A stretch of DNA of 64,000 bases. Origin: a phage. Positions within the stretch are counted from its first letter, which is position 1; each line of letters begins with the position of its first letter. The position numbers were made by a program, and so were the translations under genes. This document shows positions 1 to 64,000 of this stretch, piece by piece. The stretch lies in NCBI GenBank assembly GCA_020773975.1, contig GCA_020773975.1_3638.1. The stretch is one strand, 5' to 3'. Under the pieces are notes generated by a model, which was given only the letters and a program-made list of their open reading frames with translations, ran no database searches and had not been told where the DNA came from.

Positions 1-1
1 G

Positions 2-1528
2 TTGGGCGACGGAATGCCTGATTTCAATAATGAGAAATTGACCCCGACATTAACCCTTAAACTTTTAGATGGGGCGACCCATTATATCCCTCTGTACGCT
101 TATGCTGAAAATATCAGCGAGGATTATAAAAGAGCCACAATCAAACTTGATTTTTCAAATTTAAAATCTGGCCCTGATGTGAACGTGCCAGTGGATACCT
201 CTCAAGTGGATCAGTTTTTCTTTTCTATGATATCTGAGAAGTATGCAGAAGGAGAAGATGTTGTCCCTAAAGAAAATCAGAACCTTATGTTGAAAATAAC
301 TCTTAAAAAGCCTGATACAGGCTATACAATGATGAGAGTTAATAATTTGACAATTCCTGCACATGATGTGCGTATGTGTACATCCTATGATGACATGTAT
401 AACCTGACACCTGAACGAGTGGTGGACAACTGCTTGAAACTTGGGTACAGGGATATGATAAACCACTATAATGGTATGTCGCATTATTACGAGTTCTCTT
501 GGGAAAGCTCTGCATGGAAACTGAACAAAGATGTCCCTGTCAATAATGCAACTCTACAATGGATGAAAAACTATTTCGCACTGACACAAGCAAATGGTTA
601 TAAGGTTATCAATTCTATTAGTTTTGAGTTGATGAGTACTGTATGTCCGGCAGAATGGGTGCAGCATGATTGGAATGATGCATTGGCTGAAACAGGATAC
701 ACACCACCAAGTTGGGTATTATCACCTAATATTAATGAGGGTATGCAATATATCCAAAGTGTGATAAATAAAATAGCAGCCACATGCGAACAAGTTAACC
801 AGGTTGTTATCATTCAGATAGGGGAGCCTTGGTGGTGGTATAATACTGCTACAAATTTACCTTGTGTCTATGATTATACTACAAAAGTTCGTTTTAATGA
901 AGAGACTGGATTGTATGCTCAAGACATGGGAACAATTTATGACTTTAAGACCGGAACACCCTATGATGAGTATGTAGATTTTCTAAGACAGTGCTTAGGG
1001 GAGCGAGTGGTAAAATTCGGTGCTGATCTTAAAAAATCTTATCCTAATGCAAAAATAACACTTTTACCGTTTTTACCATCCATTATTGGTAATGGTATTA
1101 TGGAAAAGATAAATTTCCCTAGTGGTAGTTATACACCTGAGAATTTTGATTTTTATTGCTCCGAGTGCTATGACTGGTTACTTCAAGGAAAAATGGAAAA
1201 ATCATTCCAGGCCATCACCATTCCGCGAGATGTCTTAAAATTTAAAGAAGATAAGATACATTATCTGGCAGGATTTGTTCCAGACGAAGGGCTAGCACCA
1301 TTATACGGATTTGACCCTAATTCTAATTATAGAGAATATCTTTGGAAAATGATTATAGGGAACATCGTTCTTAATGAGTTTAAGTTTCCAGGTATTTATC
1401 AATACATATGGGCGTATCCACAAGTAATGCATGATTCTATAACAGTGCACAACTCTCAATCCGCAGTCTTTCATATGGGGCATACAGCATTGAAAGGGTA
1501 TTTAAAAGATACCCCACCAGAAGTTTAA
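2..1528 (+). CDS. tail-associated structural protein, C-terminal part (5' end outside window)
   Basis: Long ORF open at window start, immediately upstream of tail-fibre genes; no catalytic motif recognised. Confidence 0.45.
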   Translation: MGDGMPDFNNEKLTPTLTLKLLDGATHYIPLYAYAENISEDYKRATIKLDFSNLKSGPDVNVPVDTSQVDQFFFSMISEKYAEGEDVVPKENQNLMLKITLKKPDTGYTMMRVNNLTIPAHDVRMCTSYDDMYNLTPERVVDNCLKLGYRDMINHYNGMSHYYEFSWESSAWKLNKDVPVNNATLQWMKNYFALTQANGYKVINSISFELMSTVCPAEWVQHDWNDALAETGYTPPSWVLSPNINEGMQYIQSVINKIAATCEQVNQVVIIQIGEPWWWYNTATNLPCVYDYTTKVRFNEETGLYAQDMGTIYDFKTGTPYDEYVDFLRQCLGERVVKFGADLKKSYPNAKITLLPFLPSIIGNGIMEKINFPSGSYTPENFDFYCSECYDWLLQGKMEKSFQAITIPRDVLKFKEDKIHYLAGFVPDEGLAPLYGFDPNSNYREYLWKMIIGNIVLNEFKFPGIYQYIWAYPQVMHDSITVHNSQSAVFHMGHTALKGYLKDTPPEV

Positions 1529-1543
1529 GAAGGAGATACTTTT

Positions 1544-2638
1544 ATGGCTACACCAAGTATACCAATCGAGATTTGGGCAGCGGGGGATGTAATTCTCCCT
1601 AATACTCACGGGAAGAATAAAATAAGACCTATTGACGACCTTTGGTTAAAAGGTTGGGATATGGGAGAAAAACCAGCTTGTGAAGAATTTAACTATGTTC
1701 TTCATATGATGACAAGTTGGATAAAATATGTTACAGAGGATCAAATTCCTGAATTAGATACAAGATTTTTAAGAAGAAGTGAAAATCTGTCTGATTTAGC
1801 TGACAAGGAAACATCCAGAGTCAACCTTGATGTGTGGAGCAGATCAGAGGCCGACAACCGTTACGTGAATGTAACGGGAGATACAATGACAGGAGCTTTG
1901 TCATTGCCGAGATTGAATTTTCAACCTTCTGAAACAGATACTGCGTATATTACAACTACAAATCCGGCTTCTGACTGGACGTACTGGGATTTTGTTCTTG
2001 GAGATAATCCGGGAATAGCAGGGACAAACGGTGTAGATTCTATACGTTTCCGATTCTCTCCTACAGGTAACTCTGGGATGTTCACTATGATGGAGCTTAA
2101 TGCTATTAGCTCCTCAGCGGCTTTGTGTAAAGTAACAGGAAATGTTGTTGCCACAGGAACTGTACAAGGAACAAATGTTAATGGCACAGATGCAACATTC
2201 ACCACAACAAGAACATCCTTTTTGACGGCTACAGGGCAAATTCAAGGTCAGACTGTTGTAGCAACAAGCTCATTAACAACACCATCTGCAAGAGTTAATG
2301 GAACAGCAAACGTAAATGAGTTAATTGTAAATAATAACTTTGCTACGGTTGCTGGGAGAAATATCGTAAGATCTGTTAATGGTGTAGGTGCGGATGGTAA
2401 CGGCAATGTTAATATCCAAACTGGCGGTGTTCAAGATGTTAGATTAACAGGTAACACATGGTACTGGCCTGGTAGTAACCTAGTATCTTGGAACTGGCAA
2501 GCGCCAGCGGGTGCAGTTATGACAGGTATCTGTCCTCAAGATGTTGGTAAAAACTCAGCAGACAACATTGGTGGGGTTTACTATGCGTATATCCAGAAAC
2601 AAGTAAATGGTGTCTGGCACAACGTAAGTAGAGTTTAA
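1544..2638 (+). CDS. tail fibre protein
   Basis: RBS AGGAGA 8 nt upstream of ATG; Gly/Thr/Asn-rich repetitive C-terminal region typical of fibre shafts. Confidence 0.55.
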   Translation: MATPSIPIEIWAAGDVILPNTHGKNKIRPIDDLWLKGWDMGEKPACEEFNYVLHMMTSWIKYVTEDQIPELDTRFLRRSENLSDLADKETSRVNLDVWSRSEADNRYVNVTGDTMTGALSLPRLNFQPSETDTAYITTTNPASDWTYWDFVLGDNPGIAGTNGVDSIRFRFSPTGNSGMFTMMELNAISSSAALCKVTGNVVATGTVQGTNVNGTDATFTTTRTSFLTATGQIQGQTVVATSSLTTPSARVNGTANVNELIVNNNFATVAGRNIVRSVNGVGADGNGNVNIQTGGVQDVRLTGNTWYWPGSNLVSWNWQAPAGAVMTGICPQDVGKNSADNIGGVYYAYIQKQVNGVWHNVSRV

Positions 2639-2655
2639 TCATTCAGGAGAGTTGC

Positions 2656-3240
2656 ATGAACAAAATATTTGGACCATTTTTCCCTTATTCTCCACTTCCT
2701 GATAATGCAACAGGAGCTACGAAAAGATTGTTGGAAGCTAACCCTTTCGCCCCTTTTTTCTATGAAGAATCTACGGGGAAAGACTATTATGAAATAGCCG
2801 AAGAATTGAAATCCCAAACAGAGCCGGGGAAATATGCTTTTCTTTCGCTGGATCTCGACGATAGGGTTTGCTGCGTTTGCTATGAAGGTTTTGATGGGTG
2901 CACTCCTTTCAGCGGCTGGAAAATAGCGGTTGTTCCGGTAGAAAATTTGCCTAAAGGCATTGAGTATGACCTCGGTGACGTGGCATTAAAAGATGGCAAA
3001 TTTGTTTATACCTATTTCCGATCTATACAAGAGGCAAAACTTCACAAGGATAAGGAAATTGCATGGGCAAGTCAATATATTCAGACATATGAAGACTATG
3101 AGCAGGTAACAGGTAAAAAACTACCAGAGCACATGGCAGATATTCTTAAGAAATTAAAGATTTATCGTTGTGAGGTATTAAGCATTAAAACTGAGGATGC
3201 TCCTAACATAACATGGGCTATAAGACCGTCAGTTGAGTAA
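2656..3240 (+). CDS. hypothetical protein (possible fibre accessory or assembly protein)
   Basis: ORF packed between two fibre genes; no motif recognised. Confidence 0.4.
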   Translation: MNKIFGPFFPYSPLPDNATGATKRLLEANPFAPFFYEESTGKDYYEIAEELKSQTEPGKYAFLSLDLDDRVCCVCYEGFDGCTPFSGWKIAVVPVENLPKGIEYDLGDVALKDGKFVYTYFRSIQEAKLHKDKEIAWASQYIQTYEDYEQVTGKKLPEHMADILKKLKIYRCEVLSIKTEDAPNITWAIRPSVE

Positions 3241-3252
3241 AGGAGCTAAGGA

Positions 3253-3567
3253 ATGTCTATTGACCTATTTGCTATCTTAAAAGCCGTATGGGGCGTATTG
3301 ACGTTTTTCTTAGTTGGTGTTCTGAAGCTAACATACTCAGACTATAAAAAGACACAACAACGTCTTGATGAACTTGATAGGGACATCATAAGAATTAAGG
3401 CAGAAATGGTCACTAAAGAAAAACTTGATGAGATTCTTGATAAAAAACTGAAAGCTGTCCGCGATGATGTTTCAGATTTTAGAAAAGACTTAAAAGAGGA
3501 TGTAAGCAGTTTGAGAGTTGATCTTATAGACCGGCTTAAAATTCTTATAGAGAGCCAAATGAAATGA
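3253..3567 (+). CDS. small membrane-anchored coiled-coil protein
   Basis: N-terminal hydrophobic segment followed by charged heptad-like region. Confidence 0.4.
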   Translation: MSIDLFAILKAVWGVLTFFLVGVLKLTYSDYKKTQQRLDELDRDIIRIKAEMVTKEKLDEILDKKLKAVRDDVSDFRKDLKEDVSSLRVDLIDRLKILIESQMK

Positions 3568-4040
3568 TAAGTTCTGCACTGTACTTTATATGCTTTGCAG
3601 TGCTACTTCTTGATAATGATAAAGGTATCCGAACCATGTCAGTACTTGGCATGGTTCATATCCTGATAGAGAATATATTGTACTGGTGGTTCAGTTCCCA
3701 TATCTACGCATTTGATTTATCACTCTACCTAACTTTTTGTTGGTTTTTGGATATATCTCTGATTTTCTTTACTGCATGTGTTTTGACAGGATGGAGAAAA
3801 AAGCTAATGCTTGCACTATCTCTACCTGTTTTGTTTTGCCAAATTTTAATTATGCAGTTCCCATTTATTTTACCGAACGCATTAGGCTTCACGATAAATT
3901 CATCATATCCAACATTTATGGAAGTTCTTTTATTATGCGCTGCATACAAAACAGGTACAATAAAAGAATTGTTTAAAACTTCTGTTGTTGTTGTTGGTTT
4001 CATAATTATAGCCAGAATTGTTCCTGGAGTAAATTATTGA
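3564..4040 (+). CDS. multi-pass membrane protein
   Basis: Several hydrophobic segments; 4-nt start/stop overlap with the upstream gene. Confidence 0.4.
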   Translation: MISSALYFICFAVLLLDNDKGIRTMSVLGMVHILIENILYWWFSSHIYAFDLSLYLTFCWFLDISLIFFTACVLTGWRKKLMLALSLPVLFCQILIMQFPFILPNALGFTINSSYPTFMEVLLLCAAYKTGTIKELFKTSVVVVGFIIIARIVPGVNY

Positions 4041-4055
4041 GGATTCTAATGTATT

Positions 4056-4319
4056 ATGATAAAATCAATATTGAAATTTTTAAAAGATCTTGTCAGATCC
4101 CCAGTAAATCCAGAGAAAGCCTCCCACACAAAATTTTGGAGCAATATCGGATTAGCTGCAATGACAGCAGTTTTTTTGGATTGGGGTTTCAAAGGCACAT
4201 TAACGGAGTGGTATATGTGGGTGTATGCCCCCACAGTAGCTGCCCCGCAGTTAATAAGTAAGTTAATATCTCTACGCTGGGGTGTAGAAGCACAACGTAG
4301 GGAAGAGTCAGACCAATAA
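4056..4319 (+). CDS. small membrane protein
   Basis: One predicted TM segment (NIGLAAMTAVFLDWGF); function unknown. Confidence 0.35.
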   Translation: MIKSILKFLKDLVRSPVNPEKASHTKFWSNIGLAAMTAVFLDWGFKGTLTEWYMWVYAPTVAAPQLISKLISLRWGVEAQRREESDQ

Positions 4320-4329
4320 GGAGATTCTT

Positions 4330-6081
4330 GTGGCGGACATGACTAAATTTGAACAGGCGGTAGATCAGGTTGTAGAAGATTCTGAACGCCTTCATAAAGT
4401 TGTCAATGGGGCAGCTACTGAAACTGTAGTTACAGAGGATGGCAGTCTGATACCTACAGTCAGAAAAGCATTTCTTGACAATTTATTCTTTAAAACACCT
4501 CCACTGCCGTGGGTTGCTGGACAACAGACGACGGTATTTAATCAGTTGTATGCCTATACAGGGGAAAGAGGTGTCCAATGGTGGTATGCACCCGGTGCGA
4601 CAGAGAGTTCGCCTGTAACACTACCTCCTAATCCAGTCAATAATGTTAACTGGAGATTATACAACGATTCAGAATCTATTTCTCAGGTATTTGCGCCTAT
4701 TGACAGCCCTATTTTTACAGGGAACCCTCAAGCACCAACACCATCAGCGGATAGTAACAGTACAACTCTGGCAACAACACAATTCGTTACTAGAGCTATT
4801 GCTACTGCTTTGGCTGGAATTGCGGGTGGCAACGGTACATTCGCGGATCTTACTGTAACAGGTTTAGCGAGTCTTAATACGCTTTCTGTTGGCGGTGTGT
4901 CAACATTTAATGGGCCTGTTAATGCTGAAAATCAAACAGGAAAATTCCAGAATCTTATCTTAACAAAAGATAATTCAAGTCTATCTTTTGCCTACAGTGA
5001 TGATTCTAACCCGACGTTTATGAAAACAAGGCTTGAAGCATACTCAGCGCAGACACATCAGTTACATACAGACATCATCATAAACGGTGTGCCAGTAGCA
5101 GACAATACAACAATGTCTTTCACAGGTCTTGGTAATAATACCTTCGACTATGTTTACATTACAGGTAACTCTAAAAAAGACCCTTCTGAAGCTCGTCTTA
5201 AAGTTTCTGGGATAACAGAACTTGAAAACTTAAAGATTACAGGTACTGTAACAGGACTTTCTTTTTCTGTCAATGGGGAAGATATCTCGCCTAATTCTGT
5301 AACAACGGCACAAGGGATTACTGTAGGTGGTGATTTACAAGTCAATGGTAACACCAATCTCAACAGTACAACATGTGAGAGCTTAGAAGTTACTAACAAC
5401 CTTGTTGTTAATGGACAAGCCAGTCTCAAAGATTTCTCCTCTACAACTGGTAATGTCACAGAGCTATTAACTTTAGGGGAGGGATTCACTGCGACTGGTG
5501 ACGGGTATGTAGGTGGTGATCTAACTGTCAACGGAACTTCAACCCTTGGTAAGATAATATCTGATGGCGATGTGACTTTAAATAGATCTTCTGGCACAAC
5601 AACAGTAAACAACCTGATTGTTAAGGGGACTGTATCTGGTATTACGGTTGATTTGACAGGACAAAACGTAAACGTAGCATCTCTTTCTGCTCAAAGCAGT
5701 GTAACGACAGATCAGTTATTTGTTAACGGCCAGACACAACTTTCTTCCACCAATGTAAGTTTCCTAACTTTACAATCGGAAGAAGTTGACGATCCGACAG
5801 CAACATGGGCACCAAGCGGCACATCCAACATTTATAATGTCACAGTAAATAAAAATCTGACAATCGGAGCATGGCCTGATCCACAGCAACCTTTCTCCGC
5901 TATGATTTATCTGACGCAGGATGCCACAGGTGGGCACAGTGTGACTCTGGATCCTAATTATGTTGTCCTTAACAGTGAAACTGTTAATACAACAGCAAAT
6001 TCAGTCACCATCCTTCAATTAACCTTTAATGGTGTTGAAGGTGGGGTTATCGACACTGTTATTGTCCGTAGACCACAATAA
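4330..6081 (+). CDS. tail fibre protein
   Basis: N-terminal fibre motif SPIFTGNPQAPTPSADSNSTTLATTQFV followed by long T/N/G/S-rich repeats; RBS upstream; GTG at 4321 is an alternative start. Confidence 0.65.
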   Translation: MADMTKFEQAVDQVVEDSERLHKVVNGAATETVVTEDGSLIPTVRKAFLDNLFFKTPPLPWVAGQQTTVFNQLYAYTGERGVQWWYAPGATESSPVTLPPNPVNNVNWRLYNDSESISQVFAPIDSPIFTGNPQAPTPSADSNSTTLATTQFVTRAIATALAGIAGGNGTFADLTVTGLASLNTLSVGGVSTFNGPVNAENQTGKFQNLILTKDNSSLSFAYSDDSNPTFMKTRLEAYSAQTHQLHTDIIINGVPVADNTTMSFTGLGNNTFDYVYITGNSKKDPSEARLKVSGITELENLKITGTVTGLSFSVNGEDISPNSVTTAQGITVGGDLQVNGNTNLNSTTCESLEVTNNLVVNGQASLKDFSSTTGNVTELLTLGEGFTATGDGYVGGDLTVNGTSTLGKIISDGDVTLNRSSGTTTVNNLIVKGTVSGITVDLTGQNVNVASLSAQSSVTTDQLFVNGQTQLSSTNVSFLTLQSEEVDDPTATWAPSGTSNIYNVTVNKNLTIGAWPDPQQPFSAMIYLTQDATGGHSVTLDPNYVVLNSETVNTTANSVTILQLTFNGVEGGVIDTVIVRRPQ

Positions 6082-6098
6082 TGTAAAAGGCCACAGCA

Positions 6099-6731
6099 GT
6101 GGCCTTTGTTTTAGGAGGTTTAATGTATCCAATTCCTTGTTTCTATAATACAATTATTAACAAGATAGCGGCACAATCCATAACTTTACAACCTATAGGT
6201 ATTGCATTAAAAGGTAGTTCTAAAAAGCTGGCGTATGCGGTTTCCCCCGAAGGGGCTGATATATATGATATAACTTTTGAAGCTAATACGCCGGATTCGG
6301 TCTCTGTTAATAAAGATGGGGAAATATCCTTTATTTCAGAAGGTTACTTCAGTATATTAATGACAGCAAAGACAGTTGGAGATATAACTTTATCCGATGT
6401 TATAATTGGAAATGTAGAAGAGTTGAGATTGGACGTTGACCCTATAGGAAATAGACCAATCGGGGACAGGTTCTGGTTTGTCTATAGAGGCGATCCTTCT
6501 TTTGATCCTGGCAACCCATCCCCTAATATGGTTGGTTTTGATGTATTCCCGCCAAAGATCATGGAAGAAGATGACTTCTTTGTCTATGGGTTTGCAGAAA
6601 CACCTAACATCATAAGCATGGCTCCTAGCGGGATATTTACATGCATATCCTCTGGTGAGGCACAATGTGGATTAAAAGGTACATACAAAGATGTTTCTGC
6701 CACCCACAAAGAAACAGTAACGGTGGTTTAA
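6099..6731 (+). CDS. Ig-like (BIG2-type) domain protein, probable fibre-associated
   Basis: BIG2-like segment YAVSPEGADIYDITFEANTPDSVSVNKDGEISF. Confidence 0.4.
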   Translation: MAFVLGGLMYPIPCFYNTIINKIAAQSITLQPIGIALKGSSKKLAYAVSPEGADIYDITFEANTPDSVSVNKDGEISFISEGYFSILMTAKTVGDITLSDVIIGNVEELRLDVDPIGNRPIGDRFWFVYRGDPSFDPGNPSPNMVGFDVFPPKIMEEDDFFVYGFAETPNIISMAPSGIFTCISSGEAQCGLKGTYKDVSATHKETVTVV

Positions 6732-6883
6732 TAAAGCTCTTTTATAATTTTGTAGGACATCACTTATTTTTACAAGTAAATATTTATTACAAATAATCCA
6801 CACTTTATAGGAGTATGTAATTATCATAAGATCGCCACTGTTGTATAAATCCCTAATAAACACCTAGACTTTAATCAAAAAAT

Positions 6884-6908
6884 GGAGGGGAGATCCCCTC
6901 CATTTTTA
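6884..6908. terminator. bidirectional rho-independent terminator between convergent blocks
   Basis: GGAGGGG-agat-CCCCTCC hairpin flanked by A-run upstream and T-run downstream. Confidence 0.7.
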
Positions 6909-6916
6909 TGAGGTAT

Positions 6917-8134
6917 TTACAGGATGTATACCCGATGTTTACCGTACTGTAGACCTACAGGACTGAAAGGGATATCTTCATCATAGTCAAATTCAGGTGC
7001 TGGCGATTCCATATTCGGAATATCGCTATTGGAACTGTTCAAAGGTTCCTCAGCATGCTGTTTGTTCTTTTGTTGTGTCTTCCCATCACCTTTAGATAAG
7101 AACTCGTAAAACGGCTCTGATAGTGTTAGGTAAACATCTTTGGCGGCATTCAGAATACTATCTTCTGTTATTTTATCGGTTTGATGATACAAAGCACAAG
7201 CCACTAAGATAGCATTACCCGCACTAGCGCCCACCGCATTAGATTCCACATCTTTTCCTGTTTTCTCTGCCACAAAAGCCTTCATAGCTACTGTAGCGTT
7301 GTGAACCATCTTCGCGGCAGAGAGACGATCCTCGATCTTAAAACCAGCTTTAATGAGTTCCTTCACACCGTTGATGCCGTGCCCACAAGCAACACCTAAA
7401 GCATCATAGCCGCCAGATGACTTCTTAGTCTGCCCAGCAGGACCATAGGCTTTAAATCCACTTAAGACCGTACCATCACTTAGGTTAACAATCGCAGTGA
7501 CACGACCACCTACTACAACTTGCGCCAATTGCTCATCTGTGAGGACAAGGTTTCCTTGACCATTCTTCTCATCATTAACTGTCACCACATTGCCAACGAT
7601 TGCAGCAATCTCACCATAAATTTTAGTGCCTTTAACTTGGGCATTTGCAGGTGATTGGGTCGAAGATTGCTGGCGAGGAGCACTTTGACCAACTTTACTT
7701 TCATCGAGAATGCTGAAGGTCTTTCCGTTTAAAGTGCCGTTTGTATACGTTTTATCCCCACTCTTAGTAATTTTGAGAGGGAAAGAAACAACCATCCCCG
7801 CCACAATATCTTTGTATCCAGAATCAAATTTCACCTGAATTTTGTCTGCATGGCTTGGGTGAAGTTTTTTCTCACCCATAGAAATCCACTCACCTTGGCT
7901 CTGTGGGTCAATAACGTTGTTATTATCGTCAACCTCTTGCATCAGGAAACTGATTGAGTGCGTAGCCTCAATAACTTTAGCTGGTTGCCCGTTGCGAGCA
8001 GGGATATGGGTACGCCGGATACCATCTGCGTCAGCGTTTTTCACTGGACGAATATTAACATACTTGATAAAACCTTTCGCAAAATAATCAACTTTTCCGT
8101 TGATTGGATTCTTAAATTCATTGATTACGCTCAT
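6917..8134 (-). CDS. putative ssDNA-binding protein with SSB-type acidic DIPF motif
   Basis: Acidic C-terminal region EFDYDEDIPF resembles the SSB tail, but is followed by 15 further residues; position at head of replication block. Confidence 0.45.
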   Translation of the reverse strand: MSVINEFKNPINGKVDYFAKGFIKYVNIRPVKNADADGIRRTHIPARNGQPAKVIEATHSISFLMQEVDDNNNVIDPQSQGEWISMGEKKLHPSHADKIQVKFDSGYKDIVAGMVVSFPLKITKSGDKTYTNGTLNGKTFSILDESKVGQSAPRQQSSTQSPANAQVKGTKIYGEIAAIVGNVVTVNDEKNGQGNLVLTDEQLAQVVVGGRVTAIVNLSDGTVLSGFKAYGPAGQTKKSSGGYDALGVACGHGINGVKELIKAGFKIEDRLSAAKMVHNATVAMKAFVAEKTGKDVESNAVGASAGNAILVACALYHQTDKITEDSILNAAKDVYLTLSEPFYEFLSKGDGKTQQKNKQHAEEPLNSSNSDIPNMESPAPEFDYDEDIPFSPVGLQYGKHRVYIL

Positions 8135-8148
8135 TCTCTCTCCTTTTA

Positions 8149-8490
8149 TTACTTAACGCCTTCAGCAGTTTCGTTTCCAACGCTCAACATTTTATCTACC
8201 ACTAAATCTTCAACTTGATTTAGCAGGTTCAATGCAAAAGTGGAAGCAGTATTTAATTTCAACAAATTGTTGCGGTGTCCTCGGATCCATGAAATTGCAT
8301 CCTCTACCGTTTTATAGTTACCACTTTGGATGAGCTTTAGCATCTCTTCTCGAATTTCTTTCGACCCGATTACTGTTCCCATCTGGTGACTGGCGCTGGA
8401 CAAGTATACGATTGTTCCAAACTGCCCTTCATCAAGATCAAGAAAACGGATATCCTCTTTATTTTCAGGTGTTTGTTTTTCTTTAGGCAT
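8149..8490 (-). CDS. hypothetical protein
   Basis: ORF with TTGACA-containing promoter-like sequence upstream. Confidence 0.4.
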   Translation of the reverse strand: MPKEKQTPENKEDIRFLDLDEGQFGTIVYLSSASHQMGTVIGSKEIREEMLKLIQSGNYKTVEDAISWIRGHRNNLLKLNTASTFALNLLNQVEDLVVDKMLSVGNETAEGVK

Positions 8491-8550
8491 GTCTATTCCT
8501 TACAAGGTTGTTGAGTATCACATCTTACACTATGCATGCATGCATGTATG

Positions 8551-8742
8551 TCAAGATGATTTTTTGTCTTTTTCTTGGAGAAAAGACAGGACAAATGCTG
8601 TAACCGCTATAATCAAAGGGGGCATGACAACAATTGCCCATGGTAGGTATAGAGGGGCAAGAACTAACCACCAAGACCAGTCTATAATCTCACACAACTT
8701 CAACGCTATGAAGAGAATGCTTAACGCAGATAAAAATCTCAT
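8551..8742 (-). CDS. small membrane protein
   Basis: Two hydrophobic segments in 63 aa. Confidence 0.35.
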   Translation of the reverse strand: MRFLSALSILFIALKLCEIIDWSWWLVLAPLYLPWAIVVMPPLIIAVTAFVLSFLQEKDKKSS

Positions 8743-8749
8743 AAAAACC

Positions 8750-9031
8750 TCAAGAGAAAAACTCTTCTATAACTTCCCAAACCCTTTCCGAACCCCCTCC
8801 TGAAAGGATACTCCAAATAACCATATCTTGATAGCCTTTCTTACACACATCCACTTGTCGAAATGCTTTGTGGAAACCCTCTGGACAACCATATTCCACA
8901 GGGAGCATATCCACATTATCTTCGAAATATTTAAGTAGCAATTCCTCTTCCAAAGAGGGGTTGTTGCGAAGTTTCTCTTTGAGATTCTCAACAAGTTGTG
9001 CACCTGTTAACTTTTTGTTTGTCATGTCCAA
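8750..9031 (-). CDS. hypothetical protein
   Basis: ORF in leftward operon; preferred over the overlapping frame 8767-9003. Confidence 0.35.
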   Translation of the reverse strand: MDMTNKKLTGAQLVENLKEKLRNNPSLEEELLLKYFEDNVDMLPVEYGCPEGFHKAFRQVDVCKKGYQDMVIWSILSGGGSERVWEVIEEFFS

Positions 9032-9378
9032 TCTCCATTTTTAATTTCCAGTATATCTACGCTCTCTGTTGGTACAAAGCCAACAACAGGCTTCATACAT
9101 TTCTCTTTTACATTATCGAAGACATACATTTCATCCAATGCTTTTTGTGTTGTGCACGATTCCCAGTTTTTTGTGTACTCTTTGTAGCCATCCTCGTAAA
9201 GGAGGAAGTAGTTAATAGTTGTTGCCCCAAGAATAACGAACATAACAAAAGAGACAACAACGTGTTTCCATGTTCCTTTATACGATAAAATGAAAGCCCA
9301 AATAGAACACAACACATAAAACGATAAAGCAGGGAACCAGTTATTATGCACCTGTACCCACTCTAAAAAAGACATCAT
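9022..9378 (-). CDS. membrane protein
   Basis: Multiple hydrophobic segments. Confidence 0.4.
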   Translation of the reverse strand: MMSFLEWVQVHNNWFPALSFYVLCSIWAFILSYKGTWKHVVVSFVMFVILGATTINYFLLYEDGYKEYTKNWESCTTQKALDEMYVFDNVKEKCMKPVVGFVPTESVDILEIKNGDWT

Positions 9379-9382
9379 GTTT

Positions 9383-9676
9383 CTATCCTTTATTTATATA
9401 TCTCTTCCAGTCAGAAACAATGTTAGATGCAAGCTGGTAAGTTCCGTTGGCATGTCCATCAGTTTTTGCTGCCGCTTTTACATATGGTAGGGATTGTTCG
9501 AGAGCATCCACAATCAAGGGACACATTGCAATAGCCAAAGCTAGATTCCCGTTTTCAGCGGTACAGATTGGGGAGTAGCTCTCCATTCCGTTTCCGTATT
9601 TCTCAAGACTACCTTTAACAATAACTTGGTCTTCACCAAACAAATCCTCATGATGTTCCCACATTTCTTCGATCAT
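9383..9676 (-). CDS. hypothetical protein
   Basis: ORF tightly packed in operon. Confidence 0.4.
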   Translation of the reverse strand: MIEEMWEHHEDLFGEDQVIVKGSLEKYGNGMESYSPICTAENGNLALAIAMCPLIVDALEQSLPYVKAAAKTDGHANGTYQLASNIVSDWKRYINKG

Positions 9677-9898
9677 CTAGTTGTTCCTCAATTTTGCCAT
9701 TGCATTATTAAATATTTTTTCGAGTTTCCTGTATTTAATCTTTTGTTTTATGCTTAACTTTTTTCTCTCTCCGGCAACCATTGCGCCATAATACTTAAAT
9801 AAAACAACACGTCTATTGCTTACTTTTAATACTTGGGATTCCCTTTTCCTTGGCAGGAGAAGGATTTTAGCTTTGCGATTTTTCAACTTTACCTCCAA
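9677..9898 (-). CDS. small basic protein
   Basis: Lys/Arg-rich 73-aa ORF. Confidence 0.3.
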   Translation of the reverse strand: MEVKLKNRKAKILLLPRKRESQVLKVSNRRVVLFKYYGAMVAGERKKLSIKQKIKYRKLEKIFNNAMAKLRNN

Positions 9899-10310
9899 TC
9901 ATCTTATCCAGTTTTCGCCACATATCCCACACACCACCATTACCTATTGTGTTTTTCGATGGAGTCACACAGGCGATAAATTCCAGATCAGTGCCCTTAT
10001 TCATAAGATATTCAGATACCAACCCTGAAGCGATCAGTTTTATATTTTCAAGGTCTTCTTCAAGCTCCTTAATACGAGCCTGTGCTTTTTCAATTTCTTC
10101 CTTATGTCTTTTGTATTCTTGAAAAGCGTGCCAAGATTGTCCTTTATGAACACTTTCACAAATGGCCTCTACTTGCTCTTTTGAGAGCACAGTGAGTGGT
10201 TGAGATGGGAAAATCATTATTTGTCCACTATCCCAATCGAATCCTGCATGTATAGATTGAACATCAACCGAAGGTGTTGCTCCAACAGTACCTGGGGAAT
10301 GAATAACCAT
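9867..10310 (-). CDS. hypothetical protein
   Basis: ORF; overlaps neighbour ends in another frame. Confidence 0.4.
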   Translation of the reverse strand: MVIHSPGTVGATPSVDVQSIHAGFDWDSGQIMIFPSQPLTVLSKEQVEAICESVHKGQSWHAFQEYKRHKEEIEKAQARIKELEEDLENIKLIASGLVSEYLMNKGTDLEFIACVTPSKNTIGNGGVWDMWRKLDKMIGGKVEKSQS

Positions 10311-10491
10311 CGTTAATTTTAATCAAAGGGAAGTCAGTAATCAAGACATGATTTAAACCAACGGCAGTAACAAGGTATTTCTGCTCTGGATCCCAAGACA
10401 ATTTAGACTTGTACAAACAACCTTGTCTAATTTTAAAATCTTCCACACACCCACCCTTCACAGTTGTGATCACGACATCCTTCAAAATCAT
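10264..10491 (-). CDS. hypothetical protein (possible fragment)
   Basis: Overlaps both neighbours by 47-59 nt in different frames. Confidence 0.25.
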   Translation of the reverse strand: MILKDVVITTVKGGCVEDFKIRQGCLYKSKLSWDPEQKYLVTAVGLNHVLITDFPLIKINDGYSFPRYCWSNTFG

Positions 10492-11068
10492 ATGGGCTGT
10501 ACTGCCAGGTTATTTTTCCGCAGTGCGGACAATTCCAGCGCACTTTCCCGCTTCGTGACCTCTTCCTTCTGTTCTGCTTTTTCAACCAATCAGGCATGAC
10601 CAAACCTGCGCCCTGAACCATTGTTCTGCGGTTAAAGTTATTGATATTGAACGTCCGGCGCTTTGCTGCATCAGCAATGGAAAATGGCAACCAAACTATT
10701 CCTGGTTCGTTTTTGTTGGCGACGCTAAAGATGGTCGCTTTACTGAAGTCATCTGTTGGCAATCCACCGTGTTGAAGCCAGTAAACATCGTTGCCGTTCC
10801 AGCTACCTTTTTTGTAGGCCACATACGCAGTGCAATCTGACTCAATCAGGCTTTCTGTAGGGATGTACTGGCAATCAACGTGCCACACAGCCATTGCATC
10901 CACACTATCAGCGCAAACAGGTTGATCGATATCTCGACCACAATTCCAGGCTTTTTGGGCTTCTTCCAGCGTGTAAACATGAGCGCGATCGATATCATAA
11001 CTGTAACCATTGCCGTTATGGCAATGGAATGAGGCGTTATTACCCACAGTTTCACGCAAGCACATCAT
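10433..11068 (-). CDS. Cys-rich hypothetical protein
   Basis: C-terminal CPHCG...C...C zinc-ribbon-like cluster; start placed at internal Met to avoid overlap. Confidence 0.4.
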   Translation of the reverse strand: MMCLRETVGNNASFHCHNGNGYSYDIDRAHVYTLEEAQKAWNCGRDIDQPVCADSVDAMAVWHVDCQYIPTESLIESDCTAYVAYKKGSWNGNDVYWLQHGGLPTDDFSKATIFSVANKNEPGIVWLPFSIADAAKRRTFNINNFNRRTMVQGAGLVMPDWLKKQNRRKRSRSGKVRWNCPHCGKITWQYSPYDFEGCRDHNCEGWVCGRF

Positions 11069-11082
11069 GTAAAAACGGTTGC

Positions 11083-11532
11083 TCACTGGTTGCCTCCGTT
11101 GCGAAGCTGTTCCGCACAATGCCGCAGGGCATCCGTAGCATCTTTAAGCGTAACCATCTCGTCATCATCCAGTCCTGCTCCCCTCGCATCCATGACAAAC
11201 GCTGCGCAAAGGTCGTTAAACACTTCAGCCCGTATTTCAGCCAGAAAAGCATCGGTGGCTGGGGTTTTGATATCATAAATTTCAGGAAGAATCTCTTCCC
11301 ATGTGACGATATCACCATTCAAATGCCAATCGGCAATCCCACTGGAGTTATCAGCAACATCGTGGACAGCTTTAATCGCTCTGTGCAGGGCTATATTCTC
11401 AGCAACCAATTCTGCACAACGAGTCTCCAGTTCTGAGATTTTCTTTTTATTATGGTATCCCTTTTCTAAAAGAGTTGCGCATTTACTACCTAGGCGTTTG
11501 ATTTCATTGGTGTACACTGATTTCTCAGTCAT
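11083..11532 (-). CDS. hypothetical protein
   Basis: ORF in GC-richer segment. Confidence 0.4.
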   Translation of the reverse strand: MTEKSVYTNEIKRLGSKCATLLEKGYHNKKKISELETRCAELVAENIALHRAIKAVHDVADNSSGIADWHLNGDIVTWEEILPEIYDIKTPATDAFLAEIRAEVFNDLCAAFVMDARGAGLDDDEMVTLKDATDALRHCAEQLRNGGNQ

Positions 11533-11752
11533 GGTTGGCTACCCCTTTCTTCAACAACTTGATGTTAGTTTTAAGTTCTGCAATTTGACACATAGCGTCA
11601 ATATTTGTGTCTTCTAACTTCTTAATTTCATCAAGAAGTGTCAATACAACCTCCGGTGTTACCATACTACGATAATCCGTCACCTCTTGATAAGTACCGC
11701 CATCTCTTGCTATCTCTGCTAACTTACGTAATTCTTGGTAGTCAATTTTCAT
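11525..11752 (-). CDS. hypothetical protein (prophage Ea22-like flavour)
   Basis: Short acidic coiled-coil ORF. Confidence 0.35.
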   Translation of the reverse strand: MKIDYQELRKLAEIARDGGTYQEVTDYRSMVTPEVVLTLLDEIKKLEDTNIDAMCQIAELKTNIKLLKKGVANHD

Positions 11753-12146
11753 AACTTGATAAGTCCTGCGTTGTTTTATTTACTACATCATATGCCTCTT
11801 TGAGCACCCAGTCAACAGCATCTTTCCATGCTCCGGTTTCGACTGGTGGATTCTCACGCTTAACCTGTTCATAGAAGCGCACTGCTTTAATCAATCCTTC
11901 TAAGGTTACAGGTGTGGTGTATAACGCCTGAATTTCGTAGTTTGGTCTGTCGTTACAATCCTCTTTTGTCGGTACATATTTCCAGTCACCAACCCACGGC
12001 TCCCCCTGAGAGTCCGTAACGCCTTTTTTCACGTAGCGATATCGCCATGCAACTGGTTGTTGGGTTGCTGCTTTAAGGCTTGGTGACGAAGATGGAAGCG
12101 CAACATTAGTCATTTCCGAGATGACAGGTTGATAACCATTGCTCAT
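11742..12146 (-). CDS. hypothetical protein
   Basis: ORF with PVAW motif shared with 12386-13048 and 61008-61418 products. Confidence 0.4.
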   Translation of the reverse strand: MSNGYQPVISEMTNVALPSSSPSLKAATQQPVAWRYRYVKKGVTDSQGEPWVGDWKYVPTKEDCNDRPNYEIQALYTTPVTLEGLIKAVRFYEQVKRENPPVETGAWKDAVDWVLKEAYDVVNKTTQDLSSYEN

Positions 12147-12321
12147 TTAAATCTCCTCCTGCCTCATATGCCACTTGTAACCAATACATAAATGTTTCAA
12201 TAGAAACACAACCACAATCCACATCAATCTGGTCATGTTGTTGTTCCAACCACTGCTGAAAACGTGATTTTTGAGTATCATTCTCTGGTTGTTCTTTTAT
12301 CATTATCACCCCCATCGGCAA
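12106..12321 (-). CDS. hypothetical protein
   Basis: 71-aa ORF. Confidence 0.3.
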   Translation of the reverse strand: MPMGVIMIKEQPENDTQKSRFQQWLEQQHDQIDVDCGCVSIETFMYWLQVAYEAGGDLNEQWLSTCHLGND

Positions 12322-12385
12322 ACTGAGTACACTGCAAAGGCTACAGCCATTACAACCCCTACCGTTGTGAATGCTTCAGGCCAAG

Positions 12386-13048
12386 TCATTGATTCATCCC
12401 CTTCTTTTTGAGCATAGCGGCACGACAGGCATTCCAGCCATCAACATAATCAAACGTATTGCTATCGTCTGGCTCGATTTCATCTGGTACTGCCAATGTC
12501 GGCTGGGCGGCAGCATTGGCAAAGGCTGCACGCAACCCTGTCTTAATCTCCTCTACCTCATCAGCACCTAGCGATGAATCTGACAGTGCATGATGGAATG
12601 CGTATGCCATGTCGTCGTTTACTGTTATCGGTTCCACTTTCTTTACTGTAAGTGTTGGCGGTACATGATACAACGGGATTACACGACGCGGGTCTGTACC
12701 TTTACCTGGTGGGTACGGCATTATCCAGCCTAAACCAATCTGATCAACATCCCGCAACTCCTCTTCGTCCGTCCATCCCACCGGTTCTGCTCTCAACTCC
12801 ACCTGCGCATTAGGGGAGGTGTAGAGTGGGATTCCTTTCCTCCCACCAGAAAATTCATTGCGAGCGTTATACTCACGACCATCTGCGTCCTCACACATCC
12901 ATGCTACAGGCTCTGTTTCCAGCACTGCCAGAGCAATTCGAGCCAGTTCTTGCGCTTCTTCTGCTGGCAGTACAACGTTGCCACCAAGTCCGTATGTTTC
13001 GCGCCATTGCTTGATTGTCAGCAGACGTTCTTTGGTAATAGTGGTCAT
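12386..13048 (-). CDS. hypothetical protein
   Basis: 220-aa ORF in GC-richer segment. Confidence 0.45.
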   Translation of the reverse strand: MTTITKERLLTIKQWRETYGLGGNVVLPAEEAQELARIALAVLETEPVAWMCEDADGREYNARNEFSGGRKGIPLYTSPNAQVELRAEPVGWTDEEELRDVDQIGLGWIMPYPPGKGTDPRRVIPLYHVPPTLTVKKVEPITVNDDMAYAFHHALSDSSLGADEVEEIKTGLRAAFANAAAQPTLAVPDEIEPDDSNTFDYVDGWNACRAAMLKKKGMNQ

Positions 13049-13050
13049 AA

Positions 13051-13242
13051 CTATTTCACCTTAATCTCAACATTTCTCACATCTAGCTCTACGGGGAGTT
13101 CTGACTTTCCGGTCAGTGCTAATGCAAGATTTTCTGGGGTAACAAGGACAGTTATTGTTTTTCCTCTCTCCAGACGAATAGCCATTCTTATCTTGTCATC
13201 ATCACCTGTGTTAGGTCGAGTAATTGATATTTGTCCGTTCAT
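13051..13242 (-). CDS. hypothetical protein
   Basis: Start moved to internal ATG (MNGQ...) which has AAGGATAAA upstream. Confidence 0.35.
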   Translation of the reverse strand: MNGQISITRPNTGDDDKIRMAIRLERGKTITVLVTPENLALALTGKSELPVELDVRNVEIKVK

Positions 13243-13274
13243 ATATTTATCCTTTGTTATTAATATGCCAATCC

Positions 13275-13400
13275 TTAACAAATAGTTATGTGAATGAAAG
13301 AAAGCAACCAAAGAATTGACTCAATAGCTGCCCAACCAATAACTGCACAAACAACACCAAGAAACAAGAAAAAACCAGTACTGGGCAAATTATTGAACAT
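13275..13400 (-). CDS. 41-aa hydrophobic peptide (small membrane protein)
   Basis: Not in the ORF track (<60 aa): RBS GGAGTGAGG then ATG; MFNNLPSTGFFLFLGVVCAVIGWAAIESILWLLSFIHITIC read by hand. Confidence 0.3.
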   Translation of the reverse strand: MFNNLPSTGFFLFLGVVCAVIGWAAIESILWLLSFIHITIC

Positions 13401-13642
13401 CCTCACTCCCTTTTTTGTTATTAACACGCTGTTGGAGGTCTTTTAGATGGTCAATATTAGAGCGAACATGCTTAAGTAGCTGCTCTTTTGTAAAGGTTTT
13501 CATGATTCCCCCTCATTGAACAGAATATCTCGTAATACAGGGACGCTTTTATCCATACTTGCTTTAAATTGTTTACTGTTCGCACTTGCCCATGTATACA
13601 CAACCATTTTAGCAGCGTCGCTCAAAGTTTCATACTTATTTC

Positions 13643-13984
13643 TTAAAGCTCCTTGAACAAATCTATGTTGTCTTGTACCCATTGCAAGCGTTCTTTGTTC
13701 TCATGGCAAGCCTTTTTAAACATTTCTCTACTATAGGGACTTGTCTGGTTGAAAGGCAATCTTTTGTCTAGCCCCGCCTTTTCGAAATCATCATGCAGCA
13801 TGTCTAGTAGGTCATCTCTGTAGCAGGACAAATGATTCACATTGCACCAATCAAATAAATTAGCGCACAAACCACAGTCACGAGAGAAAATATCAGAGTC
13901 TGGTGCTCCTCTTTTTACCCAAGCATCGTAAGAAAGGTAAAAACTTTGTAGTAAGACATGTAGCTTTGTAATATCAAAATTCAT
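13643..13984 (-). CDS. hypothetical protein
   Basis: ORF. Confidence 0.4.
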   Translation of the reverse strand: MNFDITKLHVLLQSFYLSYDAWVKRGAPDSDIFSRDCGLCANLFDWCNVNHLSCYRDDLLDMLHDDFEKAGLDKRLPFNQTSPYSREMFKKACHENKERLQWVQDNIDLFKEL

Positions 13985-14400
13985 TGTTCGAAATCTCCAT
14001 TACGAAGTTGTTCTGCATAAAGAAGGGCTTGCTTTCCCGCATAGATGATGCTTTCTTCTTGCTCCTGCTCTCCGATACGGATTGTGAGCATACCGTACAT
14101 ATGAACACCTTGAGCCATCATCTCTGTAGAAAACTTCTGTGTGGCTTCCAAACCAGGCATTAAAAGTGATTGATCTGCTGGGGTATATGCATCAGAGATA
14201 TCAGATTGTTCCCCATCAAAAACATAACAACTCTCACGAATGAACTTCTTTAGGAGTGCATTTTCTGATGCTACGTCAATGAACATACCCTCCAGTTTCT
14301 TGTAGTCATCGTAAGAAACCATGTCTGTACAGAAGGAACTCCCTTGTACAGGGGGTGATAAATAGTCACTTGGTATTGCATGTATCTTTACATTTCTCAT
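13981..14400 (-). CDS. hypothetical protein
   Basis: Start placed at internal Met (MRNVK...). Confidence 0.4.
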   Translation of the reverse strand: MRNVKIHAIPSDYLSPPVQGSSFCTDMVSYDDYKKLEGMFIDVASENALLKKFIRESCYVFDGEQSDISDAYTPADQSLLMPGLEATQKFSTEMMAQGVHMYGMLTIRIGEQEQEESIIYAGKQALLYAEQLRNGDFEQ

Positions 14401-14466
14401 AGAAATTCTCCACAAAGTGTCAGGTAGCGAAATGATACACAAACAGATTGCCTATAGCAAGTGTTC

Positions 14467-14838
14467 TTAATTAGCCAATTCAGCATCCAACGACATTATA
14501 TACTCAGGTAGCTTTCGGATGTTCTCATACAGCACAATCTCTCCGTGTGTCAATGGCCTGATTTCTTTATCCACACCAACATTATTATGGTAATCCCAAT
14601 CGGCATCAACATGGACGAAGACCAGTGTTCCTCTATTGCCAGCCTTAGCGTCCTTTCTTACGATAATCTCTCCGTCTATTGAAGGTAGGCATCTTTTGAA
14701 GAATTTGTTTAAAAGTTTTTGTTGAATTGCTTCTGCCAAGATCATTTTGTCTTGGCTATCTACGATTCTTTTGATTTCAGAGTCGTTTACTTCAACATCA
14801 ATAAGTTGTGTTGTTGTCTGGGTTCCTTTTACTTTCAT
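14467..14838 (-). CDS. hypothetical protein
   Basis: ORF downstream of polymerase terminator. Confidence 0.4.
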   Translation of the reverse strand: MKVKGTQTTTQLIDVEVNDSEIKRIVDSQDKMILAEAIQQKLLNKFFKRCLPSIDGEIIVRKDAKAGNRGTLVFVHVDADWDYHNNVGVDKEIRPLTHGEIVLYENIRKLPEYIMSLDAELAN

Positions 14839-14856
14839 GCCACCTCTTCTTTTAAA

Positions 14857-14876
14857 AAGGTGCTTTTCAGCACCTT
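14857..14876 (-). terminator. rho-independent terminator after DNA polymerase exon 2
   Basis: AAGGTGCT-tttc-AGCACCTT hairpin followed by T-run on minus strand. Confidence 0.55.
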
Positions 14877-14883
14877 ACCATTT

Positions 14884-15183
14884 TTAGTGAGAATCTGCCC
14901 ATGTGTATCCACAAAGATATTCTCCTGTAATTAAAACTGGAAGCCCCATTATCTTAGATGCTTTTTCTACACATTTTGTTGCAAGCTCTCCTACTGGGCA
15001 ATGCAGTATCCTGTATTTCCCATACACATCAGGTTCAACAATAACTCTACCCGCTTTCACATAATGTCCGTCGAAACGATGACCTTTTTCAAGCATCATA
15101 TCTACATAGCTTTGTGCCGCCTCTAAGTTAGAATGCTCCGTTATTGATTTAAATCTTTCCGGTACTTGTACCTGTATCTCATC
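14884..15183 (-). CDS. family A DNA polymerase, exon 2 (motif C to C-terminus)
   Basis: Begins DEIQVQVPERF (HDE motif C once joined to exon 1) and ends GEYLCGYTWADSH like PolA C-termini. Confidence 0.85.
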   Translation of the reverse strand, partial: DEIQVQVPERFKSITEHSNLEAAQSYVDMMLEKGHRFDGHYVKAGRVIVEPDVYGKYRILHCPVGELATKCVEKASKIMGLPVLITGEYLCGYTWADSH

Positions 15184-15501
15184 CATCAGTTCAGAGAGTT
15201 CGTTACGCTCTCCCGCACCATTACGTGCATAGCCACAAGATTTCTCCTGTGGGTCGGACTATCTCATCCTCCTGATATTAAGGAGGCCTCCCGTTTCGAC
15301 CGCACTTGCTGGCCTACTCTACTCGCTTTCACATTACTAGTGTGCTTTCGATAGTCTCTGAACGTTCATCCCATAGGGATGCTTCGCTGCGGATTAGCAT
15401 ATTGAACTTTTGCTACTTTTACGTATAAAAGCCAGCTTAGCCTTCCCGTCAATTAGAGAGGTTTTCGACATGCATTACTGCATGAAGCCACAATGTTATT
15501 T
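15184..15501 (-). ncRNA. group I self-splicing intron (ORF-less, 318 nt) in DNA polymerase gene
   Basis: P/Q/R/S-like elements AAUUGACGGGAAGG, AAUCCGCAGC, GUUCAGAGACUA, AGAUAGUCCGACC; IGS GUGG pairs with exon end CCAU; ends in G. Confidence 0.8.
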
Positions 15502-17913
15502 ATGGTAGTAGATAACCCTCCTGACACCTTGGTCGTACCATCCCCATTTCACCAATTCCCAATGGAACAGGACTCCCATGAGGTCAAACAATGAAGCACC
15601 ACCGTTTTGTTGGTAAGCATTCAGCAGAGAATGTTTAGAACGAGTCCAAATTTTACGCCCGTCCATGCCTGGAATATAGCGTCTCCCATTTGCCTCCCAG
15701 AATTTTTCCAACCACTCCCTACGCATTTTCAACCCGAAGTTACTATCCCAGAATGCATCTATTACAGCCTGTGCTCTATTAAGGGGGATACCCAGCATTG
15801 CGGCTATCTTAGGAGCTTGTGCTCCATACATAATTCCATACGTAACCCCCTTTCCTCCAGAGCGTGTTACCTCCTTTCCTGCTGCTATTGTGTATGCTCT
15901 TGCGTTTCGTTCATGGGCATCCTCTTCCATCATGATACGTAAATACTCACCACCATCAAACTCAAAAGCCCCTGCCGCTGCAATCATACCTTCTAAGTTA
16001 GATCCATCACAACCCATCAGGTAGTAGCCTTCAGGGACTGTCCAAAGACCCCGCATTTCTTTTCCCAACAAAACCTTCGGATCAGGCTTGGGCATGTTTG
16101 CGCAAACAGTATGCTTGCACCTGCCCGTGTTAGTGATTCCAGAAAAACGTGCTGGAAGTTTTCCGTCAATGTCTAAACGAGGGTGATTTAATAACCCTGT
16201 ATCCGTCTTATCCTCATCCATTGGGTCTAAAACAGATCGCCTGTTACGAAGTGATAGCCACTTAACAATCTGTTTTGCCATATGCACATCAATTTTCTCC
16301 AAATTTGGACACAGATGCCCAAAATTATCTTTTAATTGAGGAGATGTCGGTAACTGGCGTGCTTTACGCCGAAATTTCTTAAATATCTCTGAATAACCCC
16401 TTTCAGATGCATGGCGATGGTCAAACTTACGCTCTGAAATGTTGAATTTCTCATCTGAATCATTAAGGTAGTCAAGAATAAGAGATTTATACTCAGACTC
16501 TGCCAACTCTTCTATGTACTTCTTAACTAGTACATCAATTTCAGAATCTTCACGAGTCTTTTTAAATTGATCCTTAGTAACATCTTTTACGCGCCACAGT
16601 GTAGGTTTCCAACCAGCATCTTTGATCAAATATTTTTTAATATCATCCTGATTAGAGATTTTCATTGGAACCATTAAATCTGGCATTTTTCTGTTTCGAA
16701 GGTCTTCTTTAGCCTTCTCTAGAAGATCCGGCGGTAAAGGTTCGAGTGTGTTCTCTTTGGTTCGCTGGGAACGAATGAAATCACCGTATAAAGCCGGATC
16801 TTCAATGCCATTCTGGATGCAATATCTCTCCCCTGCTGCACTTACATCCCCATTGCTCTTAAAAGCTGTTTTTGGTGGAGCTTTAAACTCCAGAGCTTCC
16901 CTGTTAACAGGATAGCCAAGTTTATATTCCAACCAATTCCACCCATGATGAGATATATTACCCGCTGTGTCAAAAGGGTTAGCTGGGAATTTTGGTTGTT
17001 GAGATTTCGTCATCTCTTTTTTTGGAAGAAGTGGTTCTACCTCTTCTTCAATTTCTCGCATCATCTTATCTATGCGATCTCTTAATTTTTCTGCCTCCTC
17101 CCGATTAAAGTATACGCCTTGTATTTCTTGCTCTATCATCAAATAGTCTGTGAGCATTCTCCTACGTAATGCATTTTTCCAATTAATCTGGTGCATCCCG
17201 TGAGGTTTATCAGTGTACATAAACTGCTTGTCATCAGGCCATCGCGTACCATTTGACTCATCAATAAGAGCTTTCCACACAAGTTCGTTAATGATAACGT
17301 CTTCCCACACACGGTTTACATATTCCCACAATGGCTGATTACGCCAATCATCAATCTGCACTTTCTTGTTTGCTACACGATAACCCCATGCCAATAAGCC
17401 GTGTGGCCCAACCCTGTCACGTTTTCCTGTTACAGGGTTCAATACAGAATCTGGGCAGCCATTAGGCAATGGGCGATCTGGGTAAAGAACACGACTCATT
17501 GAAAGAGTGTCGTAAAGATTTACCTGTTTATTACCTATCGTCCCCATACATTTTAGGTCTTTGAACATGTCATATTCAATCCCAGAAAGTTTTTTCCACA
17601 GACGTAAATCATAGCCGAACAGGTTATGTATTGCTATCCCTCTTGGCTCGGTCTGCAACCAAGAGTAAAAATCATCATAAGAAAGGATACGTAAATTAAC
17701 ACCTTCTTTGCTGCGTGCAAAATTAACTGCACTCTGGTATTCCTTGTGAGCAGGATCGAGAAACAACACCCAGTTATTTACAGCATATTCTTTAAAAAGT
17801 GTGCAGTGATATTTAGTTGCCTCTTCTAATAATCCGTCAGCTTCGTTATCTCCGACAAAAAGCCCTTTCATACTCCTCCTATTCAAGATGGGCTTGACTG
17901 TATCGTCGCCCAT
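15502..17913 (-). CDS. family A DNA polymerase, exon 1
   Basis: Motif B RSGGKGVTYGIMYGAQ; ORF runs 2 codons into the intron before a stop. Confidence 0.85.
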
Positions 17914-18066
17914 CTCTTAGTTGGTTATAGATTATGTGGAAAACTACCTATTTTTGATTTATGTTTCTTTGCCAAAGGGCTTCTCTTGGCGGGAATGTAC
18001 CCCTCAAGCCCCTTGGCAACACGAATAGCTAACTCATCATATTTTACATGTATCCTCTTTTTTCTC

Positions 18067-21039
18067 TCAAAATGGAGAATCGCTATCTAAATCTTCAGGT
18101 TGCTCAATCACAACAGCAGGTTCTTGTTGAGGAACAGAAACAGCAATTTTCCCCACAGGTGTTTCAAGTTCCAGACTTTGAATCATTGATTTAGGTCTTA
18201 GCATTACCTCCCCGTTGAGTTTAAACATATTGTCTTCCCACACCCATCCTGACGCATCAGAAAACTGACCATTATCATCCATAATCAGGGTATCCGCTAT
18301 GCCTAATTTTTTGTGTGGACGGTTTTTCAAAACAACACTACGAATACGCCCACGAGATCGGTCAGGGAGTTCTTCAGGCTCGACACCTAAGACAACCCAC
18401 GATAACTGTTCGAGTGCTGCACTATTTCCTGTGACAAAAATATGTCCGTTGCGGCGTGCCACCCACATACCGGATGGTAATGTAAAGCAATACTTGCGAC
18501 CATCTGGGGAAGGTACACGTTTAATAGAAGATTTATTTTTCCCTCCTTTACGTATATGCATATACTTTGTGGCACAAACTCTTACTACATACAGAGGTTT
18601 GTGATCATATTTACCATCAAACGCACCATTGCCATTTTTTACAACAGACACAGACGTTCTATGCCCACAAGCACTGTAAGCAAATTGTAGGAAATCTGCC
18701 TCAAATTTGTTAATGGTTGATACCCTGTTTCTGTTTACAGAATCACCATCCCAATACATGACTTCATCACAGATAATCTCCAACTCGTGCTGTTTAAGAT
18801 TAAACCATTCCTTTGTCACCCCTTTATACCCACAAGGGGCTTTAAATTGGTACTCTGTTCTGCCTTCATGCTTCCCGTGCAAATCAAAACTCTTGTAAGG
18901 AGTGTTCGTCTTCTTCAGTAGCATCTCAAGGCGTTGTTTCTTACGTTCTTTTTTGATGCGTACAGCTACCCTTCCCGTTGATTCAGTAAGAACCGTCCCA
19001 TCAGCATTTACAGCTATCTGTAAACGTAGTTGATCATCAGTTAACCCTAATGAACCATCACATCCAGTGGTGAATGTAGTAGGTATTTTACCACGCATAC
19101 CTGATCGTTTATTGGTATGGTCATGAACAACCTCCTGCATAGTTTTCATACGAAAAATATCAGGCGTTCGATCGTTTACATACACAACACGATGTTCATC
19201 GCTCAACATCATGTCTACAACATGGCTATTAGAAAGATGCCACATTTCATTACAAGGTAGATTAATGTACGCCTCGGGATTTACGAAGGTCATTACACCA
19301 TTTTTATCGTGTTGTGCAACCAAATCTCCTTCTACGTATTCATCAATACGTTTCCAGCCTTGCGGGGTTAAGAACTCTGTGCTTGCATCAACACAACCAC
19401 GGAGATCCTCTTTCCGCACAGGATACCAAAACGGTAACAAATTACCTTCTTTATCTTTCGGAATTTGTATATCAACACGCTTCATATGACTGATACTGAG
19501 GATAAACACGTCATATTTTTTGCAGAAGGCAGCCAATTCCGTCATGATGTTATCTAAATCTCTTCGCTCGTTATCGGATTTTAATCCTGATATCACCATC
19601 GATAAGTGATCTAAGATAATCCATCTACACCCATCAAGGAAAACCATCTGTTTCAATTTTTGTAGTAATTGGTCAGTTGGTATTGAACCAAAGTGATCGA
19701 AAATTTTAACCTTATCTTCGGCAATCCATCGTTGGTGTATAGCTAAGTGCTGCTCATCGGTAAGGAATTGTTCTGGGTCTGCAACAAATGCTTTCGGGTC
19801 AATCTTTAGCTCCTCAGCATATAAACTGTTTACAGACTCCTCCTCATCCTCCTCTAGACGAATAATTGCAATTTTCTCGTTCTCTTTCCAACCGTCTAAT
19901 CGGGGAATATCCATGTTACGGAGGTACTCGATAATTGCATACTCAATCTTTCTTGAGAAAGTTGATTTCCCAGCTCCAGATGGGCCTGTCAGTGTCCACA
20001 ATTCTCCTGTTCGTGGGCCTCTTGTTAGTTCATACAAACGAGGAAAGCACGGCAACGGAACGCCATCTTTTTTCTTTTTACGGAGATTTTCAATAGATAT
20101 TCTCTCCAACCCAATCAATTTGTCTGGAACATATTTATCCTGCGCTTTAGCAAACATATTCCAGATATCCATCCATTTACCTTTTTTGTAAATATCCCGG
20201 ATATCTTTAACACCATTTGGGTCATTGCGCTCATTTGGGTATCGTGCAACATAGATGTTGTCAGACAGTAAAAAACCTGCGACATCATCTGTGGCTTCCT
20301 TACCTTTCTTAATTCTGTGTTCTTTTTCCCTTGCTGTGGCTTCATCATTGTCTAAGCCAAGGACAATCTTTTCATATTCCCTGATAAACTTTTCGTTGTG
20401 GGCGAATGTATCCACAGCATTGGCTGTACCACAGTTCAACCCGATAAAAGGTAATGTCGGGCAATTAGAAACCTCTTCCCCATCCTGAATTGCTTTGATG
20501 CCTTTTAAAGCATTGTTTGCCCACTCACGTACTGAACGTGACGTGTTAGGATTGCTATGAAGGAATTTAATATACTCAAACCCAGCTTGCCAGCCAGCCG
20601 TTACATCACCTTCCCCCTCAACAATAAAGATCTGTTTTTTACCAGATCCCATAGAGGCCTCATGTTGACCAAAAAATTGAGAGGAAGCCTTTACTGTGCC
20701 AACAACAGAGAAATGCCCCTTTTTCTCTTTCGGAACAGTCCAGTCTCGTTTTTTGTACCCTGTCAATTTCCCATATTTGTCATAATATGGAAGATATGTT
20801 GCCACCACTGTAGTACCGTCTTTCAAATCTGTTGCAGATCTGATCTTGAAGTACTTAGCTGCATCTAAACTAATATCCATTTGGGGGACAGCCAAGATCC
20901 TTGTACTATCTAGGACAGACTCTACAGTTTCTTCTTCTTTTTTCTGATAATTCACTTTACCACCACTTTTTGTAGGTCGGAATGCTTTTGGGTTCTCACC
21001 TTCAAAGTATGCACCAGCCCCCCATTTTGTCATCTTCAT
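18067..21039 (-). CDS. T7 gp4-like primase-helicase (TOPRIM + DnaB-family helicase) containing an intein
   Basis: TOPRIM IVEGEGD...LGLDNDEA; Walker A GPSGAGKST; Walker B-like WIILDH; acidic C-terminus ending in F (DLDSDSPF) as in T7 gp4; no N-terminal Cys4 zinc ribbon seen. Confidence 0.85.
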   Translation of the reverse strand: MKMTKWGAGAYFEGENPKAFRPTKSGGKVNYQKKEEETVESVLDSTRILAVPQMDISLDAAKYFKIRSATDLKDGTTVVATYLPYYDKYGKLTGYKKRDWTVPKEKKGHFSVVGTVKASSQFFGQHEASMGSGKKQIFIVEGEGDVTAGWQAGFEYIKFLHSNPNTSRSVREWANNALKGIKAIQDGEEVSNCPTLPFIGLNCGTANAVDTFAHNEKFIREYEKIVLGLDNDEATAREKEHRIKKGKEATDDVAGFLLSDNIYVARYPNERNDPNGVKDIRDIYKKGKWMDIWNMFAKAQDKYVPDKLIGLERISIENLRKKKKDGVPLPCFPRLYELTRGPRTGELWTLTGPSGAGKSTFSRKIEYAIIEYLRNMDIPRLDGWKENEKIAIIRLEEDEEESVNSLYAEELKIDPKAFVADPEQFLTDEQHLAIHQRWIAEDKVKIFDHFGSIPTDQLLQKLKQMVFLDGCRWIILDHLSMVISGLKSDNERRDLDNIMTELAAFCKKYDVFILSISHMKRVDIQIPKDKEGNLLPFWYPVRKEDLRGCVDASTEFLTPQGWKRIDEYVEGDLVAQHDKNGVMTFVNPEAYINLPCNEMWHLSNSHVVDMMLSDEHRVVYVNDRTPDIFRMKTMQEVVHDHTNKRSGMRGKIPTTFTTGCDGSLGLTDDQLRLQIAVNADGTVLTESTGRVAVRIKKERKKQRLEMLLKKTNTPYKSFDLHGKHEGRTEYQFKAPCGYKGVTKEWFNLKQHELEIICDEVMYWDGDSVNRNRVSTINKFEADFLQFAYSACGHRTSVSVVKNGNGAFDGKYDHKPLYVVRVCATKYMHIRKGGKNKSSIKRVPSPDGRKYCFTLPSGMWVARRNGHIFVTGNSAALEQLSWVVLGVEPEELPDRSRGRIRSVVLKNRPHKKLGIADTLIMDDNGQFSDASGWVWEDNMFKLNGEVMLRPKSMIQSLELETPVGKIAVSVPQQEPAVVIEQPEDLDSDSPF
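18424..19395 (-). mobile_element. intein (324 aa, Hint + LAGLIDADG-like endonuclease) in the helicase domain
   Basis: Starts CVDASTEF..., ends ...HIFVTGN with +1 Ser; removal joins DLRG|SAALEQLS; LAGLIDADG-like LQIAVNADG. Confidence 0.75.
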
Positions 21040-21190
21040 CTCTTCTCCTTAGAAGGGTTTGCTAACTACAGCCATATACCAGCCATTACACACAGATATA
21101 CCACCTGAAATACAGTAACCTTTTCTAAACCAAGTGTTTAGCTTTAATTCTAATTCTGAAATACTAGTTCCTGTGAGAATCTTGACATTT

Positions 21191-21913
21191 TTATCCACCA
21201 GCCCTCCTAAAATCATTATATAGGAATACAGCTTTGGCAAATCCTCTTGGGGTTAACGATCTTATAACCTTTGTCTTTTTTGATTTACCACCCAATTTTA
21301 GGTGCTGCTCAGAATACCCGCTTACCACGGGAACAGGTAATTTCTCAGGCATCCTAAAACCATTGCCTGTCCACAAACAAGTCCTCTTAGGGTAGGCATC
21401 TCTGGGTTTTATGTATTCTGGAAAAAACGGATGAACATCATTCTCTGATAGATACCCGCCGTACTCATAAGGATGAAATGAATGATCTGGTTTACGCCAC
21501 AGAGAAGATAGAACACTAACAGGATTTTCTATCATGTAAGGGCAGTCGTATTCATCTGCCAACCTTGCTGCCACCTTTGCTGTATTTACAGCCTTTATCT
21601 GGAATAAAGGGTCTTTTGCAGCTTTTCTTGCGAAATGCGCTGCACCACTAACAGCCATGTCAGTACATGGTGGAGATGCGAATATAATACTTGGCTTACA
21701 GATCCCTATCTCTGTTGGGTTAAACTGGTCATCTATCCAAACATTAATGTATTCTATATTTTTATGTTTTACTCGGATACTTTCATAACCGCCGTGATCA
21801 GCGCCATCATAGTTAAGGCATATTACTTTGTACCCATTCTTTGCCCACTCATAACCCATGATGCCTGATCCGTCAAACATGTACAAAACCGTATCACTCA
21901 ATACACCTCCCAT
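21191..21913 (-). CDS. compact DNA (cytosine-5)-methyltransferase-like protein
   Basis: Motif I FDGSGIMG, motif IV ASPPCTD (PC dipeptide), motif VI IENP; only 240 aa, no obvious target-recognition domain. Confidence 0.45.
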   Translation of the reverse strand: MGGVLSDTVLYMFDGSGIMGYEWAKNGYKVICLNYDGADHGGYESIRVKHKNIEYINVWIDDQFNPTEIGICKPSIIFASPPCTDMAVSGAAHFARKAAKDPLFQIKAVNTAKVAARLADEYDCPYMIENPVSVLSSLWRKPDHSFHPYEYGGYLSENDVHPFFPEYIKPRDAYPKRTCLWTGNGFRMPEKLPVPVVSGYSEQHLKLGGKSKKTKVIRSLTPRGFAKAVFLYNDFRRAGG

Positions 21914-21923
21914 ACCAGAAAAC

Positions 21924-21946
21924 AGGCCCGTAATGTGGGCCTTTTG
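21924..21946 (-). terminator. rho-independent terminator
   Basis: AGGCCC-gtaatgt-GGGCCT hairpin with T-run on minus strand. Confidence 0.45.
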
Positions 21947-21959
21947 AGTACACTAGAAA

Positions 21960-22181
21960 TCAATGCAATGCTGTATGGACAGGAGTTCCATCTGCACCGT
22001 ATGGAATGTCTTGCACTTGGGAATGCTTTCTCACTAAAGTATACACCAGCCAACCTTCAGCTTCATGCTGTCCTGCAATGTCATAGCCATCATCAAGAAG
22101 TTCAGCCAGTTTGCTCTCTACTTCTTCTCTTTTTGTTTTGCTAATTTTGAACTCAATGAGTTTAACAGTGTTTTTAACCAT
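21960..22181 (-). CDS. hypothetical protein
   Basis: ORF. Confidence 0.35.
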   Translation of the reverse strand: MVKNTVKLIEFKISKTKREEVESKLAELLDDGYDIAGQHEAEGWLVYTLVRKHSQVQDIPYGADGTPVHTALH

Positions 22182-22185
22182 AATT

Positions 22186-22470
22186 CTAGAAACCTTCTTC
22201 TCTATTGTAACACCCGTTTATCTCTAGATCTCTTAGGTATTCTCTTAAATGATGGTATAGCACATCATCTGGAATGTCAAGATAGATTTGCTTACCGTTT
22301 TTGAATACAGCGCAATATTCCAGTTCCTGAAAACCGTTGTAATCCCAGTCGCTTTCTTTACTGAAGAAGTCAGGTTTTTGAACAGAAAATAGAGCTTCGA
22401 CAACCACCAATCCGCAATCCTCATGGTCGTATTCGAACTCAATGTCTACCATAGGGGATTTGCTATTCAT
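22186..22470 (-). CDS. hypothetical protein
   Basis: ORF. Confidence 0.4.
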   Translation of the reverse strand: MNSKSPMVDIEFEYDHEDCGLVVVEALFSVQKPDFFSKESDWDYNGFQELEYCAVFKNGKQIYLDIPDDVLYHHLREYLRDLEINGCYNREEGF

Positions 22471-22937
22471 ACTCCCCCCAACTCTTGTTTTAACTCAATA
22501 TTTTCTTTTAACAGGGCATCCACAAAAGCTAATATGTGAACAAGAGAACTATGACAACCATTAGCATATAGTTCGGCTTCTACACGCTTTTTCAATTCTG
22601 CGCCATAGCCGCCTAAGTTGTCGAGATGCTCTTTAATTTTATCATAAGCATCTCGTTTTCCTCTTAGCTCATTAATAATGTACAGAACATTATCTGGGCT
22701 TGCGGTGGCAATGTAACTGGCATCGTAGTCATTTTGCCAGTGAGATAAATTCCCGGTTCCCTCATGTCTCTTTGCCGGACCCATTTTAGGATCTGTGATG
22801 AAAACAGTTTCTATTTTATTATCATTTTGGAATGATACCATTGCATGTCCATGGCTATCTATCCACCAGTGCCCTCTGGTGGCTTTCTTTGCCAGTTTCT
22901 CAATATCTCCGATTAAGATATCAGCTTTTGTCTGCAT
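22467..22937 (-). CDS. hypothetical protein (Ead/Ea22-like flavour)
   Basis: 156-aa ORF; weak resemblance to lambdoid Ea22-type proteins. Confidence 0.4.
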   Translation of the reverse strand: MQTKADILIGDIEKLAKKATRGHWWIDSHGHAMVSFQNDNKIETVFITDPKMGPAKRHEGTGNLSHWQNDYDASYIATASPDNVLYIINELRGKRDAYDKIKEHLDNLGGYGAELKKRVEAELYANGCHSSLVHILAFVDALLKENIELKQELGGV

Positions 22938-23247
22938 TGATATCCTCCTTCTTCAAGACTAAACTTGCTCTTGAGATCTCAGAAGAAACATACTCTATGT
23001 GACTAATCACATATGTCGTTACTTCGCTTCCATCGCCAAAAATATTATCAAGATCTACGATAACAAGATCACCATTCTCCGGTTTTTCTACATCCTCGGA
23101 TAAGATGATAACAGCTTCTGCAACCTCACCAGATTGGTTGAGACGCAGTGTAATATCGTGACCATTACCCCTATACTTAGTAAAATCAAAAACTTTTTCT
23201 GCTTTTTGGTGTGGTGGGAAAAACCACTTAAAGAGCTTCTTCAACAT
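22921..23247 (-). CDS. hypothetical protein
   Basis: ORF. Confidence 0.4.
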   Translation of the reverse strand: MLKKLFKWFFPPHQKAEKVFDFTKYRGNGHDITLRLNQSGEVAEAVIILSEDVEKPENGDLVIVDLDNIFGDGSEVTTYVISHIEYVSSEISRASLVLKKEDINADKS

Positions 23248-23410
23248 TCATTCGCTCCTTAATTTCATTTAGGATGTCTTCGTATCGCTGCCACGACTCT
23301 TCGGCAGACAACTTTGCTTCAAGAAAGTTGTCTCGTGCAACATCTCGTAATTTCAACAATTTCTCAGTTGAAACTTGACTCAAATCTGTAAAGTCTTCGA
23401 CTTTAAACAT
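23228..23410 (-). CDS. small acidic hypothetical protein
   Basis: Start trimmed to internal Met (MFKVEDF...) to remove overlap. Confidence 0.3.
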   Translation of the reverse strand: MFKVEDFTDLSQVSTEKLLKLRDVARDNFLEAKLSAEESWQRYEDILNEIKERMNVEEAL

Positions 23411-23774
23411 CTTTATTTTCCTTAAAGTAGTTAAACAGATCAGTGATCTTCTCTTCCACACCTTTATAGAAGAGATACTTTGTGTCTGCCATACGAGAAT
23501 TATATGCGTCTTGGCCTTTTTCTTGTAACCAAAAGAACGCCTGTGCAAACTCACCCTCTCTAAGGGTAGGGTCATATTCAAACCCTATTCGTTTACATGC
23601 TTGCAAACACTGAAAGATAAGAACATCCAATGAGTTTATTACATGTGCAGCTATCTCAACATCCCTTGCCATACGATGCTCTCCTTTTGCAGAGAGTTCT
23701 TTAGAAATCTCTATGAGTCTGCTGTAATTCTCTTCTGCCGCTGTCTTTGCTCTTTTGCTTGTAGATGTGCTCAT
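23403..23774 (-). CDS. hypothetical protein
   Basis: ORF. Confidence 0.4.
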   Translation of the reverse strand: MSTSTSKRAKTAAEENYSRLIEISKELSAKGEHRMARDVEIAAHVINSLDVLIFQCLQACKRIGFEYDPTLREGEFAQAFFWLQEKGQDAYNSRMADTKYLFYKGVEEKITDLFNYFKENKDV

Positions 23775-23776
23775 AA

Positions 23777-24202
23777 TCAGTCCTCGAACTTAATCCAACG
23801 CTTCTGGGATTTGATCTGCCCTCGTTCACCTTTACCTTTCAAACGCTGGACAGCCACCTGTTGTACAATTTTACTCCGTAAAGCAAAGCTGATAGCGTCA
23901 GGAGCTAAAACACGAGCTTTACAAACACAATTATTATGAAGTGACACAGCATCTTCAAAAGACAGGTTTAAAGGGTGTTTTTCAGAACCCCAAACACGAT
24001 AATATCCAAAACGACCATCCTTAACATCTGGGTAGTTAGGTAGTAAACGAGGTGCATATCCTAATGCAGCCATCATTTCATCAACCGATGCCATCTGGAT
24101 ATGTGTGGTGTCTTTACCATGATGAGATTCTTTATTATCCCACCAACCCTTTAATTCAGCTTTAAATTTCTTCAAAAGTTCACTTTTTGAATATGAGGTC
24201 AT
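23777..24202 (-). CDS. hypothetical protein
   Basis: ORF. Confidence 0.4.
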   Translation of the reverse strand: MTSYSKSELLKKFKAELKGWWDNKESHHGKDTTHIQMASVDEMMAALGYAPRLLPNYPDVKDGRFGYYRVWGSEKHPLNLSFEDAVSLHNNCVCKARVLAPDAISFALRSKIVQQVAVQRLKGKGERGQIKSQKRWIKFED

Positions 24203-24212
24203 CAGCTATCTC

Positions 24213-25517
24213 CTACTTACCAGGGAAAGTCTCTTCATAAAACTTAACAAGACGTTGATCAACGATAATATCTTTATCCCTGATCCTACGTAATAACCTT
24301 AATCCTTTTGCACTTGTTGCTCTGCTAAAAGCCACGTATGCCATGCCTGGTGCAAAAGTCCCATTGCCAAAGTCAACATTAACTTCCGGTAATGTTAATC
24401 CTTGTGCTTTGTGTATTGTAACAGCCCACCCAAGACGAATCGGCAAAGCCCTGTACTCACCAATGATAATCTTCTCAATTTCTTCAGTTATTGTACCATC
24501 TGGGTTTTTCACCTTTATGGGGTTATACTCAACATTTTCCCACACATAAGGTTCTACGTCAACAATATCACCATTCTCAAGGCGGACTTTAACACTGTAT
24601 TTACGTAGTTCAACAATCTCCCCACGGGAACCATTCACATAACTTGGTTCATCCAGACCTCTGGGGTCATTGACAGTAATCATCACCTGCGCCCCCTCTT
24701 TCAGATATAACTCTTCAGGTACAGGTGTCTGGTTAAATTGCCCTGTCTTTTTTGCCTTGTAAACTGTTGGGATTCCAGGTATTGCATCAAAACGTTTTTT
24801 GTTTATTTTGTCTGCTGCCGCGTTTGTTGAGGTTATTGTTATAGCATCCAAGGGTTTTCCCATGTTGTAGCAATAAGTATTCATAAACTCAACAATCTCT
24901 GGAATACGCTCTCCCTTGCGAAGGCAATTAAGAAGTGTTGAAAAATGAACACTACTTTGCCTGTATATTTTATCAAGAAATACAGGATATGGGTTCAATT
25001 CTTTCCATGTTTTAGAAAAGCAACAAAGTTCTGTGTCGTGGAACTGGTAGTAGATCTCTTTTTCTTCACCTTTCAAAACAGGTGGATTCTGTAAGAAATC
25101 CCCGAACATGCACACCTGCAAACCACCGAAAGGCTCTTTAGGTTTTTTACGTGCCAGACGACATTTCATGTCCATTTCCCAAAGTTTGTCTGCCCTGAAC
25201 ATACTTATCTCTTCAATAATAAGAATCTTCAGTGCTTTACTTTTAAGCAACTTCTTAGCCTTTGCCTTTATCTCTTCTGCATCTTTTTTAGTGGACACGC
25301 CTAATGAAAGTCCGAAAGCTCTGTGTGCCGTCATACCATCCACATTAATGGCAGCAGCCCCTGTAGGGGCCACTGTCAAGACTGAACCTGCGTATAAGGA
25401 TTGGATAGTTTTTATGGTATGGCTCTTTCCAGCACCTGCATAACCACTGATAAACACATTTTCACCGGACATTATAGCGCCAAGAGCTTCTTCAACGCCA
25501 ACCCCGTATTGAGACAT
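24213..25517 (-). CDS. SF1 DNA helicase (Dda/RecD/Pif1-like)
   Basis: Walker A GYAGAGKS; Walker B ILIIEE; C-terminal TIHKAQG and VAFSR motifs. Confidence 0.8.
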   Translation of the reverse strand: MSQYGVGVEEALGAIMSGENVFISGYAGAGKSHTIKTIQSLYAGSVLTVAPTGAAAINVDGMTAHRAFGLSLGVSTKKDAEEIKAKAKKLLKSKALKILIIEEISMFRADKLWEMDMKCRLARKKPKEPFGGLQVCMFGDFLQNPPVLKGEEKEIYYQFHDTELCCFSKTWKELNPYPVFLDKIYRQSSVHFSTLLNCLRKGERIPEIVEFMNTYCYNMGKPLDAITITSTNAAADKINKKRFDAIPGIPTVYKAKKTGQFNQTPVPEELYLKEGAQVMITVNDPRGLDEPSYVNGSRGEIVELRKYSVKVRLENGDIVDVEPYVWENVEYNPIKVKNPDGTITEEIEKIIIGEYRALPIRLGWAVTIHKAQGLTLPEVNVDFGNGTFAPGMAYVAFSRATSAKGLRLLRRIRDKDIIVDQRLVKFYEETFPGK

Positions 25518-26530
25518 CAGTCCTCCTTAGATTCTTGTAGATAAATCTCTTCAAGAATTTTACCCTGTACACCAATGACAATAATATCTGGTGCACCTGC
25601 TGGTTTTGGTGTTCCTGTCAGAACTTCATAACGACAGCAACGGCATTTTTTCTGGTTATAGTCATAAGGGACACTGACAATATCTGCCGGATCCACAGAT
25701 ACTTCTACAAGTGCCCTTGAAGTCTTCTCAAAGGTAGCGGCATAGTCAATAGATGCAACATGCAAACCTTGGCTACATGTTCTATTGGGATTATCCTCAA
25801 CCATATTACGTGGCATGGAAATCACTTGCCCTTTATAATTAGGAACTTTACCTGTATGACAATCTCGTGGGCCATCTACAGTTATCTTAATTTTCTTGTA
25901 TGCCTTAATATTTCCGTTTTCAAGGATCTCAAGATCATTATGTTTTACAAAATCATAAAGCATTTTAACAGAAGCATACGACGGGTTGTGTAGCAACTTC
26001 TGCATGAATTTGACATATCGTTCGTCAAAGCAATCATTCTCAATATCTTTAATGATTCGTTTAGCAATACTGCTTTCCTGTTTTTGACCGTGCCAATATA
26101 AAACGTTATCTATCAATACTAAATTATCACCAAAATCAATGGTCTTTTTCTTTTCTGCTTCTTTCTCTTCCAAAATACGTTGTACAGCAGCATCTATTCC
26201 TCCTGTCCAAAGGATAACACCAACTTCTTTGAAGATGGGGCTGCTACTATTTAGAGTATATTGTTCACCATTTAACAAAGTGATATGGATATTGTCTTGG
26301 GTAACAAGGACAATTGGTTGTGCAAGAGTATGCACTGGCTTCATAATACCTACAGGATCTTCCTTAGCCTTTTTGGTTGTCGGCATTCCTTTTTTGGGTG
26401 CAACTGTCCAGCGTTTAAGAACATTTAGACCACGATCAACAACCACCATATTATTTTTCTTAGCGTATTCACGAGCTTCACGACGTGACATGAATAAAGG
26501 ATTACTCACCTTTTTCTCCTTTGCTGTCAA
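25517..26530 (-). CDS. rIIB: rIIB-like protein
   Basis: Size and position immediately downstream of rIIA; start may be the internal Met at 26491. Confidence 0.4.
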   Translation of the reverse strand: MTAKEKKVSNPLFMSRREAREYAKKNNMVVVDRGLNVLKRWTVAPKKGMPTTKKAKEDPVGIMKPVHTLAQPIVLVTQDNIHITLLNGEQYTLNSSSPIFKEVGVILWTGGIDAAVQRILEEKEAEKKKTIDFGDNLVLIDNVLYWHGQKQESSIAKRIIKDIENDCFDERYVKFMQKLLHNPSYASVKMLYDFVKHNDLEILENGNIKAYKKIKITVDGPRDCHTGKVPNYKGQVISMPRNMVEDNPNRTCSQGLHVASIDYAATFEKTSRALVEVSVDPADIVSVPYDYNQKKCRCCRYEVLTGTPKPAGAPDIIVIGVQGKILEEIYLQESKED

Positions 26531-28514
26531 TAAATTTACGATACTCTAGCATCTCTGGAGTATTGAAATGCCTAATATTAATGTATTTTAACAATGGGTA
26601 ACGATCTTTCTTAATCTGTAGTAGCTTTTTCCCAATTCTCTTCTTGGCCTCTATCATCCTTAATGCTTTCTCACGACTATCTTCGTAGCCAGGAACTGAC
26701 CAATAACTGGGTATGTTTACCTTCATCTCCCATTTTGGGAAACTAGCTACCATCACACCAAAATAGCTAAGCTCTTTAACAATGTTATGATACTCATGAT
26801 CTTTCCCCACTTCTTGATATAAATGATATTCAAGAAGGTTAGTTTTTGCAAGAGCATGAATATCCTCCTCAGTTATAACCCGTGCCTCATCTGGCAGCCA
26901 ACTTGATCTGTTTAAAGGCACAATATATAACTTACCAGCTACACCAAGATTCTTAAGAAATGTTGGTGGTTGCTTTCTCCAAGATGTTCTAAGATTTGTT
27001 CTAAGATTGGAAACGTATCCTAACGGGCATAATCCTTTCACCTGCCCACCCCAGTAGACCATAGCCGCCTCAATATCTTCAAACTGAGCACGGGAAATGC
27101 GGGTTACATCTACGGAGCCATCTTGGTTGATTATCCAAACTTTATGACCCGGTTCGTAATAACCATAGCCACCATACTTTTTATCTGCTTTTTGCACTGG
27201 TCGTTTTTCAAGTTCAGATAACTTGAAAATCATCCCTTCAAAGAATTTATCACTGTATAAGGACAGAGCGTAATCAGCATCGGTTATAAATGATCTCTTA
27301 CCAAACTTCTCTGCGAGCCAGTTACATTTAGAGCGCACATACTTGTGATCATCATTGTAAACCAGTGGATGACCATTCATCAACTCTGCGTATGAATATC
27401 TCTCATCCTTACCACGGCGTGATCCTTCGCCACCATATGTTTCACAGTAATCTATGTAAGAACCATCAGTATAATTCTTGAACTTATTTGCAATAAAAGC
27501 AGCACCGTACTTTGTAGCGAAGTACCCGCCAATAAACTTCATATGATCAAGAACTGCTTTTAACGTTGGCAGATCGCTTAATTCTTTTGTGATTTCTTCT
27601 CCGCGAAGTCGGATAGCTTTCGTCACAAAACTTTCAAGTTTATCACGAAATCCCCCGTCATTCTTTCCTTCTACTGTCCACTCCCTGCCAGGATCTACAT
27701 TACAATCCCCAATAGGGATAGATACCGTCATCATAGGCAGTTCTTTGCGAGTAGAGAGATAATCAGAGAGATATGGTTGTTGCCCCATGATGACAACACT
27801 ATCAGCGTTTCTTGAAATGCTACTATACATCTCAAGAACCCAGCCAGTCTCCTCATCCTCATACCGATACTGAACAGGATAAGTGCGATCTTCAATCTGA
27901 GTTTTAACAAAAGGATCGTTAATAATATATGGGAATTTGGCATAACGAAGGCATTTTACAATAGCCTGTCGATAAGCTCCTGTTTCCCAAGTGTTTACGT
28001 TAAATTTAACCTCTACACCATTCTCCTCTGTTGTTTCACAACAGAATAAAGGTACAACCTCTGGTATTCCGCTGTTTTTGTGAACAGAGTATGTTGTTTT
28101 CACTCCATCTTTAACAGAAACAACTGTGAACATATCTGTTACTGCAAGAGGCGCTTTTGACCCAATACCTTTCGCGCCAATCAGATCATTACTGTTTCTT
28201 TTTGTGGACTTACCAATCATCATGAATGTACGTGTTACCATCTCATGATCCATACCTAACCCTGTATCCTTAACAGAATACCAAGGTTCCAAGTCTGTTG
28301 GTGAGTGGATGATGATGGGTTTATCAGAACACCCTGCCTCTGTATGAGCATCTACAGCGTTGAAGAGAGGCTCTCGTACTGCTGCCAAAGGTTTATCTTT
28401 ATAAATTCCATCGATAAGAATACTGAAAGTCTCAGGATTCATTGCAATTGATGCTTGGTATCTTTCTACGTTCCCAGTTACCTGAACTTTGTTGTCAGAT
28501 CTTTGAATAATCAT
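26502..28514 (-). CDS. rIIA: rIIA-like protein with N-terminal GHKL ATPase domain
   Basis: REPLFNAVDAH, DTGLGMD, GAKGIGSKAPL match the GHKL N/G1/G2 boxes as in T4 rIIA. Confidence 0.7.
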   Translation of the reverse strand: MIIQRSDNKVQVTGNVERYQASIAMNPETFSILIDGIYKDKPLAAVREPLFNAVDAHTEAGCSDKPIIIHSPTDLEPWYSVKDTGLGMDHEMVTRTFMMIGKSTKRNSNDLIGAKGIGSKAPLAVTDMFTVVSVKDGVKTTYSVHKNSGIPEVVPLFCCETTEENGVEVKFNVNTWETGAYRQAIVKCLRYAKFPYIINDPFVKTQIEDRTYPVQYRYEDEETGWVLEMYSSISRNADSVVIMGQQPYLSDYLSTRKELPMMTVSIPIGDCNVDPGREWTVEGKNDGGFRDKLESFVTKAIRLRGEEITKELSDLPTLKAVLDHMKFIGGYFATKYGAAFIANKFKNYTDGSYIDYCETYGGEGSRRGKDERYSYAELMNGHPLVYNDDHKYVRSKCNWLAEKFGKRSFITDADYALSLYSDKFFEGMIFKLSELEKRPVQKADKKYGGYGYYEPGHKVWIINQDGSVDVTRISRAQFEDIEAAMVYWGGQVKGLCPLGYVSNLRTNLRTSWRKQPPTFLKNLGVAGKLYIVPLNRSSWLPDEARVITEEDIHALAKTNLLEYHLYQEVGKDHEYHNIVKELSYFGVMVASFPKWEMKVNIPSYWSVPGYEDSREKALRMIEAKKRIGKKLLQIKKDRYPLLKYINIRHFNTPEMLEYRKFIDSKGEKGE

Positions 28515-28534
28515 TCAATACCTCTATGAACTAA

Positions 28535-29155
28535 TTATGCGTCAGGATGCTTGTAAAAAATATGATTCCCAACCTTCACTGTTTTCACCATGACTTTTGC
28601 CCAAGATGGCCTAACAGTAGTTGCATGATAGTACGTTGCTGATTTTGTGTAGTCAAGAGCCTTGTATAAACTTTTGTGGTCTTTATGCAATCTCATCAAG
28701 ATTTTAGCATAAAATTTAGCTCTTAACCACCTATCCTTTTCATAGACTTTAAAGGATTGCCCACCGAATGTCCAAGAGAATTGCCCCGGCTGGTAAACTA
28801 CTTTCTTGATAGTATGCGGGAAATTCTTGTCATCTTTTCTATTCAATGTGACAAAAGCGACACCCATCATTCCATAATCACCTTCTCCTCTTCCCTCTTT
28901 ATACAAGTTACAGGCAAGAATATTAAGCTCTGTATCATTCTTCTTGCAAATGTGAAGAACTTGGGGCTTCTTTGCACTTTCTTTGGCTAGAACAGGGGTA
29001 ATAGACAGAGAAAGTGCACAGCAAACTGCAAATAATAAAGATCTTATTTTCAAAACTAACTCCAGACAAATAAGCCCCATAAAGGGGCTTTCTGTTAACG
29101 ATGGGTAATATCTCCAGATACTGTGTTTACACTTCCATGGATTGTATTTGCGCAA
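28535..29155 (-). CDS. cell-wall hydrolase, SleB/CwlJ family (probable endolysin) with N-terminal signal or anchor
   Basis: ACNLYKEGRGEGDYGMMGVAFVTLNRK motif; hydrophobic N-terminus. Confidence 0.6.
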   Translation of the reverse strand: MRKYNPWKCKHSIWRYYPSLTESPFMGLICLELVLKIRSLLFAVCCALSLSITPVLAKESAKKPQVLHICKKNDTELNILACNLYKEGRGEGDYGMMGVAFVTLNRKDDKNFPHTIKKVVYQPGQFSWTFGGQSFKVYEKDRWLRAKFYAKILMRLHKDHKSLYKALDYTKSATYYHATTVRPSWAKVMVKTVKVGNHIFYKHPDA

Positions 29156-29436
29156 ACATCGCCAGACACCGAAGACACATTGCCTAAGATATCTTTTTCA
29201 ACATTAATATCCCCAGATGTTGAGATCACACCATTAGAGACATTTCCATAGACATTGATACCACCTGATGTTGTACGTACCTCTTTAGCATCACCTTTGA
29301 TAATAACTGTGATGTTTTTATCGTTTGTGGTATGAACTAAATCACCATTGATATAGACATTATCACCCTTAGTGGTGATAGAGATACTACCATTGGTATA
29401 GTTTCCAGAAATTGTATTACCATTAATCGTAATCAT
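29095..29436 (-). CDS. beta-helix repeat protein (bactofilin-like repeats)
   Basis: Repeated G-x-V/I-x-G-N/D pattern; start placed at internal Met MITINGN. Confidence 0.35.
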   Translation of the reverse strand: MITINGNTISGNYTNGSISITTKGDNVYINGDLVHTTNDKNITVIIKGDAKEVRTTSGGINVYGNVSNGVISTSGDINVEKDILGNVSSVSGDVCANTIHGSVNTVSGDITHR

Positions 29437-29607
29437 TGTTTTGTTTCTCTTTAACAATAGGTGCTTTCTGAACAGAGTATACAAATGTTTTATTGTCTTC
29501 AATAAACTTTCTGCCCTGTTCTTCATCTTCAAAAATAATTGTGTCACACTTTGCCTTTAACATACCACGTTCTACAGTTGTGTGTGTCGTAGAAACAATT
29601 AAAGCCA

Positions 29608-30642
29608 TCAAGACACCTCGTTAAGTTGTTCCATGTACCAACTACGGGCTTTATTTGTTGTAAATTTTGCCACGTCTTTCATAGAAAGAGAATTGGCTTC
29701 TAACACATCTGCTTCTTCTTTGTTGATATCGCGGTTAACCCATGCGATAAATGCCCCCAGAGATGCGATGTCCAATCCAATTTCTTGCAACCCTTGTCGT
29801 AAACGGTTCTCAGTAACTGCATACTCCACAAAATCTTTGATAGATTGCAGTTTCACAGGATCAACAGCAGCCAGGGTTTTCACTTTAGAAACAGAATGTT
29901 TTTGCCCTTTCACTTTAAACCAAAGTGCAGAAACATGTGCCAAGTGGCGATCTTTAGGTGTCCATACCACACCCTCACCAACACCAGATACGCCAAAATA
30001 TTTACCTACTGGACACTCTTTTTCCACACCTTCGGTAATCTGTGCAATTTCTGATTGCACTGTCTCTGGCATGTTAAAAGGAATATCCAGTTCCCACTTA
30101 CCAAAAGTTAAAATATTATAAATACGTTGTTCTGGTAATCCAATGCCAAGAATATCGTTTAAAGCTAACCATTTCCGATGGTCATTCTCTTTTCCTACTG
30201 CCACACGGAAAATAGTAAAGAAAGGCATGATTTCAGATACCGCAACACCTTTCTGGATACCTTTCCCTGCAAATTCCCCAGCGATTTCTACTGGGAACTT
30301 AAATTCAATACCACGATCTTCGCAGATCTGTTTGACTTGCTCCAACAGGCCTTTAGGGTCTTTTTCAACCATAAAGGCCATAAACCCATAATTATCTTCT
30401 TCCAGAGACAAAACGCGTTCTTTGGACTGGTATACAACCTCATTTTCAGAATTAAAGACTACACGGCAATTAGTCCCGTGAATTTTAACTGTTCCTACAT
30501 AAGGAATGAGATATTGGTCTGGAGAGGCAACCTTACGCTTTATATTGCCATTCTCATCACGACCATCATAAGTCAGACGGTCATTAACCGCTCGGATAAC
30601 ATTGCGAAATTGACTAGTGCTTGGGTACTTAGTTGCTTGCAT
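29608..30642 (-). CDS. RNA ligase, Rnl2 family
   Basis: Motif I KIHGTN; GEFAGKGIQKGV; EGVVW; FKVKGQKH. Confidence 0.8.
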   Translation of the reverse strand: MQATKYPSTSQFRNVIRAVNDRLTYDGRDENGNIKRKVASPDQYLIPYVGTVKIHGTNCRVVFNSENEVVYQSKERVLSLEEDNYGFMAFMVEKDPKGLLEQVKQICEDRGIEFKFPVEIAGEFAGKGIQKGVAVSEIMPFFTIFRVAVGKENDHRKWLALNDILGIGLPEQRIYNILTFGKWELDIPFNMPETVQSEIAQITEGVEKECPVGKYFGVSGVGEGVVWTPKDRHLAHVSALWFKVKGQKHSVSKVKTLAAVDPVKLQSIKDFVEYAVTENRLRQGLQEIGLDIASLGAFIAWVNRDINKEEADVLEANSLSMKDVAKFTTNKARSWYMEQLNEVS

Positions 30643-31015
30643 TACTATCTTCCTTATTAATAAAAGTCACACCAAGAGTTGCCTGGGCAAGAAGTTTCGT
30701 GATCTCCTGGCTCCATACAGGACTGGAGATAAAATGTTGTAATTGGAGGCTACCTAAGCGATAGGCGCTGTTCATCGTAATAGCATAGATCTCCCCATCG
30801 TGCATAATCAGACTTTCGACAACAGAAGTCCTGATATTAGAACCACTAAATCCACGCTTTTTGAGGTCATCTGCTAAGTATCCGCAGATACAACGCACAT
30901 CTTTTGTATCACCAAAACCGAAATAGGGTTCAGCACCAAACAGGATACCAGCGTATCTCTTCCCACAGACATAAGTATCTTTAGATACGCCTGTTACAGA
31001 TTTACTTTCCATCAT
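30629..31015 (-). CDS. hypothetical protein
   Basis: ORF. Confidence 0.4.
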   Translation of the reverse strand: MMESKSVTGVSKDTYVCGKRYAGILFGAEPYFGFGDTKDVRCICGYLADDLKKRGFSGSNIRTSVVESLIMHDGEIYAITMNSAYRLGSLQLQHFISSPVWSQEITKLLAQATLGVTFINKEDSNASN

Positions 31016-31171
31016 TGTCCCTCCACATCGTCAATATCTTCCATACCATCTTGCCACAGAACTTCATAGCAAGCGTCATAAATTGCGCTCATAGCATCTT
31101 TACGATCTAACACATCTACAATTTTTGGATCAATACTTTTAATTGCTTCCGCAATTTTATCGTAAGCAATA

Positions 31172-31780
31172 TCAGGATGCATGTTCTCTTTTGCCATCTG
31201 GGATCTCCTCTTCGTTTAAGACATAAATTGTCACATCACAATCATGGAGAACAGATTCTATCATAGTTTCTATGATTTTCCAATCCCCACCTGCTAGTCC
31301 AGCACCTATTTTTGGCAGCCCGATCTTATAATCAGACATAAAGCCATCTGTGTGCCTTTGCAAACAATCTCGCATTGCTGCTAAAGAATCGTAAAGGGCG
31401 TTATAATTCAGATCCCTCACACCCATTCTACGCCCATTATATCCGTATTGTGTGTACAGATTAAAACCCGCCAGCTTACCTTCGTTCATGACAGCCCAAG
31501 TATAACTGCCCAGTTTTGTTCGATCACCTTTCTCTGTCTTTAAATCTTCAGCATACATTTTTGGGAATGTATTCTTTATTTCTTTAGCAATTCCAGACCC
31601 CATGGTGCAAAATGTATTACAACCATGAGCTATCACATTAACATCCCTTTTAAGTGCTGCCTCTATTAAGCAACCAACTTTATACTTAAGCATTGTCTGA
31701 TACCTCTTCGCATTCGTATGGATAGATATCCAGTCTTTTCCCATTCCATTCGCAAGAGTAACACTCAAGAAAACTACCAT
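31172..31780 (-). CDS. macro-domain protein (ADP-ribose binding or hydrolysing)
   Basis: NVIAHGCN...GSGIAKEI and IGLPKIGAGLAGG resemble the macro-domain pocket motifs. Confidence 0.55.
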   Translation of the reverse strand: MVVFLSVTLANGMGKDWISIHTNAKRYQTMLKYKVGCLIEAALKRDVNVIAHGCNTFCTMGSGIAKEIKNTFPKMYAEDLKTEKGDRTKLGSYTWAVMNEGKLAGFNLYTQYGYNGRRMGVRDLNYNALYDSLAAMRDCLQRHTDGFMSDYKIGLPKIGAGLAGGDWKIIETMIESVLHDCDVTIYVLNEEEIPDGKREHAS

Positions 31781-32040
31781 TAAATATTTCTTCTCTTACT
31801 TCAAGAATATCTCCTGTTTTTGGATATCCATCAACATCCGAAAAATCAGAAATCATTTTAACCTTCATTCACAACTCCTTTCAAGGAAGGCATTCATACT
31901 TTCCAATGCCTCGCTTTTATTTTTAGCACAAACAACAAACACACGCTTATTTTTATAGGTGTATCCTGCCATGACCATATCGGATCTTTCAACCCACCAT
32001 TTCTCATGTAGCTGGTCTTTCTTAAATTTATGTTTTGCCA

Positions 32041-32457
32041 TCAACGATTATACCATACCACATGTGTGGCCCAGTCTGGCTTTTTATCCCATACTGAAAC
32101 GTCAGATTCATAGCTATCGTTAGGACACCAGTATCCATTCCCATCTTCAGGGCTAAAAATCGCCGCTTGGACACCGAAATTCCAATCATCAAGATCCATC
32201 ACCTTAGCTCCAGCGGTCTTAAAATTAGCATCTGTTTTAAAATGCTCTTTCAGAAGATTACTGACAGATGGTATAGGCATATAAGCAATGACAGGTTCAC
32301 AATCAAAGTAGAAAGACCCATTGATGACATGAGCAATACAGTTATTGCCTTGATAGGATTCACAAATGCCAATCTCACCATCTGCCAAGACTACAAGCCA
32401 TCTACCAACATCAAGATCTTTAACACCATTTGGTGTTTTTATCCACATATCATTCAT
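32041..32457 (-). CDS. hypothetical protein
   Basis: ORF. Confidence 0.4.
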   Translation of the reverse strand: MNDMWIKTPNGVKDLDVGRWLVVLADGEIGICESYQGNNCIAHVINGSFYFDCEPVIAYMPIPSVSNLLKEHFKTDANFKTAGAKVMDLDDWNFGVQAAIFSPEDGNGYWCPNDSYESDVSVWDKKPDWATHVVWYNR

Positions 32458-32497
32458 TCAGGTATTCCTGGGAAAAGCAGCCATTAGGCTGCTGTTA

Positions 32498-33706
32498 TTA
32501 ATTTAAAATTGCATCTACATCTTTTGCAAAGTTCTTGTGATATTCAGTAATAATCTGCATGACAACAGGATACTTCTTAAGTAACTTCGCTGGCAGTCTG
32601 TCACGAAGGCCATCTAACAAAATACCCTTCCCTGTAGAACTGTCATTAATAAACATCATGAAGACAGATGATACAAAATCACGGTTGGAATGAGCATCAT
32701 CTTTACCAAAGTTATCATACAGATATTGCAAGAAATTGGCTGAGAAGTCAATAATCTGATCATCTGTGTAGTTGGTATTCTTCATAGCCTTACGTAGCCA
32801 GATGCAACCTTGTGATCCTAGCGTCCACAATACATCAGAGCTATCAGAGCCAGTGTGTTCCTTAATTGAACCATCCATTACTTTCTCAATGGGGACCATA
32901 TCAGCAACGCGAGTATGGTAATACCATAACTCTTTCATTAACGGCCCACCAATACACCCTTGCAAAGCAGCCATTGCAAGACGGGAAGTAAGATCACCAT
33001 CCTCATACGCATACAGAATATCACTTGCAGTAACCCAAGTTCGTGGTGTGGCATATGCAGGACTGTTAATCTCATACATGGCCTCGAAGTTTTCCAGTTT
33101 ATCGGGATTGGCCTGGATAAAACCAATTACTGATGGATGCACATTTTTACGCAACGCATAATCCTGCATCCACACAGAGGCATCGTAATCAAGTTCCACA
33201 ACAATAAAACGGTTAGCCAAAGGAGCTTCCATCATGGTCACTGCCGTACCATCACCAGGACGGTTCCCTGCCGCTGCAAAAACTGCACCTTTTGGAAAGG
33301 TGTACTTACCAATTTTATGATCCAAAACAATCTGGAAAGCTACTTTCTGTAAGTAGTTATCAGCATGTAAAAGTTCGTCAAGGAAAATAATACCTTCCCA
33401 ATCTGGGTCTTCTGGCCAGAAATCTGGTAGCGCATAGACTGTACGTGTTTTTCCATTATCGTCTGTTACAGGAATCTGTACACCTACTACGTCTGTCGGA
33501 TCTTTATCCGCAAGACGAAAATCAACGAGATTATCATCTCGTTCACCAAACATCTCATTGGCAACTTGCTTCATGACTTGACTCTTACCAAGCCCAGCAC
33601 CACCAAACATCATAAGTGCTTTGTTTGCCTTCTTACAAAATTTCATGAGGCTTGGAATATCACGGAGTGTAACACGATGATCTTCAAAAATATTTCTACT
33701 AGACAT
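32498..33706 (-). CDS. AAA+ ATPase, MoxR/AAA_5-like
   Basis: Walker A GGAGLGKS; Walker B IIFLDELLHA. Confidence 0.6.
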   Translation of the reverse strand: MSSRNIFEDHRVTLRDIPSLMKFCKKANKALMMFGGAGLGKSQVMKQVANEMFGERDDNLVDFRLADKDPTDVVGVQIPVTDDNGKTRTVYALPDFWPEDPDWEGIIFLDELLHADNYLQKVAFQIVLDHKIGKYTFPKGAVFAAAGNRPGDGTAVTMMEAPLANRFIVVELDYDASVWMQDYALRKNVHPSVIGFIQANPDKLENFEAMYEINSPAYATPRTWVTASDILYAYEDGDLTSRLAMAALQGCIGGPLMKELWYYHTRVADMVPIEKVMDGSIKEHTGSDSSDVLWTLGSQGCIWLRKAMKNTNYTDDQIIDFSANFLQYLYDNFGKDDAHSNRDFVSSVFMMFINDSSTGKGILLDGLRDRLPAKLLKKYPVVMQIITEYHKNFAKDVDAILN

Positions 33707-33941
33707 TCGTCTCGTTCCTTAAATCGTTCTTCTGCTCAAGATAACTTTCAATGATACTGTCTATATCTGCTGATTCAATATCAGCATACAGATTCATAAT
33801 GCTTGATGCAAGGTCTTTGGCAGAAAAATTGTCTACTCTTTCTGCACCAAAAACTAAAAACCATTGTCGTCGTGTCATCCTCGCTCTAACAACGGTTTTT
33901 AAATACTCCGCTCTCTCTGAAAAATCAAGAGGTTTTACCAC
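33699..33941 (-). CDS. hypothetical protein
   Basis: ORF. Confidence 0.35.
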   Translation of the reverse strand: MVKPLDFSERAEYLKTVVRARMTRRQWFLVFGAERVDNFSAKDLASSIMNLYADIESADIDSIIESYLEQKNDLRNETNV

Positions 33942-34291
33942 TTATCCACCCAAACTCTGTTCTCATCACACCAGTCGTAGAACTCGTTCAAAGCTAGATT
34001 GAACTGCTGTAGAGGACTCACGATAAGGTTGGGGTTATCTTCTTTGCTACAGATTTCCAAGTATTCTTCATATGTGAGAATATGCTGCATTTCTTCAAGA
34101 ATATCATACAACCACCCATCGAAGTCAGCATTCTCTTCATCAGTTTGCTTTGGTAAAAGTCGTTTTACTCTTTTTACAAGCATGTCCACAAACAGGTGAA
34201 TATTATCATCTGCCCAAGGCTCTACCTTACCTTCTACGGGATTACCTTTCCAGATATCACGTAAATCAAGTCGATGTTTCCACTGTGCCAT
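33935..34291 (-). CDS. hypothetical protein
   Basis: ORF. Confidence 0.4.
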   Translation of the reverse strand: MAQWKHRLDLRDIWKGNPVEGKVEPWADDNIHLFVDMLVKRVKRLLPKQTDEENADFDGWLYDILEEMQHILTYEEYLEICSKEDNPNLIVSPLQQFNLALNEFYDWCDENRVWVDKW

Positions 34292-34292
34292 T

Positions 34293-34487
34293 TTATAACT
34301 CCTTAACAGATTCTAAATCAAGATATTCATCACCACCCACTCGTTTACCGTCTTTCTTACGGTATTTTGCCTTGCTTTCAAATGCTACCCAATAAGCACC
34401 TTCATCTTTTAACTTGTCTTCCCATACCCAACCGAACTGCTTTTTCCTAATGGTTCCTTTGTGGGTATATTGTTGTTTACAATACAT
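34293..34487 (-). CDS. hypothetical protein
   Basis: ORF. Confidence 0.3.
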   Translation of the reverse strand: MYCKQQYTHKGTIRKKQFGWVWEDKLKDEGAYWVAFESKAKYRKKDGKRVGGDEYLDLESVKEL

Positions 34488-34488
34488 C

Positions 34489-34704
34489 CTAATCCTCCCA
34501 TTTTATCCATAAAGGGTATTCTGCAACATGCACTTTCTTACCCTTTTTGTTAATAAAAGTATACTCAACAAACTTTGCTATGTAAAACCTATTGTAATCC
34601 TCTGTACCTTTAACAGGACAGTCTGTTTTCCTTCTCTCCACCCATTCTCTGTGGATCACCGCTTTGTTCTTTGGATCAAATGGATGTGGTTGATAAACAT
34701 TCAT
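34489..34704 (-). CDS. hypothetical protein
   Basis: ORF. Confidence 0.3.
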   Translation of the reverse strand: MNVYQPHPFDPKNKAVIHREWVERRKTDCPVKGTEDYNRFYIAKFVEYTFINKKGKKVHVAEYPLWIKWED

Positions 34705-35201
34705 TATTTCCCCTCGAATCTTTTTCTTGCATCAGCAAGTTTAAGATGCATTTCATGGTATTTCTTTAACCTTGCCAAATCCTTATCAGATAAGGATTTA
34801 AGACGTTTTACGTCCATATTGTCTTTTAAATCAGCGAGTTTTACACGAATCGCATCATAATTAGTACAGATGCCCTCAATGTACTCTTCTTCAGTCAGGC
34901 TCTGTTTCTTTGTTAGCAGAAGAACTGCATCTTTTACTCTGTTAGTGAACCCTAACATTACCAAATCGTAAGCTGTAACTTTAGTATCCTCAAGGATATC
35001 GTGAAGGACACCGATTGCCATTAGCTGTAAGTCATCATTACCAAGTTCATGCATCACCCTTAATGGGTGAAGAATGTATGGCATTCCACCACGATCTTTC
35101 TGCTTAAGATGGTTTTCAGAGGCCAACTTTACAGCTAAAGCCAACTCCTGATGGGGTCTTAAATCTTGCATATTACTGGGGACAGACTTCGATTGTACCA
35201 T
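34704..35201 (-). CDS. small alarmone hydrolase (SpoT/RelA-type HD domain)
   Basis: YILHPLRV...GVLHDILEDT matches the (p)ppGpp hydrolase HD motif. Confidence 0.7.
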   Translation of the reverse strand: MVQSKSVPSNMQDLRPHQELALAVKLASENHLKQKDRGGMPYILHPLRVMHELGNDDLQLMAIGVLHDILEDTKVTAYDLVMLGFTNRVKDAVLLLTKKQSLTEEEYIEGICTNYDAIRVKLADLKDNMDVKRLKSLSDKDLARLKKYHEMHLKLADARKRFEGK

Positions 35202-36019
35202 TTATATGTCTCTTCCATGTTAAAGGGTTTTATACCGATATTATCAAAATCTACAAGAGAATCAAGAAAAAATTCTCCTTTGTACCCAGCCATTTCTATC
35301 ATTGAGCGTTCCTCTTGGGTAGGGATCTCCCCCAAGATAAGCTCTTTTAGCTCCTTTTCTACAACACGATGGTACATTACTTCTTGGGTATTACACACCA
35401 AGTAGTAGTGCGATTTCTTATTCTCTACGTTTGGCGTGTTGGCTATCTTAATTGCAGCATGACCTACATAATCATACATCTTTGTTTGGTAAAACATTCC
35501 ATAACAACCCGCCAGAGAAAAGGATCCAAAACTGGAGTTAATCTCCCTGATGTGGAGAATATCTGGGTTTGTTCTGACATAGGAAGCCTTTATGGAAAAC
35601 ATATTACCATCCCAATGCCCCAATTGGGACAAAACAGACAGGAATTTTTGTGTTCGTGCAGACAACGATCCTGCTAAACACATTCCATAATTAAAGCCTT
35701 GGAAAGAAATTGTTATTTGCCCACAAGTAATATCATAGCTTGAAAACTCATGCGTTAAGTTTACGCTTGCCATGTAAGCACGCTCGTCAGCTTCAACATA
35801 ATATTTCCAGTAACATTTCCTATCCCGAGTATCAAAACACATAAGCACAGCATGTTTTATGAGTTCTATTAAAGGGTTTGGTTCATGGTGGCGACTTTCA
35901 ACTTCCCTTATAATGGCTTCACGGAATACATTAAAATCTATTTTCATAGATTTTGTGTGATACAGGTAGGCATCAAAGTAAGAAGAAATGTTTTCGTCAG
36001 GTATCTTTGTCATGGTCAA
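35159..36019 (-). CDS. hypothetical protein
   Basis: 286-aa ORF, first gene of the leftward block. Confidence 0.45.
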   Translation of the reverse strand: MTMTKIPDENISSYFDAYLYHTKSMKIDFNVFREAIIREVESRHHEPNPLIELIKHAVLMCFDTRDRKCYWKYYVEADERAYMASVNLTHEFSSYDITCGQITISFQGFNYGMCLAGSLSARTQKFLSVLSQLGHWDGNMFSIKASYVRTNPDILHIREINSSFGSFSLAGCYGMFYQTKMYDYVGHAAIKIANTPNVENKKSHYYLVCNTQEVMYHRVVEKELKELILGEIPTQEERSMIEMAGYKGEFFLDSLVDFDNIGIKPFNMEETYKWYNRSLSPVICKI

Positions 36020-36124
36020 ACTCCAAAAATATTTTCATTGGTTATGAGGAATGTACAGAACTAAAAAATCAAAGTCAACGCTTGACAAACTGGAAATTTG
36101 TGAGATACTACGAACACAAGTTAA

Positions 36125-36940
36125 GTGACAGAGATATTCTGTATGAACTGGAATGAAGAGTTTACAACCAAAGAGATAAGGTATCTCAAAACACGACTCT
36201 TTTTCAAAAAGAGGAATACCAAAGCGAGAGGTATAGAGTTTAATCTGACAGAAGATGACTGGTTTATGATGGGCAACGGATTACTTGGGAAAGGTGTTTG
36301 TGATTACACAGGCCTACCTTTTTCTGCAACACCTAATGACCCCCTCTACCCGTCTGTTGAACGAATAGATGACAAAAAAGGGTATGTTCGTGGAAACGTT
36401 TGTGTAGTCGGTAAGAGAGCAAACCAGTTAAAAGATTTTCTTGTAGACAAAAAGAAAGCTCTAACGATTGTAGATCCACTCGACATGGATATCGTCCAAG
36501 GAATGATGTTAAATATGTCAAAGGATCACTTGGAAAAGTTAAAACTTAAATACATACCTACGGAAACAGATATGAAAGAGACAGAGAACGTAATTATTGA
36601 TGAGCAGGTTGAAGAGATGAAAGAAAAATCTCTTCCTGACGATGTTGAAATTGCACTTGCATACGCAAACTACTGTAAAACATTTGCGGAAGCAGGTATG
36701 AATGTTAGCGTTACTTATGCACAATTTAAAGCTAAATATTCAAGAAACACCTGTTCTCTAACAGGGGAGAAGTTAACAAAAACACCAAAACCTATTCTCA
36801 TTATGGATTTAGATCTTGGGTTCGCAAAAGACAACTTTATTATTGTTTCTGAAAAGATGGAAACAGCATTAACACAACTCATGATCAATACGAAAATGAG
36901 TTTACCAAAAATTACAGCTATGCTGAACAAGGTGGTTTAA
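36125..36940 (+). CDS. HNH-family (HNH_3-like) endonuclease-like protein, two tandem domains
   Basis: CDYTGLPF...PSVERIDDKKGYVRGNVCVVGKRANQLK and a second degenerate copy. Confidence 0.45.
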   Translation: MTEIFCMNWNEEFTTKEIRYLKTRLFFKKRNTKARGIEFNLTEDDWFMMGNGLLGKGVCDYTGLPFSATPNDPLYPSVERIDDKKGYVRGNVCVVGKRANQLKDFLVDKKKALTIVDPLDMDIVQGMMLNMSKDHLEKLKLKYIPTETDMKETENVIIDEQVEEMKEKSLPDDVEIALAYANYCKTFAEAGMNVSVTYAQFKAKYSRNTCSLTGEKLTKTPKPILIMDLDLGFAKDNFIIVSEKMETALTQLMINTKMSLPKITAMLNKVV

Positions 36941-37128
36941 TGAAAGATTCTCTACCAAAACCGTGTCCGTTTTGTAAAAATGATGCACTTCTGCTTAAAC
37001 AATCACGCTCTGGTCAAACAATATTTCACTACATTTACTGCCAGAAATGTGGAACATCTGGGCCACAGGCTCTGAGTGAGCCTACTGCTGTAAGTTGGTG
37101 GAATGTCGGTAATAAAGAGGTAAAATAA
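36940..37128 (+). CDS. Lar-family (restriction alleviation-like) zinc-ribbon protein
   Basis: CPFC...CQKCG in 62 aa. Confidence 0.45.
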   Translation: MKDSLPKPCPFCKNDALLLKQSRSGQTIFHYIYCQKCGTSGPQALSEPTAVSWWNVGNKEVK

Positions 37129-37129
37129 T

Positions 37130-37393
37130 ATGTTTGAAGAGATTCTTGGAAGGCCAGCTACCGATCAAGAAGCCCAGATGATTGAATCTGGAAAGAAACC
37201 AAATTTTAAAGTTGGTGATAGGGTTCGTTATAAAAATGCCAGAAACGTTATAACTTCTGTAGAGGCTATAGTATTATTTATGTTCCCACACCAACCAACT
37301 GGAGGACAAGTTCCGGTATGGGGAGCCAGATTAACTGGCGGTAATAATTTTATGCCGCTTGATACCATAGAATTATTTACAAGTAAAAAATAA
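37130..37393 (+). CDS. hypothetical protein
   Basis: ORF. Confidence 0.4.
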   Translation: MFEEILGRPATDQEAQMIESGKKPNFKVGDRVRYKNARNVITSVEAIVLFMFPHQPTGGQVPVWGARLTGGNNFMPLDTIELFTSKK

Positions 37394-37444
37394 CAAGTAT
37401 AATAGGCTGTCGAAAGATAGCCTATTTTTGTATGGAGCATAATT

Positions 37445-38881
37445 ATGCAAAAAGACGAACATGAAATGATTGCCAAGTTAGAGAAGGATGCTGTAAAAGT
37501 TATCCAATCGGCACGAATAGCTCTTTTAAAGTACAGACCATTTTACGGGACTTTGTTAAGTTCTCTACCCTTAGTTGCTAACTGGAAATGGTTGCCAACA
37601 GCAGCGACTGATCACAAAAACCTCTACTTCAACCCTGAGTTTATTATGGGTATGCCTGAAGAAAGGAAGAAGAAGGTTTTTGAGCGTGTGGATAATCACC
37701 CCACAATGACACAACAAGAAAAAGATGACTATAAAGACTATGTGAACGTATTTTATCGTAAGAAAACACCCAAAGAGGTTGTTGTTATTCTTATGCACGA
37801 GCTACGTCATATTACTAACGATCATTTATCCCGTGGAAAAGCATTTGATTCTAAAACCTACAACACAGCAGCAGATCATTATATTAACACGGATTTAGTG
37901 GTGTCTGATCTTGGGCCACGCTCCAGCCAGATGTGTTTCTTCCCAATGGGGAAACAGACAACCTTTGACAAAGGTAAAGAGTTTGGGTTTATGGCTTATT
38001 GCTACTGTGATTTTAATTTCCACGGTAAGACAGCGGAGGAGATTTACAGTCTCATAAACAAAGGCCAACCGTCTGTTGGTAAACCTATGGGCACACACAT
38101 AGGTGATTATGATCAAGACAGCAATATCCTAGGATATGAAGATCCTCACCCAGTGCCAAGCCAAGCAGAAAAAGATGATAATATGTCGTGGTCATCTGGT
38201 CTTATCGAGGCCGCGATGGAAGCAGCGGGAGGAGAGGGGCCGAAAGAGGTGCGTGACGTTATTGCAAGAATGCGTAAACCACACATAAATTATCTTCAGA
38301 TAATCAAACAGCGTATGCTTTCTCGGATCAAGTCTAACCTGACATACAGGAAACCATCTCGTAGGTCTGGATCTATGACACAGGCACTTCGGCAGTATGG
38401 AGCTATTGGAAAAAAACAGCATATTGTTTTACCAGGAAGGGAGTACGATAATACTATAGATATAGTTATTGGCTTCGATGTGTCTGGATCAATTTCGAAG
38501 GCGAATTTAGACAAAATCTTCGGAGAAATTGTAGGATTATGCCAGCTTTACCGCGTTTTTCGCGTGACATTGTTCTGTTGGTCAACAAAAGTCGGAGAGG
38601 TTAAAGTTTATACACATGATAATATCAAGGAAATGCTTGATTATAAAGTAAATTCTACGGGTGGGACACTTGCAGCATCGGCTTTTGAGTATATTGAAAA
38701 TAACATTTTTGATGCAAAAGACGTTATTATTTTTACAGACGGATATATAGAGGATTTAAGACACAAGAAAAAAGATTGGGGACGCAAATGGGATATTCTT
38801 TGGGTTATTTGTGGTCGCGGAAATAATAAATTTGTACCACCTTTCGGAAGGGCTGTAAATTTAGATGAACACGCAAAATAA
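37445..38881 (+). CDS. putative metallopeptidase (HExxH) fused to vWA domain
   Basis: LMHELRHI zincin-like motif; C-terminal MIDAS-like DVSGSIS. Confidence 0.55.
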   Translation: MQKDEHEMIAKLEKDAVKVIQSARIALLKYRPFYGTLLSSLPLVANWKWLPTAATDHKNLYFNPEFIMGMPEERKKKVFERVDNHPTMTQQEKDDYKDYVNVFYRKKTPKEVVVILMHELRHITNDHLSRGKAFDSKTYNTAADHYINTDLVVSDLGPRSSQMCFFPMGKQTTFDKGKEFGFMAYCYCDFNFHGKTAEEIYSLINKGQPSVGKPMGTHIGDYDQDSNILGYEDPHPVPSQAEKDDNMSWSSGLIEAAMEAAGGEGPKEVRDVIARMRKPHINYLQIIKQRMLSRIKSNLTYRKPSRRSGSMTQALRQYGAIGKKQHIVLPGREYDNTIDIVIGFDVSGSISKANLDKIFGEIVGLCQLYRVFRVTLFCWSTKVGEVKVYTHDNIKEMLDYKVNSTGGTLAASAFEYIENNIFDAKDVIIFTDGYIEDLRHKKKDWGRKWDILWVICGRGNNKFVPPFGRAVNLDEHAK

Positions 38882-39299
38882 ATTAAAAGTTTTCGACATG
38901 TTAGTGGATATTCACTTCCTGTCTCTAGGGTGTGCCATAGATATATCATGGAAGAGTTGGAACGGTGGTAAATTTATTTTTGGGTCGCTTAGACAAGATA
39001 CCACAAAATATTTTGTAAGTTGCACAAGGAAATCTCTTGAAATACAGAAATTTTTTGGGTCTGGTTGGAAAACATTAATTGATCCCAGCATGACACTTGA
39101 CCCACAAAATATATCAGAGAGTGAAAAACTCTTGGTAAATATTCTCCCAGGACTCACAGATTTTGAGAGGGAACTCTACGAAGTGGCTGGGAATGTGGCT
39201 AAAATGTGGGCAGATGACCACACACAAGAAACGGATGCAAGGGAGTACGTGAGGAAGTTTCTCCATAGTCATCTCGATTGGGATACACCAGAAGAGTAA
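38865..39299 (+). CDS. hypothetical protein
   Basis: ORF. Confidence 0.4.
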   Translation: MNTQNKLKVFDMLVDIHFLSLGCAIDISWKSWNGGKFIFGSLRQDTTKYFVSCTRKSLEIQKFFGSGWKTLIDPSMTLDPQNISESEKLLVNILPGLTDFERELYEVAGNVAKMWADDHTQETDAREYVRKFLHSHLDWDTPEE

Positions 39300-39354
39300 A
39301 ATTTAACCACACAGGGAGGCTAACGCACGTAGTCTCCCATATGTCCCCATTTCA

Positions 39355-39378
39355 GGGACATGGGTATGTCCCTGTTTT
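39355..39378 (+). terminator. rho-independent terminator within a cluster of overlapping GGGACAT/ATGTCCC hairpins (39341-39385)
   Basis: GGGACAT-gggt-ATGTCCC followed by TGTTTTG. Confidence 0.55.
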
Positions 39379-39430
39379 GGGGACACAATACTAACTGATC
39401 AAATTAAACTAACTTATAAGATCTATTAAA

Positions 39431-39564
39431 TATAATACTACGTATTATAATACTATGATCTATTTAATATAATATATTATACTACGTATAATATAATTTA
39501 ATATGATCTAATATAATATAATATAAATTATATAATATAATTTAATATAATACTACGTATTATA
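39431..39564. repeat. very AT-rich segment with three copies of inverted repeat TATAATAC-TAC-GTATTATA
   Basis: Copies at 39431-39449, 39476-39492, 39546-39564. Confidence 0.7.
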
Positions 39565-40040
39565 TATTATAATATATATATTATATAAAATTTATTTAAA
39601 ATACACTAAGTCTTGAAGAATGTCAAGACTTGATTTTAAATATTTTTGTTGATATGATTCGATTGAGTCGAATCGTATGGTTCGATGATTTCGAATCATA
39701 GAGTTCATAGTGTTTTGCCTGAAAGTGTGAGTCGATGAGACTCTTCAGGCAATACGTGAGTGTGTAAGATGCTCACTGCGCTGATAGCTTGTGACCATCT
39801 AACCCTCATGAGCCATTCTGAGATAAACCCACATCAACAAACCCTACAGGTTTGTCTCTGTGTGTTGATCTCAATCATGGATTCGGGTTGTCACAGGTCA
39901 CTATGTGACTCTGTGTGTGGGGGATTTTGAATGTGTACCGGAGCATGGCGCACAGGACTGGTTCATCTGTCTGTCTCAACTGGGGCGCGGCGGGTGTCAA
40001 GGTTTAGTTTTACGTTTGTTTGGGTGTGGAGGAGAGTTTT

Positions 40041-40358
40041 ATGGCCTACGATGAAAATTCTATCCGTGTGCTGTCACCTGAGGATATCAAACAACGATTT
40101 GACTGGGTACGCATCGGGGATTTGGTTCACGAATATAACTTACCTGTGGATTGGGTCAGACGTGGTTTTGAAGCGTGCTGGAGGTTAGACATCGATCCTG
40201 ATTATTTTATCAACAAGTACATCCTCAAGCAGGATGTTGATCCTGTACCTGATTTTGAGGCTGTTTTTAAGGAGATTGTTATGGAGTCTCGATTCAAGGA
40301 TCAGGTATGCACTCGGCAGTCTCAAAAACGCACCTACGAATCAGATTTGCAAATGTAG
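40041..40358 (+). CDS. early-region hypothetical protein
   Basis: RBS GGAGGAGAG before ATG 40041. Confidence 0.45.
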   Translation: MAYDENSIRVLSPEDIKQRFDWVRIGDLVHEYNLPVDWVRRGFEACWRLDIDPDYFINKYILKQDVDPVPDFEAVFKEIVMESRFKDQVCTRQSQKRTYESDLQM

Positions 40359-40437
40359 CCTACGGATAGGTAAAAACATCAACGAAAATCGATTCTCCGC
40401 TGGATCTACAGAGTAAATTTTCAATTTTCGGAGAAAA

Positions 40438-40812
40438 ATGATGAAACGTACCATGACAGATAAAGAGCGCGAAATTGCCCTCCAGTTAGCAAGAGAAAAA
40501 AGAGAGCAACAAAAGCGAGAATGGACTGCGCTGGCAGAAGCGGGAAAAATACGCCAACATTTCGCTGACGCTAATCACTGGACAAGGCTTCGTAGCAAGT
40601 ATAGGATTTCGTCTCCGTACAAATTAGCTCCCGCAGAAAGTGAGCATGGAATGAAAATTCTTAGACGAACGATCAGACTGACCGGAGGATTCGAGTGGTT
40701 CAATGAGTCTTTCGGTATGGACATCAAGCAGTTTGTCAGAATGAACCATACGTGGCCTGCATACGCCATTCAGGGGATCATCCTTGAAGAGTGGGATGAT
40801 TATCAGAATTGA
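40438..40812 (+). CDS. early-region hypothetical protein
   Basis: RBS GGAGAAAA before ATG. Confidence 0.45.
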   Translation: MMKRTMTDKEREIALQLAREKREQQKREWTALAEAGKIRQHFADANHWTRLRSKYRISSPYKLAPAESEHGMKILRRTIRLTGGFEWFNESFGMDIKQFVRMNHTWPAYAIQGIILEEWDDYQN

Positions 40813-40905
40813 TTTTTGTTGTATTTCTGGTAGCCAACTGGTATGTTTATTACAGGGAGTGATAAACACCCCTGTGTTACTTGTTTTATACAGGAGAGTT
40901 GATAT

Positions 40906-41520
40906 ATGTCTTGGCCTTTTTTGATTTATCTTATTGATGTTCTTAGTACGGATGGGAAGTATGATGGCTGGGGATTCTTGTTGTTTCTGTGTGTTATTGT
41001 ATACATGCTGATGCGTATTCTTCCAAAGATCCTCGAAAAACCTAAGCTGGATATCTATCCAGGACAAAACCTTGTTTTAGCACAAGACTGGTCACGATTT
41101 AAAGCCGGAGATGTTCTTGTTGTGAAGGATACTGCGGGTGGTGATGTTCTTCTTCGCCACGGGGAGGAATCACTTGGTTATTGGGTGGGTAAGAGCATTT
41201 TACGAAAAGTGTGCAAACTTGATGAAAAACAAGAATATATCCCACAGCAAGATGCGATGGAAACACCGCGAAAGTTAACTGTTATTGCTATGGTTGTCTG
41301 TGTAATAGGTATTCTATATGCCAACTTCATGCCGCAGAAAGAGACTTCTTACAAGATGCTTGCTGCGTATGTAGGTCAAAACATTGTAGAATCTCCAAGG
41401 ACTCAACAACTTGCAGACAGCACAATCAAGTATCTGGATGCCCAAATCAAGAAGTACACCCAAGAATTGGGTGACGAGGGGAGTAAGGAGTCTAAGCCTG
41501 GTGAGAAGGTGAAAGAATGA
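40906..41520 (+). CDS. membrane protein
   Basis: RBS; two hydrophobic segments. Confidence 0.45.
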   Translation: MSWPFLIYLIDVLSTDGKYDGWGFLLFLCVIVYMLMRILPKILEKPKLDIYPGQNLVLAQDWSRFKAGDVLVVKDTAGGDVLLRHGEESLGYWVGKSILRKVCKLDEKQEYIPQQDAMETPRKLTVIAMVVCVIGILYANFMPQKETSYKMLAAYVGQNIVESPRTQQLADSTIKYLDAQIKKYTQELGDEGSKESKPGEKVKE

Positions 41521-41882
41521 TGGGAAAGCCATTTGAAATAAAACGAATAGCGTTGGACTTTGATGATACTTTCACGCTAGATACTGAGAGATGGTCACAA
41601 TTTGTTGCTATATTCGCAGCAAAAGATTCAGGTTGGTGTGTTAAATTTGTTACTTATCGATTCGACTCAGATGATAACTCTGATATCCAGTTTTGGGCTG
41701 AAAAACTAGGTATCGAAATAATTTATTGCAATGGTATCCAGAAAGCACAAGTTTGTGCAGAACTTGGTTGGATCCCAGATGTGTGGATAGACGATTTTCC
41801 TGTTCTCATTCCTGTGAAACAACAACTACAGGGTATGCTTTTAGGAATAGAAAATAACGAAGAAAAACACAATGTTAAGTAG
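41517..41882 (+). CDS. small HAD-like hydrolase, possibly 5'(3')-deoxyribonucleotidase-like
   Basis: IALDFDDTF (DxDxT motif I) and WIDDFP. Confidence 0.35.
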   Translation: MMGKPFEIKRIALDFDDTFTLDTERWSQFVAIFAAKDSGWCVKFVTYRFDSDDNSDIQFWAEKLGIEIIYCNGIQKAQVCAELGWIPDVWIDDFPVLIPVKQQLQGMLLGIENNEEKHNVK

Positions 41883-42119
41883 TTTAAGGGGGAGTGTTGA
41901 GAAGCGTTGCGTATTACAAATTCAAATGTTGGGAGAAACTCTATGATTTGAGCTACCTTATTTTTGGGAATCTCCCTGTCACTGAAGACATTAAACACAA
42001 AATGTATCTTGCATACATGAAATACCGTCTCCACGAAAGAAAGAGTGGTTGATGAGAATGTTATGATGCCCTGTAGATACTCTCTACAGGGCTTGAATGC
42101 TTAATCACAGGACTTACCA

Positions 42120-42944
42120 ATGACAAGTATTTTACACACGACAGGTATTTTACCACACTATCAGAAGGACTATTCTTTCCCTGATTTCTCTGGGGATATG
42201 TTGCAAATATACGACAAAGTGCAAGGCGAAGTGTCGGAGCTACAGTTTAGTTCAGACCCTGATGATGAGCAAGAGTTTGATAAACAGATTTGTCGTGTAG
42301 AAAACGAGCTTATAGAGCTACAATCATTAGCCAAATCAACAGATATCGAAGACTTAAGGCGATACGTCGAGAATCTTGAAAATTTAGTGTTCGGGCTTTC
42401 GCAAGCTATTATAAACATTGGTGAAATTGCTAAAATTGCCTCTGACAAGTTGCCAGACAACGCAGAAGATATTGAAGAAGCGTTGCAGAATATCTGCTAT
42501 GAAGGAAGTTCTGCTCTCGGTTGTGAATGTAATCTAGGAAATGCTCTTGAAGAACGTGGGTGGAGCCTAGCCCAAAAAACTTTTGTTTATCTTGTTATTG
42601 GTGGTGAGTTCCCACGACTTTTACAACTTAATGCCCTTTTTGGAAACAGTCAGAGCGATAATATTGCATTAGGTATTGATGGTTGGTTCTGCTTAAGAGG
42701 TAAAGAATTAACATTTTGTCGTGGCGATGATGTGTTAATTCTCAATGCTTCTAAACCTGGTGTTGGAATAACAGTAAGACTTAATGGTAAGTCCACTAAT
42801 TTCCACACCACAGAATTGACAGATATTTTTATGGACATATTCGATCCTACAGAAGACGAAATTCTTATGTATGAAATGACCAGTGGAAAAAGGTATGATA
42901 TTTTGTTGTGGAGAAATATTTTCGGTAAGAAGAAAAGTTTATAG
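42120..42944 (+). CDS. hypothetical protein
   Basis: 274-aa ORF. Confidence 0.45.
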   Translation: MTSILHTTGILPHYQKDYSFPDFSGDMLQIYDKVQGEVSELQFSSDPDDEQEFDKQICRVENELIELQSLAKSTDIEDLRRYVENLENLVFGLSQAIINIGEIAKIASDKLPDNAEDIEEALQNICYEGSSALGCECNLGNALEERGWSLAQKTFVYLVIGGEFPRLLQLNALFGNSQSDNIALGIDGWFCLRGKELTFCRGDDVLILNASKPGVGITVRLNGKSTNFHTTELTDIFMDIFDPTEDEILMYEMTSGKRYDILLWRNIFGKKKSL

Positions 42945-43204
42945 TATGATATTTTATCGCTGATATTTGTTTTCCCTGTGATATTTTTGTCACAGGGAAA
43001 GTTTCAACAACAGATATTTTCTTGATACTTTAAAACTCTACCAGAATTTAAAATTCTGTAAATTTAGAAAACTATTACTTATAAGCGTTTCGACACAATT
43101 TTGTTATGAAAGCCTTGTTTTTATATAAAAACCTGTTTTAGCATGAGTGGTAGGATCACACTCCATACTACCTTTATTCCTACAGATGAGCACCTCCATG
43201 TCCG

Positions 43205-43420
43205 AAAACTCGGTTCTCGATCGAAAATTCATTTTCCAGATCGTATTTGCTCCTTACGGAGAAAATTTTTTAGGGCTACAAATTTCAGTTCTCGATCAGT
43301 TTTTCGATTTCAAAATCGTATTTGTTTTTTCTTGCGAAAAATTTCGCACGCTCAGTTCTCGATCGAGTTTTCAAAATCGAAATCGTATTTGCTCTATAGC
43401 GCGAAAAAATTTTTATGGGT
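43205..43420. repeat. three tandem direct repeats of 67-75 bp
   Basis: Cores GTTCTCGATC(GA) at 43213, 43288, 43355 and ATCGTATTTG at 43240, 43315, 43382. Confidence 0.7.
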
Positions 43421-43796
43421 ATCATAATTCTATCACACACTTAAACGCAAAGCAACATAAAAATTTTTGTTGAATGATAATCATTCTTATTTGCATAATG
43501 ACAGGCAGGAGCGGTGTCTTATCCTCCCCCGTTGACCATCGTCGCCGTAGTTTGAAGTTTATAGCCGTTCTCGGCTTATATCTTTGTTAGATATAGATTA
43601 GCATAATTGATAAAGAAAGCAAGTTTTAGGCATAATCTTTACGTTTCTTTACAAATTTATTTTTGACGAGTTACCGGCGATCGACCTTCCAACCAGCGCC
43701 CTGATATGTTAGCCCCGCCTTTACGCCGTGGGGATGGCGTTTCCTCTTCTGTATGTGAAACATTATAAGCCCGACCCCCGGGCTTGTCAAACATTT

Positions 43797-44063
43797 TTAT
43801 TGTTTATTTTCTTGCCAGGTTAGGACACCTAGCCAGAAATGGCAATCACCTTTCGCCCATTGTGGTATATTGCTTTCTTTCCCACCTTCCCGCGCCCAGG
43901 AATAACCGCCCGTGTAACTTTGCAATTGATAACTATCCTCGACCTTATAATCTGACAGGCTGAGAACTGTTTCTACCTTTAAGCCCGTTGCGCTCGCTAC
44001 CTGGTGGATAGTTCCCCCTTGCCAGCCTAACGCGTGCATAAGGTGCAATGTGGTAGTGGTCAT
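43797..44063 (-). CDS. hypothetical protein, antisense to the early block
   Basis: RBS AGAGGAA upstream; GC-richer than surroundings by eye; hairpin AAGCCCGACCCCCGGGCTT just downstream. Confidence 0.4.
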   Translation of the reverse strand: MTTTTLHLMHALGWQGGTIHQVASATGLKVETVLSLSDYKVEDSYQLQSYTGGYSWAREGGKESNIPQWAKGDCHFWLGVLTWQENKQ

Positions 44064-44142
44064 TTTTTCTATTCCTCTGTTAGTTGGCTAGTTGTTAAAA
44101 TTATATCTATAACCAGCCAGGTTAGCAAGGCAAATAAAAGAG

Positions 44143-44193
44143 AAAAATTTTTTAAAAATAGTATTGACAGCGGGGGTAGTATAGATCTACTAT
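44143..44193 (+). promoter_or_regulatory. sigma70-like promoter with A/T UP element (cassette copy 1)
   Basis: AAAAATTTTTTAAAAATAGTATTGACA then 18 nt then TACTAT. Confidence 0.5.
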
Positions 44194-44248
44194 GTGCACA
44201 TCAAGGCGATACACCGCCACCAACCAACCTAAAAAGGGGTGAATTAAT

Positions 44249-44596
44249 ATGAAAACCATCGTTAACGCTGAGAATGTATCTTTTGATAAGTTGAGCGACG
44301 CACAAAAAGAAAAAGCCATTGATCTTATTCGTGAGCGTGAAAGAGAAAGTAATAATGATTTCTTTGCTGATAGTGTCATTGAAGACTATAAGAATGACAT
44401 TTTGCCAGAGTACGGGATCGATGACGCGGTTATCTATTGGTCAGGATTCTGGTCGCAAGGCGACGGCGCATCAATCAGCACTGACCGCGTGGATATTGAA
44501 AAATTTTTAAGAAAAGTTAAATCTTTAACAAAATTCAGAGGGATCCGCAAACTATTTGATATTGATGAAGATGGAAAAGTTTACGCTATCGCTTAA
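44249..44596 (+). CDS. early-region hypothetical protein
   Basis: Leader AAAAGGGGTGAATTAATATG shared with the gene at 50099. Confidence 0.5.
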   Translation: MKTIVNAENVSFDKLSDAQKEKAIDLIRERERESNNDFFADSVIEDYKNDILPEYGIDDAVIYWSGFWSQGDGASISTDRVDIEKFLRKVKSLTKFRGIRKLFDIDEDGKVYAIA

Positions 44597-44636
44597 AAGT
44601 GCTTGCATTCAGTTTTAAAATAGGAGGTAAATAAAA

Positions 44637-44993
44637 ATGGCAATCAAGGCAATCATGTTAGAACTTACAGACTTCCGTAATACTGTAAAAAATTTAACCA
44701 AAAAACAGGTTGATAATATTATCAACGGATACCGTAGCAAGATTAAAGATCTTCCGCTTAAACGCGATCAACATGCGGCTAATATGATGCTTGACGCTAT
44801 GATCAAAAAGATGATTCAGTGCGATCTTACTCTGGCTTATGAATACGCTGGCGATCTCTTTGTAACGTATAATAAGCCAGTGCCAGGCATGTGCACCACG
44901 GAAGAATTGCACGCCCTGAATCTAAAACAAGATGCATGGGATAATATGCGCCGCGTTATGGTGTGGGCAGAAAGCGGTAAAATTTATCAATAA
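44637..44993 (+). CDS. early-region hypothetical protein
   Basis: RBS AGGAGGTAAAT. Confidence 0.5.
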   Translation: MAIKAIMLELTDFRNTVKNLTKKQVDNIINGYRSKIKDLPLKRDQHAANMMLDAMIKKMIQCDLTLAYEYAGDLFVTYNKPVPGMCTTEELHALNLKQDAWDNMRRVMVWAESGKIYQ

Positions 44994-45000
44994 AGATAGT

Positions 45001-45038
45001 TGTCTTTTAGTTATGCCGTGGTAGAATACACGGCATAG
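45001..45038 (+). promoter_or_regulatory. promoter with -10 inside a palindrome
   Basis: TTGTCT - 16 nt - TAGAAT; ATGCCGTG (45014-45021) and CACGGCAT (45030-45037) flank the -10. Confidence 0.5.
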
Positions 45039-45069
45039 ATAAGAGAAACTACTTATCAGAGTTTAAAAG

Positions 45070-45288
45070 ATGAAAAATATTACGGGTAAAACCGAGCTAT
45101 TAAAGGCGCTTTCTGTCGGTGAGTCAGCTTTATGGGTATGTGAAAAAGATCGCCTACCGTCGCGTGAGATGGCCTTGTTTAAGGCTTTATCTTTGAAGCT
45201 GAAAATTAAATTATCCCAAAAATTAGCGGTTGTTGCCGCACCTGGGGAAACTGCTTTCAGTATCGTAATGGTTAAAAGGTTGGAGTAG
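45070..45288 (+). CDS. early-region hypothetical protein
   Basis: ORF; weak RBS. Confidence 0.35.
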   Translation: MKNITGKTELLKALSVGESALWVCEKDRLPSREMALFKALSLKLKIKLSQKLAVVAAPGETAFSIVMVKRLE

Positions 45289-45306
45289 AAAAAATTAAAA
45301 ATTATA

Positions 45307-45335
45307 TTGACAAGCAAAACAGCAAAAATTAAACT
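45307..45335 (+). promoter_or_regulatory. sigma70-like promoter
   Basis: TTGACA - 17 nt - TAAACT. Confidence 0.45.
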
Positions 45336-45373
45336 TACACACAGTTAAATAAACAATATTAACGAGGTAAATC

Positions 45374-45745
45374 ATGAAACAGTTAACCGCTTCCCAAAAA
45401 GCAATGATCCGTGAGTATGTTTTAAACTCTCTTTCTTTCGATATTGAATCGGGTAGCGAGCAAGAGCAGATCAAAGAATTAAAAAACCGATTTGAATCTG
45501 AATACTGGTACGATAGCAACAAGAAACGCTATCAAAATGATAAAGTACAAGGCCTCAAAAATTGGTTGCAAGGCTTGCCGAGTGGTGTTAATATCGATTT
45601 CACTTATTACGATATTGAGCAACGCCTTAAAGATCTTGGAATCATTACCGAGACGACCAGAGAAAGCACTATTGAAAAATATATATCTGAGTGGTGGGAT
45701 CTGGTAGCGCCGTTTTATGCTGGGCTAATCGTCAACTTAAAATAA
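45374..45745 (+). CDS. early-region hypothetical protein
   Basis: RBS GAGGTAAAT. Confidence 0.5.
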   Translation: MKQLTASQKAMIREYVLNSLSFDIESGSEQEQIKELKNRFESEYWYDSNKKRYQNDKVQGLKNWLQGLPSGVNIDFTYYDIEQRLKDLGIITETTRESTIEKYISEWWDLVAPFYAGLIVNLK

Positions 45746-45823
45746 TTATTGCAAACTATCTAAAACTGGTTTAAATTAAAGGGAGTGAGTTTAATCACTC
45801 CCAACATGAAAGAGGTTAATCAA

Positions 45824-46135
45824 ATGAATACTTATTTTTCTACTCGTTCACTTGCACGCATTGCAGCGAAAGAAACAGGCGGTAAAGTTTTAGATAATGG
45901 CAAAGATGCGCCGATCGGTAAACGTTGGCAAGTTATCCCTGGCTATGTTATTGAAGCCGTCCAGGATACAGCAAAACAACGCGCTGAGATGGAAAATAAA
46001 CCAGTAGTCACCTTGTCCATTGGTAAGCGTAGCAATGTAGCGAATCAAGCCCGTAAGGCGCTTTATTACGCCATCAATTACGCAAGAAATAATAAAACTG
46101 TTCCGCTTTATCATAAGCGTTCATTTAAGAAATAA
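45824..46135 (+). CDS. early-region hypothetical protein
   Basis: RBS AAAGAGGTTAAT before ATG 45824. Confidence 0.45.
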   Translation: MNTYFSTRSLARIAAKETGGKVLDNGKDAPIGKRWQVIPGYVIEAVQDTAKQRAEMENKPVVTLSIGKRSNVANQARKALYYAINYARNNKTVPLYHKRSFKK

Positions 46136-46204
46136 TTTTTAATTAGATAAAAAGCGCCCTAAGAAATGGGCGCTAAACAAAAACACTTAAAGAGGTAAAT
46201 TATT

Positions 46205-46555
46205 ATGGCTAGCATTGTAGAAATTTTCAAAAAAGCTGTTGAAAATAAAAACGCTGAGTTGTCTTTAACGTCTTTGAATTTTACTGATGCTTACGGTAAT
46301 ACTTATTTTGTTTATGAGCTTGGTTTTACTTGTCCTGAGTTAAAAACATGGGAAACGTTGCATAAATCTCGCGATCTGCAATATGGATATGGTGATCACG
46401 TTTTAACTGTTGCAATGAAAGACCTTTCAACTATTACCGGGGTAAAATCTGAGGCCGCATATATTACCCGTTGGGCGCATGACAACGGCTTAAAAATTAG
46501 TGTCAACAAGCGCACCAATTGCCGGAAAAAAGATTTAAAACAGTTTATCGCTTGA
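46205..46555 (+). CDS. early-region hypothetical protein
   Basis: RBS AAGAGGTAAAT. Confidence 0.5.
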
Positions 46556-46580
46556 TCCTGTTAATCATCTTGGTGGTTGT

Positions 46581-46931
46581 ATGATCCAGTTTTATATAAT
46601 CATCGCGGCGCTTGCAATTTACTTAGGATTGCACCAAAAAGTATTCAGGGTAATTCTTTGGTTTTATTACGAGTACAGGATCAGAATGGGTTATCACTAT
46701 ATCGAATACTCTTTCCACGGCGAGAGATACCACACAAGGAGATCCGGCCCATTAAATGATCTTGAGGGAAACGGTTTAATCTGTGAGGTCAAAAAGCGGG
46801 GCGGGAAAATTCTTTACCACAAAGAGGGCACTTTTGATTATATTGATGAGGTGATTAATTTTAGGCAACAAGCCGTAAAAGATCACGCCAGCAAAATAAT
46901 CAACGGCAGCTATAAACGCAAAGCGGGGTAA
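46581..46931 (+). CDS. hypothetical protein with N-terminal TM segment
   Basis: ORF. Confidence 0.4.
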   Translation: MIQFYIIIAALAIYLGLHQKVFRVILWFYYEYRIRMGYHYIEYSFHGERYHTRRSGPLNDLEGNGLICEVKKRGGKILYHKEGTFDYIDEVINFRQQAVKDHASKIINGSYKRKAG

Positions 46932-47122
46932 TATGCGGAATTTTGAAAAAATTGTTAAAGCTAATCGCCTGGAATACGGGGAAACAGACGAAAAACGGGA
47001 ACGGGTAGGCAAACGCCATAAACCTAAAAAGGTTCCTAAATTGTGGTGTCCTGATAAATACGATCACAAATTAAAACAGCGTATCGCTGAGAAACAGCGA
47101 TTAAACGCAAGATAACAGACAA

Positions 47123-47146
47123 GGCCGGAACTATCCGGCCTTTTTA
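47123..47146 (+). terminator. rho-independent terminator
   Basis: GGCCGGA-acta-TCCGGCC followed by TTTTT. Confidence 0.65.
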
Positions 47147-47510
47147 ATGCCTGGTGGCGTTCAGAACGATTAAAACTATTAAAGATGGTCCGATGTACCA
47201 CAAAATAAAATAGCTCGTTAGAGAGTGTTTTAGAGGCCTTAAAATCGATCCTAAAAATATCTATAAAAATGCTTGCAATGCTTTCCCGCTATCGTTATAG
47301 TGTTCCCAACAAGCAAGCAAACGAGGTTAACGGCAATGATTGAGATTCTTAAAAATCCTATTTTGTGTGGTATGGTTGTTTCTGTGTCACTTCCGATCGT
47401 GCTGTTAGTCGTTAGCGAAATAGATGATTTTATCTTTAATAAAAGACTTGCCAACAAGTCAAAAACAAATTAATATAGTATCAGCATACTAACTAGCGAG
47501 GTGATTTAAT

Positions 47511-47729
47511 ATGTTTGGTTTTATTGTTCTATCTTGTTCTCTTCCTGTCACTGCTGCAAAGGTAGAATGTAACTACACTGTAAAAGAGACTTTTAATGAT
47601 GAAAAGTCTTGCAATGTATACGAAAATAATTATAAACTAGGAGACGGGGAGCAGTTCGGGATCTGTGATGAATTAAAGGACGGTATGAAGAAAGGCGATA
47701 AGCGCCCGATCCTGGTCCTGAAAAAATAA
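47511..47729 (+). CDS. small secreted or membrane-anchored Cys-containing protein
   Basis: Signal-peptide-like N-terminus; RBS GCGAGGTGA. Confidence 0.45.
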   Translation: MFGFIVLSCSLPVTAAKVECNYTVKETFNDEKSCNVYENNYKLGDGEQFGICDELKDGMKKGDKRPILVLKK

Positions 47730-47770
47730 TTTTTCTAATCATGTTGATCAATTCTTAAGAGGTGAATAAA

Positions 47771-48058
47771 ATGTTTGAAGTTTTCGCGGGTATGTGTTTT
47801 TATACAGCTTTGGCAGTTCGCCAATGTGATGATTATATCGTTGAATCATACGATGATCAGTTGACTTGCGAAATAGTCGCTAATGACTACGGCAAAAAAG
47901 ATCGCTGGATTAATCCGGCTTGCATACCATCCCCAGAGGTAGAAGCCATGCCGGAAGGGGAAGAGGTATCAAATCCAGTTGTAGCAGTATCCTCCTTTTT
48001 CGTTGACAACCTGGACGCCCAAGAATTGATCAACATGTATGTAAAAAATCAAAAATAA
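47771..48058 (+). CDS. early-region hypothetical protein
   Basis: RBS AAGAGGTGAATAAA before ATG 47771. Confidence 0.45.
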   Translation: MFEVFAGMCFYTALAVRQCDDYIVESYDDQLTCEIVANDYGKKDRWINPACIPSPEVEAMPEGEEVSNPVVAVSSFFVDNLDAQELINMYVKNQK

Positions 48059-48061
48059 CGC

Positions 48062-48097
48062 TTGACGTTGATTTGTGCCACCTTATAATAGGTGGCA
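48062..48097 (+). promoter_or_regulatory. promoter with consensus -10 inside a palindrome
   Basis: TTGACG - 16 nt - TATAAT; TGCCACC (48076-48082) and GGTGGCA (48091-48097) flank the -10. Confidence 0.55.
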
Positions 48098-48148
48098 TAG
48101 GTAAGCGAAAGCGGATCTAAGTCTTAAACAAGGTAAGAGAGGTAAATC

Positions 48149-48469
48149 ATGGAACAAGCTAATAAATTTTTCTTCCTGGCTGGGATCGTGGATAATGTGA
48201 AATGTGATTTCAAGCGTGAAAATGATAAGACGTTACTCACTTTCTGCGATATGCTTGATCATGAGAATGCCGACAAGTTACGAATCGAGATCCGCACGAT
48301 AACCAATATCGACAATTCAAGCCGTTTAATTTATAAATCTCATTCGATAGCTTACAGCTTGGAAACATCAACAAGCTGCATACAACAAGGTGAGAGCTTG
48401 CCCATTCTAAATAGTGCCGATGTATTTGGCGCGGTTGTTGCAATTGTAAATGATGTTTTTTCTCGTTGA
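48149..48469 (+). CDS. early-region hypothetical protein
   Basis: RBS AGAGAGGTAAAT. Confidence 0.5.
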   Translation: MEQANKFFFLAGIVDNVKCDFKRENDKTLLTFCDMLDHENADKLRIEIRTITNIDNSSRLIYKSHSIAYSLETSTSCIQQGESLPILNSADVFGAVVAIVNDVFSR

Positions 48470-48586
48470 TTGGTGTTAATATTATGTTAGAGAATATCGT
48501 GTTTTGGTGTGGTGTCGTTATCGCTGTTATGGTTGGCATCCTGGCGACGATGGCGAACATTGTGATCTCAAACAACCTGGCAGGGT

Positions 48587-48635
48587 AAAAATTTTTTAAA
48601 AATAGTATTGACATACTGGCGGCATATGGTATCAT
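48587..48635 (+). promoter_or_regulatory. sigma70-like promoter with A/T UP element (cassette copy 2)
   Basis: Same 27 nt AAAAATTTTTTAAAAATAGTATTGACA as at 44143; TG-extended -10 TATCAT after 16 nt. Confidence 0.5.
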
Positions 48636-48686
48636 TTACCACATGAAGGGGCGAGATTGACTTGCCTCACTAACGAAAGGTAAATA

Positions 48687-48956
48687 ATGATGAACATTTC
48701 TAAAACTACTTTTAACTTTGCTAAAAAGCGTGGAATTTAGCTTGAGCTAGTCGAAGCAGATGATCGCTTGCTCCTGGCTTTTTATGAAGCTAAAAACGAA
48801 TGTGAGTGGATGTTCTCTTATAATGTTAATCATGATTGCCTAACCTGGCGCGGAAATATCTATCTTTCAAACGAAGTGAAAGAGGAATTACCCGCCACGA
48901 TCACGACTGAGAAAAAACTACGTGAGGTTATTGACTTCATCTCTAAAAGTATCTAA
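48687..48956 (+). CDS. reading frame interrupted by an in-frame TAG at 48738-48740
   Basis: RBS AAAGGTAAAT then ATGATG; 17 codons, TAG, then 72 in-frame codons with no ATG until 48810. Confidence 0.3.
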
Positions 48957-49002
48957 GATTACAGGGAAAGGGGCAAAAGCCCCCTACCGCAGAAGGTATA
49001 AA

Positions 49003-49227
49003 ATGGATAAATTAACAAAGATTGAACATGAAGTTATGGATCTTGCAAGGGCTAATAGGCCATTTGACAAGATTTTCTCTAAGGAGAATAAAGAGATCTT
49101 GAAAGATCTAACGCAAGGTCAAAAAGACGGCTTGCGCCGCTTATATCGTGAGGCGTATGACTATTTTCGCTGGTGGGAAATAGAAGAGGCTAACGCGAAA
49201 ATAGAAGGCCTAGAAAATTTAGTATAA
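49003..49227 (+). CDS. early-region hypothetical protein
   Basis: RBS GAAGGTATAAA before ATG 49003. Confidence 0.45.
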   Translation: MDKLTKIEHEVMDLARANRPFDKIFSKENKEILKDLTQGQKDGLRRLYREAYDYFRWWEIEEANAKIEGLENLV

Positions 49228-49233
49228 AAGTAG

Positions 49234-49270
49234 TTGACTTTTACTTATGCCGTGATAGAATGCACGGCAT
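49234..49270 (+). promoter_or_regulatory. promoter with -10 inside a palindrome (second copy of the 45001 type)
   Basis: TTGACT - 16 nt - TAGAAT; ATGCCGTG (49247-49254) and CACGGCAT (49263-49270). Confidence 0.55.
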
Positions 49271-49322
49271 AGATAAGAGAGACGGCACAAGCCATTGATT
49301 AAACTTAAAGAGGTAAATTATC

Positions 49323-49724
49323 ATGAATACTTACAAAACTGTTTTTAATTTCGACAACTTCAAAGCTATCTGTGACGATCAGATCGGTAAGTGCCGTAAA
49401 GAAAAAGGATTCTATAAATCTTATAAATTGATTGCGGTTGTTGATGAAGAGATCACCGAAGTGGCAACGCTCAACCTGTACCACACCAACGCTACTAATT
49501 ACGCTTGCCTGTGGATGCACTGGACCAATATTAAAGGTTGGGATCATGGCTATGTTGGCGGGAAAGCAAGCGGATACGGTTACGACAGGGAGGAGGCCGC
49601 GATCCATGTCGTAGCTAATAAGCTCGGTATTACTGGCAACTGGTTTAAAGGTGAGCAATTGCTAGATGCGATGGCACGCCATTTTGATATGAAAGGCGCA
49701 AAGGTTATAACTTGCAACGCGTGA
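49323..49724 (+). CDS. early-region hypothetical protein
   Basis: RBS AAGAGGTAAAT. Confidence 0.5.
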   Translation: MNTYKTVFNFDNFKAICDDQIGKCRKEKGFYKSYKLIAVVDEEITEVATLNLYHTNATNYACLWMHWTNIKGWDHGYVGGKASGYGYDREEAAIHVVANKLGITGNWFKGEQLLDAMARHFDMKGAKVITCNA

Positions 49725-49771
49725 TCATTCAATAGCGGGGAATATTCCCCGCTTATAGATAGGGCATAATC

Positions 49772-50023
49772 ATGATTTACGATCTTAAATATTACGACGA
49801 ATTGAGCATTACAGCACAATTAACCGCCCGTGTCAATATTATAGCAGACCTTGAGAATCACCACAGAAAGCGCATAGTCCAGACTATCGCAAGTTTTAAA
49901 AATAATCCTCATAAAGTGATTAATGACACGAAGCACATTCAACGCCTCAGAAACGGCGCAAAGGCGCTTTATAGTGTACAAGTTTTAACGAGATCGCCCC
50001 GCGTTTTGACTGGTCGAGCTTAA
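49772..50023 (+). CDS. early-region hypothetical protein
   Basis: ORF after hairpin AGCGGGGA-atat-TCCCCGCT. Confidence 0.4.
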   Translation: MIYDLKYYDELSITAQLTARVNIIADLENHHRKRIVQTIASFKNNPHKVINDTKHIQRLRNGAKALYSVQVLTRSPRVLTGRA

Positions 50024-50098
50024 AAACAATAGTTTAAAATTAATTTAGTTATTGATAAAATCTTATATAAAACTTTAATCTAAAAGGGGTGAATTAAT

Positions 50099-50299
50099 AT
50101 GAAACGTTTTACCTATGGTGTTGTTGGTGGTTATGTTTCAAACCGGTTTTACAATACCGAGCGTGGTGCTAAAAATGCGGCTACCCGTGGATATGGCAAT
50201 AGTGCAAATTTACAAGTTGGCTACATTAGCAAAATTAGCGGTATGTTTATTCCGGTTGCTCAACGCGGCATGTATTGCATAAACTGGATGCCAATGTAA
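50099..50299 (+). CDS. early-region hypothetical protein
   Basis: Leader identical to that of the gene at 44249. Confidence 0.45.
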   Translation: MKRFTYGVVGGYVSNRFYNTERGAKNAATRGYGNSANLQVGYISKISGMFIPVAQRGMYCINWMPM

Positions 50300-50314
50300 A
50301 AAGGAGTAATAAAA

Positions 50315-50506
50315 ATGGATGTATCACAAGTTAGAAAGGTATTAGCAGCGTTACGCTATCACAATTATAGCAAGGTGAAGAATGATCCTGATTATGTTGA
50401 TTCCAGCTTGGAGGAAGACACCTTGCAAGCTATAAGCCATATGCAGGAATTGCTTAAGCGTATGACAGAGAAGAACAGATCTGATTATATAGGTGAAGAG
50501 ATTTAA
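50315..50506 (+). CDS. early-region hypothetical protein
   Basis: RBS AAAGGAGTAAT. Confidence 0.45.
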   Translation: MDVSQVRKVLAALRYHNYSKVKNDPDYVDSSLEEDTLQAISHMQELLKRMTEKNRSDYIGEEI

Positions 50507-50540
50507 TCTCTTACAACCGCACAAAGTAAAATTGTACAAG

Positions 50541-50567
50541 GGGCGCATTAAGCGCCCTTTATTTTTG
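50541..50567 (+). terminator. rho-independent terminator closing the early block
   Basis: GGGCGC-attaa-GCGCCC followed by TTTATTTTTG. Confidence 0.65.
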
Positions 50568-50951
50568 CCCTAACAAGCATGATAAGTTTTATCTATCAAA
50601 ACACCACACAGAAAAAAGTGAATAAAACGCGGTATCGAGCTAAACGAGGGTAGGCAGTACAACGGCAAGGGTAAACAATTAAGGCCGTTATAACGCGATT
50701 TAGGCCGCTTAAAATCGATCCCCATCACGAACAACCCCCATAATCTGACCAAAACGACACAACATGACTTAAATGATAACCATTCTCAACAACATAAGAA
50801 TTTTTATGCAATTTTAGTGAATATCTATTTAAATGATAATGACTCTCAACAACAAAATAACACGACCGAAGCGATTTAATCGCCTATCACAAAACAAATC
50901 AATTGTAAAGAACAATTTAAAAGCTGCGTAAGTGGCGCGACCGTAGGGAGC

Positions 50952-51177
50952 GACACAATAACGCAGTAGTAACCCCTCCCCCTCACTCCTTACAGTCGCC
51001 CGGTATCGGGATAGCGTTATTATGTCGCTACGCGCCAACGCGTTAACAATTTTGCAAAGAAGCCTGCTTTGCAGGTTAAGCGCATTGCGCTTAATCGCGT
51101 AGCGACTATGTGAAATTATAACAGTTAAATTATTAATAAAATCTTGCAAAATTGTTAACCTACTGCGTTATTGTGTC
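50952..51177. repeat. nested inverted-repeat locus (three different perfect IR pairs)
   Basis: 18-bp pair 50952-50969 / 51160-51177; 11-bp pair 51024-51034 / 51096-51106; 16-bp pair 51042-51057 / 51144-51159; central hairpins. Confidence 0.7.
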
Positions 51178-52047
51178 CTGTATATAATTCGTTAAATTAA
51201 CCAAATTAATCCCCGATTATTACGCAGTAAATCACCTGCTTTTAACCCTGTTAATGTGCCACGTAGTGATCTGCTATCTTGCCCAGGGATAACCGCATGG
51301 CATGCGGTTAAATGCTGTTAAGTGCTTGAAATGCCAGATCAATTTGGTCACTGCGTGATTATGATTGCGACAATAATTTGCTATTTATTTGTTATAATTT
51401 GTTATAATTTGTTAAACACTCTTTTATCTTTTCTCTTACATTTTCGTTATATTTGATTTGTTATCGTTTTCCCTCATTTCGCTTCGTTATTGAAAACAAG
51501 AATTATTATCATTGATACGCCTTAACAGGCTGGCGGGTCTGTTAGTGGTCTGGCTCTCTGTGTGGTCATGTTGTTATTGGTTGTGATAGCTTGGTTTTAT
51601 TGTCTGGCCTGTTATTGTTAGCTTGCTTATTGTTGTGTGGTGTATGTATTAGTTAGCTAGTACATTAGCTGGTGCGCATAACGTGTATTATGTTAAATCA
51701 GGTGGCCCACAAGTAAGGTGGCTTGTCAATAACAATAAGTGCTATGTGCGGTAGTCTGGCCCATCAGTGTGCCCCTTTGTTGTGTGGTGCTCTCAGTGTG
51801 TGACCTGTCTGCTGTGTGCGCTGCGCCAAATCTCGAGCGGTTCTCGATCACAATAGCTGTAGGATATTTTCAAAACATCCGAATTTCCATCGACACCCCC
51901 AGCTCATCTGCCTGTCACCTCTGAGATAAAGCTGTAGATATTTTCACTCCTCACATCATGCACAAGTTAATACATGCAAGTCTTTACAGACAGGGGTGGG
52001 TGGTGTAAAATACCTGTGCCAACAGTACAAAACACAGAGGAGGTTTA

Positions 52048-53508
52048 GTGGCAAAACAGTTCTTTGACAAACATTACATGGAAACGCATTTTGTAGAGAA
52101 ACCTCTGCATCGCCTGAACTTTACAGATTTAGAAGGAATGAGGTTTGGCAAGATAACGGTGCACAAACTTAACAGAAGAGAGGATAAGTCTTTTGTGTGG
52201 TGGTGTACGTGTGATTGTAACCCATCCAGATATTTTATGGTTGTGCCTTACTCACTTAAAACAGGGGTGACAACATCTTGTGGTTGCAATTATAAAACTA
52301 ATGGAGGGAATATACATGAAACACTCCAAGAGTTTCAAAAGAAAGTTGGTGGTGATTGGGAGATTATCTCATACCAAGGTAGAAAGCACGATTGTGTTGC
52401 CAAATGTACTATGTGTGGGAGTATTGTCACCAAACAAGGTGGCTCATTTATCTGCGGTGTGACGTGCCATTGCACTGATAAAAGAATAAAGAGGCGTGAT
52501 GATATTTTGCATCTTGCGGGGTACAGTCTGATCAAAGAAGAGAAAGTTCAACAGCAGAATGGTGAATATATAATGCACTTGCGCTGTAAATCTTGTGGTG
52601 TTAAGAAACTGACGCGAAACACGGAGTTAAGGGATTTAAAGCCATGCCTGTGTAGAGGCGACCACACCAACAATGGGAAACCTTGCGCCATTTACCTGCT
52701 TTCACATAAAGATGGTAAGTATTGTAAGATTGGTAGGTCTTATAGCCCCTCCTCAAGATTACGTATGATTAATGGTTCTGGTGGCGACTTTATATTGGAG
52801 CATGTTTGGTGGACACCTAACTATCACTACGCATCTGTGCTGGAGACAACACTCCACAGGGAATTTTCTGAGCATCGCTTTGACGCTGGTGGTTTCGATG
52901 GGAGCACAGAGTGTTTCTACATAAAGCCTGACAAATTGGCAAAAGGAATATCTGAGATAGTCGCCAAGTTGGTTGGGGATTACAAACCTGAAGATGGGGT
53001 GTTGACAAAAGATGTGAAGATAAGGAATAACTACAAGAACAGCGGTATGATTGTGAAGTCTAGGAGTTATCACTTCAAAGAGTCAGATGTGTGTTTGTGG
53101 ATACCTTATAAAGGGTATCTCAGAAAGAAGAGATCCCCATTCTCCTCTTGGGAGATGGCAGAAGAGTGTCACTATTTAGCTGCAAATGTGCAGCCTTCCA
53201 AAAACTTAGATAGGTTTAAAATTTATGATGTGGATGGGGTTACTGACTCCATAGCAGGTTGGTCAAGGAGAACTGGAATCCCTGCTCAGACACTTACGTG
53301 GAGAATGCAACGCACAGGCATGACAATGAAAGAGGCGATTAATTATTGCAGACCAGACACTGTTATTTGGTGTGGCGGGAAAATGGTTAAGAAGAGAGAT
53401 CTTAAAAGCATTATCGGTGTTTCTTGGGAGTCGGTTTATACAGCATCCAGAAAAAGCAAGAAGTCCCCAGAACATATTATAGAAGAAATACTGAAAAGGG
53501 CCACTTAA
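52048..53508 (+). CDS. free-standing GIY-YIG/T5orf172-like homing endonuclease-like protein
   Basis: GTG start with RBS AGAGGAGG; Cys-rich N-terminal repeats; AIYLLSHKDGKYCKIGRS; C-terminal HTH-like IAGWSRRTGIPAQTLTWRMQ. Confidence 0.5.
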   Translation: MAKQFFDKHYMETHFVEKPLHRLNFTDLEGMRFGKITVHKLNRREDKSFVWWCTCDCNPSRYFMVVPYSLKTGVTTSCGCNYKTNGGNIHETLQEFQKKVGGDWEIISYQGRKHDCVAKCTMCGSIVTKQGGSFICGVTCHCTDKRIKRRDDILHLAGYSLIKEEKVQQQNGEYIMHLRCKSCGVKKLTRNTELRDLKPCLCRGDHTNNGKPCAIYLLSHKDGKYCKIGRSYSPSSRLRMINGSGGDFILEHVWWTPNYHYASVLETTLHREFSEHRFDAGGFDGSTECFYIKPDKLAKGISEIVAKLVGDYKPEDGVLTKDVKIRNNYKNSGMIVKSRSYHFKESDVCLWIPYKGYLRKKRSPFSSWEMAEECHYLAANVQPSKNLDRFKIYDVDGVTDSIAGWSRRTGIPAQTLTWRMQRTGMTMKEAINYCRPDTVIWCGGKMVKKRDLKSIIGVSWESVYTASRKSKKSPEHIIEEILKRAT

Positions 53509-53541
53509 GGCCCGTTGTGTTGTTGGTATGGGACACCCGAC

Positions 53542-53793
53542 TTACCATTGACCAGGTAAACCAATATCAAGGCCAAATTCGTGACACTCATCCCAGTCAA
53601 GACTTTGATTCCAGTTTGTAACTGTCCTCTCTGTGTGGTGGGTGTATGATGCTCTCCGTGACTGCTTTGGCATCTTTTTTGTCTGAGATTTCCCGAAAAG
53701 AGGTGTGTTGTCATTGAGTCTTCCGGCAGCCTTTTCACCCTTTTTGACTTGTCTCCCACGGGCATTCCACTGCTCCAGTGTCCTGTAACACAT
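53542..53793 (-). CDS. small basic protein
   Basis: RBS AGGAGAAT before ATG; Lys/Arg-rich. Confidence 0.35.
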   Translation of the reverse strand: MCYRTLEQWNARGRQVKKGEKAAGRLNDNTPLFGKSQTKKMPKQSRRASYTHHTERTVTNWNQSLDWDECHEFGLDIGLPGQW

Positions 53794-54193
53794 AAAATCA
53801 TTCTCCTGTAATATCTGGTGTGGGGATAATGACAGATTGTACCAGAGGTGTCAAGTCTGTTGACCAGAGTGTGTGGGAGGGGTGTCGCTATAAAAAATTT
53901 TTGGAGAGCTTTCTATGGTTTATTCTGTAGCTTCAGACAGGCCATAAACCCAGATGTGACGGGGCTTTCAGCTATGTTGTGTGTTGATCGCAAATAAGGA
54001 TAAAATAATCAATATAAATGCAGATAAATGTTGTTTTATTGTGTTTGTGTAACTGGGGTGTCATGTCTTGATAGGTTATGACCTGTACATATTTTGTACA
54101 GAAGTGTGGTGTGCAGAGTGGAGGTGGCAATTCCCCAGACGGGGGTGGGGGTAGGTCATGGTGGAGAGCAGGGGCATGGTTAGCCCCATATGA

Positions 54194-54517
54194 TCAGGGT
54201 TGTGCGTCTGTTTGTTTGAACTGGTCTTTTGAACGTATTACATAACCACAACCATATTTTCTCAGCCAGACCAGTTCCCATGGACTATCACTCAGGTTAT
54301 TCCTGTTTATCTCTTTTAGCTGGGCAACCGCATCGTCCCATGATGTGACTTCGAGATAACCGATAAGACTGTCCTCTCCAAAATCTCCATAATCAAATGT
54401 ACATTTGACCTTGGCGATGAACTCTGTCTGTGGGTTTGTTGGTTTTACAAAAACCCAGTGGAAGATTTGTTCTGTGCAGTGCTCATTCACCCATCTGATT
54501 TGTGTGGTCATAATCAC
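54194..54517 (-). CDS. hypothetical protein
   Basis: ORF. Confidence 0.4.
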   Translation of the reverse strand: MIMTTQIRWVNEHCTEQIFHWVFVKPTNPQTEFIAKVKCTFDYGDFGEDSLIGYLEVTSWDDAVAQLKEINRNNLSDSPWELVWLRKYGCGYVIRSKDQFKQTDAQP

Positions 54518-54520
54518 CTC

Positions 54521-55144
54521 TCATCGTATAATCTCGCCTCGAAAAACTGGCGCTTTCTCCTGGGGTTGCTTTGCCATGTAGTCTTTAATCCGATCATCAA
54601 CCCATTTAATACGTTCTGGGTTGGTGTGACATTTATCATTGAGGCTTTCCAACCAGTAAGCCGCTTGGTCAGCGGTGAATGGAAAATTCAATGGGCGACC
54701 CGCAGCTACGAATTGTGCTTGCATCTCCCGAAGTAAGTTATCCCTTTCTCGCCATGACCAGCGCCATTCTGCATAAGCCTTCAGATTGTTTTTCAGACCT
54801 GTCTGTTTTGAAAACTTATATCCTAGATATTCGTCAGGGTCATTAAGCCATTTCTGGTAAGCCGTGTAAAACTCATATAGTTTTTCACTTGAAACTTTTA
54901 TCTTTGTTGTCTGCATTGGTGGCAGAGGCAGATATGCCCAGTGTGTTGGTTCACACACAATACGTGTATCATCGTGGTAAGCATACTGGAATACACCTTG
55001 CCCAATATGAGCACCAACAAACATTTCTTTAGTGTCTGAACAAAACACCAACACATCTACAAAATCTGGTGGTAACTTATCGGAGCACATTACCCATGTA
55101 TCTGTGTGATGGGTTTTTAATTCCGCAAAAAATTTATTGTTCAT
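54521..55144 (-). CDS. hypothetical protein (possibly prophage DUF551-like)
   Basis: Start at internal ATG with RBS AAGGGTG; motif LPPDFVDVLVF. Confidence 0.4.
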   Translation of the reverse strand: MNNKFFAELKTHHTDTWVMCSDKLPPDFVDVLVFCSDTKEMFVGAHIGQGVFQYAYHDDTRIVCEPTHWAYLPLPPMQTTKIKVSSEKLYEFYTAYQKWLNDPDEYLGYKFSKQTGLKNNLKAYAEWRWSWRERDNLLREMQAQFVAAGRPLNFPFTADQAAYWLESLNDKCHTNPERIKWVDDRIKDYMAKQPQEKAPVFRGEIIR

Positions 55145-55337
55145 ACTTACACCCTTAAAAATAAGGAAAACAGACAGGCGACCCCAGCAAATACACTGAC
55201 ACAACTTAGAAGAATACTCCACAATCTTTTCCAGCCTTTAACAGCAGCACTTTCCGAGAATCCGCAGAGTGCCAATATGAAATTGGAAATTCCAAGAAAG
55301 GCCAGTAGTAAATTTAATAGTATATCTATCATCGGCA

Positions 55338-55694
55338 TCACCCAAACCACATTACTATCCCTAATACTACGAAAAGAAACCCAAGTAGGCAAAAGGAGGT
55401 TATTCTCTCTTTCTTTTTAAACTCTTTTGTTGGGTTGTAATTTTCCTGTTTTAATACAAGGTTCTCATCATACCAAGTAATCCGTTGCCCGTTCAGGTTA
55501 TGATACCGCTTATGAAGCTGCACAGCTTTTTTGGCAATATCTCCTGTTGGGTATGGGTTTGAGTACATGGCCTCGCCATCATCTGAAACTACTGTTTGGT
55601 TTATCGCATTACCATCGTAGTACACTTCCCAGCAGGATTTAGTTATAACCCCATCAACCATGTCTTCTATGTGGTATATATTGTACTTGCTCAT
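55338..55694 (-). CDS. C-terminally membrane-anchored protein
   Basis: Single hydrophobic segment at the C-terminus. Confidence 0.4.
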   Translation of the reverse strand: MSKYNIYHIEDMVDGVITKSCWEVYYDGNAINQTVVSDDGEAMYSNPYPTGDIAKKAVQLHKRYHNLNGQRITWYDENLVLKQENYNPTKEFKKKERITSFCLLGFLFVVLGIVMWFG

Positions 55695-56062
55695 GCGTAC
55701 TCTTTTATCTCCTGGATTGCATCTTTCGATAGCCAGCTATCAACAGGAATACTACTGAAATCTTTGTGCCACCGATGGGGCTTGTGCCCCTCCCTATGGT
55801 CAAGGGGGCATATATCCTCTGGCACTTTAAAATGAATGCCTTCGATATCGTAATAGTTTCCGTCTATAAGGGTATAGACGTGCCCTTGTATCCTGCTATA
55901 GCATATCTGTGCTTGTGGGAAAATGTGTTTAAGTACTAATGCCACTTGGTAGCACTTCCCATTCTGACCAATCCACACACTATCTACTTGTGGTGGGAAA
56001 ATATCCCTGATTTTTCTTATCAGGGATGTTATATGGTTTTCTACACAACCTGCCATACTCAT
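55691..56062 (-). CDS. hypothetical protein
   Basis: ORF. Confidence 0.4.
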   Translation of the reverse strand: MSMAGCVENHITSLIRKIRDIFPPQVDSVWIGQNGKCYQVALVLKHIFPQAQICYSRIQGHVYTLIDGNYYDIEGIHFKVPEDICPLDHREGHKPHRWHKDFSSIPVDSWLSKDAIQEIKEYA

Positions 56063-56334
56063 CGCCTTGCTTTTAGCAGTGCCTTGAAAAATTTTCTCGC
56101 TGCTTTTTCTGCCTGTCCTTTACGAGAAAACTCGTTCTCTCTGAATCTCCATTTTCCCGTATCTTCATCCTTCCAGACTTCTGCGTTAAGGAAATCAAGA
56201 ATATTATCTGGAATCAATTCAATATCCTCATCTGTAAACCAATATTTTATAGCCCCGCTATAGACTTCCCGGAGGTACTCTCTACAGTCATTACCAGAAA
56301 TCATACTTTTCCCTGATAGCTGCTCCCAGTCCAA
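56059..56334 (-). CDS. hypothetical protein
   Basis: ORF. Confidence 0.4.
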   Translation of the reverse strand: MDWEQLSGKSMISGNDCREYLREVYSGAIKYWFTDEDIELIPDNILDFLNAEVWKDEDTGKWRFRENEFSRKGQAEKAARKFFKALLKARR

Positions 56335-56476
56335 TACCGATAACTAATAATATTGCCACAGTGATCAACCAAAAGAGATAGGCATTGCCAAAAAAGGTTA
56401 TTGGAAACACAACAATAAACAAAGCAAGCAGTACGACAGGAACCCCGATACACAAATTCTTTAACACTTCCTTCAT
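56291..56476 (-). CDS. small membrane protein
   Basis: Two hydrophobic segments in 61 aa. Confidence 0.35.
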   Translation of the reverse strand: MKEVLKNLCIGVPVVLLALFIVVFPITFFGNAYLFWLITVAILLVIGIGLGAAIREKYDFW

Positions 56477-57206
56477 AATTACAAACTACCTTTTTTCTTT
56501 GGTAATGGCTTGAAACATGGGGGTAATTCACCACCTAACGACCAACGCAGCAGATTGTTATATCCAGGAAGTCTTTTTCTACCACCTTCTCCTTTATACA
56601 CCCACGGAACATGCGTAGTTTCAAACTTTCTCTCACCTGTCTTTGATTCGTACAATAGCCACATACCTAATGTGAGGGTTTCTGTGTCTGTCCAGTTTAT
56701 CTGCTACTCAGATGTGCCTATTAATTCGAAATTGTCTTTTTCTTTCTTTTTCTTAAACCATCCGAACATTATTCAATCCTCACTGATACATATCGCCATG
56801 TTCTTTTGTAGTATTCTACGGTTTCCACCAATTTGTCAAGAGGTACTCTTGTTTTCAATATCCACCAGCTACCAAGATACTCTGTAGAACATGCACTCAT
56901 CCTGCCACATATGGTATACGTTGCCACTACATCCTCCACGTTAGTTTCTGAGCGATCTCTAACAAAGCATCTATCTTGTGTATATACTCTTTCCTTTTCT
57001 CACTGCCAGGAGGGAATTGGTCTCTCGTTTGCATCAAGGTTTTTATCTCTTCAGACAGATGATTAAGGATTTCAACGCGCTCACGTTTTCGACCTAGTTG
57101 TTCAATTTCTTTATCACTACAATTCATAACACACCCTACAGTGTTGTCAAACTATGAGAGTATGATAATATATGGTGCAACAACTTACAATAGCAGGAGA
57201 CAATTT

Positions 57207-57488
57207 ATGACTGTGAAAATACCTAAAGGCGGCAGACCAGATAGAAATGCATGTGACATGCGTGTAAGGGTAGGGAGAATGTGTCTAATTTATGGAATAA
57301 CTTATCCACCAATGGTGCGACTTAATGGTAAAATATGTAAGGTCATCGACATACCAAAAGATAGAACAACACGCTTCTTGTGCAAGGTCAAAGGTGAAGA
57401 GAAGGTTTTTAACATCTCACACAAAAACCTAACAGTTTTGGATCTTAATGACAACATTGTTATCTCCAAATACCGTTGTATAAACTAA
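57207..57488 (+). CDS. hypothetical protein
   Basis: RBS AGGAGA 7 nt before ATG; followed by bidirectional terminator. Confidence 0.4.
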   Translation: MTVKIPKGGRPDRNACDMRVRVGRMCLIYGITYPPMVRLNGKICKVIDIPKDRTTRFLCKVKGEEKVFNISHKNLTVLDLNDNIVISKYRCIN

Positions 57489-57494
57489 AATAAA

Positions 57495-57519
57495 AGCCCC
57501 GCATGGGGCTTTTATTTTT
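57495..57519. terminator. bidirectional rho-independent terminator
   Basis: AGCCCC-gcat-GGGGCT with A-run upstream and T-run downstream. Confidence 0.7.
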
Positions 57520-58258
57520 ATTCAAAATCATCAACACCGCTATCGGTAAGGTTTTCTCTGCTCGAAGGTTTTGTCGAAAGAACTTGCTCAAGCAGAGAGG
57601 AAAATTTCTGCAAATTACTTACAGAAGAAGTCCCTGCTGCCATGGCAAGCATATCCACTTCTTTTTCGGTAGGTTGCGTCCAGTCTAGAAACATCTCTTT
57701 CATGTACAACGTTGATATCCCTATTGGTGTGGCGTGGTCAACCCTATCAGTACGGACCCAGAAAAGAACTTCTTTCTCTATACATACACACAAAGCAGCA
57801 CCCAACGAGTATCCTGTAACGATGGATGGATAACTTGCAACGAGGATCTCGACATTCAGGTCATCCCAGTGAAATACAACACCCAAACACTTCATATCCA
57901 CAATGTCTTCCACTGCGGGTCTTAGCTCCTCATGGGAAGAAAGGGAGTCATAGTTAATATTCTTTATGAATTTAAGAACGTCTTGGCGGTTGTAGGCACA
58001 ATCGTTATTACCTTGCTTCCAGTAGCCCCAAAATGAAGTCGATAAATTCAACCAAAAACTTGCAGTTGTCCCTAATGTCTCAGCCAGTTTTTCAGCCACA
58101 TCTTCTGATACTTCTTCCATGTTATATAGGATAGTTCTTAACTTATTTACAGGTATACCAGATCTGTCGGCAAGATCATCCACACACCAACCTAATGGAT
58201 CCAGATATTCGTGGATAATAACCTCCCCTGGTGACACTGGTGCTCTTTCTTTCTGCAT
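57518..58258 (-). CDS. XRE/HigA-family HTH protein with extra C-terminal domain
   Basis: N-terminus PGEVIIHEYLDPLGWCVDDLADRSGIPVNKLRTI...FWLNL resembles HigA antitoxin HTH; start at internal ATG with RBS AAAGGAGAGA. Confidence 0.55.
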   Translation of the reverse strand: MQKERAPVSPGEVIIHEYLDPLGWCVDDLADRSGIPVNKLRTILYNMEEVSEDVAEKLAETLGTTASFWLNLSTSFWGYWKQGNNDCAYNRQDVLKFIKNINYDSLSSHEELRPAVEDIVDMKCLGVVFHWDDLNVEILVASYPSIVTGYSLGAALCVCIEKEVLFWVRTDRVDHATPIGISTLYMKEMFLDWTQPTEKEVDMLAMAAGTSSVSNLQKFSSLLEQVLSTKPSSRENLTDSGVDDFE

Positions 58259-58311
58259 TCTCTCTCCTTTCTCTCTACCAGAAAACCCTGCAAAGCAGGG
58301 TTTTGTTACTA

Positions 58312-58515
58312 TCAGCATTTAGGCGAGCATTTATCGCACGGGCATGAAATTCCGTGGAAACACAAACCTGTTCCGTCTTTCTTGACCCCTGTTCCACCAC
58401 ATTGGGGACAACTATCGTGTAAGCATTTTGTTTTTGTTGTCTCCTCTTTATCTTTATTAAAGAGGTTTTTCATAATCATTTTCTGTTGCTCAATCGTAAA
58501 CATTTTCGTCCCCAA
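58312..58515 (-). CDS. small Cys-rich (zinc-ribbon-like) protein
   Basis: CPQCGG...C...CPCDKCSPKC. Confidence 0.35.
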   Translation of the reverse strand: MGTKMFTIEQQKMIMKNLFNKDKEETTKTKCLHDSCPQCGGTGVKKDGTGLCFHGISCPCDKCSPKC

Positions 58516-58684
58516 AATCTTTCAAGTGCTTCTACCTCTCCCATGTTTGGGAAGATACCACAGAGACTTTTATAGCCTCTTTAATACTTTTATCCCACTG
58601 ATGCGCCATTTACAGGCTTTTAAGTACCCACTACTATTGTAAAAGCCTACTCTCCGAAAGATACTGGTGAGGAACTTTTTATTT

Positions 58685-58990
58685 TTACGAATAATCTTCT
58701 TTTTCACTCAAAAACCTCGTTTCTTCAAACTGCTCTGGTGTCAATAAACTTGTTCCTACACGACTGCCATTACCACACATAATGGGCACGGCAATCATGT
58801 GGCTATCCTTTTCTGCATTAGCTGTATCAAGGTACTGCCCATAACGTTTGATAAGTCGGATACTCATTTTTGAATTAGCTAAAGCCCTTGTATTATAGAG
58901 ATAATCCTCAATGTACAAACGCAATGCGTTTGCGGATTTTAAGGATTTCGATAAGAATAATTTATTACGCCGTACCAGTTTTTTCTTCAT
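58685..58990 (-). CDS. hypothetical protein
   Basis: ORF. Confidence 0.35.
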   Translation of the reverse strand: MKKKLVRRNKLFLSKSLKSANALRLYIEDYLYNTRALANSKMSIRLIKRYGQYLDTANAEKDSHMIAVPIMCGNGSRVGTSLLTPEQFEETRFLSEKEDYS

Positions 58991-59175
58991 GCAACCCTCG
59001 CTTGTGCCTGTACATTGCTAGGGGCCATACAGAACTCACTATAAAGCATTTCCATGCCCAACCCCATGCAGTTTTTGGTGCATATACCTGCTCAAGTATT
59101 TTACTATTCTCCATCTCTGCGGTATGTACAAACCATACAGCAATATACAATGTAACTATAATGTAGATAAAGCCA

Positions 59176-60237
59176 TTAATCATTCATCTTATCCCAACAC
59201 ATTTGTTGTGCTGTCATCAAAACATCGGCAGCAAAGTTAAGATCTGTTGTTTTCGGTAAATGCGTGTTCTTGTACAGAGTGTTACGAATATAATCATCCT
59301 TCTCTTCTGCCCAAGCCAAGAGCTTCTCCAAAGACCATGCGCCATTCCTGATTGCAAGAAGCTCCTGAGCATCAGGTCTTTTTACTAAGACTTTCCCTTC
59401 CGTCAGGATTTCTTCCGCTTGACGCATCAGCCTAACCAAGTGCATACCATGCTTTGAATCGAAGCCATACTTTTCTTCTAACTCATGACGTGCTGGGTTT
59501 CTGTTTTCAACCCATGTCCAGTAGTTCTTATGCTTTTCCTTTGCTTGTTTATGCTCATCTGCCAGATATTTAACGATTAAAATTGGCTTACGTTTCTTAT
59601 CTTCGTCAGAGAACTGCTCGTATGGAACTTTACGAATAGAACCATCAGAGTTAAACAAACCAGCATTGTCGCGTGTTCCGATTACACCATAGATATTATC
59701 ACCCATGGGTAAAAAGACACACAACTTGTTAAGATCATCCAACATTTTCTGGAAGTCTTTGTGTTTTGTAAGATTATCATCCATCCACGAGTGTGTCAAG
59801 CGCATGAACTCTTTTTGTGTTGGTTGCTCTTTAGGCTGCGGGTTATTAATCCATTTATTATGGCCTTTGATACGCTTCAGTTGCGCCATCGCATACCCAG
59901 AAAAAGTAAAAGCAACTTTACTGGATAGGAGTTTTGGCGCTTGCTCGCGTAGGTACTCGTAAACATCTGAAGTTTGCAGAATGTCACTTCTATCAACAAA
60001 CATAAGCTCGATGATGTTTGGGTTCATATCAACGAACAACTTCATGTAGTTTGTTAGCTCATACAGCTTACCATCCTCTTCATCAATAAGAGTCATTTCT
60101 CTGTCAACGAAAAACGGGGTAAGAATGCTTTTAGGCTCTGCACAATAAATTCCGCGAATATCCACATCGGATGTTGGTAAGTTAGTTCCATAGGCAATGC
60201 TACCACTGTAGCAGCGCATTAGTTCTAGTTTCTTCAT
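59176..60237 (-). CDS. Pol-beta superfamily nucleotidyltransferase
   Basis: GSIAYGTNLPTSDVDIRG (GS-x9-SDxD) NTase signature. Confidence 0.5.
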   Translation of the reverse strand: MKKLELMRCYSGSIAYGTNLPTSDVDIRGIYCAEPKSILTPFFVDREMTLIDEEDGKLYELTNYMKLFVDMNPNIIELMFVDRSDILQTSDVYEYLREQAPKLLSSKVAFTFSGYAMAQLKRIKGHNKWINNPQPKEQPTQKEFMRLTHSWMDDNLTKHKDFQKMLDDLNKLCVFLPMGDNIYGVIGTRDNAGLFNSDGSIRKVPYEQFSDEDKKRKPILIVKYLADEHKQAKEKHKNYWTWVENRNPARHELEEKYGFDSKHGMHLVRLMRQAEEILTEGKVLVKRPDAQELLAIRNGAWSLEKLLAWAEEKDDYIRNTLYKNTHLPKTTDLNFAADVLMTAQQMCWDKMND

Positions 60238-60614
60238 TCTTGTACCTTTGTGCTTTTTCTTACATTATCCCAAAAATCAAGGATATTTTGGTAACGGATT
60301 TTGTCTTCCATATATTCAGCTTCATCCCGAAGATCGCACACATGTTCTATTAAGGCACACACTTCATTGTGGTATGTTGTATCACTTGTGATGTGCTTAA
60401 TCATACAAGATCCTGCTTTCCACTTTGAAAGTGAGTATCTCAGATTATCATCTTTCTCTGTTGGAAAAGCATCAACTAGCACCTTTGCCCTATTCCCTTG
60501 TATCGTTTGTATTGTTCCTTGGCGCAACTCGTTTCCACCCCAATAGATAAACACAGTATCACCAACAAATAATCTAGTTCCACTTGCGTCTCTCATTTTA
60601 TGCCTCCAACCCAA
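60234..60614 (-). CDS. hypothetical protein
   Basis: ORF, 4-nt overlap with downstream gene. Confidence 0.4.
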   Translation of the reverse strand: MGWRHKMRDASGTRLFVGDTVFIYWGGNELRQGTIQTIQGNRAKVLVDAFPTEKDDNLRYSLSKWKAGSCMIKHITSDTTYHNEVCALIEHVCDLRDEAEYMEDKIRYQNILDFWDNVRKSTKVQE

Positions 60615-60942
60615 AGAAATAATAAATTGTTACCGCTGCAAAGTAAAGTGTTTTGGAAATCAGCCGTAACCAACAATCTCTGTTTGTATACACTTTTCCT
60701 GCTAAGATATTACTACCTGTTACGATATGTCCCCACACCCACACACCAAACAGGAATCCTCCTAGCAAACCCCCTGTTGGTGGTGTTAATGTGGTAATCA
60801 TTGCAATACCTTCTAGGATGGTGAATATGAAGAAATATGAGAATGCCTCTCTTACACATTTTATTCCTTTGCCAGTAACGCAGGTATTGACTAAACCTAT
60901 AAGACAAAAGATCGTCCAAAGTACATACAATGTATAAACCAT
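60598..60942 (-). CDS. membrane protein
   Basis: Multiple hydrophobic segments. Confidence 0.4.
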   Translation of the reverse strand: MVYTLYVLWTIFCLIGLVNTCVTGKGIKCVREAFSYFFIFTILEGIAMITTLTPPTGGLLGGFLFGVWVWGHIVTGSNILAGKVYTNRDCWLRLISKTLYFAAVTIYYFFGLEA

Positions 60943-61007
60943 AAACCACTTAACCCCGAGAATGTTAACCTCTCCAACCCTATCAGAGAGGTTTCAGAAA
61001 TGATCTG

Positions 61008-61418
61008 TTACTCACCTTTCAGCTTAAAACTTTTCAATGTTTTGATAAAGTTTTTCTCTGCTGGTGTGTAAGTGTGAACGAAACCTGTTTCTTCACAGGT
61101 GTAGGTATCATTAACCTCCATTGCGTGTGGAGGGATAAATGCACCATCAGGAACAGACTTATATTCCGGGTTGTAGATAAATTCCGGCAGTACAACAGCT
61201 ACAGCAGTCATTGCTCCGTTCAAGGCTTTCTTTTCTTCACGCCACCACGCTACTGGGTAAGTCTCTAAAGACATTGCCTGGGTAAGAAAATCTTCAAGCA
61301 CGGACTGATAACCGCCATTCAAAACAATAATGGTCTTATCTTCTTCTTTCCAGCATTTCAGCCAATGGTGTGCAGTGATCTGCTCTGGTGTATATGCTTC
61401 ACCACTATGCAAAACCAT
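61008..61418 (-). CDS. hypothetical protein
   Basis: ORF. Confidence 0.4.
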   Translation of the reverse strand: MVLHSGEAYTPEQITAHHWLKCWKEEDKTIIVLNGGYQSVLEDFLTQAMSLETYPVAWWREEKKALNGAMTAVAVVLPEFIYNPEYKSVPDGAFIPPHAMEVNDTYTCEETGFVHTYTPAEKNFIKTLKSFKLKGE

Positions 61419-61496
61419 AAGCTCTGCAATGGCGTGTGCTGATTGGATACCCGCATGGATACCGGAGATATATTGATTAACAATACATTCTTGTTT

Positions 61497-61715
61497 TCAT
61501 TTTTGTTTTTTCCTCAGAATTATTCTATCTTCACTAAAAATTTCCTGTAACCCAGCAGCAATCAGAGCAAATATTGCTACCCACCATACAACTAACAGGA
61601 GTGCCCCAACAAGCAAATCTCTACCTGTGATCTGTTGCTCAATCCTGTAGGTAAAAATAAAGAAAGCTACGGATACTAAAGCACCAACAAAGAAGTAGAT
61701 AAACACTTCAGTCAT
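61497..61715 (-). CDS. small membrane protein
   Basis: Two hydrophobic segments. Confidence 0.35.
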   Translation of the reverse strand: MTEVFIYFFVGALVSVAFFIFTYRIEQQITGRDLLVGALLLVVWWVAIFALIAAGLQEIFSEDRIILRKKQK

Positions 61716-62043
61716 TATCTCTTTTCTCCAAATCCCGTTTCTCCAAGTATCCTTTTACCATAAGTGCTACAGCGTAAATCCCCACAAGACAAATACAAAA
61801 TGTGAAAATAATAGGTAAAACCATTACCGCAAACATCATAAATAGCGGTCCTGCAACAGTAATGAATGCTTCTCCAAGCAACAGCAAAAATACTACATAT
61901 TTATTTGCCGTCTCATCCACCTTCTTAAGATACACACCTAAACACACAGAAGACAACAGGAATGACAGAATGGACAGCAATAGATACCAATTATCAATAA
62001 AGATGATAATTGGACCAGCAACATTTTCTAACCACCACATCAT
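61708..62043 (-). CDS. membrane protein
   Basis: Three hydrophobic segments. Confidence 0.4.
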   Translation of the reverse strand: MMWWLENVAGPIIIFIDNWYLLLSILSFLLSSVCLGVYLKKVDETANKYVVFLLLLGEAFITVAGPLFMMFAVMVLPIIFTFCICLVGIYAVALMVKGYLEKRDLEKRDND

Positions 62044-62057
62044 ATATACTTACCTCT

Positions 62058-63302
62058 TTAGAATAACATATCTCTGCTGATTGCTTTACGAATAGCATCA
62101 ATACGGGCTACTCGCACAGCTTCACCAATCTCTTTACCCTTCTTACCCTTTTCCAGAAGGGGTTTTGTTATAGCTTTAGAATCAACTTTTGTCATAGCGT
62201 CGTAGGCTTCCAACAAAAAATGACCTTGAAGATAAGGTTTATGTCTAAAATCACCACCTCTTCCTTTAGCATCACAATAACACGCATCTGCAAGTGTGTA
62301 AACCTTCATTTTCTGGTCAGCTTGTCCAGCAGCTTCAAATATTTTCATGATGCTTTTTGGTTTCAAACCGTTGTTACCATCTCTGGGAGAGATGGTGTGC
62401 ACTTTTGTGTGATTTTCTGCAACATATTTTGCCGTGTCACGATAGATATTATAAATCTTCAACCTTTCACACAAGGATTGGATAACATCTACCCCAGCTT
62501 TCTCATGACCATGAAGATTACCATTGTCCTTGTAAGTTATAGCTTTGCCAAAATCATGGCACAGCACAGCAAACTTGGTCAGTGGATCAGCTTCTAATTC
62601 ATCAGCAACCCGTAACGCTAGAATTGTATGGGTGTAAGCATCCCCCTCTGGGTGATGTTCTTTAGGTTGTTGCACACGACGTAGGGCTTCCAGTTCAGGA
62701 AGTTCGCCAATACGTCCCATATTGACAGCAAAAGACCTGAAATAACCACTCTTTAAGGCTTTCAACATTTCCTTCCATTTACGATAGGCGCTTATTTCTG
62801 CCAAAGAGTGTCGGTTGTCATAAGCCAGTTTAAAAGTTTCTGGATGGATATGCCATTCTTCCCCAAGCTGGGCTTTAAATCTAAACAGGCGTAGAATACG
62901 TAATGGATCTTCAATAAACGCCTCCGATGTATGACGTAATGTTTTAAGTCCTAAGTCAACCTGACCACCAAAAGGATCAATAATCTCACCACTGTCAACA
63001 TCCATCGCCATGGAGTTGATGGTAAGATCTCTACGTGCCAAATCCTCTTCCAGAGTTACATCTGGACTAAAGCATACCTCAAATCCTTTATGGCCTTCGC
63101 CTGTTTTTCTTTCTGTGCGTGCAAGAGCGTACTCTTCTTTTGTTTCTGGGTGAAGATAAACTGGAAAAGATGCGCCAACTTGTGTGAACCCTCTTTTCAG
63201 CATCTCTTCATGCGTAGCACCAACAACCACATAATCACGGTCTGATATTTCACGACCTAACAATTTATCTCTTACTGCGCCACCTACCAAGTATACCTTC
63301 AT
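62058..63302 (-). CDS. cca: tRNA nucleotidyltransferase (class II CCA-adding enzyme) with HD domain
   Basis: MKVYLVGGAVRDKLLGR...DRD head domain; FPVYLHPETKEEYALARTERK; HD motif HHPEGDAYTHT...CHDFGK; near-colinear with E. coli Cca from memory. Confidence 0.85.
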   Translation of the reverse strand: MKVYLVGGAVRDKLLGREISDRDYVVVGATHEEMLKRGFTQVGASFPVYLHPETKEEYALARTERKTGEGHKGFEVCFSPDVTLEEDLARRDLTINSMAMDVDSGEIIDPFGGQVDLGLKTLRHTSEAFIEDPLRILRLFRFKAQLGEEWHIHPETFKLAYDNRHSLAEISAYRKWKEMLKALKSGYFRSFAVNMGRIGELPELEALRRVQQPKEHHPEGDAYTHTILALRVADELEADPLTKFAVLCHDFGKAITYKDNGNLHGHEKAGVDVIQSLCERLKIYNIYRDTAKYVAENHTKVHTISPRDGNNGLKPKSIMKIFEAAGQADQKMKVYTLADACYCDAKGRGGDFRHKPYLQGHFLLEAYDAMTKVDSKAITKPLLEKGKKGKEIGEAVRVARIDAIRKAISRDMLF

Positions 63303-63571
63303 TTCTTCGCCCACGTATTCATATAATTAACAATATCTTTTACGGTTCTCTTTCCGTCCAGTGGATAAACCATGTCATCGCTCATCCCACCGTGTTTTAG
63401 CATTGCTACCAGTCTAGTATATACCTCTTTTGGTCTTTTGCAAGTTCTTTTCTTCCATTTATGACCGTCTGGGAAGTACTCCTTATCTTCAAGAGAGATA
63501 TGAAGGATGTCCCCTATAAACTCTTTAGCCTGTGTGCTGTAAAGTGGACGGTGGAATATGTAGAATTTCAT
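63299..63571 (-). CDS. hypothetical protein
   Basis: Start at internal ATG (MKFYIFHRP...); 4-nt overlap with cca start. Confidence 0.35.
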   Translation of the reverse strand: MKFYIFHRPLYSTQAKEFIGDILHISLEDKEYFPDGHKWKKRTCKRPKEVYTRLVAMLKHGGMSDDMVYPLDGKRTVKDIVNYMNTWAKK

Positions 63572-63660
63572 TGCTTGCTCCTTTGTTGTAATAACAATAT
63601 CAGTGCAAGCCACCTGTGTCAACACATAAAGAAAAACCCGCTAAAAAGCGGGTTAATCTC

Positions 63661-63942
63661 TTACCATGTTACAAATATGTTTATAGATGTGCCTTGTTTT
63701 GTTGGTCGATAGCTAATAATATCTACCGTGAAGCCACCACCACGAAGATCGCCAACAATATGAGGCAGGTAATCACCCATTTCCTCCGGGAACTGTAGTG
63801 ACATACCCATTCCAAATAGACCTTTCTTTGCACATTGGCTGATCCCGTTTACTATCTGGTCGTACAGTTCCACCAGAGATTTTGGGGTATCCTTTTTCGA
63901 CTTGTTCGCTATCTCTCTCATTTTGCTGGCGACATTTGCCAT
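63661..63942 (-). CDS. hypothetical protein
   Basis: ORF. Confidence 0.4.
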   Translation of the reverse strand: MANVASKMREIANKSKKDTPKSLVELYDQIVNGISQCAKKGLFGMGMSLQFPEEMGDYLPHIVGDLRGGGFTVDIISYRPTKQGTSINIFVTW

Positions 63943-64000
63943 CTTTACCTCTTAAAAAATAGAAAGGCTTCAAATTAAGGGTGTTCTTTTTGTCCCACAC

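Follow-up and report, generated by a model that had tools for sequence, protein, structure and literature searches.

A predicted glutamine-type macrodomain ADP-ribosylhydrolase related to T4 Tk.4/AdfM in an rV5-like phage of Escherichia coli

The window (the whole 64,000-nucleotide stretch of DNA that was analyzed, from NCBI GenBank assembly GCA_020773975.1) belongs to a lytic rV5-like E. coli myovirus (Vequintavirinae, Avunavirus-like) and is 96.8% identical to phage Av-05. A minus-strand block within it encodes a DNA polymerase, a helicase, rIIA/rIIB, a SleB-like hydrolase, RNA ligase 2 and a MoxR-like ATPase; small genes of unassigned function fill the block between these named genes, with overlapping start and stop codons. 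The gene studied here lies in this block, and its Av-05 counterpart is named 'putative phosphatase' in GenBank and 'macro domain-containing protein' in RefSeq. The features of the locus are as follows.

31172..31693, minus strand: macrodomain gene (MLKYKVGC...REHAS), its product predicted to be a T4-type AdfM, that is, a Gln-type ALC1-like ADP-ribosylhydrolase; from the open reading frame (ORF), Pfam Macro, PHROG 335, an AlphaFold2 (AF2) model, Foldseek, identity to T4 Tk.4 and the Av-05 coding sequence (CDS).
31280..31324, minus strand: residues 124-138, IGLPKIGAGLAGGDW, second glycine-rich loop with invariant P127, G130, G132, G136 and W138; from conservation and alignment to PRIGCGLAGG of BT1257 and SCO6735.
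31403..31462, minus strand: residues 78-97, NLYTQYGYNGRRMGVRDLNY, end of a core strand (invariant N78, Y80 and Q82), then a 14-residue loop with conserved R88; from profile alignments and conservation counts.
31577..31639, minus strand: residues 19-39, NVIAHGCNTFCTMGSGIAKEI, strand 2 and the first glycine-rich phosphate-binding loop; from invariant H23, N26 and G34 in 58 homologs.
31694..31780, minus strand: 29 additional 5' codons of the mechanical ORF, which the macrodomain protein probably does not include; from overlap with the upstream gene, the GAGG and the homolog starts.
29608..30642, in the minus-strand block: RNA ligase 2, two genes downstream of the macrodomain gene.
32498..33706, in the minus-strand block: MoxR-like ATPase, a neighbor of the macrodomain gene.

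The mechanical ORF list gives this locus as a minus-strand ORF of 202 aa at 31172..31780, which contains NVIAHGCN...GSGIAKEI and IGLPKIGAGLAGG verbatim. An earlier note, made from the letters of this DNA alone, had quoted these as the two glycine-rich motifs of a macrodomain protein encoded at 31172-31780. The ORF is real and both motifs are present, letter for letter, but the start had been placed 87 nt too far upstream, the real gene being 31172-31693. The true start is almost certainly the internal ATG at 31693, giving a protein of 173 aa plus stop codon. We prefer this start because sequence inspection places a GAGG 9 nt 5' of the ATG; because the upstream gene 31686..31868, which matches phrog_14198 (E 1e-32), overlaps the 29 additional codons in another frame; and because the Av-05 counterpart is annotated as a 522-nt CDS in both RefSeq and GenBank, gene prediction on a metagenome contig independently gives 173 aa as well (P0002), and the 58 homologs align from MLKYK onward.

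Since the neighbors are replication and host-takeover genes, we infer that the macrodomain is made before or during DNA replication. A promoter/terminator scan was uninformative (22 promoter-like sites vs 23 expected). Profile searches with the ten neighboring proteins gave no match to an ART-like family and no adjacent DarT, and a six-frame HMM search detected no second macrodomain in the window. The order MoxR ATPase ... macro ... Rnl2 ... rIIA is kept in a Mydovirus that has a 65%-identical macrodomain homolog. We considered the macro-Rnl2 neighborhood as a possible functional module; it is kept within the Vequintavirinae and absent in T4, Phapecoctavirus and Pakpunavirus, and was therefore attributed to synteny and not counted in favor of a module. 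Nudix, lysozyme and internal-head-protein annotations near the Av-05 macro gene were also set aside as context, as they belong to a T4-like block that is missing from the window.

By sequence and predicted structure, the product is a stand-alone macrodomain of the ALC1-like (TARG1/DarG/Poa1p) class, not of the MacroD, PARG or viral Mac1 type. The earlier note had proposed a profile search as a check on its macrodomain reading. In that search Pfam Macro (PF01661) lay just above threshold, a borderline match of 22.3 bits vs a cutoff of 22 (E 1.3e-4, profile positions 2-115 of 118), and PHROG 335 ('phosphatase') was matched with E 1.5e-61. Run against solved structures, the family profile identified BT1257 (4e-22), SCO6735 (2.5e-19), TARG1 (3e-16), Poa1p (3e-11) and DarG (1e-10), with 72.8 bits for SCO6735 vs 46.6 bits for Poa1p, and all 15 of its PDB sequence matches fell within this set of five. 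An AF2 model built with 58 homologs (pLDDT 94.9, pTM 0.90) contains six strands and six helices and, with Foldseek, matches the three-layer α/β/α macrodomain fold with its central mixed sheet. Foldseek returned a probability of 1.00 to TARG1, BT1257, DarG and Poa1p. The best match was TARG1 (target-normalized TM-score of 0.87), followed by BT1257, DarG, Poa1p and SCO6735; the top 20 matches were all to one of these five proteins, and alphavirus macrodomains appeared later with lower scores. The two glycine-rich loops, which in macrodomains hold the ADP-ribose diphosphate, are MGSGIA (residues 31-36) and IGAGLAGG (residues 129-136), in which G34, G130, G132 and G136 are invariant across the 58 homologs. 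The macrodomain claim is thus borne out by profile, fold and both loops. A homolog of the family is encoded in 2,963 of 50,697 phage records, mostly from myoviruses of enterobacteria, Pseudomonas, Vibrio and others; a published survey reported macrodomains in about 41% of myoviruses (PMC9503650).

Twelve positions (H23, N26, G34, N78, Y80, Q82, Y97, P127, G130, G132, G136 and W138) are invariant across the 58 homologs. N26 aligns with N22 of DarG and N23 of PhiKZ AdfM. Q82 stands where T. aquaticus DarG and TARG1 have their catalytic lysine (K80 and K84, respectively) and where SCO6735 has Gln85: profile-sequence and profile-profile alignment (probability 98.5%) both set it opposite DarG K80, and in the profile-PDB alignment FNLYTQ(82)YG pairs with ANMIGQ(85)HG of SCO6735 (chain residue 105 minus a 20-residue tag). 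The same glutamine is present in T4 Tk.4 (NLYTQ) and BT1257 (NMIGQ). By analogy we infer a catalytic role for Q82. Two other registers, in which the DarG lysine falls opposite N86 (plain MAFFT alignment of eight macrodomains) or Y83 (pairwise BLAST), were rejected because the profile-sequence, profile-PDB and profile-profile alignments all give Q82. For the TARG1 sequence in the MAFFT alignment, the consistency check covered the K84 and D125 numbering. The loop after Q82 has 14 residues in 45 of the 58 homologs and carries Arg or Lys at position 88 in 88% of them; the exact positions of its basic residues differ from that of SCO6735 K89. The second glycine-rich loop has no Asp equivalent to TARG1 D125, the residue at that position being A134. 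Position 30 is Thr here and in 50 of the 58 homologs, and with the conserved H23 it aligns with S30 and H23 of Poa1p, both of which are mutated in Poa1p structure entries and which we take to be the catalytic residues of that enzyme.

T4 Tk.4 is 35% identical to the window protein over its full length (E 2e-24, residues 1-156 vs 2-148) and scores 121 bits against the family HMM, with the motifs IAHGCN, MGSG, GDxTKLGSY, FNLYTQ and P(K/R)IGAG in common. The T-even homolog adjoins vs, that is, it is gene tk.4. According to a 2025 preprint, tk.4 is the one T4 gene that the phage needs on E. coli expressing DarTG2, and a clean knockout is sensitive; Tk.4 was named AdfM because its deletion sensitizes T4 to DarTG2 (bioRxiv 10.1101/2025.11.20.689424). 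The data for Tk.4 consist of this genetic phenotype, and the enzymology was assumed by the authors (10.1101/2025.11.20.689424). PhiKZ gp104, a chimallivirus macrodomain, was independently also named AdfM, and its de-ADP-ribosylation was shown biochemically with an N23A mutant as the inactive control (PMC13309987). It is only 23% identical to the window protein. Both Tk.4 and the window protein fall in phrog_335, which also takes the Lys-type gp104. However, gp104 has an FPTK motif with the lysine and matches M. tuberculosis DarG (9e-25) without any match to BT1257 or SCO6735, whereas the window family shows the reverse, and the two AdfM proteins are therefore assigned to different subgroups. 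On these alignments the chimallivirus AdfM is a lysine-type copy of DarG, and T4 AdfM and the window protein are members of a glutamine-type group with SCO6735 and BT1257. The catalytic mechanisms of the two AdfM types probably differ, and an orphan bacterial hydrolase is a more likely origin for the T4-type AdfM than a captured antitoxin.

We propose, with moderate confidence, that the window protein, produced ahead of replication or while it proceeds, counters DarT2 as a DNA ADP-ribosylglycohydrolase, because it is a relative of T4 Tk.4/AdfM, which protects T4 from DarTG2. Host DarT2 would attach ADP-ribose to thymidines in single-stranded phage DNA and so block replication. The macrodomain would bind the ADP-ribose through its two glycine-rich loops, Q82, H23 and N26 would position the distal ribose, and water would cleave the ribose-thymine bond. 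Unmodified DNA and free ADP-ribose would be released, replication would be restored and the phage would escape DarTG2. The thymidine-linked substrate, catalysis by Q82 and an anti-DarTG2 phenotype are each suggested by analogy, and thymidine-linked ADP-ribose on ssDNA is the likely substrate, as for DarG2 and PhiKZ AdfM. The Gln-type relative from Streptomyces coelicolor provides a precedent: SCO6735 hydrolyzes thymidine-linked ADP-ribose on ssDNA and protects against DarT with no cognate DarT in its genome, its Q85A variant is inactive, and an activated water was proposed for the wild type (PMC9411070). The earlier note had suggested that DarT-like ADP-ribosylation could be reversed; the support for this is that of homology, through the genetics of T4 Tk.4/AdfM and the biochemistry of SCO6735 and PhiKZ AdfM. 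Other Vequintavirinae carry a NADAR that counters DarTG1 (PMC11257639), and the subfamily is therefore under DarTG pressure. A search with the published 5' primer sequence for the Bas60-type NADAR (only 25 nt) gave no match, a weak negative. Some observations run against the anti-DarT2 reading, namely that identity to T4 Tk.4 is only 35%, that the post-Q82 loop differs in length, that the protein lacks the catalytic lysine found in DarG and TARG1, and that some homologs lie beside NAD+ salvage genes and not DNA-metabolism genes.

Macrodomains are often promiscuous (PMC9503650), and the natural substrate is therefore not readable from sequence alone. One alternative, which we consider unlikely, is that the substrates are soluble ADP-ribose derivatives and not DNA. 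Among the candidates are ADP-ribose-1''-phosphate or cyclic phosphate, which arise as by-products when RNA is repaired with NAD or as toxic products of RES-type toxins; O-acetyl-ADP-ribose and immune signals derived from ADP-ribose are others. The outcome would be clearance of a toxin or signal, or the supply of free ADP-ribose to phage enzymes that rebuild NAD+. Older annotations of the family ('phosphatase / A1pp') point this way. Poa1p ranks with the best matches in both sequence and fold, and since its H23 and S30 pair with H23 and T30 of the window protein, an ADP-ribose-1''-phosphate phosphatase activity is a possibility; however, the family profile favors SCO6735 over Poa1p by the bit scores given above, and the full annotation of Av-05, in which many genes are 'hypothetical', names neither a KptA/Tpt1 nor a 2H phosphoesterase. 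Genomic context also offers some encouragement: RNA ligase 2 lies two genes downstream, a proximity kept in a Mydovirus; a Pakpunavirus homolog directly follows Prs-like and NAMPT-like genes; metagenomic phage contigs carry NAPRTase, NAD synthase or nicotinamidase genes within 3-6 kb; and NAMPT-like and Prs-like genes are present elsewhere in Av-05. Against this, T4, Phapecoctavirus and Vequintavirinae do not have either the macro-Rnl2 or the macro-NAD-gene neighborhood in common. One survey of NAD/ADP-ribose systems in viruses made the case that small ADP-ribose derivatives are the main targets of phage macrodomains (PMC9503650), but the sole functional datum on a close family member is the anti-DarTG2 phenotype of T4 Tk.4.

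Removal of ADP-ribose from proteins or RNA, either to reverse a host transferase toxin (for example CmdT, which modifies mRNA) or to tune modifications made by phage transferases, seems to us improbable. The top fold match, TARG1, is a protein (Glu/Asp) ADP-ribosylhydrolase, but its Lys84/Asp125 dyad is replaced here by Q82 and A134. SCO6735 also acts on proteins (PMC9411070), and E. coli has an mRNA ADP-ribosylating defense system (PMC11618068); however, none of the family members is known to act against ADP-ribosylation of RNA or proteins, and no ADP-ribosyltransferase is named in the Av-05 genome annotation, where many genes are 'hypothetical'.

A broader hypothesis, which we regard as quite improbable, is that the Gln-type phage family, which comprises the gene studied here, T4 Tk.4 and thousands of further phage homologs, is not a dedicated anti-DarT2 enzyme but erases ADP-ribose in general, in connection with the rebuilding of NAD+ by the phage. 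ADP-ribose taken from DNA, RNA, proteins or ADP-ribose-derived signals might then pass to Prs-like and NAMPT-like (NARP1-type) enzymes, which would explain the repeated adjacency of homologs to NAD+ salvage genes. Non-catalytic action, as an ADP-ribose binder or sponge or by direct binding and blocking of DarT, has precedents in the dead SCO6735 Q85A, which still inhibits DarT by interaction (PMC9411070), and in the anti-DarT factors AdfA and AdfB, which work by binding (PMC11481870), but is very improbable for a 173-aa protein with nothing like the C-terminal DarT-binding domain of DarG and with H23, N26 and Q82 invariant across 58 homologs, as fits an enzyme.

The macrodomain annotation is already in public records, and the function of the family was recently described. 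What is new is modest: an AdfM is predicted in the Vequintavirinae, and the T4-type AdfM is recognized as glutamine-type, distinct from the DarG-like chimallivirus AdfM. Should the anti-DarT2 reading be true, rV5-like (Vequintavirinae) phages, which are in use for E. coli phage therapy and biocontrol, would carry a built-in counter to DarTG2, and host-range predictions for DarTG2-positive strains should include a macrodomain counter. The result refines known biology and introduces no new principle.

Comparison with known systems places the window protein at different distances from each. It resembles yeast Poa1p, an ADP-ribose-1''-phosphate phosphatase (PDB IDs: 6LFQ-U), in its sequence and fold match, in H23 and in Ser/Thr at position 30. 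Unlike the window protein, Poa1p has Ser at the Q82 position and a large insertion before the second loop, and its pathway partners (Tpt1 and a cyclic phosphodiesterase) are not annotated in the lineage of the window phage (Av-05). Human TARG1 (OARD1; PDB IDs: 4J5Q-S) has in common with it a His that precedes the first loop (H32 in TARG1, H23 in the window protein) and a PRIGCGL-type second loop, but the Lys84/Asp125 catalytic dyad of TARG1 is absent. TARG1 is in addition able to release thymidine-linked ADP-ribose from DNA (PMC12879935).

The macrodomain of DarG2 from T. aquaticus and M. tuberculosis (PDB IDs: 5M31, 5M3E and 5M3I) is matched with a target-normalized TM-score of about 0.78 and has the active-site Asn in common. 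Identity as a DarG antitoxin was considered and rejected. Of four features, the active-site Asn is present and three are missing, as the window protein, unlike DarG, lacks the catalytic Lys/FPTK motif, the C-terminal DarT-binding domain and an adjacent DarT. NCBIfam DarG (NF048014) gives 37.8 bits vs a cutoff of 250 over profile positions 9-150 of 338 only, and with both PADLOC and NCBIfam the match is confined to the macrodomain part of DarG and falls well short of the equivalog cutoff. The protein is therefore not filed as a DarG antitoxin. Like PhiKZ AdfM, it is a stand-alone phage protein.

SCO6735 of Streptomyces coelicolor (PDB ID: 5E3B) and BT1257 of Bacteroides (PDB IDs: 2AFC and 2FG1) are the best sequence relatives with solved structures. 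Both have the N-x-x-x-Q motif, the long post-Gln loop and the PxIGxGLAGGxW second loop seen here. They are bacterial chromosomal genes whose products are about 23-26% identical to the window protein. SCO6735 has been described under a DNA-damage-type (RecA-NDp) promoter, and its Val25 corresponds to Gly24 here; BT1257 is a protein of no known function.

T4 Tk.4/AdfM differs from the window protein in its post-Gln loop, which has 8 residues in T4 and 14 here, and in lacking the conserved Arg. The T4 neighbors are tk and vs, whereas those in the window phage are MoxR and Rnl2, and the anti-DarTG2 phenotype is that of the T4 member only. T4 DNA is glucosyl-hydroxymethylated, and we know of no DNA hypermodification in the Vequintavirinae. 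The two proteins are alike in being stand-alone macrodomains of ~155-173 aa that have Gln at the catalytic position, and in both cases the gene lies among non-structural genes of a lytic E. coli myovirus.

The genes around the macrodomain gene of the window, which is predicted to encode a relative of the T4-type AdfM (Tk.4), include the following minus-strand features and, at the border of their block, one intergenic region.

29095-29547, minus strand: repetitive ORF, matching only phrog_3163 (a protein family of unknown function)
29608-30642, minus strand: RNA ligase 2-type gene (Pfam RNA_ligase; phrog_548, E 4e-73)
30629-31015, minus strand: 128-aa protein named 'methyltransferase' via phrog_16099, and likewise in the RefSeq record of Av-05, the window's closest relative
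32498-33706, minus strand: MoxR-like AAA ATPase (phrog_1297, E 2.5e-105; weak Pfam bpMoxR match)
about 36020-36125: intergenic region between minus-strand and plus-strand gene blocks

Relative to the macrodomain gene, the RNA ligase 2-type gene is positioned two genes downstream, a proximity that is also seen in Mydovirus AV124 and is not retained in the other phage groups compared. The names of several small neighboring proteins are doubtful. The 128-aa protein has no Pfam match at E<=0.01, and its designation as a methyltransferase looks unsupported, while the PHROG-derived names 'exonuclease' and 'baseplate wedge subunit' for ORFs of 60 and 59 aa upstream of the macrodomain gene are implausible because these ORFs are so small. 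The ORF at 29095-29547 gave no match in a Pfam search; it is repetitive, rich in G, D/N, I/V and S/T, with numerous short units of the form ...GD(I/V).. and ..SG.., and its sequence suggests a beta-helix-like repeat protein, for which the true start is probably internal. At the other end, the minus-strand block bordering the intergenic region at about 36020-36125 is the one that carries the macrodomain gene, and the promoter scan placed promoter-like hexamers in both orientations within this region, which may be a divergent promoter region.

A search of the whole window found one macrodomain gene and no second. The Av-05 record (NC_025830) has a second, with 85% identity to T4 Tk.4, inside a T4-like block at about 102.8-114.1 kb (L001 20800-25900 and L009 1-6600, segments of that record). 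This block lies outside the window and is absent from it; it encodes internal head proteins, denV, nudix e.1, lysozyme and a regB-like endoribonuclease, together with vs, tk.4-tk.1, tk and rI. In place of the block, window 39.3-50 kb has its counterpart at 13.6-24.8 kb of Av-05. The T4-like block of the Av-05 record could reflect either a chimeric assembly or genuine mosaicism.

In individual cases among phages, macrodomain and NAD+ salvage genes show a loose association. In the Pseudomonas phage vB_PaeM_B31, a Pakpunavirus (segment L006, 970-4480), Prs-like and NAMPT-like genes are followed directly downstream by a macrodomain homolog, and in metagenomic phage contigs (L011-L013), NAPRTase, NAD synthase and isochorismatase-family genes lie 3-6 kb or less from macrodomain homologs. 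The NAMPT-like and Prs-like genes of Av-05 are at 10.5-13.2 kb, beyond the window.

The MoxR-like AAA ATPase gene lies upstream of the macrodomain gene, four genes away. A MoxR ATPase gene of the Vequintavirinae phage Bas54, bas54_0063, was reported to be necessary for overcoming the predicted defense system DS-28 (10.1101/2025.11.20.689424). The stretch of the window that holds the MoxR-like ATPase and macrodomain genes may be an anti-defense neighborhood.

Follow-up and report, generated by a model that had tools for sequence, protein, structure and literature searches.

A split MoxR-vWA/metallopeptidase gene pair in an Av-05-like phage, a probable member of the N4 gp24/gp25-type module

The window analysed here is a 64,000-nucleotide stretch of phage DNA related to Escherichia phage Av-05 (Vequintavirinae). 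It encodes a MoxR-type AAA+ ATPase and a protein that joins a zincin-like domain to a vWA domain, on opposite strands and in separate gene blocks, and we consider it very probable that the two are functional partners. A sequence-only reading of the window had suggested that they may form an ATPase plus vWA/peptidase remodelling or processing pair, and it is from comparative genomics that this suggestion draws its support. The idea of such a pair is not new: the architecture is known from jumbo phages (PMC7824862), and N4 gp24 and gp25 are adjacent core genes (PMC4193335). The window genes are ordinary in kind and constitute a further member of this known pair.

The ATPase gene (N4 gp24 family, 402 aa) occupies 32498..33706 on the minus strand, and the vWA-metallopeptidase gene (N4 gp25 family, 478 aa) occupies 37445-38881 on the plus strand, stop codon included, with 3,738 bp from start codon to start codon. 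The ORF listing recovered both where the sequence-only reading had placed them, and the motifs quoted in that reading were found in place: in the ATPase, GGAGLGKS spans aa 35-42 and IIFLDELL aa 106-113, and in the 478-aa protein HELRHITNDH spans aa 118-127 and DVSGSIS aa 345-351. In HMM scans of the whole window, each family corresponds to exactly one ORF.

The vWA protein was said to carry an N-terminal HExxH motif and a C-terminal vWA MIDAS, and both Pfam domains score above their gathering scores with complete motifs. The zincin-like DUF2201_N domain (PF13203, E 9e-20, 71.8 bits, cut-off 23.2) covers 37445..38437 and the vWA domain DUF2201 (PF09967, E 2.6e-10, 40.9 bits, cut-off 26.4) covers 38456..38881 with the stop included, both on the plus strand and in an order common to all homologues listed. 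Alignments A1 and A6 place the zinc-site motif H118-E119-x-x-H122-x-x-x-x-H127 at codons 37796-37825 (+) and the invariant D144 of the same domain at codon 37874-37876 (+). The MIDAS is complete, with D345-x-S347-x-S349 at codons 38477-38491, T408 at 38666-38668 and D432 at 38738-38740, all on the plus strand. The zinc motif, catalytic Glu included, is kept in 197/199 viral copies, and the motif is found in 80/81 cellular copies. Inteins in relatives P0218 and P0238 interrupt exactly the HExxH and A-x-D motifs, which argues that these are critical sites. Secondary Pfam matches in the DUF2201 family are weak, to Peptidase_M48 and SprT-like domains and, in 8 of 22 members, to VWA_CoxE, and fold comparison likens the vWA/MIDAS domain to those of Rea1-MIDAS, NorD and BchD. 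A clade-specific insertion of ~40 aa, at roughly residues 70-110, precedes the HExxH helix. Our literature search found no experimental report of peptidase activity for proteins combining DUF2201_N with DUF2201. The label "HNH endonuclease", carried by phrog_1314 and by RefSeq Av05_00170, appears to be an annotation error: no HNH family matches the window's vWA protein at E up to 1, and none is among the 25 families listed, of 27 in all, for 22 DUF2201-family members scanned.

The ATPase matches phrog_1297, "ATPase", with E 2.5e-105 in the PHROG search. In Pfam it falls below every gathering score, with bpMoxR as its sole match (E 0.0047, 16.5 bits, cut-off 27), so its MoxR/AAA_5 assignment depends on its homologues and on the similarity of its profile to midasin AAA domains (E 5.5e-28). 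Among 33 homologues, AAA_5 matches 18, bpMoxR 17, AAA_3 13 and, weakly, Mg_chelatase 4; the AAA_5/MoxR-like type that had been claimed is thus supported transitively. A full catalytic set is present, comprising Walker A K41/S42, Walker B D110/E111, sensor-1 N148, R166 and R222 (true residue numbers; the numbering of alignment A5 is one lower), in which R166 is the putative arginine finger and R222 the putative sensor 2, both assigned by position. These residues are kept in 194-200 of 200 viral copies and in 74/74 cellular ones. The AF2 model (pLDDT 89.6) predicts a helix-2-insert hairpin, whose strands 75-80 and 86-91 come after beta2 and before the Walker-B strand, and a small pre-sensor-1 hairpin at about 130-135; a C-terminal helical domain runs from about residue 270 to 402. 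A helix-2 beta-hairpin insert together with a pre-sensor-1 hairpin defines the MoxR clade (PMC7159879), and the predicted structure contains both, as identified by position. Fold and sequence comparison finds resemblance to dynein, CbbQ, NorQ and midasin. Seven MoxR subfamilies are distinguished in the Snider-Houry scheme: MRP, RavA, CGN, APE2220, PA2707, YehL and TM0930/APE0892. Solved CbbQ, NorQ and RavA chains are absent among the best 60 sequence matches listed for the ATPase family, so it appears distinct from these solved subfamilies.

The case for partnership comes from how consistently the two genes travel together. Across loci that are mutually related within each clade, and of which L294-L324 are largely contigs of L004-L024 sampled again, 123 of 127 viral loci seeded with the vWA gene have the ATPase within 10 kb. 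In 104 of those 123 it lies upstream on the same strand, 54 times with a gap of at most 300 bp, and the remaining 19 are divergent, all Av-05/PVP-SE1/rV5-like. Three of the four exceptions have only 0.1-6.5 kb of upstream sequence, and in the fourth the ATPase lies elsewhere on the same contig. Seeding with the ATPase gave the same picture, as a vWA gene follows downstream in 70/70 informative loci and is present in 30/31 loci of Vequintavirinae type. Five of six phages that by tblastn apparently had the ATPase only carry a downstream vWA-family gene by HMM; Thermus phiFa and Staphylococcus AH12 are among these five. A 636-kb phage with an ATPase-family match has no vWA gene within 8 kb, and in one related contig the two genes are at least 36 kb apart. 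Failure to co-occur in related phages had been named as an outcome that would speak against the pair; what we found is near-absolute co-occurrence from both genes.

The module ranges over N4-like phages, Vequintavirinae, many jumbo and aquatic phages, and bacteria. With the exception of one Vequintavirinae sub-lineage, the two genes invariably share a strand, with the ATPase first and usually abutting the vWA gene: Certrevirus (CR3-like) loci keep this order with a spacing of 16-536 bp, and the genes are also adjacent in the jumbo-size contigs L026 and L028. Cellular loci follow suit, with the ATPase directly upstream of the vWA gene in 73/75 informative cases, and so does the cellular contig L003; in sulfur-oxidising bacteria the pair is a chromosomal operon whose examined neighbours are not recognisably phage genes. 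MoxR ATPases are known to be paired with VWA proteins (PMC3893208, PMC7159879). For the window ATPase, the coupling to a vWA/MIDAS gene is phyletic rather than one of adjacency. No ATPase-vWA fusion protein occurs among the 150 best family representatives, and no third gene conserved across clades was found beside the pair.

Gene order in the sampled genomes indicates that the genes were ancestrally adjacent and co-oriented, the vWA gene following the ATPase directly. The N4-type co-oriented order is absent from the window (divergent, 3.7 kb), while homology to the N4-like proteins is present. Throughout the Av-05/PVP-SE1/rV5 lineage the genes lie on opposite strands about 3.4-5.1 kb apart, and the gene orders of CR3 and the window are compatible with one inversion; we infer that the split arose from an old, lineage-specific inversion of the block running from the HD hydrolase to the ATPase. 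The divergent intergenic junction at 36020..36124, between the minus-strand ATPase block and the plus-strand vWA block, would then be the strand switch that this inversion left, and the GC-skew changes sign at this point, at ~36 kb. rV5 has a switch of transcription orientation at nt 6425 (PMC3606486), which falls between the ATPase and vWA positions of rV5-type records. Promoter-like sites at the junction point both ways, 36082-36109 (+) and 36078-36050 (-); a consensus scan of the region gave a total of such sites no higher than chance. The region's best sigma-70-like match (TTTACA-16-TATAAT, 11/12; 37376..37426, +) lies directly 5' of the vWA start and is, by consensus match only, a candidate separate transcription signal for that gene; it overlaps a hairpin with an 11-bp stem followed by a T-rich stretch.

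After the split, both genes have stayed under strong purifying selection, with all catalytic and metal-binding residues intact. Compared with Av-05, the ATPase has a dN/dS of 0.033 and the vWA gene one of 0.037. Every motif residue is kept in 20/20 Vequintavirinae-type vWA copies examined (the 19 divergent loci and L018). Hardly any variation is seen at the ATPase, zincin and MIDAS residues among about 280 non-redundant copies. Synonymous divergence from Av-05 differs across the junction (dS 0.03 vs 0.26), which implies that the two sides can be exchanged separately.

The ORF map confirms that the pair is split across the divergent junction by the genes named in the sequence-only reading, namely a SpoT-type hydrolase (HD/SpoT-like, TIGR00691, E 7e-14), an HNH-like ORF recognised by PHROG match only, and a Lar-like ORF (Pfam E 7.7e-9). 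The neighbourhood of the pair in Av-05 holds rII (rIIA/rIIB), RNA ligase, macro domain and HD hydrolase genes; dCTP deaminase and ThyX adjoin it in N4-like phages, and in the aquatic clade a 5'-3' exonuclease is nearby. Small neighbouring ORFs carry "tail protein" labels from PHROG without Pfam support. Ternary conflict systems have a third core component (VMAP, beta-propeller or FtsH) and effector domains. We rejected a MoxR-vWA ternary conflict or anti-phage defence system for the window pair, as neither protein matches a PADLOC model, no third gene is conserved and the bpMoxR match is sub-threshold.

We think it fairly probable that the two ORFs are two subunits of one conserved N4 gp24/gp25-type module that works as follows. 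The ATPase would assemble into a hexameric AAA+ ring, by analogy with midasin/Rea1, CbbQ-CbbO and NorQ-NorD, and the vWA domain would dock on that ring. Its MIDAS metal site would bind an acidic residue or an extended peptide of a client, ATP hydrolysis would pull or remodel this client, and the fused HExxH zincin domain would then cut it, a step particular to the gp24/gp25-type family. The whole would amount to a two-component, ATP-dependent, MIDAS-targeted metalloprotease acting in trans. That a client is processed in this ATP-driven, MIDAS-plus-zincin manner is, on the strength of these analogies, a proposition we hold to be evenly balanced. N4 gp24 and gp25 are core, middle-expressed genes (PMC4193335, PMC2784036), the N4 literature being the only source for the expression timing of the module. 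Because the pair sits among early/middle, replication and nucleotide-metabolism genes, an intracellular non-virion client seems somewhat likelier than a structural one, and we tentatively put the idea of a non-structural, early or middle client at just short of an even call. A further-reaching version, unlikely in our estimate, makes the module a novel type of ATP-dependent protease in which a MoxR ring and MIDAS adaptor deliver one universally conserved replication-stage protein, of host or phage, to the zincin for cleavage. If true, N4-like phages, Vequintavirinae and many jumbo phages would share this cleavage as an essential step of the early or middle stage, and the pair would not be a virion-assembly chaperone; the natural split seen here would demonstrate assembly of the two subunits in trans.

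A single functional proposal has been published: Iyer et al. 2021 (PMC7824862) suggested for the group 2.2 jumbo phages that the pair chaperones tail or head assembly while the metallopeptidase trims structural proteins. The analogy drawn there is with MoxR p618 of Acidianus two-tailed virus (ATV), which acts in tail development as cited in PMC3893208, and a module that belongs to the core of tailed phages with widely differing hosts suits a conserved, phage-encoded client. We regard such a role as possible but doubtful, given that the pair keeps to early/middle, replication and nucleotide-metabolism neighbourhoods and not structural modules, and that N4 transcribes gp24/gp25 in its middle phase but its structural genes late (PMC4193335). 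Vequintavirinae, moreover, already own a separate prohead protease (CB7_5 in Certrevirus CB7, PMC7344957), the nearby tail labels lack Pfam support, and the chromosomal operon of sulfur-oxidising bacteria has no recognisable phage genes among the neighbours examined. That operon also weighs against a host-directed takeover or anti-defence protease, one that would cut or dismantle a host protein early in infection. The Lar-like restriction alleviation gene, macro domain, (p)ppGpp-hydrolase-like HD protein and rIIA/rIIB nearby are the company such a protease might keep, and an ATP-dependent remodeller joined to a protease, with a MIDAS suited to a specific acidic epitope (PMC7159879), would be apt for the task. 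However, anti-defence genes are usually patchy and fast-evolving, and here dN/dS is about 0.03; the pair is core across Thermus, Staphylococcus, Roseobacter and Escherichia phages, which speaks for a universal client and not for a lineage-specific defence protein; and PADLOC shows no relationship. We therefore find this role quite unlikely.

We give little weight to a third role, in which the pair would be a chaperone for metal-cofactor insertion or enzyme activation that matures or reactivates a metalloenzyme, for instance one of nucleotide metabolism, with HExxH as a metal-handling site and not a protease. This is the job of the best-characterised bacterial MoxR-vWA systems (PMC3893208), with NorQ-NorD, CoxD-CoxE, CbbQ-CbbO and the CobS-CobT and BchI-BchD chelatases as models; the folds resemble CbbQ and NorQ and the VWA domains of NorD and BchD, the weak VWA_CoxE and Mg_chelatase matches point the same way, and nucleotide-metabolism enzymes adjoin the pair in N4-like phages. 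Yet every similarity to a cofactor-insertion family is below family threshold, no gene for a metalloenzyme accompanies the pair consistently from clade to clade, and the HExxH catalytic Glu, kept in all but two viral copies, is what one expects of a hydrolytic zincin. It is very improbable that there is no partnership in this phage, the genes being independent since the split or one of them a relic. The separate, divergent gene blocks, the vWA gene's own promoter-like site, the contrast in dS across the junction and the one contig with widely separated genes would all be compatible with independence, but both genes are kept with intact motifs and low dN/dS in every split-clade genome sampled, each family is single-copy with no alternative partner in the window, and linkage is universal outside the split clade.

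The nearest known system is N4 gp24 (AAA ATPase) and gp25 (vWFA protein), core genes of the Schitoviridae that are homologous to the window pair, with the same domain architecture and motifs (PMC4193335); the "gp24-like" and "gp25-like" proteins of N4-like phage PA26 match the family HMMs built here at 6e-60 and 4.5e-82. The N4-like genes are adjacent on one strand, whereas those of the window are 3.7 kb apart and divergent, and the Vequintavirinae proteins differ in the extra ~40-aa insertion before the HExxH helix of the vWA protein and in a longer C-terminal helical domain of the ATPase. Group 2.2 jumbo phages have a MoxR AAA+ ATPase and a vWA protein that bears a metallopeptidase at its N-terminus, described as a "chaperone-cochaperone pair" (Iyer et al. 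2021, PMC7824862) and likened to the window pair by this description of the same architecture; the T4-related gammaproteobacterial jumbo phages G17, SHEFM2K, fHe-Yen9-04 and Muenster match both window proteins. That account concerned jumbo phages only and proposed a role in virion assembly, whereas the pair here is split and belongs to a genome of about 121 kb. Midasin/Rea1 is a single giant eukaryotic polypeptide with six fused AAA modules and no peptidase that acts on pre-ribosomes, in contrast to separate small subunits, a presumed homo-oligomeric ring and a fused zincin. The adaptors of CbbQ-CbbO, NorQ-NorD and CoxD-CoxE lack a peptidase domain and serve to remodel or metallate enzymes, not to cleave them, and their sequence similarity to the window proteins is below family thresholds. 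FtsH, like the proposed machine, couples an AAA+ motor to an HExxH zinc protease for ATP-dependent proteolysis, but the analogy is one of function only: FtsH is one membrane-anchored polypeptide from another AAA+ clade that threads its substrates through a pore and has no MIDAS adaptor.

The AAA+ ATPase, the MIDAS-bearing vWA domain and the HExxH domain encoded by the two genes are all under selection, and the genes are inherited together as a single conserved unit. In the window, the ATPase ORF (32498-33706, minus strand, 402 aa) and the vWA ORF (37445-38881, plus strand, 478 aa) lie on opposite strands, with 3,738 bp between their start codons, and flank a strand switch at 36020-36124 where the sign of the GC skew also flips. 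The sequence-only reading had described this arrangement, and the ORF map recovers both genes at the same coordinates. The motifs it had quoted are all present as well: GGAGLGKS (aa 35-42) and IIFLDELL (aa 106-113) in the ATPase, HELRHITNDH (aa 118-127) and DVSGSIS (aa 345-351) in the vWA protein. Escherichia phage Av-05 (Vequintavirinae, Avunavirus) is ~95% identical to the window across the pair region, and family HMMs find one member of each family in the 64 kb.

The genes between the two are those it had named, namely an HD/SpoT-like hydrolase, an HNH-like ORF (recognised by PHROG alone) and a Lar-like ORF (Pfam E 7.7e-9). The 165-aa HD-domain protein (34704-35201, minus strand; phrog_990) is similar to the hydrolase portion of RelA/SpoT (TIGR00691, E 7e-14) and is a candidate (p)ppGpp hydrolase of the phage. 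Its gene shares a 43-nt overlap with a 286-aa ORF (35159-36019, minus strand), whose 'thymidylate kinase' label in PHROG and RefSeq lacks Pfam or NCBIfam support. Across the junction, a 271-aa ORF (36125-36940, plus strand) is labelled inconsistently by PHROG (HNH endonuclease, endonuclease VII, 'Srd anti-sigma factor', 'decoy of host sigma70') and has no Pfam match. The region's best sigma-70-like site (TTTACA-16-TATAAT, 11/12; 37376-37426, plus strand) is directly upstream of the vWA start codon and overlaps a hairpin with an 11-bp stem followed by T-rich sequence, possibly a terminator and promoter pair that insulates the vWA gene. Promoter-like sites are no commoner in the region than expected by chance (28 vs 25 ± 5.4), so co-regulation cannot be inferred from the promoter scan.

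The ATPase matches phrog_1297 ('ATPase') with an E-value of 2.5e-105, and its one Pfam match, to bpMoxR, is below threshold. More distant homologues carry AAA_5, AAA_3 and AAA; among 33 aligned members, AAA_5 is found in 18, bpMoxR in 17 and AAA_3 in 13. The best solved relatives of the family profile are the AAA modules of midasin (E 5.5e-28), and an AF2 model (pLDDT 89.6) has beta-hairpins at the positions expected for the helix-2 insert and the pre-sensor-1 hairpin, the two features that define the MoxR/dynein/midasin clade (PMC7159879). Homologue domains, profile match and modelled hairpins together support assignment to the MoxR type. In the alignment, the catalytic set is complete (K41/S42, D110/E111, N148, R166 and R222). 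In the G7C-like Escherichia phage vB_EcoP_PW8 (locus L212, 6830-8750), the gp24-type ATPase gene is itself split (6830-7036 and 7905-8750) by a free-standing HNH endonuclease gene (7145-7693), and the vWA gene follows directly.

Pfam recognises two domains in the vWA protein above threshold, DUF2201_N (putative metallopeptidase, E 9e-20) and after it DUF2201 (VWA-like, E 2.6e-10), an architecture common to all 120 database homologues among the matches listed; clustered at 50% identity, the family still has ~32,000 representatives. When 22 and 95 diverse members are aligned, it emerges that H118, E119, H122, H127 and D144 (HExxHxxxxH, then A-x-D) are invariant or nearly so, and that the MIDAS set (D345-x-S347-x-S349, T408 and D432) is likewise conserved. 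A search by sequence found no solved structure for the family, nor was there a solved relative of the N-terminal DUF2201_N domain among the matches listed. The predicted zincin character of this domain draws on its motif, on how Pfam describes the family and on weak matches to Peptidase_M48 (in 6 of 22 family members) and SprT-like domains. Inteins characteristically sit in catalytic motifs of important proteins, and two homologues carry inserts exactly at the predicted zinc site: P0218 (794 aa) has a Hint plus LAGLIDADG intein inside HExxHxxxxH, between 'HEVLH' and 'CVYEH', and P0238 (733 aa) has an intein-like insert of ~300 aa ('C...THN|C') at the invariant A-x-D motif, between 'WNMA' and 'CDYNIN'. 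The inserts thus give independent support for the importance of these motifs. A search of the 150 best family representatives for Rosetta-stone fusions of ATPase and vWA protein returned these same two long proteins, which are intein hosts rather than fusions.

The vWA-metallopeptidase is named 'HNH endonuclease' in PHROGs (phrog_1314) and RefSeq (Av05_00170), and the label has spread through RefSeq and many GenBank phages, including Av-05, CR3, CR8, CR9, Presley, Moo19 and Piffle. No HNH family matches the window protein at E-values up to 1, and none is among the families shown for the 22 vWA-family members scanned. Other database names are also odd: P0003 is called 'DNA repair ATPase', and the ATPase homologue P0170 'ribosomal protein uS19'. 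Phages of the rV5, PVP-SE1 and Av-05 type go into therapeutic and biocontrol cocktails and their annotation should therefore be correct; replacing the 'HNH endonuclease' label is of immediate value.

The suggestion that ATPase and vWA protein act as a pair would have been undermined by a failure of the two families to co-occur. Examined from both genes, with loci retrieved by clade-specific alignments, co-occurrence is near-universal, which supports the predicted partnership. An ATPase-family ORF is present in 123 of 127 vWA-seeded IMG/VR loci with 10-kb flanks; three of the four exceptions have just 0.1-6.5 kb of upstream DNA, and in the fourth (L018) the ATPase is on the same 136-kb contig (as locus L302), at least 36 kb away. 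This Vequintavirinae-like contig (IMGVR_UViG_3300045988_163358) has the ATPase at ~4.2-5.4 kb and the vWA gene at ~103.4-104.9 kb on the same strand, the distance being at least 36 kb even if the genome is circular; either the split is wider still in this case or the contig is misassembled. From the other side, the vWA gene is directly downstream in 70 of 77 ATPase-seeded loci of the aquatic clade, and in the remaining seven the contig ends within 1.1 kb. It is within 10 kb in 30 of 31 loci seeded from Vequintavirinae-type ATPases, which largely re-sample contigs of the vWA-seeded set and are not independent of it.

In a tblastn search of 50,697 phage records, 824 had an ATPase match and 493 a vWA match. 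The gap might have been read as a population of ATPase-only phages, but HMMs place a vWA-family gene just downstream in five of six records checked from the ATPase listing alone, among them Thermus phage phiFa and Staphylococcus jumbo phage AH12; the gap is mostly an effect of sensitivity. The only candidate ATPase-only case seen is an uncultured 636-kb phage (LR756504.1, 556004-572600; locus L213), where the 8 kb to each side of the ATPase-family ORF (family HMM E 6.6e-42) hold no vWA-family gene. Neighbour clustering of 193 viral loci found no third gene common across clades, so membership of a MoxR-vWA ternary conflict system was rejected, as was membership of a PADLOC defence system, for which there was no match. 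Among the conserved neighbours in the aquatic clade, only a 5'-3' exonuclease has a Pfam match.

The pair is also found in bacteria. Of 75 informative loci in sulfur-oxidising Gammaproteobacteria, 73 have the ATPase gene directly upstream of the vWA gene and co-oriented with it, and the same holds in a 1.97-Mb contig (L003). As a chromosomal operon, the cellular pair (L003 and L214-L293) occurs in Chromatiales, Sedimenticola, Thiodiazotropha symbionts and Sulfuricella, often followed by a gene for an unannotated protein of ~370 aa. A Sel1-repeat protein is encoded upstream in L003, SoxY lies ~3.5 kb downstream in 29 loci, and in one copy KQxxH replaces HExxH. Neighbour clustering in the bacterial loci, confounded by spurious ORFs in high-GC DNA, returned only the Sel1-repeat protein, the ~370-aa protein and SoxY and was uninformative on the client.

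Adjacency is probably the ancestral state, judging from the outgroups. In all lineages but one the ATPase precedes the vWA gene on the same strand (104 loci, in 54 of which at most 300 bp separate them), whereas the divergent arrangement is confined to 19 loci of Av-05, PVP-SE1, Klebsiella, Erwinia and rV5-like phages, with gaps of 3.4-5.1 kb. In Certrevirus (CR3-like), of the same subfamily, the pair is on one strand, 16-536 bp apart. The CR3 order is macro(-), HD-hydrolase(+), ATPase(+), vWA(+); that of the window is macro(-), ATPase(-), HD-hydrolase(-), junction, vWA(+). One inversion of the HD-to-ATPase block, with a breakpoint in the short ATPase-vWA spacer, would turn one order into the other. 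Since the HD gene lies upstream of the ATPase and shares its strand in the window as well as in CR3 (locus L318, 7740-8399), it would have moved along with the ATPase; the HNH, Lar-like and small ORFs between junction and vWA gene are variable cargo.

The split genes remain constrained. Measured against Av-05, the ATPase has a dN/dS of 0.033 and the vWA gene one of 0.037, and all ten motif residues are kept in 20 of 20 Vequintavirinae-type vWA copies (the 19 divergent loci plus L018). Among non-redundant ORFs from all fetched loci, zinc-site residues are kept in 197/199 viral and 80/81 cellular copies, MIDAS residues in every non-truncated copy, and ATPase residues in 194-200 of 200 viral and 74/74 cellular copies. 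Recombination history seems to differ across the divergent junction; dS against Av-05 is 0.264 for the vWA gene (77 nt differences) and 0.032 for the ATPase (9 differences), ~8-fold apart.

By analogy with MoxR/midasin-vWA systems (PMC3893208, PMC7159879), and given the resemblance in fold to Rea1-MIDAS, NorD, CbbQ and NorQ, a ring would be formed by the ATPase. The vWA domain would dock on it, plausibly at the ring face or at the C-terminal helical domain of the ATPase, and its MIDAS ion would bind a client through an acidic residue or an extended peptide. The client would be remodelled by ATP hydrolysis, which the fused zincin may then cut, a step proposed because the catalytic Glu is near-invariant. 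The outcome would be an ATP-dependent, MIDAS-targeted metalloprotease with two subunits in trans. That the ATPase and the vWA protein are not partners at all is highly improbable given how consistently they co-occur, and a role of the pair in inserting a cofactor is improbable too, if less so.

As to the client, Iyer et al. suggested that the jumbo-phage pair acts in virion assembly and processing (PMC7824862). We consider virion assembly rather unlikely here, as the context of the pair is consistently non-structural, and lean tentatively to an intracellular client of early or middle infection. N4 gp24/gp25 are middle transcripts (PMC4193335), and the neighbours of the pair are of nucleotide-metabolism and replication type: dCTP deaminase and ThyX in N4-like phages, a 5'-3' exonuclease in the aquatic clade, and RNase H and RNA polymerase in phiFa, with rII, RNA ligase, macro-domain and HD-hydrolase genes in Av-05. 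Certrevirus CB7, moreover, encodes its own prohead protease (PMC7344957).

The module is a core pair in N4-like phages and occurs throughout Vequintavirinae and in many jumbo and aquatic phages; few non-structural gene pairs of large virulent phages are as widely conserved. The separated genes should be read as one machine, and mutated or deleted jointly in experiments. We found no experimental study of the family (DUF2201, COG3864, N4 gp25) in the literature, where it appears in genome descriptions alone, and a text search of the phAPEC6 and rV5 papers found no mention of these proteins. HMM scores show the window proteins to be homologous to N4 gp24 and gp25, two of the 14 N4-like core genes, annotated 'unknown' and 'vWFA domain' (PMC4193335, PMC2784036), and jumbo phages of the type described by Iyer et al. 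are among the matches of both. The pair idea is thus correct, yet it has been published before for other groups of phages; no new kind of system is revealed, and the window's only special handle on function is the natural split. Added here are the module in Vequintavirinae, its apparent splitting by inversion yet retention in most of the subfamily, and its near-universal co-occurrence in phages and bacteria.

Follow-up and report, generated by a model that had tools for sequence, protein, structure and literature searches.

The characterized enzyme closest to the phage protein studied here is Aph1. The Aph family is marked by hydrolysis of pApp, ppApp and pppApp, with (p)ppGpp left uncleaved, and by a homotetrameric state (Ahmad et al., PNAS 2023, PMC10083569). 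All 12 Aph homologs purified hydrolyzed ppApp efficiently; ten of them were ppApp-specific and two had modest ppGpp activity, and ppGpp hydrolysis by Aph1 itself was undetectable (PMC10083569). At the position of Aph1 D24, ppGpp hydrolases have Arg; this position helps to decide that adenine rather than guanine is accepted, and an Aph1 D24R/R119A double mutant gains ppGpp activity (Ahmad et al., PMC10083569). Aph1, from Bacteroides caccae (PDB 7SMG), is part of a toxin-immunity cluster of a temperate phage (MuF-Apk2, Tis1, Aph1), whereas the hydrolase described here stands alone in a lytic phage.

Stand-alone small alarmone hydrolases (SAHs) encoded by phages have been reported as well. The SAH of Salmonella phage PVP-SE1 was placed in the PbcSpo subfamily and called stand-alone after a genome scan with RSH HMMs, and it neutralized all five toxSAS tested in E. 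coli (CapRel, PhRel2, FaRel2, PhRel, and FaRel), as measured by plasmid over-expression and not in infection (Jimmy et al., PNAS 2020, PMC7229694). Four of these five toxins pyrophosphorylate tRNA CCA ends, a modification reversed by SAHs, and the fifth makes ppApp. The PaSpo SAH of Salmonella phage SSU5 is likewise a stand-alone phage enzyme for which the same role was proposed; it neutralizes all toxSAS tested and strips the 3'-pyrophosphate installed by FaRel2 from tRNA, but the classification of Jimmy et al. sets its PaSpo subfamily apart from PbcSpo, to which the enzyme described here is assigned. CapRelSJ46 is an anti-phage system present in E. coli prophages. As a proposal with partial tests behind it, counter-defence by a phage SAH thus dates from 2020; the present finding, well supported but of a largely known kind, is confirmatory rather than surprising.

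The window analyzed here, a 64,000-nucleotide stretch of phage DNA, is ~96% identical to the lytic Escherichia phage Av-05 (Vequintavirinae) and derives from a relative of Avunavirus. The predicted small alarmone hydrolase gene, of the Aph1/PbcSpo type of RSH HD hydrolases, occupies positions 34704..35201 on the minus strand, stop codon included, and encodes 165 aa. In the ORF listing of the window it starts with ATG, and a Shine-Dalgarno-like element (GGAAGAG) lies 8 nt 5' of this codon. The Av-05 record already carries an annotation for the gene. Six synonymous and three non-synonymous changes separate the two orthologs, giving a dN/dS of ~0.13, which indicates purifying selection and fits a functional gene.

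Sequence searches placed the protein among the RSH hydrolases. Among PDB entries the top sequence match was Aph1 (7SMG, E=1e-25, 41% identity), and matches to Rel and MESH1 were far weaker (~1e-7). The protein matched phrog_990, 'metal-dependent phosphohydrolase' (E=7e-55), and TIGR00691 spoT_relA (E=7e-14), the latter over profile positions 1-120 of 687 only, which correspond to the hydrolase part. At E<=1e-5, 4895 database homologs were found, and the signal as a whole stands well above chance. Pfam HD_4 (PF13328) and HD remained sub-threshold (16.5 bits vs. a gathering score of 27.2); since many close homologs (50-60% identical) have a precomputed PF13328 match, we attribute this score to model sensitivity and do not regard it as an argument against membership. 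The PDB, TIGRFAM, and PHROG results override the designation as a generic HD protein that Pfam alone would wrongly suggest. In PADLOC the hydrolase resembled no catalogued component of a defence system. To set Aph apart from ppGpp hydrolases, Ahmad et al. (PMC10083569) relied on the C-terminal ~53 residues of Aph1 (Y90-E143). In this region the phage protein showed 60% identity to Aph1 over 30 aa (pairwise E=2e-11), and the full-length phmmer alignment extended through Aph1 residue 139.

The AF2 monomer model (pLDDT 92.4) shows eight main helices and one 4-residue turn, with residues 1-15 disordered and no additional C-terminal helix. Like Aph1, it is compact and built of eight helices: neither helix 0 nor helix 9, which ppGpp hydrolases carry in addition at the N- and C-terminal ends, is present in either protein. 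Foldseek aligned the model with Aph1 at a TM-score of 0.90-0.93 (normalized to Aph1) and an rmsd of 1.0-1.5 Å, as compared with TM ~0.65 and rmsd >3.5 Å for MESH1, PaSAH, and RelH; for SpoT/Rel hydrolase domains and MESH1 as a group the TM-score was ~0.55-0.7. The top structural matches were all SAH or Rel hydrolase domains. The phage protein differs from Aph1 by its disordered N-terminal extension of ~15 residues and by a longer last helix. Synthetase, TGS, and ACT domains were absent from the 165 residues, both in profile searches and in the model, which consists of one helical domain. Taken together, these data identify the protein as a predicted single-domain RelA/SpoT-homolog HD hydrolase, that is, a putative SAH, and Aph1, the (p)ppApp-specific hydrolase, as its closest characterized relative by sequence and by predicted structure.

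The residues expected of such an enzyme are in place. The motifs YILHPLRV (residues 42-49) and GVLHDILEDT (residues 64-73) contain the predicted first metal ligand, His45 (codon 35067..35069, minus strand), which aligns with the corresponding His of Aph1 and RelSeq, and the stretch H-D-I-L-E-D (codons 67-72, 34986..35003, minus strand), comprising the HD metal-binding dyad and the ED catalytic dyad. A third segment, D-L-K-D-N-M-D-V-K-R (codons 124-133, 34803..34832, minus strand), supplies the aligned metal ligand D124, the ribose-contacting N128, D130 (D116 in Aph1) and R133 (R119 in Aph1). The metal ligands His...His-Asp...Asp and the Glu-Asp dyad of SAHs are accordingly all found (H45, H67, D68, D124, E71, and D72). 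Among 59 homologs, H45, H67, D68, D72, D124, and N128 were invariant and E71 was kept in 58. The Aph1 signature (D24, R96, D116, R119, K133, and Y134) is retained at five of its six positions: Asp36 (codon 35094..35096, minus strand) aligns with D24, and K147-Y148 (codons 34758..34763, minus strand) with the pyrophosphate-contacting K133/Y134. D36, R133, and Y148 occur in 59/59 homologs, K147 in 58/59, and D130 in 51/59. The remaining residue, equivalent to R96, is G110, at a position variable across the homologs; R96 is the only signature residue located away from the active site (Ahmad et al., PMC10083569). Both specificity residues validated by mutation in Aph1, D24 and R119, are thus present as D36 and R133, and the phage hydrolase would be expected to prefer adenine.

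The preliminary description of this DNA had recognized the HD motif and the stand-alone nature of the protein, and both observations hold. It had also called the protein SpoT-type; the membership in the HD-type RSH hydrolases was borne out by the profile searches, but the SpoT/(p)ppGpp type is not the best designation, Aph1 being far closer and D36 and R133 being kept.

The comparison with PVP-SE1 links the locus to what is probably a toxin-neutralizing enzyme. The gp220 protein of PVP-SE1 is 62.5% identical to the hydrolase over 97% of the query and agrees with it at every catalytic and signature residue. Within the subfamily Vequintavirinae, PVP-SE1 is a Seunavirus with a Salmonella host and the present phage an Avunavirus relative with an E. 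coli host. The two loci have a common gene order: an ORF labeled 'TMK', the SAH, small ORFs, a MoxR ATPase, a macro/phosphatase gene, a methyltransferase, and an Rnl2-type ligase. The C-terminal tail of gp220 is unlike that of the hydrolase described here, and the ORF upstream in PVP-SE1 is ~26% identical to its counterpart. On the basis of sequence and gene order, gp220 and the phage hydrolase are syntenic orthologs. Since gp220 is the single homolog of the hydrolase in the PVP-SE1 genome, and thus its sole RSH hydrolase homolog, we infer that it is the "PVP-SE1 SAH" of Jimmy et al. 2020. The family was found at 396 places in 394 phage records, and PVP-SE1 accounts for two records, which leaves no second copy in that phage. 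Through gp220, the hydrolase is a stand-alone phage enzyme orthologous to a toxSAS-neutralizing one; toxin neutralization in vivo was measured for the PVP-SE1 SAH and is predicted for the protein described here. The detoxification of toxSAS products, which the preliminary description had offered as one possible role, has therefore been demonstrated for the syntenic ortholog.

In our opinion the protein is probably an adenosine-3'-pyrophosphate hydrolase of the Aph1/PbcSpo type that acts in counter-defence. A metal ion would be held by H45, H67, D68, and D124, and the E71-D72 dyad would assist removal of the 3'-pyrophosphate, so that pApp, ppApp, and pppApp would be converted to AMP, ADP, and ATP plus PPi. 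The base pocket formed by D36, D130, and R133 would prefer adenine to guanine. The 3'-pyrophosphorylated terminal A76 of tRNA is very probably a substrate too, by the same chemistry; the substrates named initially (ppGpp, ppApp, and pppApp) omitted these CCA ends, although they are the route of four of the five toxins neutralized by the ortholog. Expression would presumably take place in lytic infection from the leftward non-structural gene string. The enzyme would then reverse the products of toxSAS encoded by the host or its prophages, either tRNA pyrophosphorylases of the CapRel, PhRel, and FaRel2 type or (p)ppApp synthetases of the FaRel or Tas1/Apk type, and translation and ATP pools may thereby last long enough for the phage to complete its development. 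A benefit of this kind in infection is presumed; our literature search returned no report of a phage lacking its SAH that had turned sensitive to toxSAS defence.

The same leftward gene string on the minus strand carries a MoxR-like ATPase (32498..33706), a DarG-like macro domain (31172..31780), and an Rnl2-like ligase (29608..30642); these coordinates confirm the neighborhood noticed earlier. A CCA-adding enzyme and an RlaP NTase are also among the RNA-end and anti-defence genes of the phage, a company that favors the counter-defence reading, and no tRNA genes were found within the window. A joint reading of these observations, which we offer tentatively, is that the substrate in vivo might be the 3'-pyrophosphorylated A76 of tRNA and that the SAH might be one arm of a repair kit for tRNA and other RNA ends, encoded in a single non-structural region and comprising the SAH, the CCA-adding enzyme, the Rnl2-like ligase, the RlaP nucleotidyltransferase, and the DarG-like macro domain. 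The Aph1-type adenine pocket would then be tuned to the CCA end, and with the kit phages of Avunavirus and Seunavirus could evade abortive-infection systems that target RNA, those of the CapRel type included.

The hydrolase could instead degrade (p)ppGpp, blunting the stringent response of the host and keeping its transcription, translation, and nucleotide supply in a growth-like state, as the preliminary description had also proposed. SpoT/Rel hydrolase domains and MESH1 resemble the phage protein, a member of the same RSH hydrolase superfamily, in their HD superfamily fold, their metal ligands and their catalytic ED pair, and several GenBank homologs are annotated as guanosine-3',5'-bis(diphosphate) 3'-pyrophosphohydrolase; these names are, however, automatic, and Rel, SpoT, and MESH1 are much weaker matches than Aph1. 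For ATfaRel, another PbcSpo member, degradation of ppGpp as well as of ppApp was reported. In view of this dual activity, and of the two of 12 Aph homologs modestly active on ppGpp, adenine specificity need not be strict. Other phage attacks on ppGpp signaling are known, namely by the MazG-like Atd1 and by T7 Gp8. Atd1 (Ho et al., bioRxiv 10.1101/2022.06.09.495361) is likewise a phage nucleotide pyrophosphohydrolase with an anti-defence use, acting on ppGpp, but its MazG fold is unrelated to the HD fold, and its placement in the same family as the hydrolase was rejected for this reason; the same study also purified an NTase from phage Av-05. The base pocket argues against guanine: SpoT/Rel and MESH1 have extra helices and a guanine-binding Arg, and the Arg that stacks on guanine in Rel/SpoT is replaced by Asp36, while R133 fills the space required by the guanine carbonyl. 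Residues of the D36 and R133 type, invariant in the 59 homologs, exclude ppGpp in Aph1, which, as noted above, has no detectable ppGpp hydrolysis and ten of whose 12 assayed homologs are ppApp-specific. We therefore consider ppGpp hydrolysis unlikely as the main activity, and blunting of the stringent response appears less likely, judging from these residues, than counter-defence against toxSAS.

A different 3'-phosphorylated metabolite, such as NADPH, pAp/PAPS, or a defence signaling nucleotide, might also be the substrate in place of a toxSAS product. MESH1, one of the Foldseek matches, has been crystallized with NADPH and with PAPS (5vxa, 9chy), an orphan Xanthomonas SAH is described as metabolically promiscuous (PMC9765508), and most bacterial Aph homologs have no link to any toxin. 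Given the specific and tightly conserved Aph1 signature, the efficient cleavage of ppApp by 12/12 purified Aph homologs, and the rescue of toxSAS toxicity by the PVP-SE1 ortholog, we regard such a substrate as improbable.

In the sister phages TH18, 24-2-1, 18-1-2, and 19-1-2, codons 82-143 of the hydrolase gene (34773..34958, minus strand) are removed by an in-frame deletion between GATTTGG microhomologies, which leaves an allele of 103 aa; the active site is lost and the upstream ORF is intact. The gene is thus accessory, and its loss in sister phages is as expected for an accessory gene that is useful under some conditions.

The upstream ORF (286 aa; 35159..36019, minus strand) has 43 nt in common with the start of the hydrolase gene, of which it is the constant immediate neighbor in Avunavirus and Seunavirus. 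Only eight homologs were found, even by profile search, its AlphaFold model (pLDDT 45.9) was too poor for a structure search, and searches of Pfam, NCBIfam, PDB, and PADLOC returned no match, synthetases included. The RefSeq label 'thymidylate kinase' traces to PHROG 10920 only; no P-loop motif was seen in the sequence and the assignment is unsupported. We describe it as a conserved, fast-evolving neighbor. If the repair kit outlined above exists, this ORF might encode a further inhibitor that acts by binding, comparable to Tis1 beside Aph1. That the hydrolase serves as immunity enzyme against a (p)ppApp synthetase toxin of the phage itself, with the upstream ORF as toxin or partner, recalls Aph1, which protects from a toxin (MuF-fused Apk2) whose gene directly precedes its own, and the constant, overlapping position of the ORF, but can practically be dismissed: no RelA_SpoT synthetase domain (PF04607) was found in 38 window ORFs (>=130 aa) and 22 further Av-05 ORFs, a scan that covered all but ~18 kb of Av-05, so that the hydrolase does not appear to be an immunity gene for a toxin of its own, the PVP-SE1 enzyme was stand-alone in the RSH HMM scan of Jimmy et al., the upstream ORF occurs in 62 phage records as against 394 for the hydrolase family, and the sister phages without the active site keep the ORF, which would be lethal for an unopposed toxin.

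Our analysis joins the stand-alone phage SAHs (Jimmy et al. 2020) with the (p)ppApp-specific Aph family (Ahmad et al. 2023), two literatures without mutual citation on this question. It leads to the prediction that the SAHs of lytic phages are adenosine-specific, which fits tRNA A76 as a substrate and would speak against 'ppGpp pyrophosphohydrolase', the name commonly given in databases. If the enzyme works as proposed, it would contribute to the range of hosts open to rV5-like therapeutic phages among strains with CapRel/FaRel-type toxSAS, and phages with the natural deletion (TH18, 24-2-1, and relatives) offer a ready comparison for such an effect.

Sigma-70-like matches are present in the divergent intergenic region 36020-36124. 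Overall counts of promoter-like matches near the hydrolase gene were no higher than in shuffled sequence, and early expression was therefore not deduced from promoter evidence. Directly downstream, a DUF7202 ORF (71 aa; 34489..34704, minus strand) shares a TAATG stop/start overlap with the hydrolase gene, to which it is predicted to be translationally coupled.

The open reading frame proposed in the preliminary description was confirmed at 34704..35201 on the minus strand, with an ATG start and 165 aa, and both motifs quoted for it are present (YILHPLRV, residues 42-49; GVLHDILEDT, residues 64-73). A GGAAGAG ribosome-binding-like element lies 8 nt 5' of the ATG, the start of the gene shares 43 nt with the end of an upstream 286-aa ORF, and its stop codon overlaps the start of a translationally coupled 71-aa DUF7202 ORF (TAATG; 34489..34704, minus strand; Pfam E=1.5e-36), so that the hydrolase gene lies within a tightly packed leftward string. 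The copy in Escherichia phage Av-05 (Vequintavirinae, Avunavirus), a phage of E. coli O157:H7 to which the window is ~96% identical, is 98.2% identical; the two genes differ by 6 synonymous and 3 non-synonymous changes (dN/dS ~0.13), a pattern that fits a functional coding sequence. The DUF7202 ORF is under strong purifying selection relative to Av-05 (dN/dS ~0.07). Av-05 annotates the hydrolase as 'metal-dependent phosphohydrolase', and sister records label it 'guanosine-3',5'-bis(diphosphate) 3'-pyrophosphohydrolase'.

Pfam alone gave a weak assignment (HD_4, 16.5 bits; cut-off 27.2), while phrog_990 matched with E=7e-55 and TIGR00691 (spoT_relA) with E=7e-14, the latter limited to the first 120 of 687 profile positions, the hydrolase part. 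For family placement we consider the sequence search against solved structures to be decisive: its top match was 7SMG, the (p)ppApp hydrolase Aph1 of Bacteroides caccae (E=1e-25, residues 21-153), whereas RelSeq, the Rel proteins of S. aureus and B. subtilis, SpoT and MESH1 reached only 1e-7 to 1e-5. A confident AlphaFold model built from 59 sequences (pLDDT 92.4, pTM 0.87) led to the same family in Foldseek, where the four 7SMG chains ranked on top (Aph1-normalised TM 0.90-0.93, rmsd 1.0-1.5 Å) and MESH1, the P. aeruginosa small alarmone hydrolase (SAH), RelH and Rel/SpoT hydrolase domains followed at TM ~0.55-0.7 and rmsd >3 Å. Eight main helices make up the model, in which the first 15 residues are disordered and an additional C-terminal helix is lacking; this is the compact topology by which Ahmad et al. 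set Aph1 apart from ppGpp hydrolases. Identity to Aph1 is 41% overall and reaches 60% within the C-terminal core of 30 residues by which the Aph family was retrieved (Ahmad et al., 2023; PMC10083569). Because of these sequence and structure matches, this identity and the signature residues, the protein is best filed as a predicted Aph1-like member of the RSH hydrolase superfamily; the superfamily and the general role in detoxifying the products of toxic small alarmone synthetases (toxSAS) put forward earlier are retained, and the sub-type 'SpoT' gives way to the far closer Aph1. That it is a functional SAH of the Aph1/PbcSpo type appears almost certain, its activity being a prediction.

The Aph signature comprises D24, R96, D116, R119, K133 and Y134, of which R96 is the sole residue described as away from the active site; D24 stands in place of the guanine-stacking Arg of Rel, R119 occupies the guanine-carbonyl space, and the exchanges D24R and R119A together enable Aph1 to hydrolyse ppGpp (PMC10083569). 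Since the 7SMG chain numbering in our alignment agrees with the paper (D24-K25-A26), the equivalents in the phage protein could be assigned as D36, G110, D130, R133, K147 and Y148, which means that five of the six signature residues, including both validated specificity determinants, are present and that the R96 position is occupied by G110. N128 corresponds to Aph1 N114, and the Arg-Lys-Ser of RelSeq aligns to Asp36-Arg37-Gly38. Among 59 homologues (44-96% identity), no substitution is found at H45, H67, D68, D72, D124, N128, D36, R133 or Y148; E71 and K147 are conserved in 58 and D130 in 51, and the R96 position is variable. The HD metal centre and ED dyad are intact and the base pocket is of the Aph1 type, and a preference of the enzyme for adenosine substrates over ppGpp is likely. 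The option named first in the preliminary description, a ppGpp hydrolase that blunts the host stringent response, can be entertained because ATfaRel (PbcSpo) degrades both ppGpp and ppApp and 2 of 12 Aph homologues have modest ppGpp activity; it is made unlikely by the invariance of D36 and R133 and by the wide distance, in sequence and structure alike, that separates Aph1 from Rel/MESH1. Less probable still is that the true substrate would be another 3'-phosphorylated metabolite, for which the promiscuity of MESH1 offers an analogy.

Two stand-alone phage-encoded SAHs, from Salmonella phage PVP-SE1 (PbcSpo) and phage SSU5 (PaSpo), have been tested and neutralised all five validated toxSASs (CapRel, PhRel2, FaRel2, PhRel and FaRel) in E. 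coli, and it was explicitly proposed that incoming phages could evade alarmone-mediated defence via encoded hydrolases (Jimmy et al., 2020; PMC7229694). PVP-SE1, like the window phage, is a member of the Vequintavirinae, and its gp220, the sole homologue in that genome, shares 62.5% identity with the window protein across 97% of the length. Both genomes also share the gene order 'TMK'-labelled ORF, SAH, small ORFs, MoxR ATPase, macro/phosphatase, methyltransferase and Rnl2-type ligase; identity and gene order thus mark the window gene as the syntenic orthologue of an enzyme already studied experimentally, if gp220 is taken as the SAH tested. Four of those five toxins make no alarmones and instead pyrophosphorylate tRNA CCA ends (Kurata et al.), the SSU5 SAH is stated in the literature to remove the tRNA modification, and CapRelSJ46, present in E. 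coli prophages, is a tRNA-pyrophosphorylating anti-phage system. The Aph1 paper (PMC10083569) contains no mention of tRNA, lytic phages or PbcSpo, and therefore the link between the Aph and phage-SAH literatures is one that we infer here. A 2025 Pakpunavirus paper already treats its copy as an SAH for which the G/A preference is uncertain, and we found no paper reporting a plating phenotype for a phage without its SAH.

The enzyme would strip the 3'-pyrophosphate from adenosine 3'-pyrophosphates: from the pApp, ppApp and pppApp that FaRel or Tas1/Apk-type toxins produce and, very probably, from tRNA pyrophosphorylated at the terminal A76 by CapRel, PhRel or FaRel2-type toxins. A pyrophosphorylated A76 end is chemically a 5'-esterified pApp, and a preference for adenine would be well suited to A76, which is invariant. 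During infection this activity would restore ATP pools and tRNA charging. Counter-defence against toxSAS is somewhat favoured as the biological role, and an Aph1-type SAH serving this role is the best overall explanation, held with moderate confidence. The concept is already known and would not surprise a specialist; the useful yield lies in a more precise prediction of the substrate, corrected database annotation and a natural series of loss-of-function variants.

This series consists of the sister phages vB_EcoM_TH18, 24-2-1, 18-1-2 and 19-1-2, in which a clean in-frame deletion of 186 bp (codons 82-143; 34773..34958, minus strand; locus L003, 2223..2534), flanked by two GATTTGG microhomologies, takes out the metal ligand D124 together with N128, D130 and R133. 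In GenBank, what remains, a dead protein of 103 aa, continues to be labelled a ppGpp pyrophosphohydrolase. The gene is therefore not required for propagation on laboratory hosts, which would be expected for a conditionally useful counter-defence gene, and the deletion phages represent natural negative controls. These phages keep the upstream ORF, which itself is without any match, and no RelA_SpoT synthetase domain was found by Pfam in 38 window ORFs of at least 130 aa and 22 further Av-05 ORFs, so that immunity against a toxin of the phage's own, as for Aph1, is very improbable. Homologues occur in 394 phage records (tblastn), with 60-68% identity in the Seunavirus/Avunavirus group, and extend to Certrevirus-like Cronobacter and Pectobacterium phages, T4-like Aeromonas phages, Pseudomonas Pakpunavirus, jumbo phages and temperate pneumococcal phages; in the protein database, relatives number at least 4895.

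The upstream 286-aa ORF (35159..36019, minus strand) is labelled 'thymidylate kinase' in RefSeq and PHROG, a label without support from Pfam, NCBIfam, PDB or PADLOC, and no P-loop motif was seen on reading its sequence. It was found in no genus other than Avunavirus and Seunavirus, in each case immediately upstream of the SAH, and is fast-evolving (26% identity to PVP-SE1 gp219 vs 62% for the SAH; dN/dS ~0.5 vs Av-05); its AF2 model is poor (pLDDT 46). A role as partner of the hydrolase, or as an arms-race protein, is conceivable.

Up to ~39362 the window runs collinear with Av-05 60050-102827, and it then continues directly with Av-05 13595-39036, the two alignments sharing 29 bp at the junction (39334..39362). 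Consequently, ~31.7 kb of Av-05 (102828-120938 plus 1-13594) are absent here or the genomes are arranged differently, and the short junction repeat may have mediated the difference. A 486-aa ORF with a T5orf172/MUG113 (GIY-YIG-like) domain (52048..53508, plus strand), in a region of roughly 51057-53541 without megablast match to the Av-05 stretches compared, may be a mobile nuclease insertion.

The neighbourhood was correctly described, with a DarG-like macro domain (31172..31780), a MoxR-like AAA+ ATPase (32498..33706) and an Rnl2-like RNA ligase (29608..30642) in the leftward stretch, all on the minus strand. Together with a CCA-adding-enzyme-like protein (62058..63314, minus strand; PolyA_pol head, RNA-binding and HD domains) and an RlaP 'RNA repair pathway' pol-beta nucleotidyltransferase (59176..60237, minus strand), the SAH, the ligase and the macro domain resemble a toolkit for RNA/tRNA repair or anti-defence, a concentration that is consistent with, and no proof of, the counter-defence reading. 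One of the window's nucleotidyltransferases may be the 'Av05 phage NTase' that was purified and characterised as a factor counteracting TIR-STING (Ho et al.). Among the 22 Av-05 ORFs, one had a weak Pfam match to the peptidyl-tRNA hydrolase PTH2 (E=0.0016); our guess is the 165-aa 'hydrolase'-annotated protein near the CCA-adding enzyme (Av-05 36054..36551, locus L005 54..551; window about 61008..61418), which, if the match is real, would place another tRNA-related enzyme in that region. The MoxR-like ATPase and a DUF2201 metallopeptidase-plus-VWA protein (37445..38881, plus strand) lie on divergent arms about the intergenic region 36020-36124 and look like a MoxR-VWA pair of the kind seen in rV5-like phages.

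Follow-up and report, generated by a model that had tools for sequence, protein, structure and literature searches.

The DNA analyzed here (the window) is a 64,000-nucleotide stretch of phage sequence which, on sequence comparison, is assigned to the rV5-like Vequintavirinae, being about 95% identical to phage Av-05. The region from 42.9 to 44.3 kb has 94 to 95% identity to Escherichia phages Av-05 (Avunavirus, Vequintavirinae) and TH18. Minus-strand genes between approximately 7 and 35 kb encode a family-A DNA polymerase, the gene for which is interrupted by a group I intron, a gp4-type primase/helicase, a Dda-like helicase, and rIIA. A family-A polymerase with a gp4-type primase/helicase is the replisome type described for rV5-like phages (PMC3606486). 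A plus-strand block of small early genes of unknown function extends from approximately 36 to 54 kb, and within this block lies a 1,304-bp gap (42,945 to 44,248) which is the largest non-coding region of the genome and its main control region. As the preliminary description stated, this 1.3-kb gap holds a set of direct repeats together with a GC-richer segment and an antisense ORF at 43797 to 44063. In the rV5 genome paper such a region was marked only "non-coding," skew analysis failed, and the origin was left undefined (PMC3606486). In the present window, GC skew varies only with the direction of transcription and does not point to an origin. The rV5-like phages and the related myoviruses of approximately 140 to 150 kb are among the most often isolated therapeutic coliphages and phages of Klebsiella, Salmonella, and Cronobacter, and the origin of replication and early control circuitry of the rV5-like group are so far unknown. 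A literature search on this group, covering the array, the origin, and transcriptomes, returned nothing specific, and no description of the array was found.

A repeat search returned one family with three 63-nt copies at 43209 to 43271, 43284 to 43346, and 43351 to 43413, with start-to-start spacings of 75 and 67 bp and 67 to 75% identity to the reference copy. Tandem Repeats Finder did not report the array, owing to the low similarity of the copies (only about 70%). The three units are direct repeats on the same strand, starting at 43212, 43287, and 43354, and each comprises an indel-free 36-bp core, GGTTCTCGATCG-N16-ATCGTATT, followed by an A/T tract. The 10-mer GTTCTCGATC was found exactly at 43213, 43288, and 43355 and the 10-mer ATCGTATTTG exactly at 43240, 43315, and 43382, these being the only three occurrences of each in the window. 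The offset between them is a constant 27 nt, leaving 17 nt between the two 10-mers; the gap had previously been put at about 15 nt, a figure which counts GA. An exact 10-mer is expected approximately 0.1 times in 128 kb of two-strand sequence, and the occurrence of two 10-mers, three times each, in register within 180 bp is far beyond chance. The repeat search and the exact 10-mer positions together confirm the three tandem 67- to 75-bp direct repeats that had been noticed in the sequence.

The unit 1 core (43212 to 43247, plus strand, 36 bp) reads GGTTCTCGATCG AAAATTCATTTTCCAG ATCGTATT, with box A at 43212 to 43223 and box B at 43240 to 43247, and its tail (43248 to 43286) contains a T-rich stretch, a short hairpin-capable sequence, CTCCTTACGGAG, and an A4T6 tract (43262 to 43271). 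On the same strand, the 36-bp core of unit 2 (43287 to 43322) is AGTTCTCGATCA GTTTTTCGATTTCAAA ATCGTATT, with an inner sequence beginning GGTTTTTC that is orthologous across genera; its tail (43323 to 43353) consists of T6, GCGAAAAATTTCGC with an A5T3 tract at 43337, and a GC-rich junction abutting unit 3. The 36-bp core of unit 3 (43354 to 43389, plus strand) is AGTTCTCGATCG AGTTTTCAAAATCGAA ATCGTATT, and in its tail (43390 to 43425) an A6T5 tract (43404 to 43414) is followed by the conserved GGGTATC...TCACACAC. A/T-rich tails, also part of the preliminary description, are thus present in all three units, and A(n)T(n) tracts are of the kind that bends DNA. The array itself has average duplex stability (z = +0.3 to +0.5) and is not AT-rich. 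It also carries the densest GATC cluster of the window, in a genome that does not avoid GATC.

Self-comparison of the core gave a best offset of exactly 20 bp (columns 9 to 19 against 29 to 39), and all eight top scores had this offset. The mean was 6.97 identities out of 11, compared with 5.74 ± 0.45 for the maximum over column-shuffled controls, which places the half-site statistic only about 2.7 standard deviations above control. In unit 1 of the Erwinia phage the two halves are identical at 11 of 12 positions. These results give moderate support to a site composed of two tandem half-sites separated by two helical turns. Each 36-bp site would then be bipartite, with two related half-sites of approximately 11 bp (ATCGnnTTTTC ... 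ATCGTATTTkC) spaced 20 bp apart, and since 20 bp corresponds to two helical turns, both would lie on one face of the helix. The only helical phasing found within the array is that of these putative half-sites.

The array was found at the same syntenic spot, with exactly three units, in all 31 of the 31 genomes or contigs compared, which were drawn from six genera: Avunavirus, Mydovirus, Seunavirus, Certrevirus, Henunavirus (Erwinia phage), and Vequintavirus (Murica). Both the core motif and the copy number are therefore conserved in relatives; two apparent copy-number exceptions were accounted for by a regex miss and by a GenBank record broken inside unit 1. Alignments of the array to many Vequintavirinae showed 72 to 75% nucleotide identity (about 73%) with invariant blocks. 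In Avunavirus, Mydovirus, Seunavirus, and Certrevirus the core is exactly 36 nt, with zero indels in 45 unique units and the consensus GG[T/G][T/A]CTCGATC[G] - N4 - TTTC - N9 - A[T/A]CGTA[T/A]T. The conserved blocks occupy core positions 1 to 12, 15 to 19, 24 to 27, and 29 to 36, about one per helical turn; part of this invariance is imposed by the search pattern, and the BLAST and MAFFT alignments agree with it. Spacing in the same four genera is likewise narrow, at 74 to 78 bp between units 1 and 2, 63 to 68 bp between units 2 and 3, and 141 to 143 bp between units 1 and 3. Five genera have the A(n)T(n) tail, which is replaced by GC-rich sequence in Certrevirus, while GATC has been lost from the Henunavirus units, so neither feature can be essential, and Dam/GATC dependence was rejected as a universal requirement.

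The gene directly upstream of the array encodes a protein of approximately 275 amino acids in all genera, only 16 to 39% identical between them. Compared with this neighbor, the array, at about 73% nucleotide identity, is under much stronger constraint, exerted at the nucleotide level. No other non-coding sequence found at the locus is as strongly constrained, and the conservation of the array is the strongest result of the analysis. The adjacent protein itself (274 amino acids in the window, with 39 homologues found) is syntenic in all genera and had no Pfam or PHROG function; its AlphaFold model, with a pLDDT of 48.7, was too poor for a fold search.

Several GenBank records have ORFs annotated across the array, for example, Mydo_054, GAP31_043A, and a PVP-SE1 ORF, implying that it encodes a small repeat protein. 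Two forward frames are indeed stop-free across the array, and the Certrevirus spacings (78 and 63) hold all units in one frame. However, the reading phases of the units differ among genera ([2,2,0], [2,1,1], [1,0,2], [0,1,2], and [1,1,1]), and close Mydovirus relatives are separated by 1-nt indels (66, 67, or 68). There was no 3-periodicity, the variation being 21/20/19 over the three codon phases when summed over orthologous units, and the would-be third positions are invariant across the very genera whose real proteins are 16 to 39% identical. A coding function is therefore extremely improbable. The long ORFs arise because the T-rich units happen to lack stops in the forward frames, and the earlier suspicion that they are artefacts of the repeats was borne out by the frame, periodicity, and indel tests. 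The array thus corrects database annotation, in that the ORFs called over it in several GenBank records are spurious.

Alternatively, the array may act as RNA, being transcribed with the early operon to give tandem small RNAs, a processed repeat RNA serving as decoy or antitoxin mimic, or unstructured protein-binding sites of the boxA/nut type. The units have the orientation of early transcription, the upstream gene and the array are not separated by any convincing terminator, and recognition of RNA by sequence only would likewise yield invariant blocks and concerted changes. When 30 to 35 unique cores were analyzed with RNAalifold, however, both strands gave an empty structure (energy 0) with no covariation, the sole high mutual information being between adjacent columns. 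The whole array from nine genomes of six genera gave -5.3 and -4.4 kcal/mol over approximately 220 nt with a covariation term of at least 0, and the sole helix predicted, which pairs the self-complementary TCGATCG of one unit with that of another, breaks in the Erwinia phage. Folding of single units gave no improvement over shuffled sequences (z of -0.8 to +1.0), the units have no promoter or terminator of their own, and the locus had no Rfam match. The only match in the window at the Rfam gathering threshold was the group I intron at 15.2 kb, and in the E-value scan the best matches at the locus had E values of at least 0.26, below the gathering score. Tandem small-RNA genes, which the preliminary description had offered as an option, are on these grounds unsupported.

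The relative PhiTE, an rV5-like phage that also has tandem non-coding repeats, uses repeat RNA against ToxIN (PMC3475682), and the 36-nt length of its pseudo-ToxI repeats coincides with that of the core. The PhiTE repeats, which mimic a type III antitoxin, differ in lying at another locus, in having an unrelated sequence, and in having 36 nt as their period (PMC3475682); they also vary in copy number and can expand, fold as RNA into a pseudoknot, and are linked to a ToxN toxin, none of which holds for the array. The 63- to 78-nt period and the inter-unit identity of about 70% (67 to 75%) are likewise unlike type III antitoxins, and no ToxN/AbiQ-like gene was present among the neighbors. A type III antitoxin or pseudo-ToxI identity was therefore rejected, since the near-identical, spacerless repeats of approximately 34 to 45 nt, the RNA pseudoknot, and a neighboring ToxN/AbiQ gene are all absent, and an RNA-level role in general appears unlikely.

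Three further identities were considered and rejected. Tandem sigma-70 early promoters, such as T7 A1 to A3, which would place -35 and -10 hexamers 16 to 18 nt apart in each unit, were not found by a consensus scan inside 43,205 to 43,425, and box B of Henunavirus (TGGATTTTC) has no -10 character. A scan for intrinsic terminators found none in the array, where the tail hairpins are only 4 to 6 bp and an A run separates the hairpin from the T run. A CRISPR-like mini-array did not fit either, since the repeats differ in their central 16 nt and the would-be spacers (A/T tract and GC junction) are conserved across genera.

The boxes were then compared between lineages. Positions 10, 11, 31, and 33 of the core are invariant in the 45 units of the four genera and are altered in all three units of both Henunavirus and Vequintavirus. 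The three units of the Erwinia phage read GG[G/T]ACT[C/T]GA[A/G][A/G]GG ... AATGGATTTTC, giving the Henunavirus core version GGKACTYGARRGG ... AATGGATTTTC, and those of Murica read GGTACTCGATCT ... [C/T][C/T]GGATTTTC. Judged from these sequences, box specificity has switched in concert at least twice. Despite the change in the boxes, the inner sequence specific to each unit has stayed orthologous, as for GGTTTTTCAAAATCGA of unit 2, which is found in Erwinia, Mydovirus, and Seunavirus phages. Gene conversion was rejected as the cause because it would have homogenized the inner sequence, which remains unit specific, and a host factor was rejected because it would not change. The simplest reading of a concerted box change with an orthologous inner sequence would be a co-evolving trans factor, encoded by the phage, whose recognition specificity has shifted. 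The promoter downstream of the array (see below) is unaltered where boxes A and B have changed, and the divergence of the adjacent 274-amino-acid protein, which was considered as a candidate for the trans factor, does not correlate with box type. In Phapecoctavirus, which belongs to a different subfamily, the same slot is occupied by another three-unit repeat family, and the flanks are kept, including the GATATTT cluster, TTATCTCAAA motifs, four Fur-like palindromes, and the GC-rich element. This replacement appears to fit cognate pairs of site and protein.

The distribution of the motif was also examined outside the locus. When 185,579 bacterial genomes were scanned with a 17-base degenerate pattern, the matches listed were only isolated single ones in unrelated taxa, in about the number expected by chance, with none in Enterobacteriaceae among them, and a host operator was ruled out on this basis. 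In viral contigs, multi-copy matches were confined to Vequintavirinae-type contigs of approximately 145 kb. Within the 64-kb window, neither the boxes nor the half-site occurs elsewhere above chance, which argues against the regulon of a general transcription factor.

The direct orientation, fixed number and spacing, strong constraint, helical periodicity, absence of coding or RNA signals, confinement to a single locus, and concerted change all fit a binding-site array, and we consider it likely that a phage-specific protein binds duplex DNA at the locus, through an array of three bipartite sites. The earlier proposal of iteron-like or regulator-binding sites is supported to this extent by how deeply sequence, copy number, and spacing are conserved and by a constraint that acts on nucleotides. 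The three head-to-tail sites would bind a lineage-specific, sequence-specific DNA-binding protein, most probably encoded by the phage, and each would be followed by an A(n)T(n) tract of the DNA-bending kind, so that with all three sites occupied, approximately 200 bp would be organized into one nucleoprotein complex. The array provides a concrete and cheap experimental handle on the cognate protein and on origin function.

On its upstream side, the array adjoins a flank (42945 to 43145, plus strand) with same-strand GATATTT motifs at 42948, 42962, 42980, and 43013, and GATATTT clusters are conserved in other genera. Duplex stability at the locus is lowest from 42,980 to 43,145, which lies 70 to 230 bp before unit 1; among all 200-bp stretches of the 64 kb, this one ranks second in instability, and for this reason the flank may serve as an unwinding segment. 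The first rank belongs to a TAATA repeat elsewhere in the window, at 39.4 to 39.6 kb. On the downstream side, the array is flanked by convergent sigma-70 promoters. The first, a conserved plus-strand promoter just 3' of the array (43459 to 43499), has an A5T5 UP-type tract, a -35 element TTGAAT (43470), an 18-nt spacer, and a -10 element CATAAT (43494), and is overlapped by a putative Fur-box-like palindrome with the core AATGATAATCATT at 43473 to 43485, recognized by the textbook consensus. The second belongs to a conserved GC-rich element on the minus strand (43640 to 43790), which would be transcribed towards the array, from approximately 43755 to 43640, from a perfect TTGACA-17-TATAAT promoter at 43790 to 43762. 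Neither a DnaA box (TTWTNCACA) nor an IHF site (WATCAANNNNTTR) was present in 42,945 to 44,248, and both occur at chance frequency in the window.

Next, we considered what such a complex might do. The nucleoprotein complex would mark or organize the replication origin of these phages with a T7-like replisome; it would adjoin the most easily melted segment of the locus, and the convergent host-type promoters could activate or prime the origin. This reading is favored because the array is found at a single locus, because it has a putatively meltable flank and flanking promoters, because the replisome is T7-like, and because no origin is known for the group. It is held only tentatively, because the geometry is atypical and neither a recognizable initiator nor host-factor sites were found, and we therefore put forward an iteron-type origin organizer as the leading possibility rather than as an expectation.

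Iterons occur in the theta-type origins of plasmids and phages, with four O-protein sites in lambda ori, three iterons in pSC101, and five in P1 oriR, and classical iterons are repeats of 17 to 22 bp placed approximately 22 bp apart. Like iterons, the array consists of several direct repeats in the same orientation at a single locus, close to DNA that is A/T-rich or potentially bent and to a candidate melting segment. It has a fixed copy number, and its site sequence is lineage specific and changes in concert, as expected with a cognate initiator. It differs from iterons in its apparently bipartite cores of 36 bp rather than 17 to 22 bp, in their separation by 63 to 78 bp rather than approximately 22 bp, and in lacking a recognized initiator gene and DnaA or IHF sites. 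Its origin activity is putative, and no initiator protein was identified for it. Among repeats of the iteron or operator type, the array is unusual for the 36-bp length and bipartite form of its cores, for a spacing of about 70 bp, and for a strictly constant copy number.

The primary origin of T7, a phage with the replisome type named after it, comprises the tandem promoters 1.1A and 1.1B followed by an A/T-rich segment. The present phage resembles T7 in encoding a family-A polymerase and a gp4-type primase/helicase, in having strong promoters and A/T tracts in a non-coding block of the early region, and, in Mydovirus, in having short direct terminal repeats. The array differs from the T7 origin in that its units are not promoters for any recognizable polymerase, and the promoters lie beside the array and not within it. 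To our knowledge, rV5-like phages have no phage RNA polymerase.

The same sites could instead form an operator or enhancer array, in which a phage regulator, whether repressor, activator, or anti-silencer, occupies the three sites and acts on the Fur-box promoter 80 to 260 bp downstream, the convergent minus-strand promoter, and the early promoter at 44164; in a variant, the regulator blocks read-through from the upstream early operon. The array would then be an early-to-middle switch and not an origin. All of the evidence for protein sites on duplex DNA applies equally to this reading. In addition, the conserved Fur-box-type promoter always follows directly downstream of the array, with 116 to 119 bp from the start of unit 3 to the -35 element in three genera, and the locus is dense in promoters and candidate ncRNAs. 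A5T5 tracts are enriched in the window (6 observed versus 0.9 expected), serve as UP-type tracts ahead of the identical strong early promoters at 44143 and 48587, and are reused in the unit tails. However, the Fur-box promoter lies too far downstream of the sites to be occluded directly, and the main promoter of Certrevirus is 158 bp away, with additional Fur-like boxes in the interval. The Fur-box-like promoter is conserved in 322 genomes, including lineages with a quite different repeat family in the slot, which indicates that it does not depend on this particular array, and no further copy of the site lies near any other promoter in the 64 kb.

The resemblance to known operators is also partial. 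As in lambda OR1-3 and OL1-3 and Mu O1-O3, three sites for one regulator would lie in a non-coding control region with divergent or convergent promoters adjacent. Operators of the lambda type are dyad-symmetric sites of 17 bp, packed within approximately 80 bp and overlapping promoters. The array differs from these in being asymmetric, in its direct orientation, in its spacing of about 70 bp, and in its distance of 80 to 260 bp from the nearest promoter. An operator or enhancer function is possible without being probable, and is nearly as likely as the origin function.

Both functions could be linked to iron. The array, the Fur-box-type promoter or promoters, and the convergent GC-rich minus-strand RNA might jointly act, in a strictly lytic phage, as a developmental switch or origin that senses iron, a combination that we consider rather improbable. 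A phage initiator or regulator would occupy the three bipartite sites, and host Fur, bound at the adjacent operator or operators, would gate the activating or priming transcription. If this were true, phage replication or early development would be tuned to the iron status of the host, and a module with swapped site specificities would be common to more than 300 rV5-like and phi92-like therapy-phage genomes.

Finally, the array was considered in relation to the genome terminus. In Mydovirus KPP-1, PhageTerm placed a 514-bp direct terminal repeat at 116,316 to 116,829 (PMC9862379). This terminal repeat is located approximately 8.5 kb downstream of the KPP-1 array, in the orientation of the array, and its region is homologous in block structure to the second non-coding locus of the window, at about 50.9 to 52.05 kb, the match to the repeat itself being put at about 51.4 to 52.0 kb. 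The three units might be binding sites for the terminase small subunit, comparable to the three R sites of lambda cosB or to pac repeats. This would agree with the layout of three repeated sites separated by bends, which is reminiscent of cosB or pac, with the GATC cluster, a feature shared with P1 pac, and with one GenBank record (EC152) that is broken inside unit 1. The homologous terminus, however, is approximately 8.5 kb from the array, other records break at unrelated positions, and no terminase gene is nearby; the EC152 break was treated as an assembly artefact. Given the mapping of the KPP-1 terminus, a pac or cos role, and with it a packaging function of the array, is very unlikely.

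A fourth copy of the core motif had been reported 8 kb from the array, and it does exist as the exact 12-mer CGGTTCTCGATC at 51838 to 51849. It is without box B, and chance alone would yield approximately 1.5 matches of 12 nt to some part of the 220-bp array in the window. Mydovirus KPP-1 has GGACCGGGGACCGGATCGACC instead of the 12-mer at the homologous position, and the long Mydovirus loci had no counterpart of the fourth copy downstream. These comparisons suggest that the fourth copy is probably a coincidence and not part of the system. By homology to the KPP-1 direct terminal repeat, it lies within a probable terminal-repeat locus of the phage.

Immediately downstream of the array of three direct repeat units, the plus strand carries a promoter overlapped by a Fur-box-like operator (window 43459-43499; an A5T5 tract, TTGAAT, an 18-nt spacer and CATAAT). 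The operator includes AATGATAATCATT, an exact match to the 13-nt core of the Fur consensus, and the promoter is about 85% conserved across 322 phage records from two subfamilies. It is present once in Avunavirus, twice in KB57, EC152 and Murica, and three to four times in CR3 and ESCO5. The second non-coding locus of the window is also flanked by similar Fur-like boxes (50770-50790, 50830-50850 and 51499-51515), which take the form of a direct repeat of 60 bp, TTAAATGATAAYSAYTCTCAACAAC. The assignment to Fur was made solely by comparison with the textbook consensus, and at this level the boxes suggest that a lytic phage may be under iron/Fur control.

Downstream of this promoter, a candidate small RNA of approximately 80 nt was located on the plus strand (43506-43585), with a C-rich stretch, CCUCCCCC, and a terminator-like hairpin at 43563-43576; across genera, it is conserved to a lesser degree than the promoter. 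The opposite strand carries a highly conserved GC-rich element of approximately 115 nt (43640-43790) behind a perfect TTGACA-17-TATAAT promoter (43790 to 43762). This element was found in Vequintavirinae and in Phapecoctavirus/phi92-type phages, and its consensus fold of -16 kcal/mol contains one covarying pair (AU/GC, 5:5). No Rfam family matched it, and it is likely to be an undescribed ncRNA. Next to it, also on the minus strand, lies an 88-amino-acid antisense ORF (43797-44063, phrog_19316). Both the ORF and the GC-rich element are 80 to 91% identical to their counterparts in Phapecoctavirus, Justusliebigvirus and other phages, whereas the remainder of the locus is much less similar to these phages, suggesting that the pair may have moved by module exchange. 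In Mydovirus and Seunavirus the position of the antisense ORF is occupied by a different antisense ORF of about 62 amino acids, and in Certrevirus the GC-rich element is present without any antisense ORF.

Directly upstream of the array is a plus-strand gene for a protein of approximately 275 amino acids (42120-42944, phrog_12959). Such a protein occupies this upstream position in all six genera, with extreme divergence (16 to 39% identity), and the only feature common to the homologues is a C-terminal F.D...PT..E motif. In the AlphaFold model, which is of low confidence (pLDDT 48.7), the N-terminal part is helical and the C-terminal domain is small and of beta type. Six copies of GATATTT, all on one strand, occur within 200 bp upstream of the array (42822-43019), and the whole window holds 26 copies versus 17 ± 4 expected. 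A comparable cluster occupies the equivalent position in all genera and in Phapecoctavirus (for example, positions 2240-2290, 3300-3335 and 960-980 of comparison loci L011, L025 and L170, respectively). In the other genera the cluster is followed by two to three copies of a TTATCTCAAA motif and by AAATGGTTTTC pairs, which are similar to the half-site of the array.

In Phapecoctavirus ESCO5, the position taken by the array in Vequintavirinae is filled by another family of three direct repeat units, [G/A]TGAAAGTWSAAAASCAAAATTTAAAGTTTA (L170 1225-1400), upstream of four Fur-box-like palindromes. In Enterobacter phage EC152 (PP681140.1), the array appears to have two units because the linear GenBank record is broken within unit 1, where both of its ends lie (L023 1-70; L024 2440-2478). 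At the junction, box A lacks about 8 nt (TACTCGAT); the break probably arose during assembly, at the repeat.

The densest cluster of GATC (Dam) sites in the window, five per 250 bp versus a mean of 0.95, is at 43112-43361 and comprises one site per box A plus additional sites. Genome-wide, GATC is not depleted (observed/expected, 1.06); the depleted tetranucleotides are CTAG (0.25) and TCGA (0.52).

The block structure of the second non-coding locus (approximately 50900-52050) is homologous to the terminal-repeat region of Mydovirus KPP-1, in which PhageTerm maps a 514-bp direct terminal repeat (PMC9862379). By this homology, the locus probably represents this phage's physical genome terminus or concatemer junction. 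GATATTT is present there at 51863 and 51937, as is the box A 12-mer at 51838, which is not conserved.

The lowest duplex stability in the whole window was found in a nearly pure A/T repeat of the TAATA type (39430-39602; period, about 44), and this repeat is a candidate alternative unwinding element or origin. It lies in non-coding DNA between two plus-strand ORFs, of which the first ends at 38881 and the second starts at 40906. The early region is enriched in A5T5 tracts (6 versus 0.9 expected), and two identical early-promoter cassettes, AAAAATTTTTTAAAAATAGTATTGACA..., were found at 44143-44193 and 48587-48640; in the first cassette, the one covered by the -10 scan, the -10 element is TACTAT with an 18-nt spacer. 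A group I intron (15236-15511, minus strand; Rfam RF00028, 81 bits) adjoins or interrupts the DNA polymerase gene (ORF 15496-17913).
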